Assembly (NCBI GenBank): GCA_016699205.1
Contig: CP064964.1
Coordinates: 240,001 to 272,000 of the forward strand
From: Candidatus Saccharimonadota bacterium
GTDB taxonomy: Bacteria > Patescibacteriota > Patescibacteriia > 2-12-FULL-60-25
Reading direction: 5' to 3'
DNA: 32,000 nt
Positions 1 through 32,000 of this stretch are shown here, in pieces. The translations under genes and the position numbers were made by a program. The notes under the pieces are model-generated. The model was not told where the DNA came from. It did not search any database and saw only the letters and a list, made by a program, of their open reading frames with translations. How positions within the stretch are numbered: the first letter of the stretch is position 1; each line of letters starts with the position of its first letter.

Positions 1-6
1 CAACTA

Positions 7-372
7 TTAGGCAATAATAAGGCGCTTCAAACGCTCGTTCTGGGTGCGGTTCTTTGGGAGCATGTACTTGACGGCGTGTACCAAAATTTCTCCTGGGTTC
101 TCCTTCATCAAACGGCTCATCGGGGTGGCCTTCACACCGCTTGGGCGGTTAGAGGAGCGGAAGTGGACTTTCTGTTCCATCTTCTTACCCGTGAGGACGA
201 TCTTGTCGGCGTTCAAGACTTTAACGATCGCTCCGGCATCGATGTGCGGAACATACGTTGGCTTGTCTTTGCCGATGAGGATCTTGGCGATATGCGTTGC
301 CAAACGGCCGACAACCTTGCCGGTTGCGTCGATGGTGACGGTTTCGCGCTTGATGTTCTTGATCGTGGACAT
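7..372 (-). CDS. rplM: 50S ribosomal protein L13 (short form, 121 aa)
   Basis: The translation MSTIKNIKRETVTIDATGKVVGRLATHIAKILIGK... carries the L13 N-terminal signature. TAA stop at 7-9. It follows L17 directly. Confidence 0.9.
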   Translation of the reverse strand: MSTIKNIKRETVTIDATGKVVGRLATHIAKILIGKDKPTYVPHIDAGAIVKVLNADKIVLTGKKMEQKVHFRSSNRPSGVKATPMSRLMKENPGEILVHAVKYMLPKNRTQNERLKRLIIA

Positions 373-374
373 AA

Positions 375-728
375 TTATTTTACAAGCTGGATCTGGGCGA
401 TTTCAGCACCATCTCCCTTGCGCGTACCAAGCTTCACGATGCGCGTGTAGCCGCCCGGACGGGTGGCGTAGCGCGGACCGAGTTCCTCGAGCACCTTGTT
501 CACAGCCGACTCGCTCATAAGAACGGCGTTCAGCTGGCGGCGGGCGACGAGGCTCTTGGCCTTGCCTTTGGTAATCAAACGCTCGACAAACGGGCGGACG
601 GCCTTGGCCTTGGCCAAAGTCGTGTTGACGTTCTCGTAGAGAACAATCGAAGTCGCCAAACCGCGCAGGAGGGCCCGGCGGGCACTCGCGTTGCGATCCA
701 ATGTCTTTCCTACGCGGTTATGTTTCAT
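375..728 (-). CDS. rplQ: 50S ribosomal protein L17
   Basis: The translation MKHNRVGKTLDRNASARRALLRGLATSIVLYE...GGYTRIVKLGTRKGDGAEIAQIQLV is typical L17. It follows rpoA as in the canonical alpha operon. Confidence 0.92.
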   Translation of the reverse strand: MKHNRVGKTLDRNASARRALLRGLATSIVLYENVNTTLAKAKAVRPFVERLITKGKAKSLVARRQLNAVLMSESAVNKVLEELGPRYATRPGGYTRIVKLGTRKGDGAEIAQIQLVK

Positions 729-739
729 AAGATTGAGAT

Positions 740-1447
740 TTAAGCGGTTTCTTCTGAGTAGGTCAAGTCCTTCAAGACGGAGATGTTATCCATCAAAATA
801 ACGATGGACTGATTGACGGCGTCGAGCGGGTCGAGGGTGCCGTCGGTTTCAACGCGCAAAACAAGCTTGTCAAAGTCGATTTTCTCTCCGACGCGGGCCA
901 TCTCGACCTTGTAGGAGACGTTCAAAACCGGGCTGTAGAGGGCGTCGATGGCAATCGTGCCCAACTCGGTCTTTTCCTTGTTGCGCTCTTCTGTGGAGCG
1001 GTAACCGCGGCCAGGGGCAACGGTGACTTCCATCTCAAGCGTCGCGGACGGGTCCGTGAGGGTCGCGATGTGAAGATCGGTGTTCACAACTTCAACCTGC
1101 GCGTCTTTGACAAAATCCTTGGCCGTGACGATTTTCTCGCCTTTGACGGACAAAGAGATCTTGATCGGCTCTTCCGAGAAGAGCTTTACGCGCAAAGCCT
1201 TGAGAGCAAGGATGATTTCCAAGACGTCTTCTTTGACATGCGGGATGGTCGAGAACTCGTGCTCGGCACCCTTGATGCGGACGGCTGTGACAGCGGCGCC
1301 CGGAAGGGAGGAGAGGAGAACGCGGCGCATGGCGTTGCCAAGCGTGGTGCCATAACCCTGTGCGCAAGGCTCAACGGTAAGGACGCCCTCATTAGGACGC
1401 TCACCGCGGTTAAACTTGATTTTGTTTGGGAGGAGGATCGATTCCAT
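740..1447 (-). CDS. rpoA: DNA-directed RNA polymerase subunit alpha, N-terminal domain only (235 aa)
   Basis: GTTLGNAMRRVLLSSLPGAAVTAVRIKGAEHEFSTIPHVKEDVLEIILALK is the alpha-NTD signature. The ORF ends where the interdomain linker normally starts. rplQ starts 12 nt after the stop. Confidence 0.9.
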   Translation of the reverse strand: MESILLPNKIKFNRGERPNEGVLTVEPCAQGYGTTLGNAMRRVLLSSLPGAAVTAVRIKGAEHEFSTIPHVKEDVLEIILALKALRVKLFSEEPIKISLSVKGEKIVTAKDFVKDAQVEVVNTDLHIATLTDPSATLEMEVTVAPGRGYRSTEERNKEKTELGTIAIDALYSPVLNVSYKVEMARVGEKIDFDKLVLRVETDGTLDPLDAVNQSIVILMDNISVLKDLTYSEETA

Positions 1448-1480
1448 ATGATGGCGCTATGGATTAAAAAGGACAGTTGG

Positions 1481-2095
1481 TTAGCGAGAGTAGAACTCGA
1501 CGATCATCTTAGCGTCGAATGGCTGCTGCAACTCAACGCCGGTCGGGCGGCCAGTGACCTTGGCGGAGAGCGTCTTTGAGTCGATAGCCAACCAGGAAAG
1601 ATTTTCCTTCTTTGCCAATACTTCCTCAGCACCCTTCAAGTTCCCCTTGGCCTTCTTGTTGTCGCGGATCGCGATCACGTCTCCCGAGCGGACACGGTAG
1701 GACGGGATGTTGAGCTTCTTGCCGTTCACGATGAAGTGGGCGTGCGAAACAGCCTGGCGAGCGGCCGGGCGTGTCTTTGCAAAACCAGCGCGGTACACGA
1801 CGTTGTCGAGACGCGCTTCAAGTTCCTGCACAAGCATTTCTCCCGTGTTGCCCTTCTTCTTGGACACTTCGTCAAAGAGGTTGGCAAACTGGCGTTCATT
1901 CAAACCGTAGAGACGCTTGGCCTTTTGCTTCTCGCGGAGCTGCTTGCCGTAGTCGGTCAAGCGGGTACGGCTTTCTGGGCCGTGGGCGCCCGGAGCAAAT
2001 GGGCGACGCGTAAGCGCACGGGCATGCTTGGCAGCATCCGTGAGCGGCACGCCTTCGCGGCGTGACATTTTGGCGGTGACTTGGAGTTTCTTCAT
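1481..2095 (-). CDS. rpsD: 30S ribosomal protein S4
   Basis: SRREG...YGKQLREKQKAKRLYGLNERQF...LEARLDNVVYRAGFAKTRPAARQAVSHAHFIVNGKKLNIPSYRV is classic S4 with an S4 RNA-binding domain. Confidence 0.92.
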   Translation of the reverse strand: MKKLQVTAKMSRREGVPLTDAAKHARALTRRPFAPGAHGPESRTRLTDYGKQLREKQKAKRLYGLNERQFANLFDEVSKKKGNTGEMLVQELEARLDNVVYRAGFAKTRPAARQAVSHAHFIVNGKKLNIPSYRVRSGDVIAIRDNKKAKGNLKGAEEVLAKKENLSWLAIDSKTLSAKVTGRPTGVELQQPFDAKMIVEFYSR

Positions 2096-2135
2096 AGCGT
2101 TGGGGACAATTCAGCCTAGTGGAAATTGGTGGCGA

Positions 2136-2576
2136 TTAGACACGGCGCGGACGCGGCGGGCGGCATCCGTTGTGCGGAATCGGGGTAACGTCCTTGATCA
2201 TGGCGATCGTGAGGCCGTTGGCGTTGAAAGCGCGGAGAGCACCTTCGCGACCCTGACCAACTCCGCTGATGAAGACGTTCACTTCTTTCAAGCCTGTGTC
2301 CGCTGCCTTCTCGCAAGCATCTTTCACGATGAGCGAAGCGGCGTACGGGGTGGCTTTCTTCGGGCCCTTGAAACCGTTCACACCGGCGCTCGACCAGGAG
2401 AGAACGTTGCCGTTCAAATCGGTCAAAGTGACGATCGTGTTGTTGTAGGTGGCCTGAATATGAGCATTACCGACCGGCACTTGCGTGCGGGCCTTCTTGT
2501 TTTTCTTTGGCTTGGCCTTGGCTGCCGGCTTAGCGGCTTCCTCGGTTCCAGCCTGCTGTTTCTTTTCTTCAGACAT
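2136..2576 (-). CDS. rpsK: 30S ribosomal protein S11 with a Lys/Ala-rich N-terminal extension
   Basis: [30 protein letters not shown]...[12 protein letters not shown]...[20 protein letters not shown]-type motifs are present in the ORF translation. Confidence 0.92.
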
Positions 2577-2584
2577 AGAGGAGA

Positions 2585-2971
2585 TTACGTCTTTTCAAGC
2601 TTACGCTTACCCGAGCCCATCGTCTTACGAACGTTGCCGCGGATGGTGCGGGAGTTGGTCTTGGTGCGCTGACCGCGGACCGGCAAGGACTTAATGTGGC
2701 GGAGACCGCGATAGGCGCCGATTTCCTTCAAGCGCTTGATGTTGGTCAACACTTCACGGCGGAGGTCACCCTCGACCTTGTATTCTTTTTCAACCGCGTC
2801 ACGAAGCTTGTTGGTGTCGGCTTCTGAAAGATCCTTTACGCGGATCGAAGCATCAACGCCCGTCTTCTTGACGATCGAGAGGGCGGTCGTACGGCCGATG
2901 CCGTAAATATATTGAAGCGCGATGTCGACGCGCTTGTTTGCAGGGAGGGTTACACCGGCGATACGTGCCAT
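2585..2971 (-). CDS. rpsM: 30S ribosomal protein S13
   Basis: [33 protein letters not shown]...[23 protein letters not shown] is canonical S13. Confidence 0.93.
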
Positions 2972-2986
2972 AAGATGGATAGAAAA

Positions 2987-3103
2987 TTAACCTTGGCGCT
3001 GTTTATGCTTTGGGGTCGACGTGCAGATCACGACAACACGGCCCTTCCGGCGAAGGACTTGGCAGTTTCGGCACATGGCCTTGACGGAGGATCGTACTTT
3101 CAT
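2987..3103 (-). CDS. rpmJ: 50S ribosomal protein L36 (38 aa; below the ORF-track size cutoff)
   Basis: Hand translation of the minus strand from ATG at 3101-3103 gives [38 protein letters not shown], then TAA at 2987-2989. It sits in the expected slot between infA and rpsM. Confidence 0.88.
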
Positions 3104-3139
3104 AGCAAGCGTTCGCAAAAAACCGTTACGTTTAGTGGG

Positions 3140-3373
3140 CTACAACCTATAGGTAATCCGACCCTTTGTCAAATCGTACGGGCTCACCTCGACCTGGACA
3201 TCGTCGCCCGGGGTCAGACGAATGCGGTTCATGCGCATTTTTCCCCCAAGATAGCACAAAATTACCTGTCCATTTTCCAATTTTACCTTGAATGTGGCTG
3301 ATGGCAGGTTCTCCTCAATCGTCCCCTTCATGACGAGAAATTCCTTGCTGGGAGACGTGTTTTTACCGGCCAT
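3140..3373 (-). CDS. infA: translation initiation factor IF-1
   Basis: [61 protein letters not shown] is an S1-like IF-1 fold signature. Confidence 0.92.
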
Positions 3374-3424
3374 AGGTTGTAGAAATCATGGCCGCATCAT
3401 AACAAAGCCAAAAAATATGGTCAA

Positions 3425-4126
3425 TTAAGCGGCCTTGGGAAGGGGCTTGGCTGACTTGGGGATGACGCGAATCTTTTCCGGTTTTTCCGGGTCGTAAGGG
3501 TGAGCGCGCTCAAAGTCGAGCGGGAAGACGGATTTGAGCTCTCGGCCATTGAAATTGAGGAGGAAGTCTTTGATATACCAAGGTTTGTCGATTTTGAGCG
3601 CTTTGCGGTAAGTCTCGGCGGTTTGCCTGATCAGGCGCTCGGCTTGGACTTGGGCTGCCTCGATCTCCCCTGCTGACCAGCCTTCATCGATAAGTTTGTC
3701 CCAGATGTCTTGGCCGGATCGGCCTGGGACATATTCCATCATGAGAAAGTCAGCATTGCCGGCATGCATCATCCCGAGCGGCTTGGGAGCCGGGAGTCCG
3801 AGCTGATGAGCTTTTTCCAGAATGTGCAACTCATGATCCGGGTGAGGCATTTTGCCTGGTTGATTAAGCTTGAGGACGAATGAGTAGCCGTCTTGGTCGG
3901 TCATTTTCCAGACGATTTCATTTACGCCCTCGCTACCTGTGTCCGTTTTGCTGGTGTGCTTAAGCTTTTTGCCGTTAGCAAGCGCAAACTCGTAGGCTTT
4001 GTCGATGAATTCCGGCGGAAGATCGTCCTTGGCACCCGGTAAAAGGCGGAGCGTGTAATTTTCACGTTCGATACGGGTCTTGTTCTCGACAGGTTGGGCA
4101 AATGGATTTACCTGCTCAAAGGACAT
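3425..4126 (-). CDS. hypothetical minimal protein-kinase-like-fold protein (RIO/Bud32/APH-sized, about 233 aa)
   Basis: Kinase-like motifs appear in order: Gly-rich TGSEGVNEIVW, beta3 Lys in FVLKL, helix-C Glu in HELHILEKA, hinge FLMMEYVPG, catalytic-loop-like IKDFLLNFN and DFG-like PLDFERA. I prefer the ATG at 4126 over the TTG at 4144 because 4144 lies inside the upstream hairpin. Confidence 0.5.
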   Translation of the reverse strand: MSFEQVNPFAQPVENKTRIERENYTLRLLPGAKDDLPPEFIDKAYEFALANGKKLKHTSKTDTGSEGVNEIVWKMTDQDGYSFVLKLNQPGKMPHPDHELHILEKAHQLGLPAPKPLGMMHAGNADFLMMEYVPGRSGQDIWDKLIDEGWSAGEIEAAQVQAERLIRQTAETYRKALKIDKPWYIKDFLLNFNGRELKSVFPLDFERAHPYDPEKPEKIRVIPKSAKPLPKAA

Positions 4127-4143
4127 ACCTAAGCAGAATAGCA

Positions 4144-4165
4144 AATCGCCCCCGAAGGGGCGATT
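4144..4165 (-). terminator. stem-loop immediately downstream of alaS (possible intrinsic terminator)
   Basis: aatcgcccc/cgaa/ggggcgatt forms a 9-bp GC-rich stem with a 4-nt loop, 3 nt after the alaS stop. Only a modest T-rich run follows on the minus strand (tgctattctgctt). Confidence 0.4.
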
Positions 4166-4168
4166 GTT

Positions 4169-5989
4169 TTACATTCCTGTCACTGTTGCTTTGATGCGGC
4201 GAACTCCGGCTGATACAGCTTCCTCTTTTTGAATCTTGAAGCTTCCAAGTTGCGCCGTGTGCTCGACATGAGGACCGCCGCAGATTTCTTTGGAGAAAAA
4301 GCCTTTTTCATCGTTACCGACAAAGTAGACATTGATCTTGCCGCCAAGCTGGGCGTACTTATCGTCAAACAAACCGATCGCTCCCCTGCTCTTGGCTTCA
4401 TCGGTCGTGAGCTGCTCGCAGTGAATCGGGAGATCGCGCTTGATGGCGTCGTTCACAAGCTCTTCAGTTTTGGCGATTTCTTCCGGCGTCATCTTTTGAC
4501 CGTGGCTGAAGTCGAATCGCAAACGTTCGGCGGTGATATTCGATCCCTTCTGCTCAACATGGTCGCCGAGGACGGTGCGCAGGGCTTGGTGAAGCAAGTG
4601 CGTTGCGGTGTGCAAGCGCGTTGTTTCTACAGAATGATCGGCGAGACCGCCTTTGAAGGTTCCAGCGGATGCCGAGCGCGAGAGTTCTTGGTGTTTCTTG
4701 AATTCCGCAGCAAATACGGAGCGATCAACAGACTCGCCTTTCTCACGCAAAATCTCTTCCGTGAGCTCGAGCGGGAAACCGTAAGAAGAGAAGAGCAAGA
4801 ATGCGCCCTCGCCGGTGATCGGGCCTTTGGACAACATCTTCTCGAGTTCCTTCATTCCTTTCTCAAGAGTTTTTCCAAATTTCTCTTCTTCTTTCTTCAA
4901 TTCATCGACGACCTTGTCCAAGTTCTGAGTTAGCTCGACGTAATGACCGCCGTACTCGCCGACATAAACTTGCGCGATGAGATGCGTGAACGACTCGAGG
5001 ATTCCCAAGCGGCGGCCTTCGCGGATCGCGCGGCGGAGCAAACGGCGGACGATATAGCCTTGGCCGACGTTGGATGGAGAAACACCGCGCGGATCGCCAA
5101 TGATAAATGTCGCGGCACGAAGGTGATCCGCGATAATGCGGAAGGCGCGCTCGTGATCTTTGTAGGATTTGCCGGACAGTGAAGCGATCTTATCGAGGGC
5201 TGGCGTAAAAGCGTCGGTTTCGAATACGGTCTCGACGTTTTGCATGACCGCGACGATACGCTCCAAACCCATGCCTGTATCGACGTTTTTCTGGGCGAGA
5301 GGCGCGAATGTGCCGTCGGCTTGCTTATCGAACTGCATGAAGACGTTGTTCCAGATTTCGACGAAGCGGCCGCAATCGCAGTTTTGATGACACTCTTCTC
5401 CAAAAGCCTTGTCATGGGCTTTTCCGGTGTCGTAGAAAATTTCCGTGTCCGGACCACAAGGACCCGTAAGTCCGGCGGGGCCCCACCAGTTCTTTTTCTT
5501 TGGGTAAGCGCGGATGCGATCGCCGAGCTCGGCTGTAATGCCGACGGTTTCGTAGAGCGCCTGCCAGATGCAGATCGACTCTTCATCGCGCGGAGCATCG
5601 GCATCGCCCTCGAATACCGTGACGTAAATCTTTTTTGGATCGATCGCGAGCCAATCTTTGCTGGTCAGGAACTCGAATGACCAAGTGATGGCTTCTTGTT
5701 TGAAATAATCGCCGAGCGACCAGTTACCGAGCATCTCAAAAAACGTGAGGTGGCGGTTGTCGCCGACTTCCTCGATATCATCGGTGCGGACGCACTTTTG
5801 CGAGTCAGCAAGACGCTTGCCACCTGGATGCGGCTGGCCCTGAAGATATGGGACAAGCGGATGCATGCCGGCGGTCGTAAAAAGAACCGTCGGGTCGTTT
5901 TCAGGTACGACAGAGGCGGAAGGGATGATGGTGTGGCCCTTCTCGCGGAAAAAATCCAGAAATTTCTGGCGGATTTCATTGGTCGTCAT
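4169..5989 (-). CDS. alaS: alanine--tRNA ligase, short form lacking the C-Ala domain
   Basis: N-terminus is MTTNEIRQKFLDFFREKGHTIIPSASVVPENDPTVLFTTAGM. The class II core FEMLGNWSLGDYFK is present. Editing-domain motifs HTATHLLHQAL and CGGPHV are present. The ATG at 5987-5989 is preferred over the upstream TTG at 6025. Confidence 0.88.
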   Translation of the reverse strand: MTTNEIRQKFLDFFREKGHTIIPSASVVPENDPTVLFTTAGMHPLVPYLQGQPHPGGKRLADSQKCVRTDDIEEVGDNRHLTFFEMLGNWSLGDYFKQEAITWSFEFLTSKDWLAIDPKKIYVTVFEGDADAPRDEESICIWQALYETVGITAELGDRIRAYPKKKNWWGPAGLTGPCGPDTEIFYDTGKAHDKAFGEECHQNCDCGRFVEIWNNVFMQFDKQADGTFAPLAQKNVDTGMGLERIVAVMQNVETVFETDAFTPALDKIASLSGKSYKDHERAFRIIADHLRAATFIIGDPRGVSPSNVGQGYIVRRLLRRAIREGRRLGILESFTHLIAQVYVGEYGGHYVELTQNLDKVVDELKKEEEKFGKTLEKGMKELEKMLSKGPITGEGAFLLFSSYGFPLELTEEILREKGESVDRSVFAAEFKKHQELSRSASAGTFKGGLADHSVETTRLHTATHLLHQALRTVLGDHVEQKGSNITAERLRFDFSHGQKMTPEEIAKTEELVNDAIKRDLPIHCEQLTTDEAKSRGAIGLFDDKYAQLGGKINVYFVGNDEKGFFSKEICGGPHVEHTAQLGSFKIQKEEAVSAGVRRIKATVTGM

Positions 5990-6005
5990 AGCGGATAGAC
6001 TGCCT

Positions 6006-6746
6006 TTAAGCGGCGTTCTTGGCAAACTGGCGGGTCAGCATTTGGGCTTGGTTCACGAATACCTTGAGGAGCGAGACATCGATTTCCTGGATTTTTTCGG
6101 CACCATCCTCAAGATGCAGAAGAAGGAAGGCCTTGGTGTCGTCTGCATGATCAGCCGGGACCACAAGCAGCTCTTTTCCATCCTCTGATCGGATAAACGC
6201 GTGACTGGAACGATTTTCATGCAGATCGCGCAGATCTTTGTTTGGAATCTTGAAAACAAGATCTCGGCCGGTGTGATGAACGTACTCCCCTTCCGTTCGC
6301 ATTTTAGAGACAGAGAGGACGCGCAGCATCGCGGATAAGGCTCCGGCGGATGCGCAGGCATTCATCGCAATTGCGGTATAGAGCTCTTTAGGAACTTTTG
6401 AGGACGGGTCGATTGTCAGCGATGTGTCATTGGCTACTTTTTTCAGCAATTCAATTTTACGATTGACCGATCCGATATACGCATAAGACTCGATGAGCTC
6501 TTGTTTGGCGCGTGCGTAACCCGTTTCTACGACTTCACGCTCTTTCTCGCGGCGCTCCATAATGCGTTCATAGGCGGCGAAGGTGGCGAGTCCGGCGATT
6601 CCGAAGGCAAAAATCGATAATTCCTCCAGACGCTCTTCTGGCAGTCCAAATCGATCTTTGCTGTGGATTGAGGGCGATAAGACGGCAAGGACGAAAAATA
6701 GGAGGTAAACAAGCGAAACCCACTCCAATTTAGGGACTTTCATCAT
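6006..6746 (-). CDS. hypothetical membrane protein with a C-terminal GAF-like domain
   Basis: Two N-terminal hydrophobic helices (WVSLVYLLFFVLAVL and IFAFGIAGLATFAAY) precede a charged helical segment. The C-terminal part, LLVVPADHADDTKAFLLLHLEDGAEKIQEIDVSLLKVFVNQAQML, resembles the end of a GAF fold. The start ATG overlaps the mnmA stop in an ATGA arrangement. Confidence 0.5.
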   Translation of the reverse strand: MMKVPKLEWVSLVYLLFFVLAVLSPSIHSKDRFGLPEERLEELSIFAFGIAGLATFAAYERIMERREKEREVVETGYARAKQELIESYAYIGSVNRKIELLKKVANDTSLTIDPSSKVPKELYTAIAMNACASAGALSAMLRVLSVSKMRTEGEYVHHTGRDLVFKIPNKDLRDLHENRSSHAFIRSEDGKELLVVPADHADDTKAFLLLHLEDGAEKIQEIDVSLLKVFVNQAQMLTRQFAKNAA

Positions 6747-7855
6747 GCGCCCGAGTCTAGCCTGTTGTCCGCAAGAAAGCCACCTCCGAGACACACTTCT
6801 CCGTGATAGAAGACGGCCGATTGGCCCGGAGCCATGGCCCAGACGGGCTTTTGGAACGTCATCGTGCCACTCGCATCACCCGTCATATTTATCGTCGCAG
6901 GAATCGCTTCTGAGTGATAACGGACAACAACGTTGATGTGACCGTCTGACGGGAGCTTGTTTAGTAGATGAATATTTTCTACCTGAGCCGAATGGGAATA
7001 GAGAAGCTCATGCTCGCGATCCGGGACAATAATAATACGATTCAGATCTCGATCTTTTGCCGCAACATACCAAGCCTTTCCGTCTTTTGAGACATGAATA
7101 CCGTGTCTTTGGCCGATGGTGTAGCCGTCGAGGCCATCATGTTTGCCGATGATCTCTCCTTCCGGATTAACGATGTCGCCGGGCTTTGGCGGATTCCGCA
7201 AACGCAAGAATTGATGGAAGTCGAGCTTGCCGACGAAACAGATGCCTTGGGAATCGGGTTTGTGCGCGACAGGGAGATCACGTTCCGCGGCCATACGTCG
7301 AACTTCATCTTTATGGAATTCGCCAATTGGAAAATAGCTTTTGGACAATGATTCTTTGGAGATACGGTGCAGAAAATAGCTTTGGTCTTTTGCCGGATCG
7401 ACGGCGACCAAGAGCTGATGATCATCGCCCTCATGGCGAACGCGTGCGTAGTGGCCGGTTGCGATACCGTCGAAGCCGAGTTTCATTGCAGCCTCGAAGA
7501 ACAAACCGAATTTAATTTCTTCATTACAAAGCACATCCGGATTCGGTGTTACGCCTTGGCGATACTCGGCGAACATACGATCGAGTACGCGCTTGCGATA
7601 CTCCTCTTCAAAATCGAAAGTAAGCAGCGGAATACCGAGACGTGCGGCAACACGCAGCGCATCGCGGCGCTCGCCGCGCCATTCACACTCCCCCGTCCAC
7701 AAATCTTTGGAGTCAGACCAGTTCTTGATAAAACCACCGGTAACATCGTGGCCTTGCTCGACAAGGAACGAGGCGGCCACGCTCGAATCAACCCCGCCAG
7801 ACATACCGACGAGGATTTTCAACTTCTCTTTTTTTACGAATGGATTATTTGGCAT
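6743..7855 (-). CDS. mnmA: tRNA 2-thiouridine(34) synthase MnmA
   Basis: PP-loop ILVGMSGGVDSSVAA, then CNEEIKFG, GIATGHYAR and SQGICFVG. The start is placed at MPNNPFVKKEKLK (ATG 7853-7855). TGA stop. Confidence 0.9.
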   Translation of the reverse strand: MPNNPFVKKEKLKILVGMSGGVDSSVAASFLVEQGHDVTGGFIKNWSDSKDLWTGECEWRGERRDALRVAARLGIPLLTFDFEEEYRKRVLDRMFAEYRQGVTPNPDVLCNEEIKFGLFFEAAMKLGFDGIATGHYARVRHEGDDHQLLVAVDPAKDQSYFLHRISKESLSKSYFPIGEFHKDEVRRMAAERDLPVAHKPDSQGICFVGKLDFHQFLRLRNPPKPGDIVNPEGEIIGKHDGLDGYTIGQRHGIHVSKDGKAWYVAAKDRDLNRIIIVPDREHELLYSHSAQVENIHLLNKLPSDGHINVVVRYHSEAIPATINMTGDASGTMTFQKPVWAMAPGQSAVFYHGEVCLGGGFLADNRLDSGA

Positions 7856-8924
7856 TTTGGCGGACGCGCTTGATGCGTACGGCCTCAAGTCCCTGTTTTA
7901 CCTGGCCGTCTTCTTCCTGTACGGCGAGCTGGCCGCAAGCCGCATCGATATCTTCACCGAATGTCACGCGATGCGTTGCGGAGATGCCGCGCTCTTCCAA
8001 CCAGTCGACAAAGGCAATGCGATTCTCGCGATCCGTCGGATCAAAAGCTTCGGTTGGATGGTATTTGATGACGTTTACATGCGAAAGACGATGATCATTT
8101 GCCAAGAGACGCGCGAGCGCGTTGGCATCGGACTTGTGATCATTAATGCCCTTGAGAAGCAGGTACTCGAACATGACTTTGCGGTTGGTCTTTGCCATGT
8201 AGACATGAACTGCGTCCATCAACTTGGCGAGCGGATAGGCTTTGTTTACCGGCATGAATTTGTCGCGCACTTCATCGGTACCTGCATGGATGGAAATCGC
8301 AAGGTTTACCTGGAGAGGTTCGTCAGCGAGTTTAAGAATTCCCGGAACAATACCGCATGTCGAGATACTCATGTGACGTGCGCCGAGATTGAGGCCGTCT
8401 TTATCGTTCAACTGCTTTAAAGCGGCGATGACGTTGTCGTAATTATGAAAAGGCTCTCCCATGCCCATCATCACAAGATTGGTGACGTATTCTCCTTTTG
8501 GTTTTAGCCAGCGAGAGAAGTAGATCACTTGCTCGACGATTTCCGGAATCGAGAGATTACGCTTCAAGCCCATCGTGCCCGTCGCACAAAAAGCGCAGGC
8601 CATGGCGCAGCCGACTTGGGAGGATGCGCAGACCGTGTTGCGGCCATCTTCATGACGCATCAATACCGCCTCGATCTTTTGGCCGTCGGCACATTCAAAT
8701 AATGTTTTAACCGTGTCGCCTTTTGGGGAGACAATCGTTTTCACCTCTTTCAAGACATTCCACGGGATAGCTTCCTGACAGGCCTCACGCAATGGCTTGG
8801 AGTAGGTTGTGACACTTTCCCAGTCGTTTCCAAGTTCAACAAAAAATGCACGCTTGGCCTGAGCCAAGCGATACGCGGGCTCGCCACGTTCCGCGAGCAG
8901 AGCTTTTAGGGCTTTGATATCCAT
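7845..8924 (-). CDS. rlmN: 23S rRNA/tRNA adenine-C2 methyltransferase RlmN (radical SAM)
   Basis: Radical-SAM cluster motif GCAMACAFCATG, then VMMGMGEPFHNYDNV, and a C-terminal DIDAACGQL. The start is placed at MDIKALKALL (ATG 8922-8924), just after the upstream stop. Confidence 0.9.
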   Translation of the reverse strand: MDIKALKALLAERGEPAYRLAQAKRAFFVELGNDWESVTTYSKPLREACQEAIPWNVLKEVKTIVSPKGDTVKTLFECADGQKIEAVLMRHEDGRNTVCASSQVGCAMACAFCATGTMGLKRNLSIPEIVEQVIYFSRWLKPKGEYVTNLVMMGMGEPFHNYDNVIAALKQLNDKDGLNLGARHMSISTCGIVPGILKLADEPLQVNLAISIHAGTDEVRDKFMPVNKAYPLAKLMDAVHVYMAKTNRKVMFEYLLLKGINDHKSDANALARLLANDHRLSHVNVIKYHPTEAFDPTDRENRIAFVDWLEERGISATHRVTFGEDIDAACGQLAVQEEDGQVKQGLEAVRIKRVRQNAK

Positions 8925-8928
8925 ATTC

Positions 8929-10026
8929 TTATGGCGCGAGCTCGAGCAATTTTGAGCGCGTCGCCGGACCAACCACTCCATACCCCGAATTTCCGGCTTT
9001 GGCAATACCTTGATCCACCTGGAACTTCTGAATGGCCGCTCGGGTTACGGGGCCAAAATAGCCGCTTAATGGCTTGATATTAAGCGCTTCTTGTACCCAA
9101 CGGACGTCTTCTCCTGTCATGCCTAGCACAAGGCTGCGAGCCGGTACCGGGTATTGGCTAGCCTTTTTGAAATGCTCTTCATCGGACCAAGCCCATTCCG
9201 CCAAGCGCTTCGCCGAGTCCATCGCAGCCTGCGTCGACTTGGAACCGAGTACAACGACAATCACGTCCCTTTTTTCTACTTTGGATTTTCCATCCGCAGC
9301 CAGTGGAGACATCTGAGCAGCGTAGTTGTACATCGACTCGGGCAGATACCCGGTTTTTCCGCCCACAAGATAGACATCCGGATCAGCGAGCAGCGGTGCA
9401 TTCGTATTTTTAATCGTATGTGTATTCGTGCTTCCGGCAAGCGTGAACGTGTATGTTCCACTTTGTGATGCACTGACGACTTTTTTCTGCTTGAATGCAT
9501 CGCGAGCGATCAGGGCCATGTCACGAGCTGTCGTCATGTTTTTTGGATTCATGCCGGACGGATCAAAAAACTTGGACGATACGGCCCCGATCGCTTTTGC
9601 CTTGGCATTCATCTTGGCAACGAAACTCGATACGCCCGGTCCGGCAAAACGCGCGATCGCGGTTGCGGCGTTGTTAGCACTCGAACCGATGGCGGATTGC
9701 CAGAGGTCGGCCAAGATGACGCGCGAACCGGCGGAAACGCGCAGACGCCCGCCGCCGACCTCGTCAGCCGAAGACATTTTTACTGCCGTGCCCCAATTCC
9801 AATTTTTATCGAGCATGACGAGCGCCATCATGAGCTTGGTCAAGCTTGCTGCCGTATGCGGTGCGTCAGGCTTGAAGCTATACAAAATCTTTCCATCCGG
9901 ACGCATCACAACGGCAGAAGCGAACTCGTTGGGAACCGGGACATACTCGGATGCATAGGCAATAGATCCTGCTCCTTGGAGCAGGATTACCATAGCGCAA
10001 GCAAGCGCAAAAATATGTCGTTTCAT
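8929..10026 (-). CDS. secreted D-alanyl-D-alanine carboxypeptidase (S11 PBP) with a C-terminal peptidoglycan-binding domain
   Basis: Signal peptide MKRHIFALACAMVILLQGAGSIAYA. SxxK motif (ASLTKLM), an SGMN SxN-like motif and KTG (GGKTGY) are present. The C-terminal GEDVRWVQEALNIKPLSGYFGPVTRAAIQKFQVDQGI is a PG_binding_1-type repeat. Confidence 0.82.
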   Translation of the reverse strand: MKRHIFALACAMVILLQGAGSIAYASEYVPVPNEFASAVVMRPDGKILYSFKPDAPHTAASLTKLMMALVMLDKNWNWGTAVKMSSADEVGGGRLRVSAGSRVILADLWQSAIGSSANNAATAIARFAGPGVSSFVAKMNAKAKAIGAVSSKFFDPSGMNPKNMTTARDMALIARDAFKQKKVVSASQSGTYTFTLAGSTNTHTIKNTNAPLLADPDVYLVGGKTGYLPESMYNYAAQMSPLAADGKSKVEKRDVIVVVLGSKSTQAAMDSAKRLAEWAWSDEEHFKKASQYPVPARSLVLGMTGEDVRWVQEALNIKPLSGYFGPVTRAAIQKFQVDQGIAKAGNSGYGVVGPATRSKLLELAP

Positions 10027-10029
10027 TCT

Positions 10030-10683
10030 TTATTTTTCAATGATAATTCTTGTTCCTACTGGCGCCCAGTCATACATCTCCTTGGCAGCGCCTATGCCCA
10101 TACGCACGCAGCCGTGGCTTGCTGGCTTTCCGAGATGACTTGCTCCCTCTTTTTTTCCGCCCGGCCACTCAGGCAGCTCGTGTAAGCCGTGGCCGCGCGT
10201 TGTGAAAGCCATCCAAAATGGCATCCAAAGTTTTGCGCTTTTTGACCAGGCGCGCGGGTACTTGTTCAGAACCTTAAATTCTCCTACCGGCGTCGGCGTG
10301 CTTGCAAGACCGCTCGAAACTTTAAATGCCTTGACCGCAACACCACCAACGCGCTTCTCCATCGTCTGTGTTTTAAGTTTAATAAAAATGGATTTTTCCA
10401 AACGGATCGGCTCAGAACTTGTTGGCGAGTAGGCCATCAAAATTTCGAGGCCATCTTCAAAACTGTCGCCATCCGTATCTTTATTATGAATATCGGTTCC
10501 AAACTTTCTCTCGTGTATATCCAAAAGACCATCACTATCCGTATCGAGCGTATCTGGCGTAGAAGTAGCCGCGTGCGTCGGTAGCGCAACAACAAGTAGC
10601 GTCGCGCTAAGCAAGAGCCAGAACCACGAGCGCCAAGACCAGGCGGTAGATGACGAAGCCGTCGTAACGGTGTTTGGCAACAT
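10030..10683 (-). CDS. L,D-transpeptidase (YkuD family) with N-terminal Asp-rich calcium-binding-like repeats
   Basis: YkuD catalytic motif HGLHELPEW...GKPASHGCVRM. DTDSDGLLD and DTDGDSFED are DxDxDG-like motifs. The signal peptide starts from the ATG at 10683; the longer ORF to 10746 begins with TTG. Confidence 0.8.
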   Translation of the reverse strand: MLPNTVTTASSSTAWSWRSWFWLLLSATLLVVALPTHAATSTPDTLDTDSDGLLDIHERKFGTDIHNKDTDGDSFEDGLEILMAYSPTSSEPIRLEKSIFIKLKTQTMEKRVGGVAVKAFKVSSGLASTPTPVGEFKVLNKYPRAWSKSAKLWMPFWMAFTTRGHGLHELPEWPGGKKEGASHLGKPASHGCVRMGIGAAKEMYDWAPVGTRIIIEK

Positions 10684-11395
10684 AAGAGACAAGGAAACGA
10701 ATGGCGAATAGGCCAAAGCCGAGCGCCGAGATAAAACCGACGACAAGCGCGATCACTTGATCCGCGGCGATCCCCTGCTTGGTCACACTGATGAGACCGT
10801 GAAGTCCGGCAGCAGCTGTGACCGGAATCGAAAGGAAGAATGAGAAGCGCGCGGCAGCCTGACGCGTCAAACCTGCAAGCAGCCCGGCGGTAATCGTGAT
10901 ACCCGAACGGCTGGTACCTGGGAACAAAGCGAGTGGCTGAGCAAAGCCGACAGCCAATGCCTGCGTCCATGATACCGATTCATACGCATCTAGGCGACTT
11001 TTCTTGCCCTCGCTCCATCGATCAGCACCAAACAAGATGAGACCAAAAAATACAAGATCAAAAGCGACAATCCAACCTTGGCGGACATTTGCCTCGATCC
11101 AATCGTTCGCAAAGAATGCGATGATGAGGGCTGGAAGCGTTGCGACGACGACTTTCAACATGAATCCCCAAGCTTTTTTTCGAAACAAGCCGACAATATC
11201 TTCACGGAAGAACCAAAGCAGAGCGACAAGCGTACCGAGATGCAAAACCGTATCAAACGCGAGACCCTGGTCTGGCCAGCGCAGTAATACCGGAACGAGA
11301 ATCAAGTGACCGCTGGATGAAATCGGAAAAAACTCCGCCAAGCCTTGTACCGCTCCGAGCACGAAGCCGCGGACCACATCGAACAGCGTATTCAT
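10607..11395 (-). CDS. uppP: undecaprenyl-diphosphate phosphatase
   Basis: LGAVQGLAEFFPISSSGHLIL and PGTSRSGITITAGL are the two BacA/UppP signature motifs. The protein is polytopic and hydrophobic. Confidence 0.92.
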   Translation of the reverse strand: MNTLFDVVRGFVLGAVQGLAEFFPISSSGHLILVPVLLRWPDQGLAFDTVLHLGTLVALLWFFREDIVGLFRKKAWGFMLKVVVATLPALIIAFFANDWIEANVRQGWIVAFDLVFFGLILFGADRWSEGKKSRLDAYESVSWTQALAVGFAQPLALFPGTSRSGITITAGLLAGLTRQAAARFSFFLSIPVTAAAGLHGLISVTKQGIAADQVIALVVGFISALGFGLFAIRFLVSYVAKHRYDGFVIYRLVLALVVLALA

Positions 11396-11397
11396 AT

Positions 11398-13551
11398 CTA
11401 CGTATCAAACATGATGCGCTCGCCCGGAGCAACGGAACGACTTGGCGACGAAGAAGGCTGCGGCGAAGGAGCGCTTGGTGCAGCTGAACCATTTTCTGGT
11501 TTTCCGCTACCAGAGCGTCGGCGTCGGCGTTTCTTTTTTTCACCTTCTGATGAAGAAGCGGCTACAGGAGCTAGCGCCGAAGTTGGACGCGGAGGAATGG
11601 TCCCAGCGCGTTTTTCCAGCGATTGTTTATGCATGTCTACAGCACCGCCTTTGGCTTTTAAGATTTCCGTCAGCAAATCTTCCTCTTCTGGTACTTGTGA
11701 AGCAGGGACGACTTGAATCTTGGAAGCTTGTGCCGGCTCTTGAACCAAGCGAGGACGATTTGGTGCGACATTGCGCGGCGCAAAACCAGATTCGCCGACT
11801 TCTGCCTCCCCTACTCCTTCAAGCGGGACTGGAGCGCGCTTGGCCGACTTGAAACCGCTCGACTTGTTCTTGCGTTCTTCTGCGATAATCGGACGGCACT
11901 CGGCGCAATAAACAGGACGTGATGTATCGAGCTGAATGGCGAGCTCGAATTTTTTGCCGCATCGATCACAGGTGTGAGCAAAGGCTGGGCGCTTCTTTTG
12001 CTGCTGAGGAATGCTTGCCTGAATAGCCGCCAAACGCTCGGGACGGATCGTCAGATATTCCGAAGCATCGCCCTGATGCTCGAGATCGGACATGGTTTCT
12101 TTCACGGTTTCTTTGGCTGCCTGCTCCTCTTCCGTCATGATCGCTGGATACTGGATGGTTGGCGCGGTTCCAAGCGGACCTTCCTGAGTGACAGGCGTTG
12201 AAGTTGTCGCTACAAGAGTTGCTGGTGAAAGAGTACCGCCGCCAGCAGGCGTCGTTTCCATGCCGGCCCATTTCAATACTTTTTCTTCAATCACCGGACG
12301 AGGCTCGGCGTAACGCTCGCGGCTTACCGCGACGACTTTAGCCTGGCTGTCCGTACGCGCCGCGATCGGCGGGAGTGTGTTGGCGGAGAAGGGCGGCGTC
12401 GCAACACCATCGACCATGAGCTTGAGGTAGATTTGGAATTTTGTGATGTTGACCAAATCTTCCGGCGTAAAGGTCGGAGCAAATTCCGTTTCCATGGCGA
12501 GCGCATCAGCTGCACCGACGCGCATCGCGATAATTGTTCCGACGTTACCGAAAATAGCAGCAGCAACTTCTTCCTCCAATTGCTCAATATATTGATGCGC
12601 GACGATCAAATTCAAACGGAACTTGCGCGCCTCAGACAGAATCGCGGCAAATGACTCGTTAGCGAAGTTTTGGAATTCGTCGACGTAGAAGTAGAAATCT
12701 TTACGCTCCTTCTCCGGCATGTTCTGACGCTCTTGGGCTGCAAGCTGAATCTTGGTGACGATCATTCCACCAAGCAAACGCATGTTATCTTCACCAATAC
12801 GGCCCTTGGAGAGGTTGACGATAAGAATTTTTTCATCGTCCATGATGCGGCGCAGATTGATGGTCGACTTTACCTGCGCGACGATGTTACGAATGACAGA
12901 GGACGATAAAAATTGTCCAACTTTGTTTTGAACTGGCGCGATGGCTTCTGTCGCGTATTTCTCCGACCAAGAAGCAAATTCTGCAATCCAAAATGTTTTG
13001 ACGATCGGATCGCGGATTTTGGCGACGACGCGTGCACGATAGTCCTTATCGACCAAGAGACGGTTGATGCCGAGCAAGGTAGCTCCCGGATAATCAAGAA
13101 GCGCGAGTACGCAGTTCATCAAAATGTACTCCATGCGAGCACTCCAAACGTCCGGCCAAATCTTTTTGAAAACGCCCATCAAACCGGAAGCGATCAATGG
13201 CTTCTGGTCATCGTTATCTGTTTCAAGAATGTTGAAACCGACAGGAAAATCCGTGTCAGCCGGGTTGAAGTAGATGAGATCGTTAATGCGGTTTGGCGGA
13301 ATGAAGTCGAGGAGTTTCTCGGCCGTGTCTCCGTGAGGATCGATCAAACAGCAGCCATGACCCTTGATAATATCGGACAAGATAAGACTTTCGATGAGCG
13401 TCGTCTTACCCATACCGGTTTTACCGATGATGTACATGTGGCGACGACGGTCATCGGTCTTGATTCCAAAACGGCGCTTGGCATTTCTAAAATTCGTTTC
13501 CGCGAAGAACGTAATATGCTCAAGGTGATCCTGACAATTTGCTGATGCCAT
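11398..13551 (-). CDS. TraD/VirD4-like (type IV coupling protein / HerA-FtsK class) P-loop ATPase, soluble, with a C-terminal CxxC-x17-CxxC zinc ribbon and a disordered basic tail
   Basis: Walker A YIIGKTGMGKTTL. Walker B FYFYVDEFQNF. VAHQY is sensor-like. No TM segment. The zinc ribbon is CDRCGKKFELAIQLDTSRPVYCAEC. The tail contains EGEKKKRRRRRSGSG. Confidence 0.75.
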   Translation of the reverse strand: MASANCQDHLEHITFFAETNFRNAKRRFGIKTDDRRRHMYIIGKTGMGKTTLIESLILSDIIKGHGCCLIDPHGDTAEKLLDFIPPNRINDLIYFNPADTDFPVGFNILETDNDDQKPLIASGLMGVFKKIWPDVWSARMEYILMNCVLALLDYPGATLLGINRLLVDKDYRARVVAKIRDPIVKTFWIAEFASWSEKYATEAIAPVQNKVGQFLSSSVIRNIVAQVKSTINLRRIMDDEKILIVNLSKGRIGEDNMRLLGGMIVTKIQLAAQERQNMPEKERKDFYFYVDEFQNFANESFAAILSEARKFRLNLIVAHQYIEQLEEEVAAAIFGNVGTIIAMRVGAADALAMETEFAPTFTPEDLVNITKFQIYLKLMVDGVATPPFSANTLPPIAARTDSQAKVVAVSRERYAEPRPVIEEKVLKWAGMETTPAGGGTLSPATLVATTSTPVTQEGPLGTAPTIQYPAIMTEEEQAAKETVKETMSDLEHQGDASEYLTIRPERLAAIQASIPQQQKKRPAFAHTCDRCGKKFELAIQLDTSRPVYCAECRPIIAEERKNKSSGFKSAKRAPVPLEGVGEAEVGESGFAPRNVAPNRPRLVQEPAQASKIQVVPASQVPEEEDLLTEILKAKGGAVDMHKQSLEKRAGTIPPRPTSALAPVAASSSEGEKKKRRRRRSGSGKPENGSAAPSAPSPQPSSSPSRSVAPGERIMFDT

Positions 13552-13554
13552 AGA

Positions 13555-14895
13555 TTAGCCAAATGGGATATTGGCTGGGGCCTCGGACTTTTTGGCCTCG
13601 ATGCGGCGCAAGCCAGGAGCTTTGACCTGGATCAAAATCGGGAAATGCCAAAGCGTCGCCAATTCTTCCGAAGACATGAAAAACTTTGGCAAGCCAGACC
13701 AGCCGCTGCGGCTGCGGTATGCACGAACCATTTTGCTCTTGCGTTCATTGTTGCGGCGGTCCTTGAACCACCAAAGCGTACCGTTCACGCCGACTTTGGA
13801 AGACGGTTTCAACGCCTGCATATTGAAGGTATTCACCTGCTTGATCGAACCGATGAACGGTTGAACAGCTTTGGATTTTTTCATGACCTCTTTCTTGGCG
13901 ACATACAAGAAACGAATCTTGCAGTTGAATCCGATCTTGGACGCTTTGCGCTCAACTGCTTCAAGCACCAGACGCTCGCCTGGCGAGAGCTTGAGAATTT
14001 CCGGCGTACCGTCTTTCTTTTCTTCTTTACCTCCCCCTCCACCTAATGCTGAACCTAAAATCAAATTAGCGATCTCAAAAAACACATTTAACGGAACGCT
14101 CACTATTTGCTCCGCAAATGAAGGCTTGGGCGTTTCTTTAATACCCTTGATCTTCTTTACGAGAGATTCGGCGCGTTTACGGAAATCGCGCTGATCGGTT
14201 GGCTGGAGAATAATTTGATACCAAGCTTGCTCGCCAGGACCAAGACGGGAGAATGTTTCCAAAAATGCGGCCATCGGGCCTTTGAATTCACCCGAAACCT
14301 TATCCTCAAACTCCGTGTAGGTTTTGAGCGGGTACGGGTCTGGCATGACATTGGTCATTTCCGTACACCAGACATCCCACTCGTCATTAGGATATTCCGC
14401 CGGGACTTGGCGCGCGTAATCCTCGACTTCATCGATCTCTGCATCCGGATACTGTGCGTACACCGCCGCCTCAACAAGATCACGAAGGCCTTTTAGGCAA
14501 AAGATATAGTAACTAACCTGGCCGTCGATAGAGGCAATCTCAATCGACATGACGGCTTGCGACGCGCCCTGAAGCCAAGTCTCGGTCCAAGAAGGCGGAC
14601 TGTGGGCCCCGGCGAGCAAAGCAAAAAGGTTTTCAACAGCCTTTACGGTTTGTTCACTCGCCTTTGGAACGCTGATGCGGAGAAGGATCCACTCGCGCTT
14701 GGCCGCTGCTTTGTTTTGTACGTATTCCAGCCATCCGTTCTTGATCATGAACCAGAGCACCGGAATCAGTATAAGCCAGCCTCCGCTCAGAAACAGATAA
14801 ATCATGGCAGAAAATGGATCATTTCCGGCCACGTTTAAGAACGCGTCGACATTAAAATTGAGGAACGGCAAGTAGCCGATGTATTCCTCGAACAT
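13555..14895 (-). CDS. hypothetical membrane-anchored protein, partner of the TraD-like ATPase
   Basis: The N-proximal hydrophobic segment FSAMIYLFLSGGWLILIPVLWFMI is followed by about 380 aa of unassigned sequence. The stop lies 3 nt before the ATPase start. The start is placed at the ATG at 14893-14895, downstream of the secF terminator. Confidence 0.6.
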   Translation of the reverse strand: MFEEYIGYLPFLNFNVDAFLNVAGNDPFSAMIYLFLSGGWLILIPVLWFMIKNGWLEYVQNKAAAKREWILLRISVPKASEQTVKAVENLFALLAGAHSPPSWTETWLQGASQAVMSIEIASIDGQVSYYIFCLKGLRDLVEAAVYAQYPDAEIDEVEDYARQVPAEYPNDEWDVWCTEMTNVMPDPYPLKTYTEFEDKVSGEFKGPMAAFLETFSRLGPGEQAWYQIILQPTDQRDFRKRAESLVKKIKGIKETPKPSFAEQIVSVPLNVFFEIANLILGSALGGGGGKEEKKDGTPEILKLSPGERLVLEAVERKASKIGFNCKIRFLYVAKKEVMKKSKAVQPFIGSIKQVNTFNMQALKPSSKVGVNGTLWWFKDRRNNERKSKMVRAYRSRSGWSGLPKFFMSSEELATLWHFPILIQVKAPGLRRIEAKKSEAPANIPFG

Positions 14896-14901
14896 AAGAC
14901 C

Positions 14902-14910
14902 ATTATAGCA
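14902..14910 (-). promoter_or_regulatory. extended -10 promoter element (TGcTATAAT), possibly giving a leaderless transcript
   Basis: The minus strand reads gttgTGcTATAATggtcttATG. TATAAT is a perfect match with a TG extension. The A of the ATG is the 7th nt after the -10. No convincing -35. Confidence 0.4.
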
Positions 14911-14915
14911 CAACA

Positions 14916-14943
14916 AAAAATCCCCCGCATCCGGGGGATTTTT
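14916..14943 (-). terminator. rho-independent terminator after secF (A-tract/T-tract flanked, potentially bidirectional)
   Basis: aaaaatccccc / gcatcc / gggggattttt forms an 11-12 bp stem starting 1 nt after the secF TAA. Confidence 0.7.
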
Positions 14944-14944
14944 C

Positions 14945-15847
14945 TTATTTTTTGAAGCGTTGTCCGAGCTTATCAATGGTGATAAGCAGCGGGGATGCAA
15001 TCAACATGGAGGCGAAGGTACCGACCGTGATACCCACGATCAATGGAAGCGTGAATTCATCCAACGTATCCCCACCGTAGAGGAAGATCGCGACCAAGGT
15101 GAGCAAGGTGGCCATCGAGTTAGTAATGGAACGGACGAATGTCTGACGAATGGACATTTCCACGATTTCCTTGAATGTTCCTTTGGCTTTTTGGAGGTTT
15201 TCACGGATGCGGTCCATGACAACGATGGTGTCCGTAATCGAGTAACCAATAATGGTCAGGATGGCGGCAACGAACGGCGTACCGATCTCGATACCGTACT
15301 GGTGACCCAAGAAGGCGTAGAGTCCGAGCGGAATCAAGACAACGAAACCGGAAGCCAAGATTGTGACGACACCGTACTTCCAAGATTCAACAGGGGCTGA
15401 GACTCCGCGGAAAGCGTAGGCAATGTAGATCAGAATCGCCAAAAGGGAGATTCCGAGACCGTTCAATGCTTTGGAGCGGATTTCATAACCGATCGAAGGA
15501 CCAATGGCGTCGTAGCGGAGCTCGGTGACTTCACCGAAGCGTTCGCGGAGGCTGGTCAAAATCGCCTGATGCTTTTCTTCCGAGACGGTTTTCAAACGGA
15601 ACTGGATATCTTTTTCACCAGCCGGCTGAATCACGATGGAACCGAGATCATCGGCGACATTGCGCAAAGCGGCGTCAGCATCGGCGATGGAAGGGCGCGT
15701 TTCAAAGCGAACAGCCATCAAGGTACCTCCGGTGAATTCAATCCCCTGCTTCAAGCCCCAGGCAAAAAGCATGACAAGCGATGCGAGTGCGAGGGCGCCG
15801 GCGATCGCGTACCAGGCTGGGCGAAGATTTACGAGCGTTGTTTTCAT
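14945..15847 (-). CDS. secF: protein translocase subunit SecF
   Basis: GIEFTGGT is followed by six hydrophobic helices, then YSITDTIVVMDRIREN. The start at MKTTLVNLRPAWY (ATG 15845-15847) lies 4 nt after the secD stop. Confidence 0.9.
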   Translation of the reverse strand: MKTTLVNLRPAWYAIAGALALASLVMLFAWGLKQGIEFTGGTLMAVRFETRPSIADADAALRNVADDLGSIVIQPAGEKDIQFRLKTVSEEKHQAILTSLRERFGEVTELRYDAIGPSIGYEIRSKALNGLGISLLAILIYIAYAFRGVSAPVESWKYGVVTILASGFVVLIPLGLYAFLGHQYGIEIGTPFVAAILTIIGYSITDTIVVMDRIRENLQKAKGTFKEIVEMSIRQTFVRSITNSMATLLTLVAIFLYGGDTLDEFTLPLIVGITVGTFASMLIASPLLITIDKLGQRFKK

Positions 15848-15851
15848 AAGA

Positions 15852-17903
15852 TTATTTCTTTCCAGAAGCAAGGAATAGCCACGGCCATTTTGCGAGCGGC
15901 GTCTTGGCCAAGGCACGCAATACCGTACGCGTGGTAACCGTAGCCGTGAACAAAGAGATGACGGTACCGAGCGCGAGCGTGAGAGCGAAACCCTTGATCA
16001 ATGACGAGGAGAACCAGAACAAGACGGCACAGGAGATCAGAATCGAGACGTGACCGTCGCGAATCGAGGTCCAGGCGCGCTTGAAGGCTTCTTCCAAGGC
16101 CGGCTCAAGCGCGAGTCCTGACTTCAATTCTTCCTTGAGACGCTCAAACACGAGCACGTTTGAGTCGATCGCCATACCGATCGAGAGAATGAAGCCGGCG
16201 ATACCGGAAAGCGTGAGCGTAATCGGTACAAGCTTGAAGGTGGCGGCGTTCAAGGCGGCGTAGATCACAAGCACGACAACGGCAGCCATACCCGGCAAGC
16301 GGTAGATCAGGATAGCGAAGATCGCGATCAAGAGGAATGCCACGAGTCCGGCGTTAATCGACTTGGTTAGCGAGTCTGCACCGAGCGTCGGGCCGACGGA
16401 TTGCTGGGCGACGAGCGTAATCGGCACTGGAAGCGCACCTGCCTGCAAACGGCGGGCAAGAAGCTTGGCTTCCTCGAGCGTGAAGTTACCTGTAATCACG
16501 GCGCGACCGCCGAGAATCTCCTGGTTCACAACCGGGGCCGAGAGCACGTTTCCGTCGAGGAAAATCGCGACCTGCTGGCCAACGTTTTTCTTCGTAAGTT
16601 CAGCAAACAACTTGCTACCCTCGTCATCAAATTGGAGCGAGACCTGGATGGAGCCGAGCTGTTGGTCAAAATCGACCTTCGCTGACTGCAGCTGCTTGCC
16701 GGTCAAAGCGGTGGCTTTCCACTCATCAACAGGAACGAAGTCGGTTGGAACGGAGCGGTTGATTTCAATCAAACGCAAGCGAGGTTCCTTGCTGATGCGC
16801 TCACCGAGTTTCCAGACGAGGTGATAACCGAATTCTGTTTCAATGACTTCGGAAATGGTTCCGGAAGCCTGGGCAAAGACTGGCGTCTCGAATTTTTCTA
16901 CCATGTCGCCCGTTCCGAACCAGCCAAGGTCACCCTTTGTTGACGTGGCGTTTGGTTCATCGGAGTTGGCAGCGACGAGGCTGTCGAAGTTTTCAATCGT
17001 GGCCTGCTTTTTAATGTCTTCGATTTTTGCTTTAGCTTCTTCTTTGGTACGCGTTGAGAGACCGCCCTGAGCACCCTGATATCCGATCAGCATGTGGTGC
17101 GCGTTCACTTCTTTCGGACCGTCCTTCAATTCTTCCATCTTTACAACGAGATAGACATTGTCGGTTTCAACGACATTCGGGAACACGGCGCCTGGCGCGA
17201 GACCGCCGACGGTGTCGAGAAGATCCTGCAAATCCTTGCTACCAGCGATGGTCGCTGCAGACAAAGCACCCGTGTCTCCCCCGTCAATTTTACGAGCGGC
17301 GTTTTCTGTTTTGTTCTTGGCGAGTTCCGCAAAATCCGTTTCCGGCTTTCTTGCTTCATCCAAAATAGCCTTGGCACGGGCAAGAGCATCCGTATTGCGC
17401 TTATCCATCTCATCCTGCTCTTCTTTGGTGAGTGGACGCGGTTTTTCCGTGTTCTTTTCCTTGAACTCAAGGATCGGCGTTTCACCGATAAGTTTGATAG
17501 CCTGGTTGACGTCGCGGATACCGGCGAGCTCCACGTTTACGCGCCATGCATCACCAGCTTGCGTAACCTGGATAACCGGCTCGGAAACGCCAAGCGAGTT
17601 GACGCGGCGCTCGATCACATCGCGGACGCCATCCATGGCTTCACGCTGTTCTGACGGCGCAACCTTGGAAACATCAGCCTCATATTCAAGCGAGGTTCCG
17701 CCCTGAAGATCAAGGCCGAGGACGAATGGCTTGTTGATCGTCGGAATATTGAGACCCGTGAGTTCGTTGACTTGGCCAACGACCCAGTTAGCAGGACCCG
17801 GGTAGGAAAGAGACCCTGCGGCAAGCAGAAGCAAGGCGAGCCAACCGAGGCGCGACATGACTGTTTTGCGGGAGGGCGTGGTTTGTCGGTTCATTCGAGA
17901 CAT
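15852..17903 (-). CDS. secD: protein translocase subunit SecD with an inserted PrsA/SurA-like chaperone plus parvulin PPIase module
   Basis: SecD motifs LGLDLQGGTSLEYE, IGETPILEFKE, VAIFLDGNVLSAPVVNQEILGGRAVITGNFTLEEAKLLARRLQAGALP and GMAIDSNVLVFERLKEE are present. A parvulin-like block lies between the P1 segments: HHMLIGYQG...GDLGWFGTGDMVEKFETPVF...EFGYHLV. Confidence 0.9.
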   Translation of the reverse strand: MSRMNRQTTPSRKTVMSRLGWLALLLLAAGSLSYPGPANWVVGQVNELTGLNIPTINKPFVLGLDLQGGTSLEYEADVSKVAPSEQREAMDGVRDVIERRVNSLGVSEPVIQVTQAGDAWRVNVELAGIRDVNQAIKLIGETPILEFKEKNTEKPRPLTKEEQDEMDKRNTDALARAKAILDEARKPETDFAELAKNKTENAARKIDGGDTGALSAATIAGSKDLQDLLDTVGGLAPGAVFPNVVETDNVYLVVKMEELKDGPKEVNAHHMLIGYQGAQGGLSTRTKEEAKAKIEDIKKQATIENFDSLVAANSDEPNATSTKGDLGWFGTGDMVEKFETPVFAQASGTISEVIETEFGYHLVWKLGERISKEPRLRLIEINRSVPTDFVPVDEWKATALTGKQLQSAKVDFDQQLGSIQVSLQFDDEGSKLFAELTKKNVGQQVAIFLDGNVLSAPVVNQEILGGRAVITGNFTLEEAKLLARRLQAGALPVPITLVAQQSVGPTLGADSLTKSINAGLVAFLLIAIFAILIYRLPGMAAVVVLVIYAALNAATFKLVPITLTLSGIAGFILSIGMAIDSNVLVFERLKEELKSGLALEPALEEAFKRAWTSIRDGHVSILISCAVLFWFSSSLIKGFALTLALGTVISLFTATVTTRTVLRALAKTPLAKWPWLFLASGKK

Positions 17904-17965
17904 ATCGGATCAGGGGAAAAATGCGGGGCAAGTGTAGAAGAATCGGGATCAAGGAGCAATGATTG

Positions 17966-18742
17966 TCAATTCCCGAGCTGCGGCTCCATCTTGGGAGGCG
18001 TGCGGCGCATGACAAGATATTGCTGGGCAACGGTGAGCAAGCTCATTACGAGCCAGTACAAGGTGAGACCACCAGGGAGTGAGAAACCGATGACAGCCGT
18101 CATGATCGGCATCATGTAAGTCATTTGTTTGTTCATGATGGCGGTCATGCTTTCATCCTGAGCGCCTTCTGTCTTGGCGACTTCCGGCGGAGGCGTTGCG
18201 ACCGTGGCTGCCGGCGGCTTCAAAATCATCTTGGTCTGCCAGAACTGGACGAGGGCAGCAGCGATCGCCAAGACGTAGTTTGGTTTGGTGAGATCAAATA
18301 ATCCGAGGAACATCGTTTGGATAGTCTGCGGATTTGGGACAAATGGGTAGAGCTGGTTCAAGCCCTGCGATGCAAGACCAACAGACAAGGCGTGATAGAG
18401 CGCGATAAAAACTGGAAGCTGGACCAAAAGCGGCAAACAGGAAGCGGCCGGATTCACTTTCTCGCGCTGATAAAGCGCCATGAGCTCCGAGGCCTGCTTT
18501 TCTTTATCGTCCTTCAAACGAGAACGAATCTCCTCGATCTTAGGCTGCAATTCCTGCATCGCGCGCTGCTGCTTGATCTGCAGATGCGTCAACGGATAGA
18601 GCACGATCTTGATGATGATCGTTAATACGATAATGGCGATACCAACATCCTGTCCCGGAATCGTGACATACAACCACACCAACAAATTGAGAATCGGCTG
18701 GAAGAAGATGGTGTTAAAGAGAGCTTGGATCGCTTGGAACAT
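17966..18742 (-). CDS. yidC: membrane protein insertase YidC (short, Oxa1/SpoIIIJ-like)
   Basis: IIVLTIIIKIVLYPLTHLQIKQQRAMQELQPKIEEIRSRLKDDKEKQASELMALYQREKVNPAASCLPLLVQLPVFIALY is the conserved YidC core. Confidence 0.9.
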   Translation of the reverse strand: MFQAIQALFNTIFFQPILNLLVWLYVTIPGQDVGIAIIVLTIIIKIVLYPLTHLQIKQQRAMQELQPKIEEIRSRLKDDKEKQASELMALYQREKVNPAASCLPLLVQLPVFIALYHALSVGLASQGLNQLYPFVPNPQTIQTMFLGLFDLTKPNYVLAIAAALVQFWQTKMILKPPAATVATPPPEVAKTEGAQDESMTAIMNKQMTYMMPIMTAVIGFSLPGGLTLYWLVMSLLTVAQQYLVMRRTPPKMEPQLGN

Positions 18743-18750
18743 AGATTATT

Positions 18751-20130
18751 TTATTCTTTTGAATCGCTTCCCTGCTCGGCTGCAACGACCGGCGTCTGCT
18801 CGGAATAGCCTTCCATCTCTTTGGCTTCTGCCGGCTCGCCATCAAGCGGCTTGTCGGCTTCTGATTCCGACTTAGCATCGGCTTCTGCGGCAGATTCTGG
18901 CTTGTCGTCCTCGACTGGAGCGCCGAACTCCCCTTTTTCCGAATCGGCGACCGGTTTACCGCCCTGCTCGACGACCGTGATCTTCCAACCTGTCAGTTTA
19001 GCGGCGAGGCGAACGTTCTGACCGCCTTTACCGATCGCGAGCGAGAGCTGATCCGCCGGAACCGAGACAACAGCGAGGTGTTCATCTTCACGAAGCTCGA
19101 CATCGATGACTTTGGCCGGCGAAAGAGCCGCTTTGATGTATTCGATCGGCTGTTCATTCCAGAGCACGACATCGACTTTTTCACCGCCGAGTTCACGGAT
19201 AACCGACTGAATACGCGTACCGCGCTGACCGATACAAGAACCGATCGGGTCTACGGCGTCGTCATTGGAAGCGACGGCGACTTTGGCGCGGCTGCCAGCT
19301 TCACGGGAAATCGCTTTGATGTCGACCGTGCCGTTACCGATTTCCGGAATTTCTTGTGCGAACAATGCCGCAACAAGCTGCGGGCTCGTACGCGAGAGAC
19401 GAATCTCTGGACCACGCGTCGTCATCTCGACGGAACGGAGCAAAGCCTTGATGCGCGTTCCCGGGAAGTAGCGTTCCGATTCAACCTGATCTTCCGGAAG
19501 CATGATGCCCGTTGCGCGGCCAAGGTCGATCAAAACGAGACGGCCTTCACGGCGTTGAACCGTGACATTCATAAGCTCGCCTTCGCGACCCTTGAAGTCG
19601 GAGAAGATGACGCCGCGTTCTGCCTCGCGGATCTTTTGCAAGATAACCTGCTTAGCGGTCTGGGCGGCCATACGGCCGAATGCGGCAGGAACGCCAAGCT
19701 CCACGCGGATCTCCTCGCCGACTTGGGCGTCAGGCTTGAGGTCGCGAGCGTCGCTCATCATGATCATCGTCTTTGGATTGAACTTGAATTCATCCGGAAG
19801 AACTTCTGTCGCGGCCGGATCAGGGCGTGGGGTCGACTTATCAAAAGGCTTGTCCTTTTTAGGCGCCGTCGCCGCTTCAAGACGCGTAAAGTAGTCCTCG
19901 TCGAGAACCATGTCTTCCACAACGGTCTTTACGTCGAATACGCGAATACCGCCGGTCATACCGTCGTACTTTTCCGGGTCAAACTCGACACGGAGGTTCT
20001 GGTTCTTGTTGCCGAAGTCCTTGCGATAAGCGGCGGCAAGGGCGTTTTCTACGGTTTCGAGCACTGATTCGAACGAAATATTCTTTTCGTCCGCAATCTG
20101 TTTCATCGCGGCGGAGATTGGGCTAGCCAT
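18751..20130 (-). CDS. nusA: transcription termination/antitermination factor NusA with an acidic low-complexity C-terminal tail
   Basis: The N-terminal domain IADEKNISFESVLETVENALAAAYRK, an S1 domain, and KH domains (CIGQRGTRIQSVIRELGGEKVDVV and AIGKGGQNVRLAAKLTGWKITV) are present. The tail is rich in E, D, A and K. Confidence 0.92.
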   Translation of the reverse strand: MASPISAAMKQIADEKNISFESVLETVENALAAAYRKDFGNKNQNLRVEFDPEKYDGMTGGIRVFDVKTVVEDMVLDEDYFTRLEAATAPKKDKPFDKSTPRPDPAATEVLPDEFKFNPKTMIMMSDARDLKPDAQVGEEIRVELGVPAAFGRMAAQTAKQVILQKIREAERGVIFSDFKGREGELMNVTVQRREGRLVLIDLGRATGIMLPEDQVESERYFPGTRIKALLRSVEMTTRGPEIRLSRTSPQLVAALFAQEIPEIGNGTVDIKAISREAGSRAKVAVASNDDAVDPIGSCIGQRGTRIQSVIRELGGEKVDVVLWNEQPIEYIKAALSPAKVIDVELREDEHLAVVSVPADQLSLAIGKGGQNVRLAAKLTGWKITVVEQGGKPVADSEKGEFGAPVEDDKPESAAEADAKSESEADKPLDGEPAEAKEMEGYSEQTPVVAAEQGSDSKE

Positions 20131-20282
20131 ATGTCTTAGTCACGCATCATGGTCATTGTAAATAATGACCAGTTAGGCGTGAACGTTAGGAAATAATTAT
20201 GTTTATGATGCGTGTTTATGTATAAAACAAGCCCGATCATCCAGATCGAGCAATGGCAAGAGGATAGCAGAATGAACAGAGG

Positions 20283-20311
20283 TTGACAAGATTGGGTTTT
20301 TGGCTTAGGTT
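20283..20311 (+). promoter_or_regulatory. candidate sigma70-type promoter for the GC-rich gene
   Basis: A perfect TTGACA (20283-20288) is followed by a 17-nt spacer and a weak -10 TAGGTT (20306-20311). Confidence 0.3.
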
Positions 20312-20386
20312 GGAGCACTGTCCTTCCCAAGGGCAAGCCGATCCGGCGGTAACCGGATGTACCTTTAAAGGAGAGAGAAGATCAAG

Positions 20387-21331
20387 ATGAAGCCCGCACT
20401 CCCGACCCAGATCCCCCTCTGCGGCCGCCGTCCCCCCGTCATCGGAGCGCTCATCAACGCGATGCAGCTGCATCAGCGCCCCTTCGTCCTCATGATGCAG
20501 GAGGAGGATCGGCACGAGCTCGTCGGAACCATCAAGATGATGGCCGAGCGACTCGGACTCGTCCCCTTCCTCATCGCGGCGGATGACACCGCCACGCAGG
20601 AGCTGTACCTGCTCGACAAGGAGAGACATCTGCTCGTGATCGTGGAGACGCCCCAGTCGCGTATCCCGATCGGGATGCAGCAGTTCATCCTCGAGCGGTA
20701 CGAGCCGCCGGCGCGGAACGAGCACAAGATCGCCAAGCGCATGCGCGATGGCGCATCGCAGCGAGAGATCCAGGACAGCATCCCCAAGGCGCATCCGCCG
20801 GCAGGACTGCTCGTCGTCACCGACACCGATCCGGGCGAGCTGCTCGTGCAGAATCTCTGGACGAAGCCGTTCACCGAGCTCAAGCAGTACACGGTGCTCT
20901 GGGACAAGATGCCGCAGCGTCCCGACGCCTACACCGGCATCTTCCGTGCCGGCCTCACGCTCGCGGCTCGCGAAGCCAAGATCACGCTCGACGGCCGCGT
21001 CGACGAGGAAGCGGTGGCGCGGTACGCCCGGGTGCAGAAGATCCTCGCGAGCCACGCCCGCAAGGCCAGGGAGCGCGGAATGAGCCTCCAGGCACATCAG
21101 AACGCCGCCGAGGTCCTCGACGCGGCGCGAGACTGCGTTCTCTACATCAGCCACAAGGCGGATCGGCGGATCGACACCAACGTGATCGAGGCGCTGGTCT
21201 TCAAGGGGGTCACGGAGTCCGCCATCAAGACGACCTTCGGGCTCGCGGAGCGCCACAGCGCGCGCAAGTCGCGGCCGAGCTTCGGTCCCGACGCGCCGTT
21301 CATCGGCAAGTCCATCGCCGTCGGCGAGTAG
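20387..21331 (+). CDS. hypothetical protein (314 aa), GC-rich, compositionally foreign
   Basis: The plus-frame translation has normal protein-like composition. A purine-rich SD-like block AAAGGAGAGAGAAG lies 6-19 nt upstream. Third codon positions are almost all G/C. A strong terminator follows. The overlapping 339-aa minus ORF is R/L/G/D/H-rich and looks like an antisense shadow. Confidence 0.7.
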   Translation: MKPALPTQIPLCGRRPPVIGALINAMQLHQRPFVLMMQEEDRHELVGTIKMMAERLGLVPFLIAADDTATQELYLLDKERHLLVIVETPQSRIPIGMQQFILERYEPPARNEHKIAKRMRDGASQREIQDSIPKAHPPAGLLVVTDTDPGELLVQNLWTKPFTELKQYTVLWDKMPQRPDAYTGIFRAGLTLAAREAKITLDGRVDEEAVARYARVQKILASHARKARERGMSLQAHQNAAEVLDAARDCVLYISHKADRRIDTNVIEALVFKGVTESAIKTTFGLAERHSARKSRPSFGPDAPFIGKSIAVGE

Positions 21332-21367
21332 CAGCTCCCCTCTCTCTCTTTCCCTTACTCTTCCACC

Positions 21368-21406
21368 CGCCCCATACCGAAACTCGGTGTGGGGCGTTGT
21401 GTTTTT
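21368..21406 (+). terminator. rho-independent terminator
   Basis: cgccccataccga / aac / tcggtgtggggcg forms a 13-bp stem with one G-U pair, followed by ttgtgttttt. Confidence 0.75.
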
Positions 21407-21437
21407 AACAACTTTTTATCTAAACTTTATCATTTAT

Positions 21438-21466
21438 TTGACTTTAAATATAGAATTTGATAATTA
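21438..21466 (+). promoter_or_regulatory. candidate promoter upstream of the ATP-grasp gene
   Basis: TTGACT (21438-21443), a 17-nt spacer and TAATTA (21461-21466) sit in a very AT-rich intergenic stretch. Confidence 0.35.
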
Positions 21467-21469
21467 AAT

Positions 21470-21493
21470 ATGTTGCCTGTGTTTAGGCAACAT
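21470..21493 (+). promoter_or_regulatory. perfect 9-bp inverted repeat overlapping the ATP-grasp start codon
   Basis: atgttgcct / gtgttt / aggcaacat. The right arm includes the first two bases of the ATG at 21492. It could be an operator palindrome or a translation-occluding hairpin. Confidence 0.4.
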
Positions 21494-22382
21494 GTGTACA
21501 AGCGTGAGGCGCACCTTGGAAAATACGATACTCATACTCACACATGAGAAAGATGATTGCGCTAAGCTGGTCATTCAGCAACTTGAACGCATGAGCGCAG
21601 ACTTCGTGCGCTTCAACACGGAGCGTTTTCACACCGAAGTCAAACTATCCCTGAGGCTCGACAAGGACGGACGCAGCGAAGGCAGTTTCCTCTTCCCTGA
21701 TCGACGCGTACGCATGCCTCATGTAGGCGTCGTCTGGAACAGGCGCGTCCATCTACCTGAACTCCCGAAGCTATTTCCAGATGAGCCCGAGCTCCAGGAA
21801 TGGATGCTCGAGGAAACCAAGTGGGCCTTCAGCATCGCGATCACGATGTTGAAATGTCCTGTGGTAAATCCCTGGGAAGACAACGAGCGTCTCAAGTTCA
21901 ACAAGATGCTCCAGATGCGGAGAGCCGCCGAACTTGGATTCGAGATCCCCGCAAGTATCCTCACCGACGAGCCCGAGGCCATCCGGCAATTCTGGGACGA
22001 AGGCGGGGGCGAAATCATCATGAAAAAGATTCGTAAGGGCCTGATTCACATGAAGAGCGGGAGGCGCGTCCTCTTTCACACGAGTCGCATTCCTCCTGAG
22101 GTGCAGACGAACGCCGCTCTGGAACGCCTGCGATTCACACCGAATCTCATGCAGACGCACATTCCCAAAAAGTGATGCATTCTGTCAGTGGTCGTCGGTG
22201 ACCAGGTCTTCACGGTCGCGATCCATTCACAAGACGTACCTGAAGGTAAGATCGACTACCGTACAGCCGGCCTGCTGGGCAAGGCGCGTGAAATGAAACA
22301 CGAGATCATTGATCTCGGTCGCGAGGCCAACGAGCGCCCCTCACTTTATTTCCTTGAATCCAAGATGCTGGTATGCGGGTAG
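21492..22382 (+). pseudogene. MvdD/MdnC-type ATP-grasp (graspetide / ribosomal peptide maturase-like), with an in-frame TGA and a truncated 3' end
   Basis: ILILTHEKDD...RFNTERFHTEVKLSL...VGVVWNRRV...KMLQMRRAAELGFEIPASILTDEPEAIRQF...RFTPNLMQTHIPKK[TGA]CILSVVVGDQVFTVAIHSQD...IDYR follows the family pattern. ORFs 21492-22175 and 22188-22382 are in the same frame, separated by a single TGA at 22173-22175. The C-terminal roughly 40 aa expected after YFLE are missing. Confidence 0.65.
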
Positions 22383-23108
22383 CTGCGAAATAACGTGGTT
22401 GAGTCCCTGCCAAACAAATAAATTTTTGTCCATTTCTTCAAAAATACGCAAAGCATTTTCCATCAAACCAAAATCTCTTGCGAGATTAATGCAGACAGCC
22501 GCTTCATTAGTTACATATGGACCGTTGGTCGGTTTCTGCGCTTCAACAATTCTCTCTATTTCAATATCGACCTCAAATATCTGATCAAAATTATTAAAAT
22601 TAATTACACCAGCCTCCTGTAAATAGTCTCGAAGCACTTCAAAGCAAGCGAGGCCGCTCTCTGCAATCTGATATTGGCCACCGATTGAACCCAAGACTTT
22701 TATCAATAACTCTTTCTTTTCGATACCGATTCTTCCGTCTTTGGCGGCACCTGATAGGAAATTTAAAAACGCCCAACCTGCAAGTGCTTTTCGATCAGCG
22801 AATACCTCTATAGCCAATGAGTTAATTCTTGCAAACGATGGCTCGATATTAAAAAAATTAATTCTTTCTTTCATCGCGATATCAATGAGCACGGCCTGTT
22901 CCCCTATTCGGGATATAGAAGCGTCGAGCATCTCCTCATCATTGTTAAGCTTATCCCCCTCCAAGCAGAGGACGAATCCCCGCTCTGAGCTTTTCAAGCT
23001 GTTTTTGAATGCTATCCCTAAGTCTAAAATTTGCCGATCATCTGGGTTACGCGTGTGCTTAGTTCCAGCTAAGACGATTTCACGCCCTCCCTTTTCAAGT
23101 ACAGACAA
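22341..23108 (-). CDS. hypothetical protein (255 aa), AT-rich; possibly 5'-truncated
   Basis: This is the only long ORF in a markedly AT-rich segment. It begins with TTG. The frame stays open for 23 more codons upstream with protein-like sequence but no canonical start. IVLAGTKHTRNPDD faintly resembles the GxxH motif of the ChaN/TIKI/TraB superfamily (low confidence). Confidence 0.5.
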   Translation of the reverse strand: MSVLEKGGREIVLAGTKHTRNPDDRQILDLGIAFKNSLKSSERGFVLCLEGDKLNNDEEMLDASISRIGEQAVLIDIAMKERINFFNIEPSFARINSLAIEVFADRKALAGWAFLNFLSGAAKDGRIGIEKKELLIKVLGSIGGQYQIAESGLACFEVLRDYLQEAGVINFNNFDQIFEVDIEIERIVEAQKPTNGPYVTNEAAVCINLARDFGLMENALRIFEEMDKNLFVWQGLNHVISQLPAYQHLGFKEIK

Positions 23109-23259
23109 TGAAAAATCAGACTTTGCTTCGCTGATTGCTTCGTAAATATTGCGTATGTATGGGGCGAGCTCCTTATGCTAAGCATACAATCCTTCGATTT
23201 GCCTTTATTTTAGCTTACTTTTTAAGCTCTGGCTACACCCAAATATCTGTCACCGACTA

Positions 23260-23288
23260 TTGACATTTTATTAAAAATGTGGTTAGCT
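23260..23288 (+). promoter_or_regulatory. candidate promoter for the lipoprotein gene
   Basis: TTGACA (23260-23265), a 17-nt spacer and a weak -10 TTAGCT (23283-23288). Confidence 0.25.
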
Positions 23289-23376
23289 CCGGTTACCTGT
23301 GATACGATTTGTGCAGGCCCAGAGGGAATGGTTCCCGATGGAAACCTGTGCACCTTATCTCAAGTGGAGGTTCGTC

Positions 23377-24000
23377 ATGGAGAAGCTGCGTTTCTTCCTT
23401 GCGGCCGCCTTCATGGCGGCTCTCACCGGGTGTCCCACGCCCAACCCCATGCCCGACAGCGACACGGGTACGCTGCCCACTGGAGACTCCGGGCCGGACG
23501 TCGACAGCGGAACGGATCCCGTCGATGCCTACGTTCCCCCCGGGGAAGACGGCGGCGTCGACTCGGGTACGATCCCGAACGTCTGCGAAGACGTCGACTA
23601 CGTCGGCATCGAGTGCAACCTGCCGTTCGGCATGGAGTACAACCGCGACGGGTTCATCTGCGCCGACGCGATCAACAACGACCTCTGGGTCTGCGACACG
23701 TGCTCCTCGCCTGAGCGTGAGCTCACGCATGAGGAAGGCGGAATCCTGTACTCGTTCCTCCGGTTCGCTCGCGCAAACACCGGCATGTACATGCCGGCAG
23801 GAACGGCCATGGAGTTCACCTGCGGGCCGGAAGGCCGCTGCTGGCTGAACTGGCTCAACCCGGACTCCAGCTACTCGCACTGCCGCGTCAGTTTCCAGTC
23901 CGCCTCCGGCGGCATGGGATGCGACATGGCAACAACCGAATGCTGGATGCCTGGGTCTGCAACCCCGGTCGTCAGCACCGCCGCCTACGTCGGAGAGTGA
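23377..24000 (+). CDS. Cys-rich secreted lipoprotein (207 aa), GC-rich, compositionally foreign
   Basis: GGAGG lies 6 nt upstream of the ATG at 23377. Signal peptide with lipobox MEKLRFFLAAAFMAALTG|C. A D/G/P/T-rich linker is followed by a domain with 10 Cys. A terminator follows. Other ORFs in this span are frame or antisense shadows. Confidence 0.75.
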   Translation: MEKLRFFLAAAFMAALTGCPTPNPMPDSDTGTLPTGDSGPDVDSGTDPVDAYVPPGEDGGVDSGTIPNVCEDVDYVGIECNLPFGMEYNRDGFICADAINNDLWVCDTCSSPERELTHEEGGILYSFLRFARANTGMYMPAGTAMEFTCGPEGRCWLNWLNPDSSYSHCRVSFQSASGGMGCDMATTECWMPGSATPVVSTAAYVGE

Positions 24001-24029
24001 GCTCACGCTCCTCCCCGCCCCTACCTGAA

Positions 24030-24059
24030 AGCCCCCGAGTCTTGCCTGACTCGGGGGCT
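24030..24059. terminator. GC-rich hairpin between convergent genes (lipoprotein gene and giant gene)
   Basis: agcccccgagtc / ttgcct / gactcgggggct forms a 12-bp perfect stem. attcagtttct follows on the plus strand. It lies 25 nt from the giant-gene stop on the minus strand. Confidence 0.65.
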
Positions 24060-24083
24060 ATTCAGTTTCTGAGATTTGACTGC

Positions 24084-27000
24084 CTACGGAGCTGTACTTG
24101 TTGACACTACATTAGCTCGAAGCTGTAGCGAGCCCGGATAGACAATCCAAGGTCTACTTGTTCGGCTTGTAGAAGGTACGGGAACGGTTGGAATCGAATC
24201 CAATATATCACCCTTACACTCACTAACAGGTAGAACCAAGTTAGCTACGACGTTACTAAGTGATGAACTTGTATTGCTTCTGATGTTAGGATCTCCACCA
24301 AGAGTAGATCCCGCCCAGCAGCCACCATTTGGATGACGGACTGTTGAGGCGGTCGGGCCTACGGTGACGTCATCTGGCTGACCTCCTGTGAGACCGGCGC
24401 GGCATTCGCCAGTACACCAGCCGAAGTTGTCTTGAATCATGACACGTGGGCTAAAGCGGCAGGTGCGGATTTCTTCATCGAAACATCCGCCGACTGGAGC
24501 CAAGCCTTCGAGACAGATATCGCCAGGAGCACATTCTGAGGTAGAGCCTGGAGTGGTACAGGTGCGGTTGGTATCGCGGGAACAGCGAGGCGAGTTGGAA
24601 CAGGCAGGCAAGCCAGAGCCATCGCGAGTCGTTTGCTGCGCGCCACATGTGTACAAGTGGGCGTAGTCAAAGTAGTCGGACTGACAGGCTTCCGTGCTGT
24701 TACCGAACATCGTACGGATGTTACAGGTGTCGCGTACACCGCCGACCGTACAGTCAGTATCCTGAGAACAGGAGAGGTTGGCATTCTGTGCACAGGTTCC
24801 GATCGCCACACAGGTACCAGCACCGGCAGGACAGTCAGCGTTGGTCTGACAGGTTAATCCTGGGGTCAAAGAACATTCGCGCTGGACTCCGCAGAATGGC
24901 TTGCGGTTCTTCATGCGTGTGTCGTCGACGCGCTGGGTTGAACCATCGCCCCAATCGATCACAACTTGGCGGAGCGGCATCTGGTTATGAGCAGACCAAG
25001 CGTAGAAGCGCATGGTCGACTTGTGCGAACCGCCGCCTACGTTGATGACGCCGTCGGTTTGACCGTTGAAGGCAAAGGCATCGACGCGTGAAACAGGACA
25101 CTGACCCGGAACTGCGCAGTTACGCGTGTCCGGAGCGGCCAAACGAGGCGGACGAGGCGTGTAGTACGACATGTAGCGGAAGGTTGCTGCGCCGACACCA
25201 GATCCCGTGAAGCCGAGGAATGTCGGCGTGTACATACCGAGCGTGTGGTCGGTTGGTAACGGATGCGGACCGCTCGGATCAAGTGAACCATCCAAGCTGC
25301 GATCCGTGATGCGATAAGCGATCAAACCGCAGAATTCATCAGCCGGGTTAGGACAAATATCGATACGCGGCTGATAACCGCCGGAGTGCGTACAGATATT
25401 GTTGTCTGTATCCGGGTTGTCCGAACGATTTGGTCCGGTGTCGCTGCTGCCAGGGACGCGACAGACCGCGATCGGAGTAAAGTCTGGAGAAGGACCGGAG
25501 ACTGGAATACAGGAGTTGCGGGCGGCCACTTCTTCACCGGCAGGAAGGTTCACTTCACAAGAACCATAGGTTCCGGCGCGCGGCATTTCTACACGGCCAT
25601 CCGGGCTCGCGCGGTAGAAACAGACCTGCGTATCACGCAAACCTCCGACACAGCGACCGAGCCAGCCTGGATCCGGAGCCGCACACACCGTGGAGGCTGG
25701 GACCTCGGTGAAGTTACAGTCGCTATCCGCGCCACAGGTGTTGCGAGTTTCATCTGCTGTGAGTCCTGTTGTTGCAAACGCACTACACTTTTTGTCTGGC
25801 AAACACGTTCTTCCTTCAACACGAACCGGACAATCAAAGCTAGCGGCTTCCGGTGCGGCACAAGTTGTCGCTACGTTCGGCCCAATATTTGTCTGACATC
25901 CGAAAGCAAAGTGCGGAGCACGCCCTGCCAACTCGGTTGAAATCGGTGCTGGTAATGGGCTTGCCGTTCTGTTCCAGAATCCTGGAGAAACTTCCGTCCA
26001 GCCCACCGGGGCGCAGGCGTTAAGTAACGATGCGATTGTGCCATCTTCCTTGGTGAATGAAGGAGCCTTACAGACATCGACGCTCTCTGCACAGGAAAGC
26101 AAACGGCTGATTCCACCGCGACAGACTTTCTGCGCGATATTTTCATCTTCCGTAAGCGGCAAGGCACAGGCGCCATCGACAGAACAGGATGGCGATGCCG
26201 TCGATCCAGTAGCTTCTGGCGTACAGCGTGTTCCTTTGAACGGACCGTCGGTACAGGCACGATCAACCTTGGAGACTGGGAGGAACTGGAAGCGATAGAC
26301 GCGATAGATACGCGCGAACAAGTTGGAGAGATATGCCCACTTGTCACCCGGGACCGTGTTTGGACGATAGTAGGTCTGTGATGGCGGGGCCAAGAATGTT
26401 GGCGGATTGAGCGGCGAGAATCCGGTAATTTCCGATCCGCTCTGGAACAGCGGCTCGATGCCGGCCGGGCCCGTGTTGATTGCGCTCGAGAATGGCGAGG
26501 CGCTATCAGAATACTGGAGACCGGTTCCTGGCTCGCGGAAATCGCCACGGCGCCAGACGCGATCCGTGAAGGCGGCGTCTTGGTTGGAATTCTTACTGCG
26601 AACTTCCGCCAATTCCTTACATACGCTCGCGGTTCCGACTTCCATGTTCATGTAGATGTAACGCTGATCGCCGCCAGTGTCGCCGCCACAAGCTGAGACC
26701 CAGAAACCAACGAAGCGCCACGGACCAGCCACATTGTCTTGGGTCAAATCAGATCCGGTAGCTGTCGTATTCTCTGAACGAGATTCGAAGACGGCACGTA
26801 CAGCAAAGTATGGCTTGCTGTTTTCACAAACGCTCTGGATCGGATCGCGGCGGATATCGAGCAAACCGCGGACGATGATGTCGGTTGGCGTACCGTCTTG
26901 GCCAGCGCGCTGGAGACCAACGAATTTCTTTTGGTTGGTCGAGCGATAGTCGAGCTCCCAATACTTGATGTAACACTTAGCGTTTGGATCCGGATTTCCA

Positions 27001-30000
27001 ACGCACGAGACCTGGAACGGACGACCGCCGCGCGAGGAGTAAATACCTTCCTGTCCGCGCGTAAGATACGGGTTGTAGTTCTCGTAGAATTTATCGCGCC
27101 ATTCCGTGTCTTTTGGACGGTTTGATCCGGCATCATCGTAATTCACGCTGCCCAAGTTATCGACCCAGGCGGCCTGATATCCACATGCGATGCGGCCGTG
27201 AGGGCCCTTGATCGGATCGATCTTGAAGTACGAGATCGTGTTGTCGCTCAATCCTGATTCAAAGAACTGCGTGCGGCGTGCGCGGAATGCCGGATCGCTG
27301 CTCATATACTCACTCGTATCCTCTTCTGAGCCATCTACACTTCCGTCAACGTTGCCCGGTTTCGGTGCACCAAGCAACTGAAGCTGTTGAGCGAGGTTAT
27401 CGTCATTGGTGCGCAGGAAGTATTCACCGTATCCAGCGCCGGCGTCGACAAGGCGGATGCCGTAAGAATCGTTTTCATTGGCGCCTCCGGAAATTTCATC
27501 AAAGGACCCATCATCGTCTTGGTCATCGTCAGCCAATTCACAATCGGTGGTTGCCGTGTAATACGACTCCGGCTTTGCTCCAAAGATAGAAGCAAAGTAG
27601 TTTTGATCTTCACCAAGAATACCGCTGTTGTCGGCCGAGACCCAGTCGTCACGATAATCAATTTTTGTCATCCAACCAGCAAAGAAGCGCAGGCGGCCAC
27701 GACGATCTCCGCCAAAGATACTACCCGGACCGTGATCCCAATCATCATCACCCGCGTAATGCATATTTGCCGGTTTCACCTCTGCGTTTCCGTCACCAGG
27801 TCCGTTCTGCGGACTATTGAATTGCGAGAACGAGGTCCAGATGAAGCGGGCCTTGGTCGGCTTCTTCACCGGAGAAACACAGTAGTACTGACCGGAGTTT
27901 TGCGGCGGCAAGTAACCAGAAGTTGGTTGATAGTGGAACGAGTCTTTATCGCCAAAGAGAATTGGGGTTGGATTCCATGTCAAACATGGCTTGTTCGCCT
28001 GATCTTCACCGATAATGCGCGTTTCATCGCGCTCCAAACACTGGCCAAATACACCGCGGATGATTTCAAGCTTGTTGAATGCGACACAGCGACCGCCTCC
28101 TTCTGGCGCGCCACAAGTCTGCGCAGCATTGGAACCTTCCACGCCCTGCACAAGCTCTTGGGTTTCAGTTCCACCTGAGCTTGCAGCTGGAGCTGTGCGG
28201 CCGCCTTGCGTTTGAATCTGGAAGATGGTTGCCGGCAAGCAAGCTTGACCATCGCGAGGACCGCCCTGACAGATTCCTGGCGGAACATCTTGGGACAATG
28301 AACTGAAAAATTTGCTGAAGGCAGTTGAACCGTACTGAGCACGCTTATAGTTACAGACGCAGTCTTCTCCGAATTCACAAGTGTTGGCGCTGTTGAAACC
28401 TCCAAGCTTGCTGACTGGTTTTGGCGGATTCGTCGTGAGATCCCATTCTGTCACGTAGCTTTGACCAAATGGAGAATCTGCTTCCGGATTCACACGACAC
28501 TCGGCCGGAGGGAAGGAGTTGGTCAGAGTCGGATCGACGCGCGGATCATCGAGAGAGAAACGCGTTGAGACATTCTGGAAATTAGTGTTGTCACCGCCTG
28601 ATTTTACCGGGAGATAGCAGTTAACGACGGACTTGTTAGCAATTCCAGAGGCGAACAATTCCGTAGAGAGGTAATAACCAATGATACCTGTTCCAACATG
28701 CTGACAGAGATTCAGATCAGGATTTGCAAGCTGAACAGGCGTTCCCGTTAATGGACGGGCGTCATTAGGTCCGAAGGTAGCACGAACTCTGTACAAGCTT
28801 CCGAAACGATCAAGCGGAATTTGAACCGCTGCTGCAAGACGGTAATCAAGTGCAAAACGGTACTTGTTGTCATCGACATTGTTTGCACCTTCCGAACCTA
28901 CGCGAGCTGTTACAAGCTCAGGAATCTGGAATGTGTCCGGAACAGCGTAACCGGAGTAGTCTTTTTCACCCAAACCAACTGGACGCTCCGTATAACTTGC
29001 GATGTCGAAGAATTTACCGCGCTGCATGACGACTTCGTCCTCGGAATCGCGATCGACGTAGTTAGCGCAGAAAATTTCACCTGGGCGGTTGGTGGATTTA
29101 TCGCACAATGCCACATTGGTACAGATTTCCTTGTAGCGGCTTGTGGCAGGATCAAATACCGATTCACTTGAACGACAGCCGAGCCACTGAGCACAGTCAC
29201 GGTCAACCTTCACTTTGAGTAACACGTTAGCATCGTTTTCCTCTGCGAGAACGGCTTCACAAGCCGGATCCGTCGGGTTGCGGAAACAGTCAACAGGAAC
29301 CGTCGGTCGGAAGTCGTTGTTCTCGTACTTGTTATAGGAGGCAGCGACATTGTATTTGAGAATCGGATCCGTCATGTCGCGCATAAGCACACAGCCTTGG
29401 CCAACATCGACATTGCCCTGACAGGTCGTCTTATCGAGACGATCGTCGTTTACAAAGAAGTATGGTTTGCCCGTTCGATGAAGCGGGTCGCTTGTGTCGT
29501 TGATATCGCGGAATTCCGTACATTCCGAGGCAGAACCAGGACAGAGACCTGTCCAACCAGCCCAGATCGGATCGCCGCGCTTAGGCAACGGGAAATTACG
29601 GCCGCCTTCCAAGGCTTCCGGATAACATGGCTTGGCAGGACTTGAACCTTGTCGGAACCAGCCATCGTATTCCGCTTCCGGCAAGGTATCGAGCAGTGCG
29701 CCGTCTGCGGCGGTGAAGTCATCACCGGACAAGCGGACGCCTTGGCGGAATTCACAAACTTTGCGCTGCGGATCGCGGAAGTAGTCGTTGGCGCCGCCGT
29801 ACTTATATTCTTCACAGAATTCCTCGGATGGCTTACAGAGCGCATCGCCGTACTTGGTGATGTCATCCTTATAATAGACGGTCTGATACGACTCGATGCT
29901 GGAGCGATCAACGGAATAGACCGGCTTTCCGAAAGCGCGACAAGAGGCGTTCTCGCGCTGACAGACCTTAGACTGGTCGTACACGACGTAAATCATGCGG

Positions 30001-32000
30001 TCGCCAGCTCGCGTTGTCGTTGCGGAGCCGTATGCCGTACTTGTGACATTGAAGATCGGGACTGGCGTTGCATCGCGCTGGCTGAAGCTTTCCGCATACG
30101 GGTTTTCCGAGTTACGCGTGTCGACGAAGGCGCGGCATCCAATACCCTCTGCGCGACACAAACGCGTGAAGCGGAAGGCGTTCACTTCACGATTGAAGCG
30201 ATCGGTGTAAGCACGGCAGCCGAGCATCGCCTGCGGTTCTGCGGCACCCGTGAATGAGCGGTCACAGGAGATTGGCGTGTTCCAAGAATTCTGGATGACA
30301 AAGGCCGTGTCGCGAATGCGCTCGATGCGGACTTCATCGATAAAGGCGGCGCGGATTCCGGAGCCGGTGAGTGTCGTGATCAATGTCGAGGAAGATGCGA
30401 GGGAAGCTCCCGAGAACAAGCCGACCGTGTAACGCTGCCAATCCGTTGCTAGACGAACTTGTCCGACCTGGTTGGCGGTTGCGCCAGGCGTTGCAGAATC
30501 ACGAATACCGAAGGTCAAGGACAAATCATTGCGGCCCGCAGCCTTGGCCCAGAAGCTGACGCGATAGAGACCGTCGGATTCAGATGCAAAGTTGACGTTG
30601 GTTGCAGGCTCGCTCTCGTTCAAACGTAAGCTCTGGTCGCCGACGAGCAAGGATTCTGGCGATGCCGTACCTGCGCTAAATGCACCGCGGCCTGAACGGA
30701 AGTTTTCACTCACGAGGACCTGGGTGTTCCCGGCAGCAGAACCGGCGTAAGCACGACAAGAAGCTGCGGTAGCCGGACAAGATCGGCTCTCGCCCAAGTT
30801 AGCGTTATAGAGACACTCGCCTGTTACGGTGCTGTAATCACCACCCGTCTTGGAACAGTCGTCGCGGCTTGTGGAGCGAGAGATGCGTAATGTAACACAA
30901 TCTTCCGTCGAGAGAATCGTCTGCGAGTAATATCGGTAGTAAACATTTCCATCGCGATCGTAGAATTGGCGACAGTCTGGGTCGATACCGGTACGCCATA
31001 GACCTTCATTACAGGAAGAAGGCTCCTTGAAAGCGCCGTCTGGGCCACGCTTGGTCAAGACTTCTGGTCCCGGAGGCGTAACTCCCGATTGAGCGATGAG
31101 CGAGAATGTGCGCAATTGATAACCAGCTGTTTCCGAACCTTCCCATGTAAAGAATGTCTTACTAAGGGTAGCGCTCGGCAAGCGACAAGCGCGCAAATAG
31201 CTCCAATGTGAAGCCTGCTCCCCTCCTTCTGCGGCAGCCGCGACATTGGTGAACGCCTCACAACCAACCTGTTCTTGCGTACACTGGCGAGCTGTCGATG
31301 GAATAAAGTAGCTTGATGTAGCATCAGCAGGATCGCTAAAGCGGACATCCGGATCATTTACGAGGTCAAATGCAGCTGGCTGCTTGCGGAACTCGGCATA
31401 ACCAACACATTCCTGAGGACAGACATCATTAGATGTGAGGATAGCTGGAACTTCCGGACCGCCGGCCTTGTCTGTGTAACCCTGACAACTTGCATCGACT
31501 TGGCGGCAGACCTTTGCAAACGCGTTACAAGCGGCTGGGTCAGACGCAGCACCAGTACAATTCAAATCGTCCGGAGCGATCTTCATGTGCAAGACCGGCA
31601 AGTCACGAGCGGTACCAGCTAGATAGTTGGTAGCAAATTGACCTTCTTCAAGCTGAATCGCGTCAACGAGAGCATTGTTACCCTCGACTTCAACCACCGC
31701 GTAACGCGTTGAAGATACGGCCAAGAAGGAACATTCAAAACGGCTCCAGTTATTGTCGAGTACACGACCGGCCGTCGAAAGTTGAGGCTGCTGCTCTGCA
31801 AGACTACAACCTGAGCTCTTGTAGGCAGTCGAGAGCTCGGCCACTGGAGATTCGACCGGGGCGGCGCCAGGCGCGCTCCGCATCTGACGGACCATGATCG
31901 TTGCGAGCGGCGCAGCGCCGTTAGCACGCACCCAAGCAGAAACCGTATACAAACGGAGCGGAATCACATCGACATCCTGACGGAGACGGTTAGCAGCATC
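24084..32000 (-). CDS. giant Cys-rich extracellular protein, C-terminal 2638+ codons (5' end outside the window)
   Basis: One uninterrupted minus-strand frame runs from TAG at 24084-24086 to the window edge. The 11 codons upstream of the track's GTG at 31967 contain no stop. It contains two paralogous beta-jelly-roll/CBM-like modules, many paired cysteines and a C-terminal PKD-like WGDG...DNFGWC module. Confidence 0.85.
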   Translation of the reverse strand, partial: DAANRLRQDVDVIPLRLYTVSAWVRANGAAPLATIMVRQMRSAPGAAPVESPVAELSTAYKSSGCSLAEQQPQLSTAGRVLDNNWSRFECSFLAVSSTRYAVVEVEGNNALVDAIQLEEGQFATNYLAGTARDLPVLHMKIAPDDLNCTGAASDPAACNAFAKVCRQVDASCQGYTDKAGGPEVPAILTSNDVCPQECVGYAEFRKQPAAFDLVNDPDVRFSDPADATSSYFIPSTARQCTQEQVGCEAFTNVAAAAEGGEQASHWSYLRACRLPSATLSKTFFTWEGSETAGYQLRTFSLIAQSGVTPPGPEVLTKRGPDGAFKEPSSCNEGLWRTGIDPDCRQFYDRDGNVYYRYYSQTILSTEDCVTLRISRSTSRDDCSKTGGDYSTVTGECLYNANLGESRSCPATAASCRAYAGSAAGNTQVLVSENFRSGRGAFSAGTASPESLLVGDQSLRLNESEPATNVNFASESDGLYRVSFWAKAAGRNDLSLTFGIRDSATPGATANQVGQVRLATDWQRYTVGLFSGASLASSSTLITTLTGSGIRAAFIDEVRIERIRDTAFVIQNSWNTPISCDRSFTGAAEPQAMLGCRAYTDRFNREVNAFRFTRLCRAEGIGCRAFVDTRNSENPYAESFSQRDATPVPIFNVTSTAYGSATTTRAGDRMIYVVYDQSKVCQRENASCRAFGKPVYSVDRSSIESYQTVYYKDDITKYGDALCKPSEEFCEEYKYGGANDYFRDPQRKVCEFRQGVRLSGDDFTAADGALLDTLPEAEYDGWFRQGSSPAKPCYPEALEGGRNFPLPKRGDPIWAGWTGLCPGSASECTEFRDINDTSDPLHRTGKPYFFVNDDRLDKTTCQGNVDVGQGCVLMRDMTDPILKYNVAASYNKYENNDFRPTVPVDCFRNPTDPACEAVLAEENDANVLLKVKVDRDCAQWLGCRSSESVFDPATSRYKEICTNVALCDKSTNRPGEIFCANYVDRDSEDEVVMQRGKFFDIASYTERPVGLGEKDYSGYAVPDTFQIPELVTARVGSEGANNVDDNKYRFALDYRLAAAVQIPLDRFGSLYRVRATFGPNDARPLTGTPVQLANPDLNLCQHVGTGIIGYYLSTELFASGIANKSVVNCYLPVKSGGDNTNFQNVSTRFSLDDPRVDPTLTNSFPPAECRVNPEADSPFGQSYVTEWDLTTNPPKPVSKLGGFNSANTCEFGEDCVCNYKRAQYGSTAFSKFFSSLSQDVPPGICQGGPRDGQACLPATIFQIQTQGGRTAPAASSGGTETQELVQGVEGSNAAQTCGAPEGGGRCVAFNKLEIIRGVFGQCLERDETRIIGEDQANKPCLTWNPTPILFGDKDSFHYQPTSGYLPPQNSGQYYCVSPVKKPTKARFIWTSFSQFNSPQNGPGDGNAEVKPANMHYAGDDDWDHGPGSIFGGDRRGRLRFFAGWMTKIDYRDDWVSADNSGILGEDQNYFASIFGAKPESYYTATTDCELADDDQDDDGSFDEISGGANENDSYGIRLVDAGAGYGEYFLRTNDDNLAQQLQLLGAPKPGNVDGSVDGSEEDTSEYMSSDPAFRARRTQFFESGLSDNTISYFKIDPIKGPHGRIACGYQAAWVDNLGSVNYDDAGSNRPKDTEWRDKFYENYNPYLTRGQEGIYSSRGGRPFQVSCVGNPDPNAKCYIKYWELDYRSTNQKKFVGLQRAGQDGTPTDIIVRGLLDIRRDPIQSVCENSKPYFAVRAVFESRSENTTATGSDLTQDNVAGPWRFVGFWVSACGGDTGGDQRYIYMNMEVGTASVCKELAEVRSKNSNQDAAFTDRVWRRGDFREPGTGLQYSDSASPFSSAINTGPAGIEPLFQSGSEITGFSPLNPPTFLAPPSQTYYRPNTVPGDKWAYLSNLFARIYRVYRFQFLPVSKVDRACTDGPFKGTRCTPEATGSTASPSCSVDGACALPLTEDENIAQKVCRGGISRLLSCAESVDVCKAPSFTKEDGTIASLLNACAPVGWTEVSPGFWNRTASPLPAPISTELAGRAPHFAFGCQTNIGPNVATTCAAPEAASFDCPVRVEGRTCLPDKKCSAFATTGLTADETRNTCGADSDCNFTEVPASTVCAAPDPGWLGRCVGGLRDTQVCFYRASPDGRVEMPRAGTYGSCEVNLPAGEEVAARNSCIPVSGPSPDFTPIAVCRVPGSSDTGPNRSDNPDTDNNICTHSGGYQPRIDICPNPADEFCGLIAYRITDRSLDGSLDPSGPHPLPTDHTLGMYTPTFLGFTGSGVGAATFRYMSYYTPRPPRLAAPDTRNCAVPGQCPVSRVDAFAFNGQTDGVINVGGGSHKSTMRFYAWSAHNQMPLRQVVIDWGDGSTQRVDDTRMKNRKPFCGVQRECSLTPGLTCQTNADCPAGAGTCVAIGTCAQNANLSCSQDTDCTVGGVRDTCNIRTMFGNSTEACQSDYFDYAHLYTCGAQQTTRDGSGLPACSNSPRCSRDTNRTCTTPGSTSECAPGDICLEGLAPVGGCFDEEIRTCRFSPRVMIQDNFGWCTGECRAGLTGGQPDDVTVGPTASTVRHPNGGCWAGSTLGGDPNIRSNTSSSLSNVVANLVLPVSECKGDILDSIPTVPVPSTSRTSRPWIVYPGSLQLRANVVSTSTAP

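Follow-up and report, generated by a model that had tools for sequence, protein, structure and literature searches.

Introduction

Type IV coupling proteins (T4CPs) that have no transmembrane (TM) segment and work with a partner in the membrane form an established subclass, as in the case of TraJ/TraI of the plasmid pIP501 (PMC7434980), and the locus described here encodes a similar combination of a TM-less ATPase and a membrane subunit of the DUF8128 family. In Patescibacteria, 2,918 of 3,035 genomes (96%) were reported in 2025 to carry T4CP homologues away from virB4, against 2,417 of 3,035 with VirB4, and just 148 of the 5,713 homologues (2.6%) were near virB4, these T4CP counts being for the whole class, in which the DUF8128-linked type is not told apart; the authors raised the possibility of exaptation (PMC12102498). 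In S. epibionticum the T4CP homologue is non-essential whereas the T4SS is essential, and the patescibacterial T4SS has a monoderm (MPF-FATA) ancestry (PMC12102498). The pair is hence not wholly undescribed, since both T4CP homologues far from virB4 and the TM-less subclass were already on record, and the "undescribed system" proposed in a first-pass annotation of this DNA was an overstatement, also in view of the existing Pfam family DUF8128. What is added here to that annotation are three features of the ATPase tail (zinc ribbon, basic run and terminal motif), a C-terminal PPxN[IL]P motif in the partner and an extended -10 box ahead of the pair.

The ATPase and its tail

Both genes lie on the minus strand at the positions first proposed (Table 1), with a gap of 3 nt in the window, that is, the whole 32-kb stretch of DNA analysed, and a median gap of 21 nt over 78 related loci. 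The ATPase is a P-loop motor of the TrwB/VirD4 class without a membrane segment, as had been suggested from its motifs: among Pfam profiles, it matches TrwB_AAD_bind (49.4 bits over aa 32-346, profile positions 11-311 of 387; cut-off 20.5 bits), TraG-D_C (26.6 bits; cut-off 22) and DUF87 (27.9 bits), with no match to CagE_TrbE_VirB/AAA_10, and its highest 19-residue Kyte-Doolittle mean is 1.57, with no window at TM level. The best solved relatives in a sequence search of the PDB are DotL and TrwB, and hhalign gives a probability of 93.8% for TrwB vs 2.5% for TrwK/VirB4. An identical 717-aa NCBI entry is named [quoted passage not shown]. At least 8000 candidate homologues were collected, every one at E <= 0.001, and in a set of 120 homologues the Walker A is retained in 116 and the Walker B in all.

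The motor domain (~aa 30-415) is followed by a low-complexity tail carrying the zinc ribbon, the basic run and the terminal motif. The zinc ribbon scores below curated thresholds (zf_Tbcl_2, 21.9 bits with a cut-off of 27; TIGR04272, 18.9 bits with a cut-off of 36), and its pattern occurs in 119/120 homologues, within a tail that is otherwise variable, and in 60 of the 67 complete ATPase ORFs of species representatives. Runs of four or more K/R residues are present in 88/120 homologues, while the consensus of the terminal motif was judged by eye from sampled C-termini of the 120 homologues, without a full count.

Table 1. Features of the two-gene locus, by position in the window
Feature	Position	Strand	Size or residues	Basis or remark
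Soluble T4CP-type ATPase	11398..13551	-	717 aa	ORF; Pfam/NCBIfam
ATPase extreme C-terminal motif APGERIMFDT	11401..11430	-		consensus PG[EQ][RK][IV]xF(D)
Basic run KKKRRRRR, ATPase tail	11515..11538	-	aa 672-679	
Putative zinc ribbon CxxC-x17-CxxC, ATPase tail	11896..11970	-	aa 528-552	sub-threshold profile matches; pattern conservation
ATPase motor domain (nucleotide-binding domain and helical insert)	12307..13464	-		TrwB_AAD_bind alignment
Walker B FYFYVDEFQNF	12664-12696	-	aa 286-296	
Walker A GKTGMGKT	13402-13425	-	aa 43-50	
Junction TAA-TCT, partner stop to ATPase ATG	13552..13557	-		reads TAA-TCT-ATG
DUF8128 (PF26449) membrane subunit	13555..14895	-	446 aa from ATG	ORF; homologue annotation
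Partner extreme C-terminal motif APANIPFG	13558..13581	-		family consensus PPxN[IL]P-hydrophobic
Partner single TM helix FSAMIYLFLSGGWLILIPVLWFMI	14743..14814	-	aa 28-51	hydropathy
Extended -10-like box TGCTATAAT	14902..14910	-		6 nt ahead of partner ATG
Hairpin CCCCCGGATGCGGGGG and TTTTTT	14916..14943	-		directly past secF stop; terminator scan

The DUF8128 membrane subunit

The start of the partner was placed at the ATG, and not at that of a longer TTG ORF, because its homologues are 444-449 aa long. As first described, it is a bitopic protein, whose single TM helix is flanked by no K/R and four D/E residues on the N side and by five K/R on the C side, so that the positive-inside rule predicts an N-out, C-in topology: a short acidic N-terminus outside and a domain of ~380 aa in the cytoplasm. 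The first reading could assign this protein to no family, and it has no match in the local copies of Pfam or NCBIfam; PF26449 is nevertheless precomputed on its homologues (53-96% identity), and its syntenic orthologue is annotated PF26449:DUF8128. A profile of the partner matches 2665 clusters (50% identity) at E <= 0.001, and homologues in such numbers, for the ATPase as for the partner, go well beyond chance.

In an AF2 model of the partner (pLDDT 76.5, pTM 0.72), the top 13 Foldseek matches in the PDB are all TrwK/VirB4 chains (E 3e-5 to 8e-4), and they are the sole confident ones. None of the top 50 matches listed is a TrwB, HerA or VirB4 C-terminal-domain-only entry, and the modelled match would therefore be to the N-terminal part of VirB4. 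With TM scores of 0.32-0.38 against that domain, and sequence comparisons to TrwK, TrsD and TrsE giving no signal, the likeness in the model is at the level of fold only.

The C-terminal PPxN[IL]P motif falls within the last nine residues of 109/120 close homologues and of 125 of 149 representatives at 50% identity, the background being 0.45% per window of sequence. In long forms of the partner, it is kept in the last nine residues of 37/40, after a spacer rich in E, P, A and K downstream of the domain, whereas in fused Streptomycetaceae proteins the corresponding stretch comes last among the conserved elements ahead of the ATPase domain. This peptide is a candidate docking element for the ATPase.

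One-chain relatives in conjugative clusters

T4CPs of ~800 aa in Streptomycetaceae combine, in a single chain, a TM segment, PF26449 (DUF8128), TrwB_AAD_bind, DUF87 and TraG-D_C, and their genes adjoin VirB4-, VirB3/PrgI-, VirB6/TrbL- and relaxase-like genes. In 118 of 120 homologues from this family, the precomputed domains include PF26449 and, after it, PF10412, and many also have PF01935 and/or PF12696. In an 812-aa protein of an Embleya plasmid, a TM segment (34-56) precedes a region (aa 79-393) colinear with columns 76-449 of the partner, and the ATPase starts at ~aa 415. An hhalign comparison of DUF8128 with the Streptomycetaceae N-terminal domain gives a probability of just 32% (E 5e-4), so that the main grounds for the fusion claim are the colinearity and the Pfam domain as precomputed. 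A plasmid protein of B. subtilis is similar in the same N-terminal region (hhalign probability 78%), and its gene adjoins a replication-relaxation gene and TcpE/VirB4-like genes. A model of the fused protein aligns with full-length VirB4, and its C-terminal half, the ATPase, superposes on TrwB with a target-normalised TM score of 0.54-0.58, the pTM of 0.52 leaving the domain arrangement uncertain.

What is a one-chain coupling protein within conjugation clusters in Streptomycetaceae is thus encoded in Patescibacteria by two genes that are not on a plasmid, and this Rosetta-stone fusion supports the earlier suggestion of a split coupling protein. The closest relatives outside Patescibacteria lie beside transposases or in T4SS clusters of the kind found on plasmids or ICEs, a location in T4SS/relaxase clusters that shows where the pair came from; their monoderm origin, in the case of the fused ones, matches that of the patescibacterial T4SS. 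Relatives are not confined to ICEs and plasmids, however, because the patescibacterial pair itself lies outside T4SS/relaxase clusters. Altogether, we consider it reasonably probable that the two genes encode two halves of one T4CP, most probably serving a chromosomal T4SS.

Genomic context and expression

The order partner-then-ATPase is adjacent in 78/78 informative species-level loci. In the window, SecD, SecF and YidC are encoded upstream, and BacA/UppP, a YkuD L,D-transpeptidase and an S11 DD-carboxypeptidase downstream, which agrees with the first reading of the flanks. Searches across the 32-kb window gave neither a relaxase, VirB4 or integrase nor a tRNA or Rfam element, and there is no repeat of note or marked shift in GC content; the lack of relaxase, VirB4, integrase and compositional shift had been noted before.

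Directly past the secF stop, the hairpin with its T-run is a candidate intrinsic terminator parting secDF from the pair. No Shine-Dalgarno motif precedes the partner in the window, and an SD-like one does in just 1/73 related loci; a TGnTAnnnT box ending 4-11 nt ahead of the partner start is present in 31/73, whereas none was found ahead of the ATPase gene (0/76), nor ahead of secD, yidC, mnmA or alaS. As a candidate promoter, the box in the window would give the pair a transcript that is leaderless or nearly so, in line with the promoter that had been placed past the secF terminator, transcription being deduced here from sequence. Adjacency, small gap and a box ahead of the first gene only support that the two genes behave as one unit.

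Between species, the ATPase is conserved at a median of 64% identity and the partner at 53%, vs 66% for AlaRS and 55% for SecD, and no relatives of the pair were found in viral contigs, which upholds the view that this is not a mobile-element relic. The pair is best explained as a core unit fixed in the chromosome, under a promoter of its own, and not as a mobile-element gene, a reading that, taken whole, we hold with moderate confidence.

Alternative readings

A first alternative, tentative yet worth keeping in mind, is that the pair descends from a coupling protein but has been exapted as an autonomous, T4SS-independent housekeeping motor tethered to the membrane, either to handle incoming host DNA or RNA or for chromosome/DNA transactions at the membrane, the nucleic acid being bound by the zinc ribbon and the basic tail. 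The excess of T4CP homologues over VirB4 in genome counts, their rare linkage to virB4 and the non-essential homologue of S. epibionticum argue that the pair could do without a T4SS. Its housekeeping-level conservation points the same way, as do the conserved zinc ribbon and basic run, both missing from the ~800-aa fused conjugative relatives. A precedent exists in CedD of Sulfolobales, a domesticated VirD4-like ATPase for DNA import that is encoded apart from its partners (PMC11823120), and Patescibacteria rely on host nucleic acids (bioRxiv 10.64898/2026.06.21.733656). However, no channel of its own is evident for an ATPase ring whose partner has one TM helix, CedD still operates with the Ced machinery (PMC11823120), MAG incompleteness could account for part of the T4CP excess, and the putative nucleic-acid-binding ribbon is a sub-threshold match.

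An unlikely reading is that of a split VirB4 equivalent instead of a T4CP, with an N-terminal-domain protein followed by its motor, as in pSK41/pGO1, where the VirB4-N-terminal-like TrsD of pSK41 is followed directly by TrsE, an ATPase of VirB4 type (TrsD homology: PMC12102498). Besides this gene order, it would explain why the confident matches of the DUF8128 model are VirB4 chains only, and why the fused-protein model aligns with full-length TrwK over 806-835 columns (E ~1e-10). But the motor sequence is T4CP-like in both hhalign and Pfam, DUF8128 shares no sequence similarity with TrsD/TrsE, the Embleya cluster holds a separate VirB4-like ATPase (AAA_10 and TraC_F_IV) alongside the fused protein, and Patescibacteria have a VirB4 clade of their own.

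The location of the pair had also led to its description as part of a Sec/cell-wall operon, from which a role with Sec/YidC or the cell-wall genes could be proposed, such as extracting or delivering envelope proteins or precursors. SecD-SecF are indeed directly upstream in most of 80 loci, several of them at ~40% identity, and in the window 2 nt part the stop codon of the ATPase from the start of uppP. The conserved block, though, also holds the unrelated housekeeping genes nusA, rlmN, mnmA and alaS, and because it spans such a long unrelated stretch, the synteny is probably inherited gene order. Moreover, the predicted terminator and dedicated promoter part the pair from secF, several loci have inserts of 1-6 kb in between, a Falkowbacteria locus keeps the pair with every neighbour different and no Sec or cell-wall genes nearby, and homologues with known context are all T4SS-linked. 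The operon was thus overstated, and a functional tie to these neighbours seems improbable.

A non-functional remnant of an integrated conjugative element or of plasmid-derived genes, which the plasmid, ICE and transposase surroundings of the closest outside relatives might suggest, is very hard to reconcile with intact ORFs, retained Walker motifs, interspecies conservation at a fixed chromosomal position and a window devoid of integrase, relaxase, notable repeats or GC shift. Equally improbable is a role in anti-phage defence, as a module built around an ATPase of HerA/mad8 type. In its favour, PADLOC gives mad8 of the MADS system (67 bits, aa 35-372) and weak HerA matches, and many plasmid relatives are in Pseudomonas. 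But PADLOC matches nothing in the partner, beside the pair there are none of the other seven mad genes, no nuclease and no methylase, and its near-universal, syntenic and vertical conservation is unlike that of defence islands.

Proposed mode of action

As two halves of one coupling protein, DUF8128 would tether a hexameric ATPase ring to the membrane on its cytoplasmic side and, by analogy with the similarly folded N-terminal domain of VirB4 toward VirB3/VirB8, would adapt it to a membrane conduit, with the PPxNIPF peptide at the C-terminus of the partner as the possible point of docking. The ATPase would take up the substrate and feed it through NTP hydrolysis, whereas the zinc ribbon, basic run and terminal motif would be a patescibacterial addition serving as receptor for a substrate or an adaptor, with nucleic acid a plausible ligand. 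The most probable conduit would be the chromosomal monoderm-type T4SS, encoded elsewhere in most Patescibacteria genomes. In any case, the pair can be regarded as a putative membrane-tethered hexameric motor, which probably serves a T4SS and may have nucleic acid as its substrate.

A conserved two-gene unit in a chromosomal setting

The ATPase gene and the gene of its membrane partner just upstream form a real, conserved and functionally coherent two-gene unit. The genes of the window (RpoA, S4, AlaRS, MnmA, a radical-SAM enzyme, an S11 carboxypeptidase, YkuD, BacA, the pair, SecF, SecD, YidC and NusA) are those of an ordinary patescibacterial chromosome. The first-pass annotation had described the two ORFs, the Walker motifs and an ATPase devoid of transmembrane (TM) segments in a region free of mobile-element genes, and all of this held: no tRNA, Rfam element, relaxase, VirB4 or integrase was found in the window, nor any marked GC shift across it. 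The two genes meet at a TAA-TCT-ATG junction, and the start codon of uppP lies 2 nt from the ATPase stop codon. A survey of 80 loci from different GTDB species, 78 of them with sequence downstream of the partner, revealed the ATPase gene directly downstream in 78 of 78, with gaps of -18 to 833 nt (median 21 nt). Read-through of the stop codon was discarded, since this codon is TAA and the range of gaps indicates that a shared frame is not general. Median cross-species identity to the window proteins reached 64% (ATPase) and 53% (partner), with values of 55% for SecD, 66% for AlaRS and 77% for NusA.

Coordinates of the features described in the window
Feature	Positions	Strand	Source or remark
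ATPase ORF, 717 aa	11398-13551	-	ORF scan
Partner ORF, 446 aa	13555-14895	-	ORF scan
ATPase C-terminal peptide, PG[EQ][RK][IV]xF(D) type	11401-11430		homologues P0121-P0240
Partner C-terminal motif, PPxN[IL]PF type	13558-13581		family P0241-P0389
Hairpin and T-run 3' of secF			terminator scan
Extended -10 box TGCTATAAT	14902-14910		ends 6 nt before the partner ATG, no Shine-Dalgarno motif
YkuD ORF (TTG start)	10030-10746	-	
uppP	10607-11395	-	
SecD	15852-17903	-	
MvdD-like ORF, 227 aa	21492-22175	+	
ORFs adjoining the MvdD-like ORF	20237-21256; 22341-23108; 23293-24006		no Pfam match
ORF of 2,627 aa	24084-31967	-	no Pfam match at E <= 1e-3

The suggestion that the pair has a promoter of its own after the secF terminator gained support from the hairpin with its T-run, from the TGCTATAAT box and from the specificity of this motif for the partner. 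The TGnTAnnnT pattern ends 4-11 nt upstream of the start codon in 31 of 73 partner genes; at this distance it is missing from the ATPase genes (0 of 76) and from all the secD, yidC, mnmA and alaS genes. A Shine-Dalgarno-like motif precedes the partner gene at just one of 73 related loci (L001-L078), being rare before the other genes checked as well. These sequence motifs support a transcription unit beginning at the partner gene, which would probably be expressed from a leaderless mRNA.

Some other genes of the window deserve a mention. SecD, like its counterpart at another compared locus (L086, 5583-7628), is 681-683 aa long; in the L086 protein, a syntenic orthologue, SecD_1st and the P1 head are separated by parvulin-type PPIase domains (Rotamase, Rotamase_3), as if a foldase were built into this SecD. 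A matching '...GDLGWFGTGDMVEKFE...GYHLVWK' stretch occurs in the window protein. The YkuD ORF and the end of uppP have about 140 nt in common, and the actual start codon of the L,D-transpeptidase gene probably lies further downstream. The 227-aa ORF matches the MvdD pre-ATP-grasp domain (1.2e-15) of microviridin-type RiPP ligases, and the 2,627-aa ORF may encode one of the giant proteins for the cell surface or for host interaction that are common in Patescibacteria.

The ATPase as a coupling-protein motor

The ATPase carries a Walker A motif GKTGMGKT (aa 43-50), a Walker B motif FYFYVDEFQNF (aa 286-296) and no hydrophobic segment at TM level (the maximal 19-residue Kyte-Doolittle mean is 1.57). 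Among the Pfam models, TrwB_AAD_bind (PF10412; 49.4 bits against a cut-off of 20.5, aa 32-346) and TraG-D_C (PF12696; 26.6 bits against 22) match it above threshold, as does DUF87 (27.9 bits), which spans just 40 residues round the P-loop. This profile check, which had been proposed together with the FtsK_SpoIIIE model, places the P-loop domain among the type IV coupling proteins (T4CPs) of the VirD4/TrwB/TraD/TraG class. FtsK/SpoIIIE identity was rejected, since PF01580 reaches 15.3 bits against a cut-off of 24, on the P-loop alone, and the ATPase has no TM segments. HerA identity was rejected as well, with DUF87 confined to the P-loop, no HerA match for the partner model and no NurA-like gene adjacent. 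At the sequence level the motor is T4CP-like: hhalign gave 93.8% probability with TrwB (E 1.8e-7) and 2.5% with TrwK, and the nearest solved relatives in a PDB sequence search were DotL and TrwB. NCBIfam matches are likewise to T4CP-type families (SXT_TraD, VirD4-like CD1115, CedD, TraD), with scores that fall well short of every cut-off; the best scores for equivalog or subfamily models such as TraD, VirD4-like CD1115 and TrbC were 18-45 bits against 250-800. An identical protein is named 'type IV secretion system DNA-binding domain-containing protein [Candidatus Uhrbacteria]' by NCBI, a generic name also carried by TrwB itself.

The canonical T4CPs TrwB (R388), VirD4, TraD and DotL share with the ATPase a P-loop motor, and their helical insert would probably have a counterpart in the window protein. 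The TrwB_AAD_bind alignment runs unbroken through the region between the Walker motifs (profile positions 11-311 of 387), where the model of a fused homologue shows a helical block (H498-H610). Unlike those proteins, the ATPase has no N-terminal TM domain in its own chain, the single TM helix coming from the upstream protein, and no linked relaxase or type IV secretion system (T4SS) genes: neither a relaxase nor VirB4 or VirB6 was found in the 32-kb window or recognised at the divergent Falkowbacteria locus L075. A further difference is the C-terminal extension, which here comprises a zinc ribbon and a basic run, several T4CPs having acidic tails instead (PMC7434980). This variable, low-complexity tail contains an exact CxxC-x17-CxxC ribbon, conserved in 119 of 120 close homologues and in 60 of 67 complete ORFs of species representatives, and below the thresholds of zf_Tbcl_2 and TIGR04272; the K/R run is present in 88 of the 120. 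In those C-termini that were sampled and inspected visually, the variable region is closed by the peptide PG[EQ][RK][IV]xF(D), which may be a second tethered short motif besides that of the partner.

The DUF8128 partner and its predicted fold

One TM helix was predicted for the partner (aa 28-51), as the first-pass annotation had read it. Its N flank is acidic and its C flank basic, and the body of about 380 aa is therefore predicted to be cytoplasmic. The protein had no match in the Pfam and NCBIfam copies used, the former missing the PF26449 model. Precomputed PF26449 annotations are present on its homologues down to 53% identity, among them a syntenic 441-aa orthologue in CP060222 labelled PF26449:DUF8128, and this indirect but consistent evidence from homologues' annotations indicates that the partner is a member of DUF8128. 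More than 2,110 homologues were found at E <= 1e-3, and all the named ones belong to Uhrbacteria/Patescibacteria except for one 'Verrucomicrobiae bacterium', probably mis-binned. When 1.84 billion cluster representatives were searched with a profile, 2,665 clusters matched at E <= 1e-3 (893 at E <= 1e-30), with no ATPase fusion among the best 150 (240-691 aa), and tblastn of DUF8128 against plasmids gave no match.

The family ends in a conserved motif, PPxN[IL]P followed by a hydrophobic residue, found within the last 9 residues of 109/120 close homologues and 125/149 family representatives clustered at 50% identity (background, 0.45%). The long forms of the partner keep it in the last 9 residues of 37 out of 40 proteins, where an acidic, proline-rich spacer sets this second copy apart from the domain. 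Both terminal motifs, that of the ATPase and that of the partner, would resemble tethered docking peptides. The C-terminal tip of the bacterial single-stranded DNA-binding protein SSB is DDDIPF/DDDLPF, and the PPxN[IL]PF terminus of DUF8128, which often follows acidic residues and a disordered spacer, is similar to it in position and chemistry, a resemblance that may be superficial because the residue after the Phe varies.

Matches of the partner profile to PDB sequences were at chance level only. Its AF2 model (pLDDT 76.5, pTM 0.72) yielded 13 confident PDB matches, all of them R388 TrwK/VirB4 chains (E 3e-5 to 8e-4, TM 0.32-0.38, probability 1.0). TrwB, HerA and entries holding just the C-terminal RecA domain of VirB4 were absent from the top 50 matches listed, so that what the partner resembles is the N-terminal part of VirB4, at the level of fold only. 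A natural single-chain relative with TM helix, DUF8128 and motor (P0394) was also modelled (pLDDT 76.3, pTM 0.52). The secondary-structure elements of its N-terminal half follow the order of the partner model, the whole aligns over 806-835 columns with full-length VirB4 (E about 1e-10, TM about 0.3), and its C-terminal half superposes on TrwB-deltaN70 with a TM of 0.54-0.58 at 18-20% identity. Sequence comparison thus identifies a motor of the T4CP type, and the predicted structures suggest that the module joined to it resembles the N-terminal part of VirB4.

Single-chain relatives and known two-polypeptide systems

Relatives of the motor domain occur in 450 plasmid records from Streptomyces, Bacillus, Clostridium, Staphylococcus, Pseudomonas, haloarchaea and Sulfolobus. 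Among the closest known systems are the T4CPs (about 800 aa) of Streptomycetaceae integrative conjugative elements and plasmids, which, like the pair, run from one TM helix through DUF8128 to a T4CP motor (motor-to-motor hhalign with the window protein, 100% probability, E 1e-46). Precomputed PF26449 followed by PF10412 is found in 118 of the 120 Streptomycetaceae homologues listed, many of which add PF01935 and/or PF12696. An example is the 812-aa 'type IV secretory system conjugative DNA transfer family protein' of an Embleya sp. NBC_00896 plasmid (WP_331738717), whose gene sits between those of a VirB4-like ATPase (AAA_10, TraC_F_IV) and a replication-relaxation protein, in a cluster that also holds TrbL/VirB6-like, PrgI/VirB3 and NlpC/P60 genes. 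Its TM helix spans aa 34-56 and its motor starts at about aa 415; in between, aa 79-393 are colinear with partner columns 76-449 and close with SxxELAxLxHxP...APxLxR...PPxxIP, a segment shared with the partner and likewise the last conserved element ahead of the motor in the Streptomycetaceae proteins. The N-terminal region reaches an hhalign E of about 5e-4 against DUF8128, with a probability of 32%, modest because both profiles are shallow. A 913-aa protein of a B. subtilis plasmid shows the same N-terminal similarity (78% probability), and downstream of its gene come a replication-relaxation gene, TcpE and a VirB4-like ATPase. The Streptomycetaceae proteins differ in being one polypeptide instead of two and in being encoded within a T4SS cluster; moreover, given their length and a profile alignment that ends at aa 782 of 812, they presumably lack the zinc-ribbon/basic tail of about 300 aa.

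From these single-chain proteins it follows that the pair would be the two-gene form of a monoderm T4CP subclass, which matches the published descent of patescibacterial T4SSs from monoderm conjugation systems (PMC12102498), and the fusion implies a joint function of DUF8128 and the motor. The first-pass reading of a split coupling protein was well founded in this respect, with T4CP profiles above threshold and a natural fusion at hand, and we hold this identity with high confidence. The N-terminal regions of haloarchaeal (1193 aa) and Bradyrhizobium (708 aa) motor relatives are not DUF8128-like, and the motor clade therefore bears several different N-terminal modules. The closest motor relative outside Patescibacteria (41% identity, E 4e-95) is encoded on the Sulfitobacter mediterraneus plasmid NZ_CP081110 (L081, 7953-9140) as a stand-alone protein of 395 aa without a DUF8128 gene, beside transposases of this roseobacter plasmid, a case that may have arisen through horizontal transfer of just the motor domain.

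T4CPs made of two polypeptides are a recognised subclass, represented by TraJ/TraI of pIP501 and by TraG-TraJ of the R27 type (PMC7434980), in which, as is proposed for the pair, the coupling ATPase uses the membrane protein of an adjacent gene for membrane association. The gene arrangement and predicted topology of the pair fit this type. Those partners are small (about 200 aa, the TraG-J-type TraJ with up to five TM helices) and plasmid-borne (PMC7434980), in contrast with the 446 aa, single TM helix and large predicted cytoplasmic VirB4-N-terminal-like domain of the window protein.

Possible function and alternative readings

In the proposed mechanism, DUF8128 would anchor and adapt a hexameric motor ring at the inner face of the membrane, and the tail of the ATPase would act as a receptor, plausibly for nucleic acid. 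NTP hydrolysis by the motor would then take up a substrate or feed it into a membrane conduit, most economically the chromosomal T4SS of Patescibacteria, among whose genomes 80% have VirB4 and 96% T4CP homologues, the T4CP genes being often unlinked from virB4 (PMC12102498). A split T4CP working with this T4SS is the reading towards which we lean, if only slightly.

Its main rival, on balance unlikely, is a motor exapted for an autonomous role. VirD4-type T4CP homologues are chromosomal in 96% of Patescibacteria genomes and VirB4 in 80%, only 148 of 5,713 T4CP homologues lie near virB4, and that of S. epibionticum is non-essential (Quinonero-Coronel et al. 2025, PMC12102498, where exaptation was considered). 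These figures speak against a strict dependence on the T4SS, and the homologues in question are very probably the same genes as the window ATPase type. A precedent is CedD of Sulfolobales, a domesticated chromosomal VirD4-like ATPase for DNA import that is encoded away from the other ced genes, some of its orthologues having no TM domain and a proposed membrane binding through other factors; nevertheless, CedD still operates inside the Ced machinery (PMC11823120). CedD also differs in being archaeal, in having its DNA import shown experimentally and in that no DUF8128 partner has been described for it, and its NCBIfam model matches the ATPase weakly, in the P-loop region (31 bits against a cut-off of 600). 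A more speculative version, which we regard as doubtful, would make the pair a domesticated, essential-like housekeeping motor, membrane-tethered and independent of conjugation and perhaps of the T4SS, whose tail would capture DNA or RNA, for example host-derived, for nucleotide-auxotrophic epibionts; separately, DUF8128-T4CPs would keep a VirB4-like two-domain architecture, structurally linking the VirB4 and VirD4 ATPase families.

That the pair is a VirB4 divided between two genes seems improbable. The N-terminal part of TrwK is fold-matched by DUF8128, and the order of N-terminal domain and motor is colinear. Moreover, in pSK41/pGO1 (L088, 25886-28602) trsD, whose product is a remote VirB4-N-terminal homologue (PMC12102498), immediately precedes trsE, the gene of a VirB4-type ATPase, in parallel with DUF8128 and its T4CP. 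However, DUF8128 gave negative hhalign results with TrwK (0.1% probability), TrsD, TrsE and the Embleya VirB4-like protein, the pair consists of two separate polypeptides, unlike VirB4, and the motor is of the T4CP type, matching neither CagE_TrbE_VirB nor AAA_10 in Pfam and scoring 16.9 bits against 643 for NCBIfam VirB4_CagE.

A function linked to Sec or to the cell wall is slightly less probable still. SecF, SecD, BacA and YkuD do flank the pair, in what the first-pass annotation called a Sec/cell-wall operon, SecD-SecF precede it at most loci, and closer genomes are syntenic for the whole nusA-to-alaS block, but this setting is mostly inherited gene order: several loci have 1-6 kb inserted between secF and the pair, and at a Falkowbacteria locus (L075) the pair has ClpB, a sigma-like gene, Fic and glycosyltransferases as its neighbours, while genes for Sec, the cell wall or a T4SS are absent there. 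A mobile-element relic is very improbable in this chromosomal context, and a phage origin was rejected, no relatives being found in IMG/VR viral contigs. Equally improbable is a defence module: the ATPase matches PADLOC mad8 of the MADS system (67 bits, aa 35-372), but it is secF and uppP that flank the pair, PADLOC gives no match for the partner, and the eight-gene mad1-mad8 operon that defines MADS is missing here. This match, together with 127 Pseudomonas plasmid records with relatives, indicates that the motor clade has apparently been recruited into defence systems too.

Novelty and significance

The first-pass label of an undescribed system was overstated, since two-polypeptide T4CPs, unlinked patescibacterial T4CP homologues and DUF8128 as a catalogued Pfam family are already known. 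In the literature searched, no description was found of the partnership between DUF8128 and the motor, of the equivalence of the pair to single-chain actinobacterial T4CPs, of a VirB4-like fold of DUF8128, or of the zinc-ribbon tail and terminal motifs, and no paper named PF26449 or DUF8128. The survey of Quinonero-Coronel et al. (PMC12102498) describes no partner gene, DUF8128, split/fused relationship or zinc-ribbon tail, and the main text of Wang et al. 2023 mentions neither VirD4 nor T4CPs.

Patescibacteria account for much of the bacterial diversity that is still uncultured, and their T4SS is the first one found to be essential for the growth of its own carrier bacterium. In this context, a near-universal 'orphan' T4CP homologue would gain an obligate membrane partner, and DUF8128 a first assignment, as the probable membrane/adaptor module of a T4CP subclass. 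The equivalence of the pair to the single-chain T4CP of actinobacterial conjugative elements points to a shared origin, the patescibacterial version having acquired a zinc-ribbon/basic tail and two terminal peptide motifs. The predicted VirB4-like fold of DUF8128 would bear on the kinship of the two T4SS ATPase families. Finally, should the pair turn out not to need the T4SS, it would add a second example, after the archaeal CedD, of a motor from conjugation taken over for a cellular function.

Follow-up and report, generated by a model that had tools for sequence, protein, structure and literature searches.

Two parvulin domains built into SecD: a probable foldase or holdase arm in Parcubacteria-type CPR bacteria

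The SecD protein encoded in the window, the 32,000-nucleotide stretch of DNA analysed here, belongs to an ultra-small, uncultured bacterium of the CPR (Patescibacteria) and carries about 245 extra residues between the base strand ILEFKE of its extracytoplasmic P1 domain and the P1 head. Instead of a chaperone region followed by a parvulin, these residues make up two parvulin domains. The protein is probably a SecD form peculiar to one lineage, the Parcubacteria-type CPR bacteria, whose nested pair of parvulins at the crossover from P1 base to P1 head acts as a foldase or holdase. As such, it appears to be a natural fusion of an export machine with a folding helper that has previously gone undescribed. 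An earlier note on this DNA had flagged the architecture as apparently undescribed for SecD, and a literature search likewise found no published description of a SecD-parvulin fusion.

A genuine SecD and the site of its insert

The open reading frame at 15852..17903 is a bona fide SecD, in agreement with the earlier note. Pfam recognises Sec_GG (aa 57-77) and SecD_1st (aa 90-151, E 1.4e-15), followed by SecDF_P1_head and SecD_SecF_C, and the NCBIfam secD model TIGR01129 gives the protein 362 bits, above its cutoff of 244.4. When the window SecD was searched with Foldseek, the best matches were SecDF structures (E 1e-19 to 1e-21). The AF2 model of the full-length protein has a mean pLDDT of 81 and long helices at residues 506-558, 565-594, 599-631 and 634-666. 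Its pTM is 0.42, and it therefore gives no position of the inserted arm relative to the head, the base or SecYEG. The relevant features of the locus and of the protein are as follows.

18751-20130: nusA, upstream of yidC (Pfam).
17966..18742, minus strand: yidC (60KD_IMP), directly upstream of secD (Pfam).
15852..17903, minus strand: secD, 683 aa, with TM1, the P1 domain with its insert and five C-terminal transmembrane helices (ORF list, Pfam, NCBIfam, PDB, AF2).
17451..17735, minus strand: aa 57-151, comprising the Sec_GG motif and the P1 base in its N-terminal half, with ILEFKE as the last strand (Pfam).
17118..17426, minus strand: ParA, a degenerate parvulin (aa ~160-262) that starts with helix alpha1 and lacks its own beta1 and the catalytic His (Pfam, column composition).
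16806..17108, minus strand: ParB (aa 266-366), a PPIase domain of canonical parvulin type that bears the signature H270 / E316 / H361 (Pfam, conservation, Foldseek).
16755..16796, minus strand: strand after ParB (aa 370-383, PRLRLIEINRS), the putative displaced beta1 of ParA, with its His lost (DSSP, alignment).
16425..16718, minus strand: aa 396-493, the head subdomain of P1 (Pfam SecDF_P1_head, profile 17-114 of 114, E 6.4e-34).
15912..16412, minus strand: SecD/SecF C-terminal transmembrane domain (aa 498-664; Pfam SecD_SecF_C).
14945..15847, minus strand: secF, encoded separately, with its ATG 4 nt past the secD stop codon (sequence; Pfam SecD_SecF_C, E 6.7e-46, and Sec_GG).

The gene order nusA-yidC-secD-secF recurs in two of the related loci (L001 and L020), and secF comes next after secD in all loci inspected, namely the window and 8 of the 80 related loci.

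The chain of the window SecD runs from the ILEFKE base strand through ParA, ParB and one more beta strand into the P1 head. The N-terminal half of the base matches residues 34-116 of Thermus thermophilus SecDF, and this protein (3aqp) aligns to aa 61-148 and to aa ~366/396-670, with the insert skipped (E 1.9e-75). Canonical SecD and SecDF proteins (T. thermophilus 3AQP and 5YHF; the E. coli holotranslocon 5MG3) have in common with the window protein the Sec_GG motif, the P1 base and head, the RND-like transmembrane bundle and an adjacent secF. The difference lies in the crossover, where the window protein has about 245 residues between the equivalent of the T. thermophilus 112-116 strand and the head, whereas T. 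thermophilus has about 30. The E. coli SecD is also longer at this site (window aa 390 aligns to E. coli residue 318); to our knowledge, E. coli-type SecD has no Rotamase domain there. The earlier note had outlined the feature at 16749-17456, which corresponds to aa 150-385 of the 683-aa frame on the minus strand (a strand the note did not give). Its claim of a parvulin inserted in the extracytoplasmic P1 domain of SecD holds, but the insert does not lie inside the P1 head, as was thought; the site is the base-to-head crossover.

One canonical and one degenerate parvulin

ParB is the domain that the earlier note had recognized as a parvulin at nt 16806-17108 (aa 266-366), and a Rotamase match (PF00639) covers aa 270-363 with an E of 1.4e-27 and 96.9 bits against a cutoff of 21.7. 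In an alignment of 58 homologues, H270 and H361 are kept in all 58 and E316 in 57, while further columns show S314 in 58, L326 in 57, F338 in 56 and M334 in 48. ParB has the His pair, a residue at the Cys/Asp position and the hydrophobic proline pocket of a parvulin. The Cys/Asp catalytic position is occupied by Glu (E316), in an alignment that is ambiguous by one position, and the loop exceeds its counterparts in Pin1 and PrsA by one residue. Judging by these residues, ParB probably performs isomerisation.

ParA was previously read, on account of its helical and charged character, as a PrsA/SurA-like chaperone region, and this reading has to be given up. By itself, the segment matches Rotamase at aa ~166-260 (E 4.8e-8, 34.3 bits against the cutoff of 21.7, profile 10-96 of 97), and Pfam returned no SurA_N or trigger-factor-like helical chaperone domain on it, even at E up to 10. 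Nor did the window protein approach the cutoffs of the NCBIfam PrsA models (34-43 bits against 343-361) or of the PpiD-like model PRK10788 (37.5 against 493). In Foldseek, only parvulin lobes could be fitted: each lobe of the insert has a parvulin fold, with Pin1, PrsA and SurA-P2 at TMt 0.75-0.83 and an rmsd of 2.4-2.9 Å. PrsA (4wo7) and SurA (1m5y) cover one parvulin lobe only (TMq 0.27-0.32, rmsd 12-19 Å), and no solved structure fits both lobes together, the best TMq being 0.33. The catalytic position of beta4 in ParA has no His; the column composition gives Y251 followed by L/A/I/T/V. ParA thus seems to have lost catalysis and may now provide a scaffold, a peptide-binding surface or both.

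A possible origin of this arrangement is suggested by the SecD proteins of sister lineages, where the same insertion site holds a single parvulin that is circularly permuted and catalytically intact. These single-parvulin SecDs (P0254, P0324, P0358 and others) read FGWHII, then a linker, then EVRASHILI, with both catalytic His kept. Since the His-bearing beta1 strand (EVRASHILI) comes after beta4, the domain is circularly permuted. When that strand was moved to the front in silico, the Rotamase match in these relatives extended from profile positions 8-97 to 1-97 and gained 3-5 bits (from 72.4 to 76.4 bits for P0358 and from 70.1 to 73.4 bits for P0324). No account of a circularly permuted parvulin came up in the literature search, and the form found inside SecD is proposed here as a new subtype.

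ParA is the positional orthologue of this active permuted parvulin. The strand that follows ParB in the window SecD aligns to 'EVRASHILIRKK' of the single-parvulin SecDs and has L/A/V at the site of their His. In both the full-length and the insert model, DSSP assigns one continuous strand to aa 359-382. The first strand of ParA therefore appears to be supplied from the chain after ParB; the pairing itself, like the beta-ribbon and strand-swap geometry as a whole, was deduced from the DSSP strings and parvulin topology and is best called putative. Reordering the window ParA with its putative beta1' brought no gain (33.9 against 34.3 bits for Pfam Rotamase), which fits a degenerate strand, and because of this result the case for permutation rests on the single-parvulin relatives.

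The insert modelled by itself reached a pLDDT of 90 and a pTM of 0.70, and in this model aa 250-273 and 359-382 form strands. Two such strands, each of 24 residues and passing through both ParA and ParB, would produce a stiff two-lobed arm, with ParB set into the beta4-beta1' loop of the permuted ParA. A nested, circularly permuted and strand-swapped tandem parvulin would be a parvulin topology unseen before. The domain of the single-parvulin variants is 31-37% identical to ParA and 36-42% to ParB, and ParA and ParB are ~29% identical to each other. The order of events that the sequences suggest is insertion, then the gain of ParB, then the decay of ParA.

A folding helper at the SecDF hinge

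We think it likely that the nested parvulin pair is a foldase or holdase tethered at the proton-driven hinge of SecDF, where it acts on chains leaving SecYEG. In the pulling model of SecDF (reviewed in PMC6028853), the proton-motive force would swing the P1 head, which would catch a polypeptide emerging from SecYEG and pull on it. A fused parvulin arm would set holdase or PPIase activity directly on this moving P1 element, and secreted and membrane proteins would meet a folding catalyst on leaving the channel. This would be the covalent equivalent of the non-covalent associations formed by PrsA, PpiD-YfgM, SurA-SecDF and the Mycoplasma dome complex, and a covalent foldase arm would suit a small-genome monoderm cell. 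The PPIase activity, the substrate binding and the effect on secretion are all predicted properties of the insert.

Catalysis need not be the function for which the insert was selected, because the parvulin domains of SurA P1 and PpiD, both translocon-associated, are functional without PPIase activity. Conceivably, then, the whole module could be a purely non-catalytic binding arm, a holdase or ratchet that enlarges the capture surface of the P1 head, with the conserved His serving a structural role. The lack of PPIase activity in PpiD and SurA P1 is in keeping with such an arm, as are the unusual Glu at the Cys/Asp position and the retention of ParA in all two-domain members despite its lack of catalytic residues. 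We nevertheless find this account rather unlikely, since H270, H361, S314 and E316 of ParB are kept in 57-58 of 58 homologues at overall identities down to 56%, while the neighbouring ParA lost exactly these residues, which points to selection on the ParB active site specifically. The single-parvulin variants, too, retain both His.

The tethered foldase or holdase could also be taken one step further, to a SecD that is itself a foldase driven by the proton-motive force. Given the predicted rigid two-strand joint of the arm to the base-head hinge, every swing of the head would carry the active site of ParB between the SecYEG exit, where substrates would be captured and their prolines isomerised, and a position for release. 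This extension is speculative and on balance doubtful; if true, it would mean that translocation, pulling and folding catalysis are mechanically coupled in one polypeptide.

Improbable in our estimation is a role for the arm in serving SecDF or its partners, whether by docking to YidC, SecYEG or envelope components or by isomerising a proline of the SecD hinge and so gating the head. The insert does lie exactly at the base-head crossover, yidC adjoins secD and the model predicts a rigid arm (pTM 0.70), but nothing specific points to a partner. Furthermore, the translocon parvulins of other bacteria touch substrates (as with Mdp444), and an active site conserved in a generic form, with no specificity for phosphorylated residues, is in keeping with a broad range of substrates.

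The foldase or holdase reading has clear parallels among known parvulins. PrsA, a lipoprotein foldase of Bacillota, SurA and PpiD share with the insert the parvulin fold, an extracytoplasmic location and a presumed action on proteins leaving SecYEG, and SurA pairs an active with an inactive parvulin (P2 and P1), as ParB and ParA would. Unlike these proteins, the insert has no NC/SurA_N domain, lipobox, membrane anchor of its own or dimerisation module, and its domains are predicted to be nested and strand-continuous and not joined by flexible tethers.

In E. coli, SurA binds the holotranslocon and its parvulin domains were placed on the SecDF P1 head by AlphaFold (Troman et al. 2023, PMC9987972). 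Parvulins at the P1 head and the idea of SecDF recruiting a chaperone to the SecYEG exit are thus common to both systems; the E. coli contact, however, is transient, non-covalent and partly AlphaFold-based, whereas the window parvulins are part of the SecD chain. Work with Mycoplasma has shown SecYEG-SecDF to be covered by a folding dome made of PrsA-like lipoproteins with PPIase domains (bioRxiv 10.1101/2025.04.25.650208; 10.1101/2024.09.05.611430), in which the active PPIase domain of Mdp444 is touched by substrate density (bioRxiv 10.1101/2025.04.25.650208). The M. pneumoniae dome (Mdp444/436/489) likewise belongs to a genome-reduced monoderm with a parvulin PPIase physically coupled to SecDF at the translocon exit, and it has one active PPIase domain among inactive paralogous ones, comparable to ParB and ParA. 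The dome differs from the window SecD in being a chamber built of separate lipoproteins, very large and trimeric, which have helical domains like those of SurA and are not fused to SecD.

Distribution and significance

Rotamase and SecD domains occur together in 120 of the 120 best homologues, at 56-98% identity. In a genome scan, 533 of 600 candidate stretches were confirmed, the best 80 species-level loci span the whole insert, and a single uninterrupted frame in the order N-terminus, ParA, ParB, head and transmembrane region was present in 72 of 81 loci from independent genomes. Uhrbacteria, Magasanikbacteria and related Parcubacteria together account for at least 80 species-level genomes with a two-parvulin SecD. 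These counts dispose of the misassembly that the earlier note had wished to see checked. That an assembly, frameshift or gene-calling artefact joined a separate prsA-like gene to secD is exceedingly improbable: beyond the general caution due to a metagenome-like sequence no specific support for it was found, and against it stand the identical continuous frame of independent species-level assemblies, which number at least 80 and include contigs of 0.6-1.24 Mb, the SecD blocks on both sides of the insert in one frame, a GC content without a break across secD, and an insert nested inside a domain, which a plain two-gene join would not give.

No extra parvulin ORF was found within ±6 kb of secD in the 80 loci or in the 32-kb window. 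The top non-SecD match, the triple-parvulin protein P0132, was considered as a stand-alone CPR parvulin and rejected; its family comes from Planctomycetes, Myxococcales and Deltaproteobacteria, on contigs of 8-12 Mb, not from CPR bacteria, and therefore carries no information on CPR PrsA content.

How proteins pass from the Sec channel to folding factors outside the cytoplasm is under active study, with current work on PpiD-YfgM, SurA-SecDF and the 2025 Mycoplasma dome complex. A covalent fusion kept in many CPR species offers Rosetta-stone evidence for parvulin foldases at the P1 domain of SecDF, and the fused SecD, being compact and a single chain, lends itself to structural and biochemical work. 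Its unusual topology, apparently a domain within a domain within a domain, belongs to a series that leads from one active permuted parvulin to one decayed and one active domain. Thousands of database entries called "SecD" conceal this extra module, whose enzymatic activity is predicted. Fusing parvulins to SecD may be a way in which CPR bacteria, with their reduced genomes, save on proteostasis in the envelope.

A parvulin-bearing SecD and its gene neighborhood

SecD with a parvulin domain is a real and conserved feature, and the window protein is clearly a SecD on every criterion that could be tested. Its domains and neighboring genes are as follows.

Features of the window and domains of SecD
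8929-10026 and 10607-11395, minus strand: D-Ala-D-Ala carboxypeptidase (S11) with a PG_binding_1 domain; UppP/BacA
11398-13551, minus strand: 717-aa TrwB/VirD4-like coupling ATPase (TrwB_AAD_bind, E 4e-13; TraG-D_C) with a treble-clef zinc finger
13555-15000, minus strand: 481-aa predicted membrane protein directly downstream of secF, no Pfam match
secF: ATG 4 nt past the secD stop codon
15852-17903, minus strand: secD, 683 aa (ORF list); 16749-17456 encodes aa 150-385
SecD aa 57-77: Sec_GG (Pfam)
SecD aa 90-151: SecD_1st, N-terminal part of P1 (Pfam)
SecD aa 270-363: Rotamase/PpiC (Pfam, E 1.4e-27)
SecD aa 396-493: SecDF_P1_head (Pfam, E 6.4e-34)
SecD aa 498-664: SecD_SecF_C (Pfam)
18751-20130, minus strand: nusA, upstream of secD, as is yidC
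24084-31967, minus strand: 2627-aa ORF, zero Pfam matches at E ≤ 0.001

The earlier note had described canonical SecD blocks around an insert containing a parvulin domain, and both are confirmed by domain matches far beyond chance. With the NCBIfam secD equivalog-domain model the protein reaches 362 bits (cutoff 244), and alignment with Thermus thermophilus SecDF (3aqp) covers aa 61-148 and then about 366/396 to 670, skipping the insert. The insert is located where the chain crosses from the P1 base to the head, between the strand corresponding to Tth 112-116 and the first head strand.

The architecture is widespread. All 120 best database matches (56-98% identity, about 680 aa) carry Rotamase and SecD domains; those with a name are annotated simply as "SecD" and assigned to Uhrbacteria, Magasanikbacteria, Nomurabacteria or "Patescibacteria group". 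Among 600 candidates scanned in species-representative genomes, at least 533 stretches were confirmed, and the whole insert is covered in all of the best 80 loci. Six-frame analysis found one ORF running Nterm-ParA-ParB-Head-TM (ParA and ParB being the two halves of the insert) in 72/81 loci, the other nine being cut or too divergent for the custom ParA model. Misassembly, which the earlier note had named as something that would refute the finding, has almost no chance of explaining the fusion, given this ORF and the uniform best matches. Among the loci listed (eight related plus the window), secF is always the next gene, and no further parvulin ORF lies within ±6 kb of secD in the 80 loci. 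A search seeking stand-alone PrsA matched an unrelated Planctomycetes/Myxococcales family.

Several loci with CPR-type SecD and synteny (L003, L007, L013-L015, L017, L020 and others) come from records titled "uncultured Gammaproteobacteria bacterium" (TPA MAGs), and two with the same SecD and synteny (L022, L023) from records titled "Candidatus Binatia" and "Acutalibacteraceae". Contigs of 0.76-0.93 Mb among them (L020 sits on one of 0.93 Mb) carry nusA-yidC-secD-secF, suggesting that these titles are wrong and the genomes are mislabelled Patescibacteria.

Other genes of the window also merit mention. The 481-aa membrane protein adjoins secF downstream in locus L001 as well. The Pfam profile for the NusA N-terminal domain matches in two stretches (best aa 110-172, profile positions 61-118), suggesting an insertion of about 50 residues, Pro/Asp/Lys-rich, and NusA ends in a long acidic tail. 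The carboxypeptidase and UppP/BacA indicate a peptidoglycan-containing envelope, and the 2627-aa ORF may be a giant surface protein, a kind typical of CPR genomes.

Two nested parvulin domains

The first part of the insert had been read as a PrsA/SurA-like helical chaperone domain, and this part of the claim did not survive. Scanned alone, aa ~150-265 match Pfam Rotamase above the gathering score, with 34.3 bits (E 4.8e-8) over profile positions 10-96 of 97, and match no SurA_N or trigger-factor-like family. Since both parts match Rotamase, the insert consists of two parvulins, nested and in tandem, rather than one parvulin preceded by a chaperone domain.

Parvulin domains of the insert
aa ~160-262: ParA, opening directly with helix alpha1, without its own beta1
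aa 266-366 (16806-17108, minus strand): ParB, canonical parvulin

By sequence and fold, ParB is a parvulin. In an alignment of 58 sequences, the most distant sharing 56% identity with the query, H270, H361, S314 and G324 are invariant (58/58 each), followed by E316 and L326 (57/58), F338 (56/58) and M334 (48/58); ParA has His at neither catalytic position. E316 aligns with Pin1 Cys113 and the Asp of PrsA/Par14, an assignment uncertain by one position because the ParB loop is one residue longer. Judged by eye, the long beta1-alpha1 loop (aa 273-287) resembles those of Pin1-type parvulins, and its "TRTKEEA" motif appears identical to the Pin1 sequence; it seems, though, to be missing the basic residues that bind phosphate there, Pin1 K63, R68 and R69 presumably corresponding to G274, Q279 and G280. 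If correct, no phospho-specificity would be expected.

AF2 models of the whole protein (mean pLDDT 81, pTM 0.42) and of aa 128-425 (pLDDT 90, pTM 0.70) both contain two 24-residue strands (DSSP), each longer than one parvulin domain can accommodate. Strand aa 250-273 connects ParA beta4 with ParB beta1, and strand aa 359-382 connects ParB beta4 with an additional strand, aa 370-382. In the parvulin fold, beta1 adjoins beta4 in antiparallel fashion; from this we infer that aa 370-382 supply the beta1 strand that ParA lacks and so complete its sheet, and the predicted lobes would be linked by a continuous two-stranded ribbon. In Foldseek searches of the PDB, each lobe individually matches Pin1, the S. 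aureus and B. anthracis PrsA PPIase domains and SurA P2 (TMt 0.75-0.83, rmsd 2.4-2.9 Å), Pin1 PPIase domains ranking as high as bacterial PrsA domains. No PDB structure fits both lobes together (best SurA, TMq 0.32, rmsd 12-17 Å), and none matches through the PrsA NC domain.

Circular permutation and a proposed history

Searched with a profile, 1.84 billion representatives yielded 543 proteins at E ≤ 1e-30, the top 150 of which were classified with custom domain HMMs. Alongside two-parvulin SecDs were a single-chain SecD-SecF fusion that also bears parvulin (P0162, 1015 aa), inserts larger than two parvulins (P0229, 776 aa; P0259, 781 aa) and SecDs with a single parvulin at the same site (P0237, P0250, P0254), the last also from Uhrbacteria, Buchananbacteria and Patescibacteria. 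P0286/P0287 (~905 aa) are further variants.

The single-parvulin insert runs ILEFKE, alpha1 (LTxEE...N..A), SEDPGSKEQGGDLGWF, FGWHII, a variable linker, EVRASHILIRKK and the head. Both catalytic His are retained, but its beta1 strand comes after beta4, which makes the domain a circular permutation. When beta1 was moved to the front in silico, the Pfam match reached profile position 1 and scores rose, from 72.4 to 76.4 bits (P0358) and 70.1 to 73.4 bits (P0324) with Rotamase, and from 93 to 98 and 72 to 76 bits with Rotamase_3. Residues 372-383 of the window protein (KEPRLRLIEINR) align with this beta1 strand, Leu replacing His. The single domain shares 31-37% identity with ParA and 36-42% with ParB, which share ~29% with each other.

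In P0254, P0276 and P0279 (single-parvulin, some Uhrbacteria), a low-complexity linker of 30-60 residues (e.g., SGVTAVTESGAPVSIDVKGVEGVGG) lies between "FGWHII" and "EVRASHILI", the exact ParB site of the window protein. P0254 has an additional Asp-rich segment (DTDGDGVVTERD) inside the P1 head that looks calcium-binding.

The most economical history would have three steps: an active permuted parvulin residing in SecD P1, a second, canonical-order parvulin arising within its beta4-beta1' loop (beta1' being the displaced strand), and loss of catalysis from the outer domain. Tandem duplication of the permuted domain would yield exactly the observed domain order.

A proposed folding module at the translocon

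On the established view of SecDF, its P1 head takes hold of the polypeptide as it emerges, and a proton-driven swing of the head pulls it from SecYEG (Tsukazaki 2011, reviewed in PMC6028853). The parvulin arm is proposed to act there as a translocon-tethered holdase/PPIase, with ParB as catalytic lobe and ParA as scaffold or binding surface. That the arm is a substrate-directed folding or holding module is probable; that ParB is enzymatically active is less so. A purely non-catalytic arm, in which both lobes would serve binding, is unlikely, and an arm that serves the assembly or gating of SecDF rather than substrates is more improbable still.

A full-text literature search, of incomplete coverage, turned up no paper describing either a fusion of SecD with a parvulin or a parvulin that is circularly permuted; architecture tables of the InterPro type no doubt include the combination. 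The closest functional precedents are all non-covalent. SurA binds the holotranslocon, and prediction places its parvulin domains against the P1 head of SecDF (PMC9987972), and SecYEG associates with PpiD-YfgM (PMC9643414). In Mycoplasma pneumoniae, a dome of PrsA-like PPIase lipoproteins stands above SecYEG-SecDF (bioRxiv 10.1101/2025.04.25.650208, 10.1101/2024.09.05.611430), and substrate density contacts its one active PPIase domain (bioRxiv 10.1101/2025.04.25.650208). Judged by the NC chaperone domain and curated model cutoffs, the window protein falls outside the PrsA, SurA and PpiD families. This SecD would be PrsA-like in its proposed working, yet it is not a PrsA.

What the first reader, a model, noticed from the sequence alone, without database searches (positions are those of the whole stretch)
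24084..32000. Giant Cys-rich secreted protein continuing beyond the window
A single minus-strand frame covers 7.9 kb and is still open at position 32000, so the true gene is larger. The translation has no TM helices in the visible part. It is very rich in Cys, often in closely spaced pairs, and in Gly, Asp, Asn, Thr and Pro. It contains lectin/CBM-like and PKD-like modules. At the C-terminus I see no LPXTG, PEP-CTERM or other sorting signal that I recognise. The last roughly 70 codons are noticeably more AT-rich than the rest. Its composition is otherwise host-like. In a reduced genome, spending this much coding capacity on one extracellular protein suggests a key interaction function such as adhesion to a host or prey cell, or to a matrix or polysaccharide. 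Its anchoring and secretion route are unexplained.
Basis: partly seen in the sequence, partly recalled or inferred. Interest (0 to 1): 0.7.

Follow-up and report, generated by a model that had tools for sequence, protein, structure and literature searches.

The report
Uhrbacteria signature giant disulfide-rich surface protein
The window holds the last 79% of a ~3,340-residue exported protein, held together by about 64 disulfide bonds, that is conserved in single copy across the candidate phylum Uhrbacteria next to a small membrane partner. It probably acts as their sugar-binding cell-surface scaffold, but no function has been shown.

Summary
Window 24084-32000 (-) is one intact 2,638-codon frame that runs off the window. 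It has 4.06% Cys, no TM helix and a truly AT-rich 3' end. A 94%-identical orthologue (3,342 aa) supplies the missing ~700 residues, which start with a Sec signal peptide. The gene belongs to a large unnamed family found only in Ca. Uhrbacteria/Patescibacteria: 1,275 clusters at 50% identity, 2,700-4,460 aa, about one copy per genome. 123 of 128 Cys are at least 90% conserved. The mature Cys count is even in 105 of 107 members, and there are no heme or zinc motifs, so the cysteines form about 61-78 disulfides. dN/dS is 0.054. Only two CBM4/9/16/22-type jelly-rolls are recognisable. The C-terminal 1,200 aa fold confidently (pLDDT 76, pTM 0.66) yet match nothing in PDB or BFVD. New findings are a co-oriented ~200-290 aa membrane partner with TSP3 Ca-binding repeats directly upstream (52 of 53 loci, both subfamilies), an invariant C-terminal strand RPW[IV]V[YF]xG[SA]xQL, and an adjacent VanW-HSP20 unit. 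The most likely role is a partner-tethered, glycan-binding surface scaffold for attachment. That role is inferred, not shown.

The parts
24084..32000 (-). C-terminal 2,638 codons plus stop of the giant gene. The first ~702 codons, including the signal peptide, lie beyond position 32000.
   Evidence: Open frame. 94% identical to the 3,342-aa P0001 over 100% of the visible part. dN/dS 0.054.
31626..32000 (-). C-terminal part of jelly-roll module 1 (CBM-like), cut by the window edge. Boundaries approximate.
   Evidence: hhalign CBM1 vs CBM2 gives 91% probability, E 1e-6. Modelled as a beta-sandwich with pLDDT 80-90 in the P0001 tile. Among the least conserved stretches of the family.
30738..31625 (-). 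Cys-hairpin block 2, with units such as CRQVDASCQGY, CTQEQVGCEAF and CPATAASCRAY, plus a beta-rich domain. Boundaries approximate.
   Evidence: Motif C-x5-6-C-x-[AGTS]-[FYLW] occurs 6 times against 0.41 in shuffles. All Cys here are 100% conserved. pLDDT 80-90.
30303..30740 (-). Jelly-roll module 2, CBM4/9 type.
   Evidence: Pfam CBM_4_9 at aa 479-526, E 2e-3 here and down to 3.8e-8 in relatives. Profile hit to CBM4 of laminarinase 16A (1GUI), E 1.8e-4. For the N-terminal tile that contains both jelly-roll modules, Foldseek finds CBM16/CBM4/CBM22 at E ~4e-6, TM 0.57-0.69; which module carries the match was not resolved.
29013..30302 (-). Cys-hairpin block 3 (CRAEGIGCRAF, CQRENASCRAF and others). 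Boundaries approximate.
   Evidence: hhalign of hairpin block 1 (outside the window) against block 3 gives 80% probability, E 1.5e-5. Cys invariant.
27687..30320 (-). Conserved core used as the family profile (window aa 561-1438).
   Evidence: The profile finds 1,275 clusters at E <= 1e-3 and 851 at E <= 1e-30 among 1.84 billion representatives.
27201..27803 (-). Variable, acidic, indel-bearing patch (window aa ~1400-1600).
   Evidence: Highest dN (0.08-0.17), saturated dS and 10 gap columns against the orthologue. Family conservation 0.15-0.4 with 62% gaps.
24087..27686 (-). C-terminal 1,200-aa body: mixed alpha/beta then Cys-dense beta modules.
   Evidence: AF2 model has mean pLDDT 76.1 and pTM 0.66. 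No significant match in PDB (best E 0.27) or BFVD (best E 0.068).
24912..25145 (-).
   Evidence: Strands at model residues 848-925, pLDDT about 80-90. No Pfam PKD hit and no significant Foldseek hit.
24120..24155 (-). Invariant C-terminal closing-strand motif RPWIVYPGSLQL, followed by an 11-residue tail.
   Evidence: Present in 114 of 120 members, with P, W and G 100% conserved. Beta-strand at model residues 1185-1190, block pLDDT 92. The second subfamily has the variant DPW[VI]x[YF][DN]Gx[IV]x[VI].
24087..24296 (-). Last 70 codons, with depressed GC and GC3.
   Evidence: GC 0.452 and GC3 0.314. Recurs in closer orthologues only: z < -1.5 in 13 of 42.
24030..24059 (.). 12-bp GC-rich hairpin between the giant gene and the convergent lipoprotein gene. 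Candidate bidirectional terminator.
   Evidence: Terminator-like scan. This is a consensus match only.

Best explanation
This is the signature giant envelope protein of Candidatus Uhrbacteria (Patescibacteria). Shown: it is a ~3,340-aa protein with an N-terminal Sec signal peptide. Its roughly 128 cysteines are almost all conserved and even in number, so they are paired as about 64 disulfides. It is single-copy, vertically inherited and under strong purifying selection. It is essentially non-repetitive. It contains two homologous CBM4/9/16/22-type jelly-rolls, which are its least conserved modules. It ends in an invariant beta-strand. It is always preceded on the same strand, 0-30 nt away, by a small single-pass membrane protein with two thrombospondin-type-3 Ca-binding repeats. 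Inferred: the pre-protein is exported unfolded through Sec (YidC and SecDF are encoded nearby). It is oxidatively folded outside the membrane by the MdbA/VKOR-type system common in CPR bacteria. It is held at the cell surface by non-covalent, probably Ca-dependent, binding to the membrane partner. There it serves as a rigid scaffold that presents the variable jelly-rolls to polysaccharide on a host cell or matrix, giving attachment.
For: Signal peptide MNHRPFSQRILIAILGFLAAVVVVGSPLATHKAYA|IP in the 94% orthologue, with equivalent signal peptides in nearly all full-length members. Cys: 123 of 128 are >= 90% conserved; the count is even in 105 of 107 mature proteins; there is no CxxCH or CxxC and His is 0.6%. 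dN/dS is 0.054. Family size and restriction: 180 and 191 hits, all named ones Uhrbacteria or Patescibacteria; 165 loci in species-representative genomes, about one per genome; 1,275 clusters at 50% identity. CBMs; they coincide with conservation minima. Partner: 52 of 56 and 52 of 53 loci, with a TM helix and DxDxDGxxD motifs; Pfam TSP3_bac up to 32 bits; also present in second-subfamily loci L082 and L083. Compact fold: pTM 0.66 for 1,200 aa. Envelope context: a VanW (cell-wall associated) and HSP20 unit is adjacent in 50-51 of 53 loci, and YidC and SecDF lie within 8 kb in the window. CPR bacteria encode MdbA-like oxidoreductase with VKOR (10.1101/335083). Large Cys-rich exported proteins were proposed as attachment factors in Peribacteria (PMC4736985).
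Against: No experiment or expression data exist for any member. Surface retention and partner binding are inferred from gene adjacency only. Uniform strong purifying selection and non-repetitive architecture are atypical for host-range adhesins, which usually vary fast and are built of tandem repeats. The window copy's CBM scores below Pfam's cut-off, and glycan binding is not shown. About 90% of the protein has no recognisable fold, so an unrecognised enzymatic or other activity cannot be excluded. The N-terminal ~320 aa are modelled with low confidence. Uhrbacteria have no cultured member and no known host.
Confidence: 0.5

Rival explanations
1. It is a structural envelope or S-layer-like protein. 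The giant protein, tethered by its partner, builds or supports the cell's own outer layer. Its jelly-rolls bind the cell's own wall polysaccharide rather than a host.
For: It is lineage-wide, single-copy and vertically inherited, with uniform dN/dS of 0.054 and conserved synteny among housekeeping and cell-wall genes (VanW, YkuD, DacA and BacA in the window). The predicted body is compact (pTM 0.66). CPR cells are reported to have a distinctive envelope without an outer membrane (10.1101/335083, citing Luef 2015).
Against: Pfam finds no SLH or other known S-layer anchoring domain. By general knowledge, S-layer proteins are usually smaller, Cys-poor and poorly conserved. No lattice-forming evidence exists. 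The CBM modules are the most variable parts, which fits an external, changing ligand better than a self ligand.
Confidence: 0.25
2. It is a secreted degradative enzyme or effector. One or more unrecognised catalytic or membrane-active domains, for example the conserved alpha-rich domain at P0001 ~365-505 or the helical N-terminal region, attack host wall polysaccharide or membrane. The CBMs serve as targeting modules, as in glycoside hydrolases, binary toxins and Cry protoxins.
For: CBM4/9/16/22 modules normally accompany glycan-active enzymes. Foldseek also matches the CBM-like receptor-binding domains of CDTb/Ib and the Cry1A protoxin. The alpha-rich domain has invariant polar residues (N437, K440, R442, R445, E452, N460) and pLDDT 81-90. 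Giant genes in predatory bacteria have been linked to wall degradation (10.1101/2023.11.21.568195).
Against: No catalytic family was detected by Pfam, NCBIfam, PDB sequence profile or Foldseek. There is no polymorphic C-terminal toxin pattern; the C-terminus is the most invariant motif. A dedicated membrane partner argues for retention on the cell.
Confidence: 0.15
3. It is a pseudogene, an assembly collapse or a chimeric ORF.
For: The ORF is truncated by the window edge. One 200-aa patch is highly divergent from the closest orthologue.
Against: The frame is uninterrupted for 2,638 codons. Orthologues of matching length and collinear sequence occur in more than 160 genomes from independent assemblies. 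dN/dS is 0.054. There are no tandem repeats that could collapse.
Confidence: 0.01

Closest known systems
Large cysteine-rich exported proteins of Peribacteria (CPR), Anantharaman et al. 2016, PMC4736985
   Same: CPR bacterium with a small genome. Very large proteins with signal peptides, high Cys content and almost no annotation. Proposed to act in attachment. No experimental function.
   Different: The Peribacteria proteins are a multi-gene set (20 proteins, a 14-gene cluster, mean 1,655 aa, 7.2% Cys) and are described as a major source of strain variation. This protein is a single-copy, ~3,000-4,400 aa, 3.5-5% Cys orthologue under strong purifying selection, with a dedicated membrane partner. 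Sequence relatedness could not be tested because their sequences were not at hand. There is no hit to the Myxococcus Cys-rich repeat model that they weakly resemble.
Tandem-repeat giant bacterial adhesins (Embp, SiiE/LapA-type RTX adhesins, Mobiluncus 51-Ig adhesin; PMC9302970, PMC10619420; Apilactobacillus Giant1-5, PMC12863079)
   Same: Multi-thousand-residue extracellular proteins that take up about 1% or more of a small genome. Thought to mediate surface or cell contact. Some are stabilised by intramolecular cross-links.
   Different: Those adhesins are strings of dozens of near-identical Ig-like or other repeats, with LPXTG, T1SS or similar anchoring. Here there are no tandem repeats (TRF none; hhalign finds only two related region pairs), no LPXTG, a compact predicted body and about 64 disulfides.
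CBM4/CBM9/CBM16/CBM22 carbohydrate-binding modules (Pfam CBM_4_9, PF02018)
   Same: Two modules share the beta-jelly-roll fold and sequence signature. They match 1GUI by profile and CBM16 2ZEW/2ZEY by structure (TM 0.65-0.69).
   Different: They make up under 10% of the protein. They are not attached to any recognisable glycoside hydrolase. Ligand and binding-site residues are unknown, and the window copy is below Pfam's gathering score.
Thrombospondin signature domain / cellulosomal dockerin-type Ca-binding repeats (analogy for partner-giant tethering; my own knowledge, not tested)
   Same: The partner carries two DxDxDGxxD TSP3 repeats (Pfam TSP3_bac). In thrombospondin such repeats wrap a lectin-like jelly-roll, and in dockerins related Ca loops mediate non-covalent tethering of large extracellular scaffolds.
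   Different: No cohesin or thrombospondin C-terminal domain was detected in the giant protein. The interaction is purely hypothetical.

Membership tests
Pfam CBM_4_9 (PF02018) jelly-roll carbohydrate-binding module | Sequence match to the family HMM at or above the gathering score (25.9 bits) | tested here: inconclusive
   The window copy scores 18.9 bits (E 2e-3), below the cut-off. The orthologue P0001 scores 24.7 and P0066 scores 29.3. 11 of 13 members match, best E 3.8e-8. The family profile hits CBM4 1GUI at E 1.8e-4.
Pfam CBM_4_9 (PF02018) jelly-roll carbohydrate-binding module | Beta-jelly-roll fold superposable on solved CBM4/16/22 structures | tested here: met
   Foldseek gives E 4e-6 to 1e-4, probability 1.00 and TM (target) 0.57-0.69 to 2ZEW, 2ZEY, 3OEB, 4BJ0 and 4XUP. 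This was modelled on the 94% orthologue.
Pfam CBM_4_9 (PF02018) jelly-roll carbohydrate-binding module | Binds a carbohydrate ligand | not testable with these tools
   Needs a glycan array or ITC on the recombinant module.
   No PKD family at E <= 1 in the window protein or at E <= 0.1 in orthologues. The beta-sandwich at model residues 848-925 has no significant Foldseek match, best overall E 0.27.
Sortase-anchored (LPXTG) or exosortase (PEP-CTERM) surface proteins | C-terminal sorting motif followed by a hydrophobic helix and a basic tail | tested here: not met
   No LPXTG in the window protein or P0001. Only 1-9 residues follow the conserved C-terminal motif (11 in the window copy) and there is no hydrophobic segment.
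Tandem-repeat giant adhesins (Bap/Embp/RTX-adhesin type) | Body made of many tandem homologous domains | tested here: not met
   TRF finds no DNA repeats. Among 55 region pairs, hhalign relates only CBM1 to CBM2 and hairpin block 1 to block 3.
S-layer proteins with SLH or other known anchoring domains | SLH or another recognised S-layer or cell-wall-binding domain | tested here: not met
   No such Pfam or NCBIfam domain was found. Lattice formation is not testable here.
Multi-heme cytochromes / metal-binding Cys proteins | CxxCH heme motifs or CxxC metal/redox motifs | tested here: not met
   Zero CxxCH and zero CxxC in four members. His is 0.6-0.9%.
Myxococcus cysteine-rich repeat (NCBIfam TIGR02232) and Rhs/YD or other polymorphic toxin families | HMM match | tested here: not met
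   NCBIfam gives no family at E <= 0.1 for P0001 and P0066. Pfam gives none apart from CBM_4_9.
Sec-dependent secreted proteins | N-terminal signal peptide: basic n-region, hydrophobic h-region and AxA cleavage site | tested here: met
   Seen in P0001 and in nearly all full-length members of both subfamilies, by inspection only because no predictor was available. The N-terminus of this copy lies outside the window.

The most novel reading that the evidence does not exclude
The partner-plus-giant gene pair encodes a previously unrecognised, phylum-wide cell-surface apparatus of Uhrbacteria. It would be either their host-contact or holdfast device or the main building block of their envelope. 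It would be made largely of protein folds with no solved or viral-predicted relative, stapled by about 64 disulfides, and tethered through a Ca-dependent TSP3-repeat membrane anchor instead of any known sorting system.
Probability: 0.25. Interest if true: 0.8.

Novelty: new variant of a known kind. Interest (0 to 1): 0.6.

Why it matters
Patescibacteria (CPR) are a large part of bacterial diversity and are thought to live attached to other cells. Outside Saccharibacteria type IV pili, the molecules that make contact are almost unknown, and Uhrbacteria have no cultured member and no known host. This work defines a single conserved locus, costing about 1% of the genome, that can be recognised by a simple signature. 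The signature is a signal peptide, 122-156 paired Cys, two jelly-rolls, a terminal RPWxV[YF]xG strand and an upstream TM/TSP3 partner. The locus is present in hundreds of species. It gives a concrete target for metaproteomics, cryo-ET labelling, glycan-binding assays and host prediction. It is also a rich source of unexplored protein folds. If the partner-tether idea holds, it would be a new way of keeping a giant protein on a monoderm-like cell surface.

Tried and rejected
1. Pfam, NCBIfam and PDB sequence searches with the single sequence and with a 13-member profile found nothing beyond CBM_4_9 and 1GUI. The weak hits (3TW5 transglutaminase elicitor, E 0.09; 3HDI, E 3.4) were judged to be chance.
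2. Foldseek of the C-terminal model against PDB and BFVD gave no hit at E <= 0.001. The faint heparin-lyase, legume-lectin and sulfite-oxidase Ig echoes were not used.
3. Elapor1 (9VQM; Cys-rich by my own knowledge, not shown in the tool output) matched the N-terminal tile at E 1.5e-4 but with TM 0.09-0.13. It is noted only as a possible generic resemblance.
4. The heme or metal hypothesis for the cysteines was rejected.
5. The tandem-repeat adhesin model was rejected. My first hhalign screen printed nothing because of a parsing error; it was redone.
6. The AT-rich 3' end as a conserved functional signal was rejected. It is present in only about a third of orthologues and coincides with the most variable, indel-prone tail.
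7. The downstream Cys-rich lipoprotein as a conserved partner was rejected. It is present in L001 but replaced by unrelated genes in L002-L004.
8. Literature searches for a description of this family found none.
The middle ~900 aa (window aa ~530-1438) was therefore never modelled.
Full report
THE OBSERVATION. The minus-strand frame from position 32000 down to the stop codon at 24084-24086 is open for 2,638 codons and is still open at the window edge. The translation has 4.06% Cys (107 residues). It is rich in G, A, S, T, D and P. It has no TM-like stretch; the best 19-residue hydropathy mean is 1.23. Neighbouring cysteines 6-7 residues apart occur 23 times against 6.8 +/- 2.5 in shuffles. A hairpin-like unit, C-x5-6-C-x-[AGTS]-[FYLW] (for example CRAEGIGCRAF), occurs 6 times against 0.41 expected. 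The last 70 codons have GC 0.452 against a mean of 0.545 (lowest 0.3% of windows) and GC3 0.314 against 0.546. Gene GC (0.545) matches the window (0.536). There are no tandem DNA repeats.

ORGANISM AND CONTEXT. The window's other genes are housekeeping and envelope genes of a small-genome bacterium. They include NusA, YidC, SecD (with an inserted parvulin PPIase), SecF, a VirD4-like ATPase, BacA, YkuD, a D-Ala-D-Ala carboxypeptidase, MnmA, a short AlaRS, and ribosomal proteins S13 and S11. Every named homologue of the giant protein comes from Candidatus Uhrbacteria or unclassified Patescibacteria, apart from one partial hit labelled Candidatus Magasanikbacteria. The NCBI lineage is Patescibacteria group > Parcubacteria group > Ca. 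Uhriibacteriota. Chromosome-scale contigs that carry a homologue are 1.0-1.5 Mb. The gene therefore costs about 1% of the genome.

THE FULL GENE. P0001 is 94% identical over the whole visible part and is 3,342 aa long. About 702 residues are missing from the window. P0001 starts with MNHRPFSQRILIAILGFLAAVVVVGSPLATHKAYA|IP, which is a basic n-region, a hydrophobic core and an AxA site. Nearly all full-length relatives have an equivalent signal peptide. This was judged by inspection, because no signal-peptide predictor was available. The locus of P0001 (L001) is syntenic with the window.

A LARGE, CLOSED, UNNAMED FAMILY. The first search found 180 relatives of 3,300-3,900 aa, all labelled 'hypothetical'. 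A scan of one genome per species found 165 loci, essentially one per genome; the apparent doubles are split genes or mixed bins. An exhaustive profile search with the in-window core (aa 561-1438) found 1,275 clusters at 50% identity with E <= 1e-3, and 851 with E <= 1e-30. About 37 of these are the window's own subfamily (3,400-4,460 aa). A much larger second subfamily (2,700-3,300 aa) keeps the signal peptide, 3.5-5% Cys, the position of the core, and a variant of the same C-terminal motif. Named members of the second subfamily are also Uhrbacteria or Patescibacteria. The two subfamilies lie in rearranged versions of the same genomic region (KsgA-GroESL-MamF-RF1 lies next to the gene in L082 and L083, and 6 kb from it in L002). 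This suggests orthology rather than paralogy, but I did not prove it.

THE CYSTEINES ARE DISULFIDES. In an alignment of 107 full-length members, some only about 33% identical, 123 of the 128 Cys of P0001 are at least 90% conserved and all are at least 79% conserved. The number of Cys in the mature protein is even in 105 of 107 members, with a range of 122-156. There is no CxxCH and no CxxC motif, and His is only 0.6%. This pattern fits about 61-78 structural disulfides and rules out heme or zinc sites. CPR bacteria commonly encode an MdbA-like extracytoplasmic thiol oxidoreductase next to VKOR (10.1101/335083), so the chemistry is plausible. I did not look for those genes in this genome.

SELECTION AND ARCHITECTURE. 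Against the L001 orthologue, dN/dS is 0.054 at dS 0.55, and it is low in every 100-codon block. Only window aa ~1400-1600 diverge fast and carry indels. The gene is functional; it is not a pseudogene or an assembly collapse. Region-against-region profile comparison relates only the two jelly-rolls (91% probability, E 1e-6) and two of the Cys-hairpin blocks (80%, E 1.5e-5). Everything else is unique sequence.

WHAT IS RECOGNISABLE. Pfam finds only CBM_4_9, at window aa 479-526. It is sub-threshold here (18.9 bits against a 25.9 cut-off), but it matches in 11 of 13 relatives with a best E of 3.8e-8. NCBIfam finds nothing. The family profile hits one PDB entry convincingly, the CBM4 of Thermotoga laminarinase 16A (1GUI, E 1.8e-4). 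An AF2 model of P0001 aa 36-1235 has pLDDT 65 and pTM 0.35. It matches CBM16, CBM4, CBM22 and a porphyran-binding CBM at TM 0.57-0.69 (E about 4e-6). It also matches the CBM-like receptor-binding domains of CDTb/Ib toxins and Cry1A protoxins. The jelly-rolls coincide with conservation minima of the family: 0.35-0.51 against 0.56-0.68 in the flanks. It has no Pfam PKD hit and no significant structural match.

WHAT IS NOT RECOGNISABLE. The model of the C-terminal 1,200 aa, built from the window's own sequence, is fairly confident. Mean pLDDT is 76.1, 853 residues score at least 70, and pTM is 0.66. That pTM argues for a packed body rather than beads on a string. Yet it has no hit at E <= 0.001 in 350,542 PDB chains (best E 0.27, TM below 0.2) or in the BFVD viral library (best E 0.068). 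The first ~320 mature residues lie outside the window. They are Cys-poor (0.6%), rich in Ala, Phe and Ile, and carry near-invariant motifs (GQIAYDAANY..GGKGQ, DAAGEFIGSLS). They are predicted as long helices with low confidence. A well-predicted alpha-rich domain follows at P0001 ~365-505 (pLDDT 81-90) with invariant polar residues. Its function is unknown.

THE C-TERMINUS. 114 of 120 members end in R-P-W-[IV]-V-[YF]-x-G-[SA]-[LIV]-Q-[LI], with P, W and G 100% invariant, followed by only 1-9 residues. The window copy reads RPWIVYPGSLQL plus an 11-residue tail, slightly longer than that range. In the model this is a beta-strand with block pLDDT 92. There is no hydrophobic helix or basic tail, so it is not an LPXTG or exosortase-type signal. 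It looks like a closing strand of the last domain. Whether it also docks onto another protein is unknown. The low GC3 of the last 70 codons recurs only in closer relatives (z < -1.5 in 13 of 42) and overlaps the most indel-prone tail. I treat it as a clade-level drift feature.

THE CONSERVED PARTNER AND NEIGHBOURHOOD. In 52 of 56 loci with a complete gene and upstream flank, a 220-290 aa ORF on the same strand ends -26 to +33 nt from the giant gene's start. By tblastn it is present in 52 of 53 loci. It has an N-terminal TM helix and two thrombospondin-type-3 repeats, for example DTDRDGLSDYSE...DTDSDGIPD. Pfam TSP3_bac scores 22-32 bits and is above the cut-off in 2 of 4 tested. These are followed by a Cys pair, an S/T/P-rich linker and a small conserved helical C-terminal domain. 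Second-subfamily loci have the same partner 1-6 nt upstream. In the window's subfamily, a VanW-(small ORF)-HSP20 unit lies next to the pair in 50-51 of 53 loci. That unit flips orientation as a block (33 on the minus strand, 18 on the plus strand), so adjacency is kept through inversions. The partner gene itself lies beyond position 32000 and cannot be seen in this window. Downstream genes are not conserved.

MECHANISM: SHOWN AND INFERRED. Shown by the data: the protein has a Sec-type signal sequence, paired conserved cysteines, and lineage-wide single-copy conservation under purifying selection. It has two CBM-fold modules that are its most variable parts. It is non-repetitive, has a compact C-terminal body, an invariant terminal strand, and an always-adjacent co-oriented membrane protein with Ca-binding repeats. 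Inferred: (a) export through Sec, with YidC and SecDF encoded nearby, and oxidative folding outside the membrane; (b) retention at the surface through the membrane partner, by analogy with Ca-dependent TSP3 or dockerin-type tethering; (c) presentation of the jelly-rolls to a polysaccharide on a host cell or matrix, giving attachment; (d) possibly, HSP20 as a cytoplasmic holdase for the 350-kDa pre-protein, which is pure speculation from adjacency. I put about 0.85 on 'exported, disulfide-bonded extracytoplasmic protein with glycan-binding-type modules'. I put about 0.5 on the full tethered-attachment-scaffold model.

RIVALS. (1) A structural envelope or S-layer-like role (0.25). It fits the uniform conservation and the housekeeping and cell-wall context better than a classical adhesin does. 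However, no S-layer anchoring domain is present and the variable CBMs suggest an external ligand. (2) A degradative enzyme or effector with unrecognised catalytic or membrane-active domains (0.15). CBMs usually accompany enzymes, and the alpha-rich domain has invariant polar residues, but no catalytic fold was found and a membrane partner argues for retention. (3) A pseudogene or artefact (0.01), which is effectively refuted.

COMPARISON WITH WHAT IS KNOWN. The closest described kind is the set of large, Cys-rich, signal-peptide-bearing proteins of Peribacteria. These were proposed to act in attachment and were noted as a source of strain variation (PMC4736985). This family differs in being a single conserved orthologue with a dedicated partner. 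It differs from tandem-repeat giant adhesins (PMC9302970, PMC10619420, PMC12863079) in having no repeats and no known anchor. The survey of giant bacterial genes (10.1101/2023.11.21.568195) mentions CPR only in passing and does not describe this family. I found no paper describing it. Databases call it 'hypothetical protein' or, once, 'CBM-cenC domain-containing protein'.

VERDICT. This is a real, intact and strongly constrained gene. It encodes the signature giant disulfide-rich exported protein of Uhrbacteria, with a previously unnoted membrane partner and mostly unrecognisable folds. I class it as a new variant of a known kind (giant extracellular proteins of small-genome symbionts), with interest 0.6. 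Function remains inferred.

LIMITS. There is no signal-peptide predictor, no AFDB search, no complex prediction and no expression data. About 900 aa of the visible protein were not modelled. The N-terminal model is of low confidence. Taxon labels come from record titles only, and many TPA records carry a generic 'uncultured Gammaproteobacteria' label that conflicts with all informative labels.

Noticed in passing
window 23377-24000 (+): The gene convergent with the giant gene is a ~207-aa Cys-rich lipoprotein (MEKLRFFLAAAFMAALTGC..., lipobox LTGC) with no Pfam hit. The overlapping minus-strand ORF 23293-24006 is spurious. The lipoprotein is conserved in L001 but replaced by unrelated genes in more distant genomes.
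   Followed up: partly
window 21492-22382 (+): The MvdD-like ATP-grasp gene (pre-ATP-grasp domain, E 1e-15) has an in-frame TGA at 22173-22175. Homology to the L001 orthologue continues after it in the same frame, and the last ~60 codons are missing. It is probably a decaying gene or a base error. The NUDIX gene that follows it in L001 is absent here.
   Followed up: partly
window 15852-17903 (-): SecD carries a parvulin-type PPIase (Rotamase, E 1e-27) inserted between its first P1 subdomain and the P1 head. A translocon-coupled foldase of this kind could matter for exporting very large proteins such as the giant one. I do not know how widespread this fusion is.
   Followed up: no
window 11398-15000 (-): A VirD4/TrwB-type coupling ATPase with a treble-clef zinc finger (717 aa) is followed by a 481-aa ORF with no Pfam hit. 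This is probably part of the Patescibacteria type IV secretion system described as homologous to monoderm conjugation machinery (PMC12102498).
   Followed up: no
window 22001-23108: A low-GC patch (0.463 against about 0.54) covers a 255-aa ORF (22341-23108, -) with no Pfam hit. It is 70% identical to the 281-aa gene of L001.
   Followed up: partly
window 20387-21331 (+): The real gene here is on the + strand (93% identical to the 297-aa gene of L001, no Pfam hit). The longer minus-strand ORF 20237-21256 is spurious. High GC gives many long shadow ORFs throughout this window.
   Followed up: partly
window 4169-6025 (-): The alanyl-tRNA synthetase is only 618 aa. It has the catalytic and second additional domains but no long C-terminal region, a typical CPR-style reduction.
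   Followed up: no
L001 6671-9210 and equivalents in 50-51 of 53 loci: A VanW-(72-83 aa ORF)-HSP20 block stays adjacent to the partner-giant pair but flips orientation as a unit (33 minus, 18 plus). It is absent next to the second-subfamily genes (L082, L083). It may be functionally linked (cell-wall factor plus holdase) or merely conserved gene order.
   Followed up: partly
L005 and L009 (assembly JALNYW01): One MAG holds two different copies of the giant gene, at 82% and 49% identity to P0001, the first on a 7.8-kb contig. This is probably a mixed bin rather than true paralogy.
   Followed up: no
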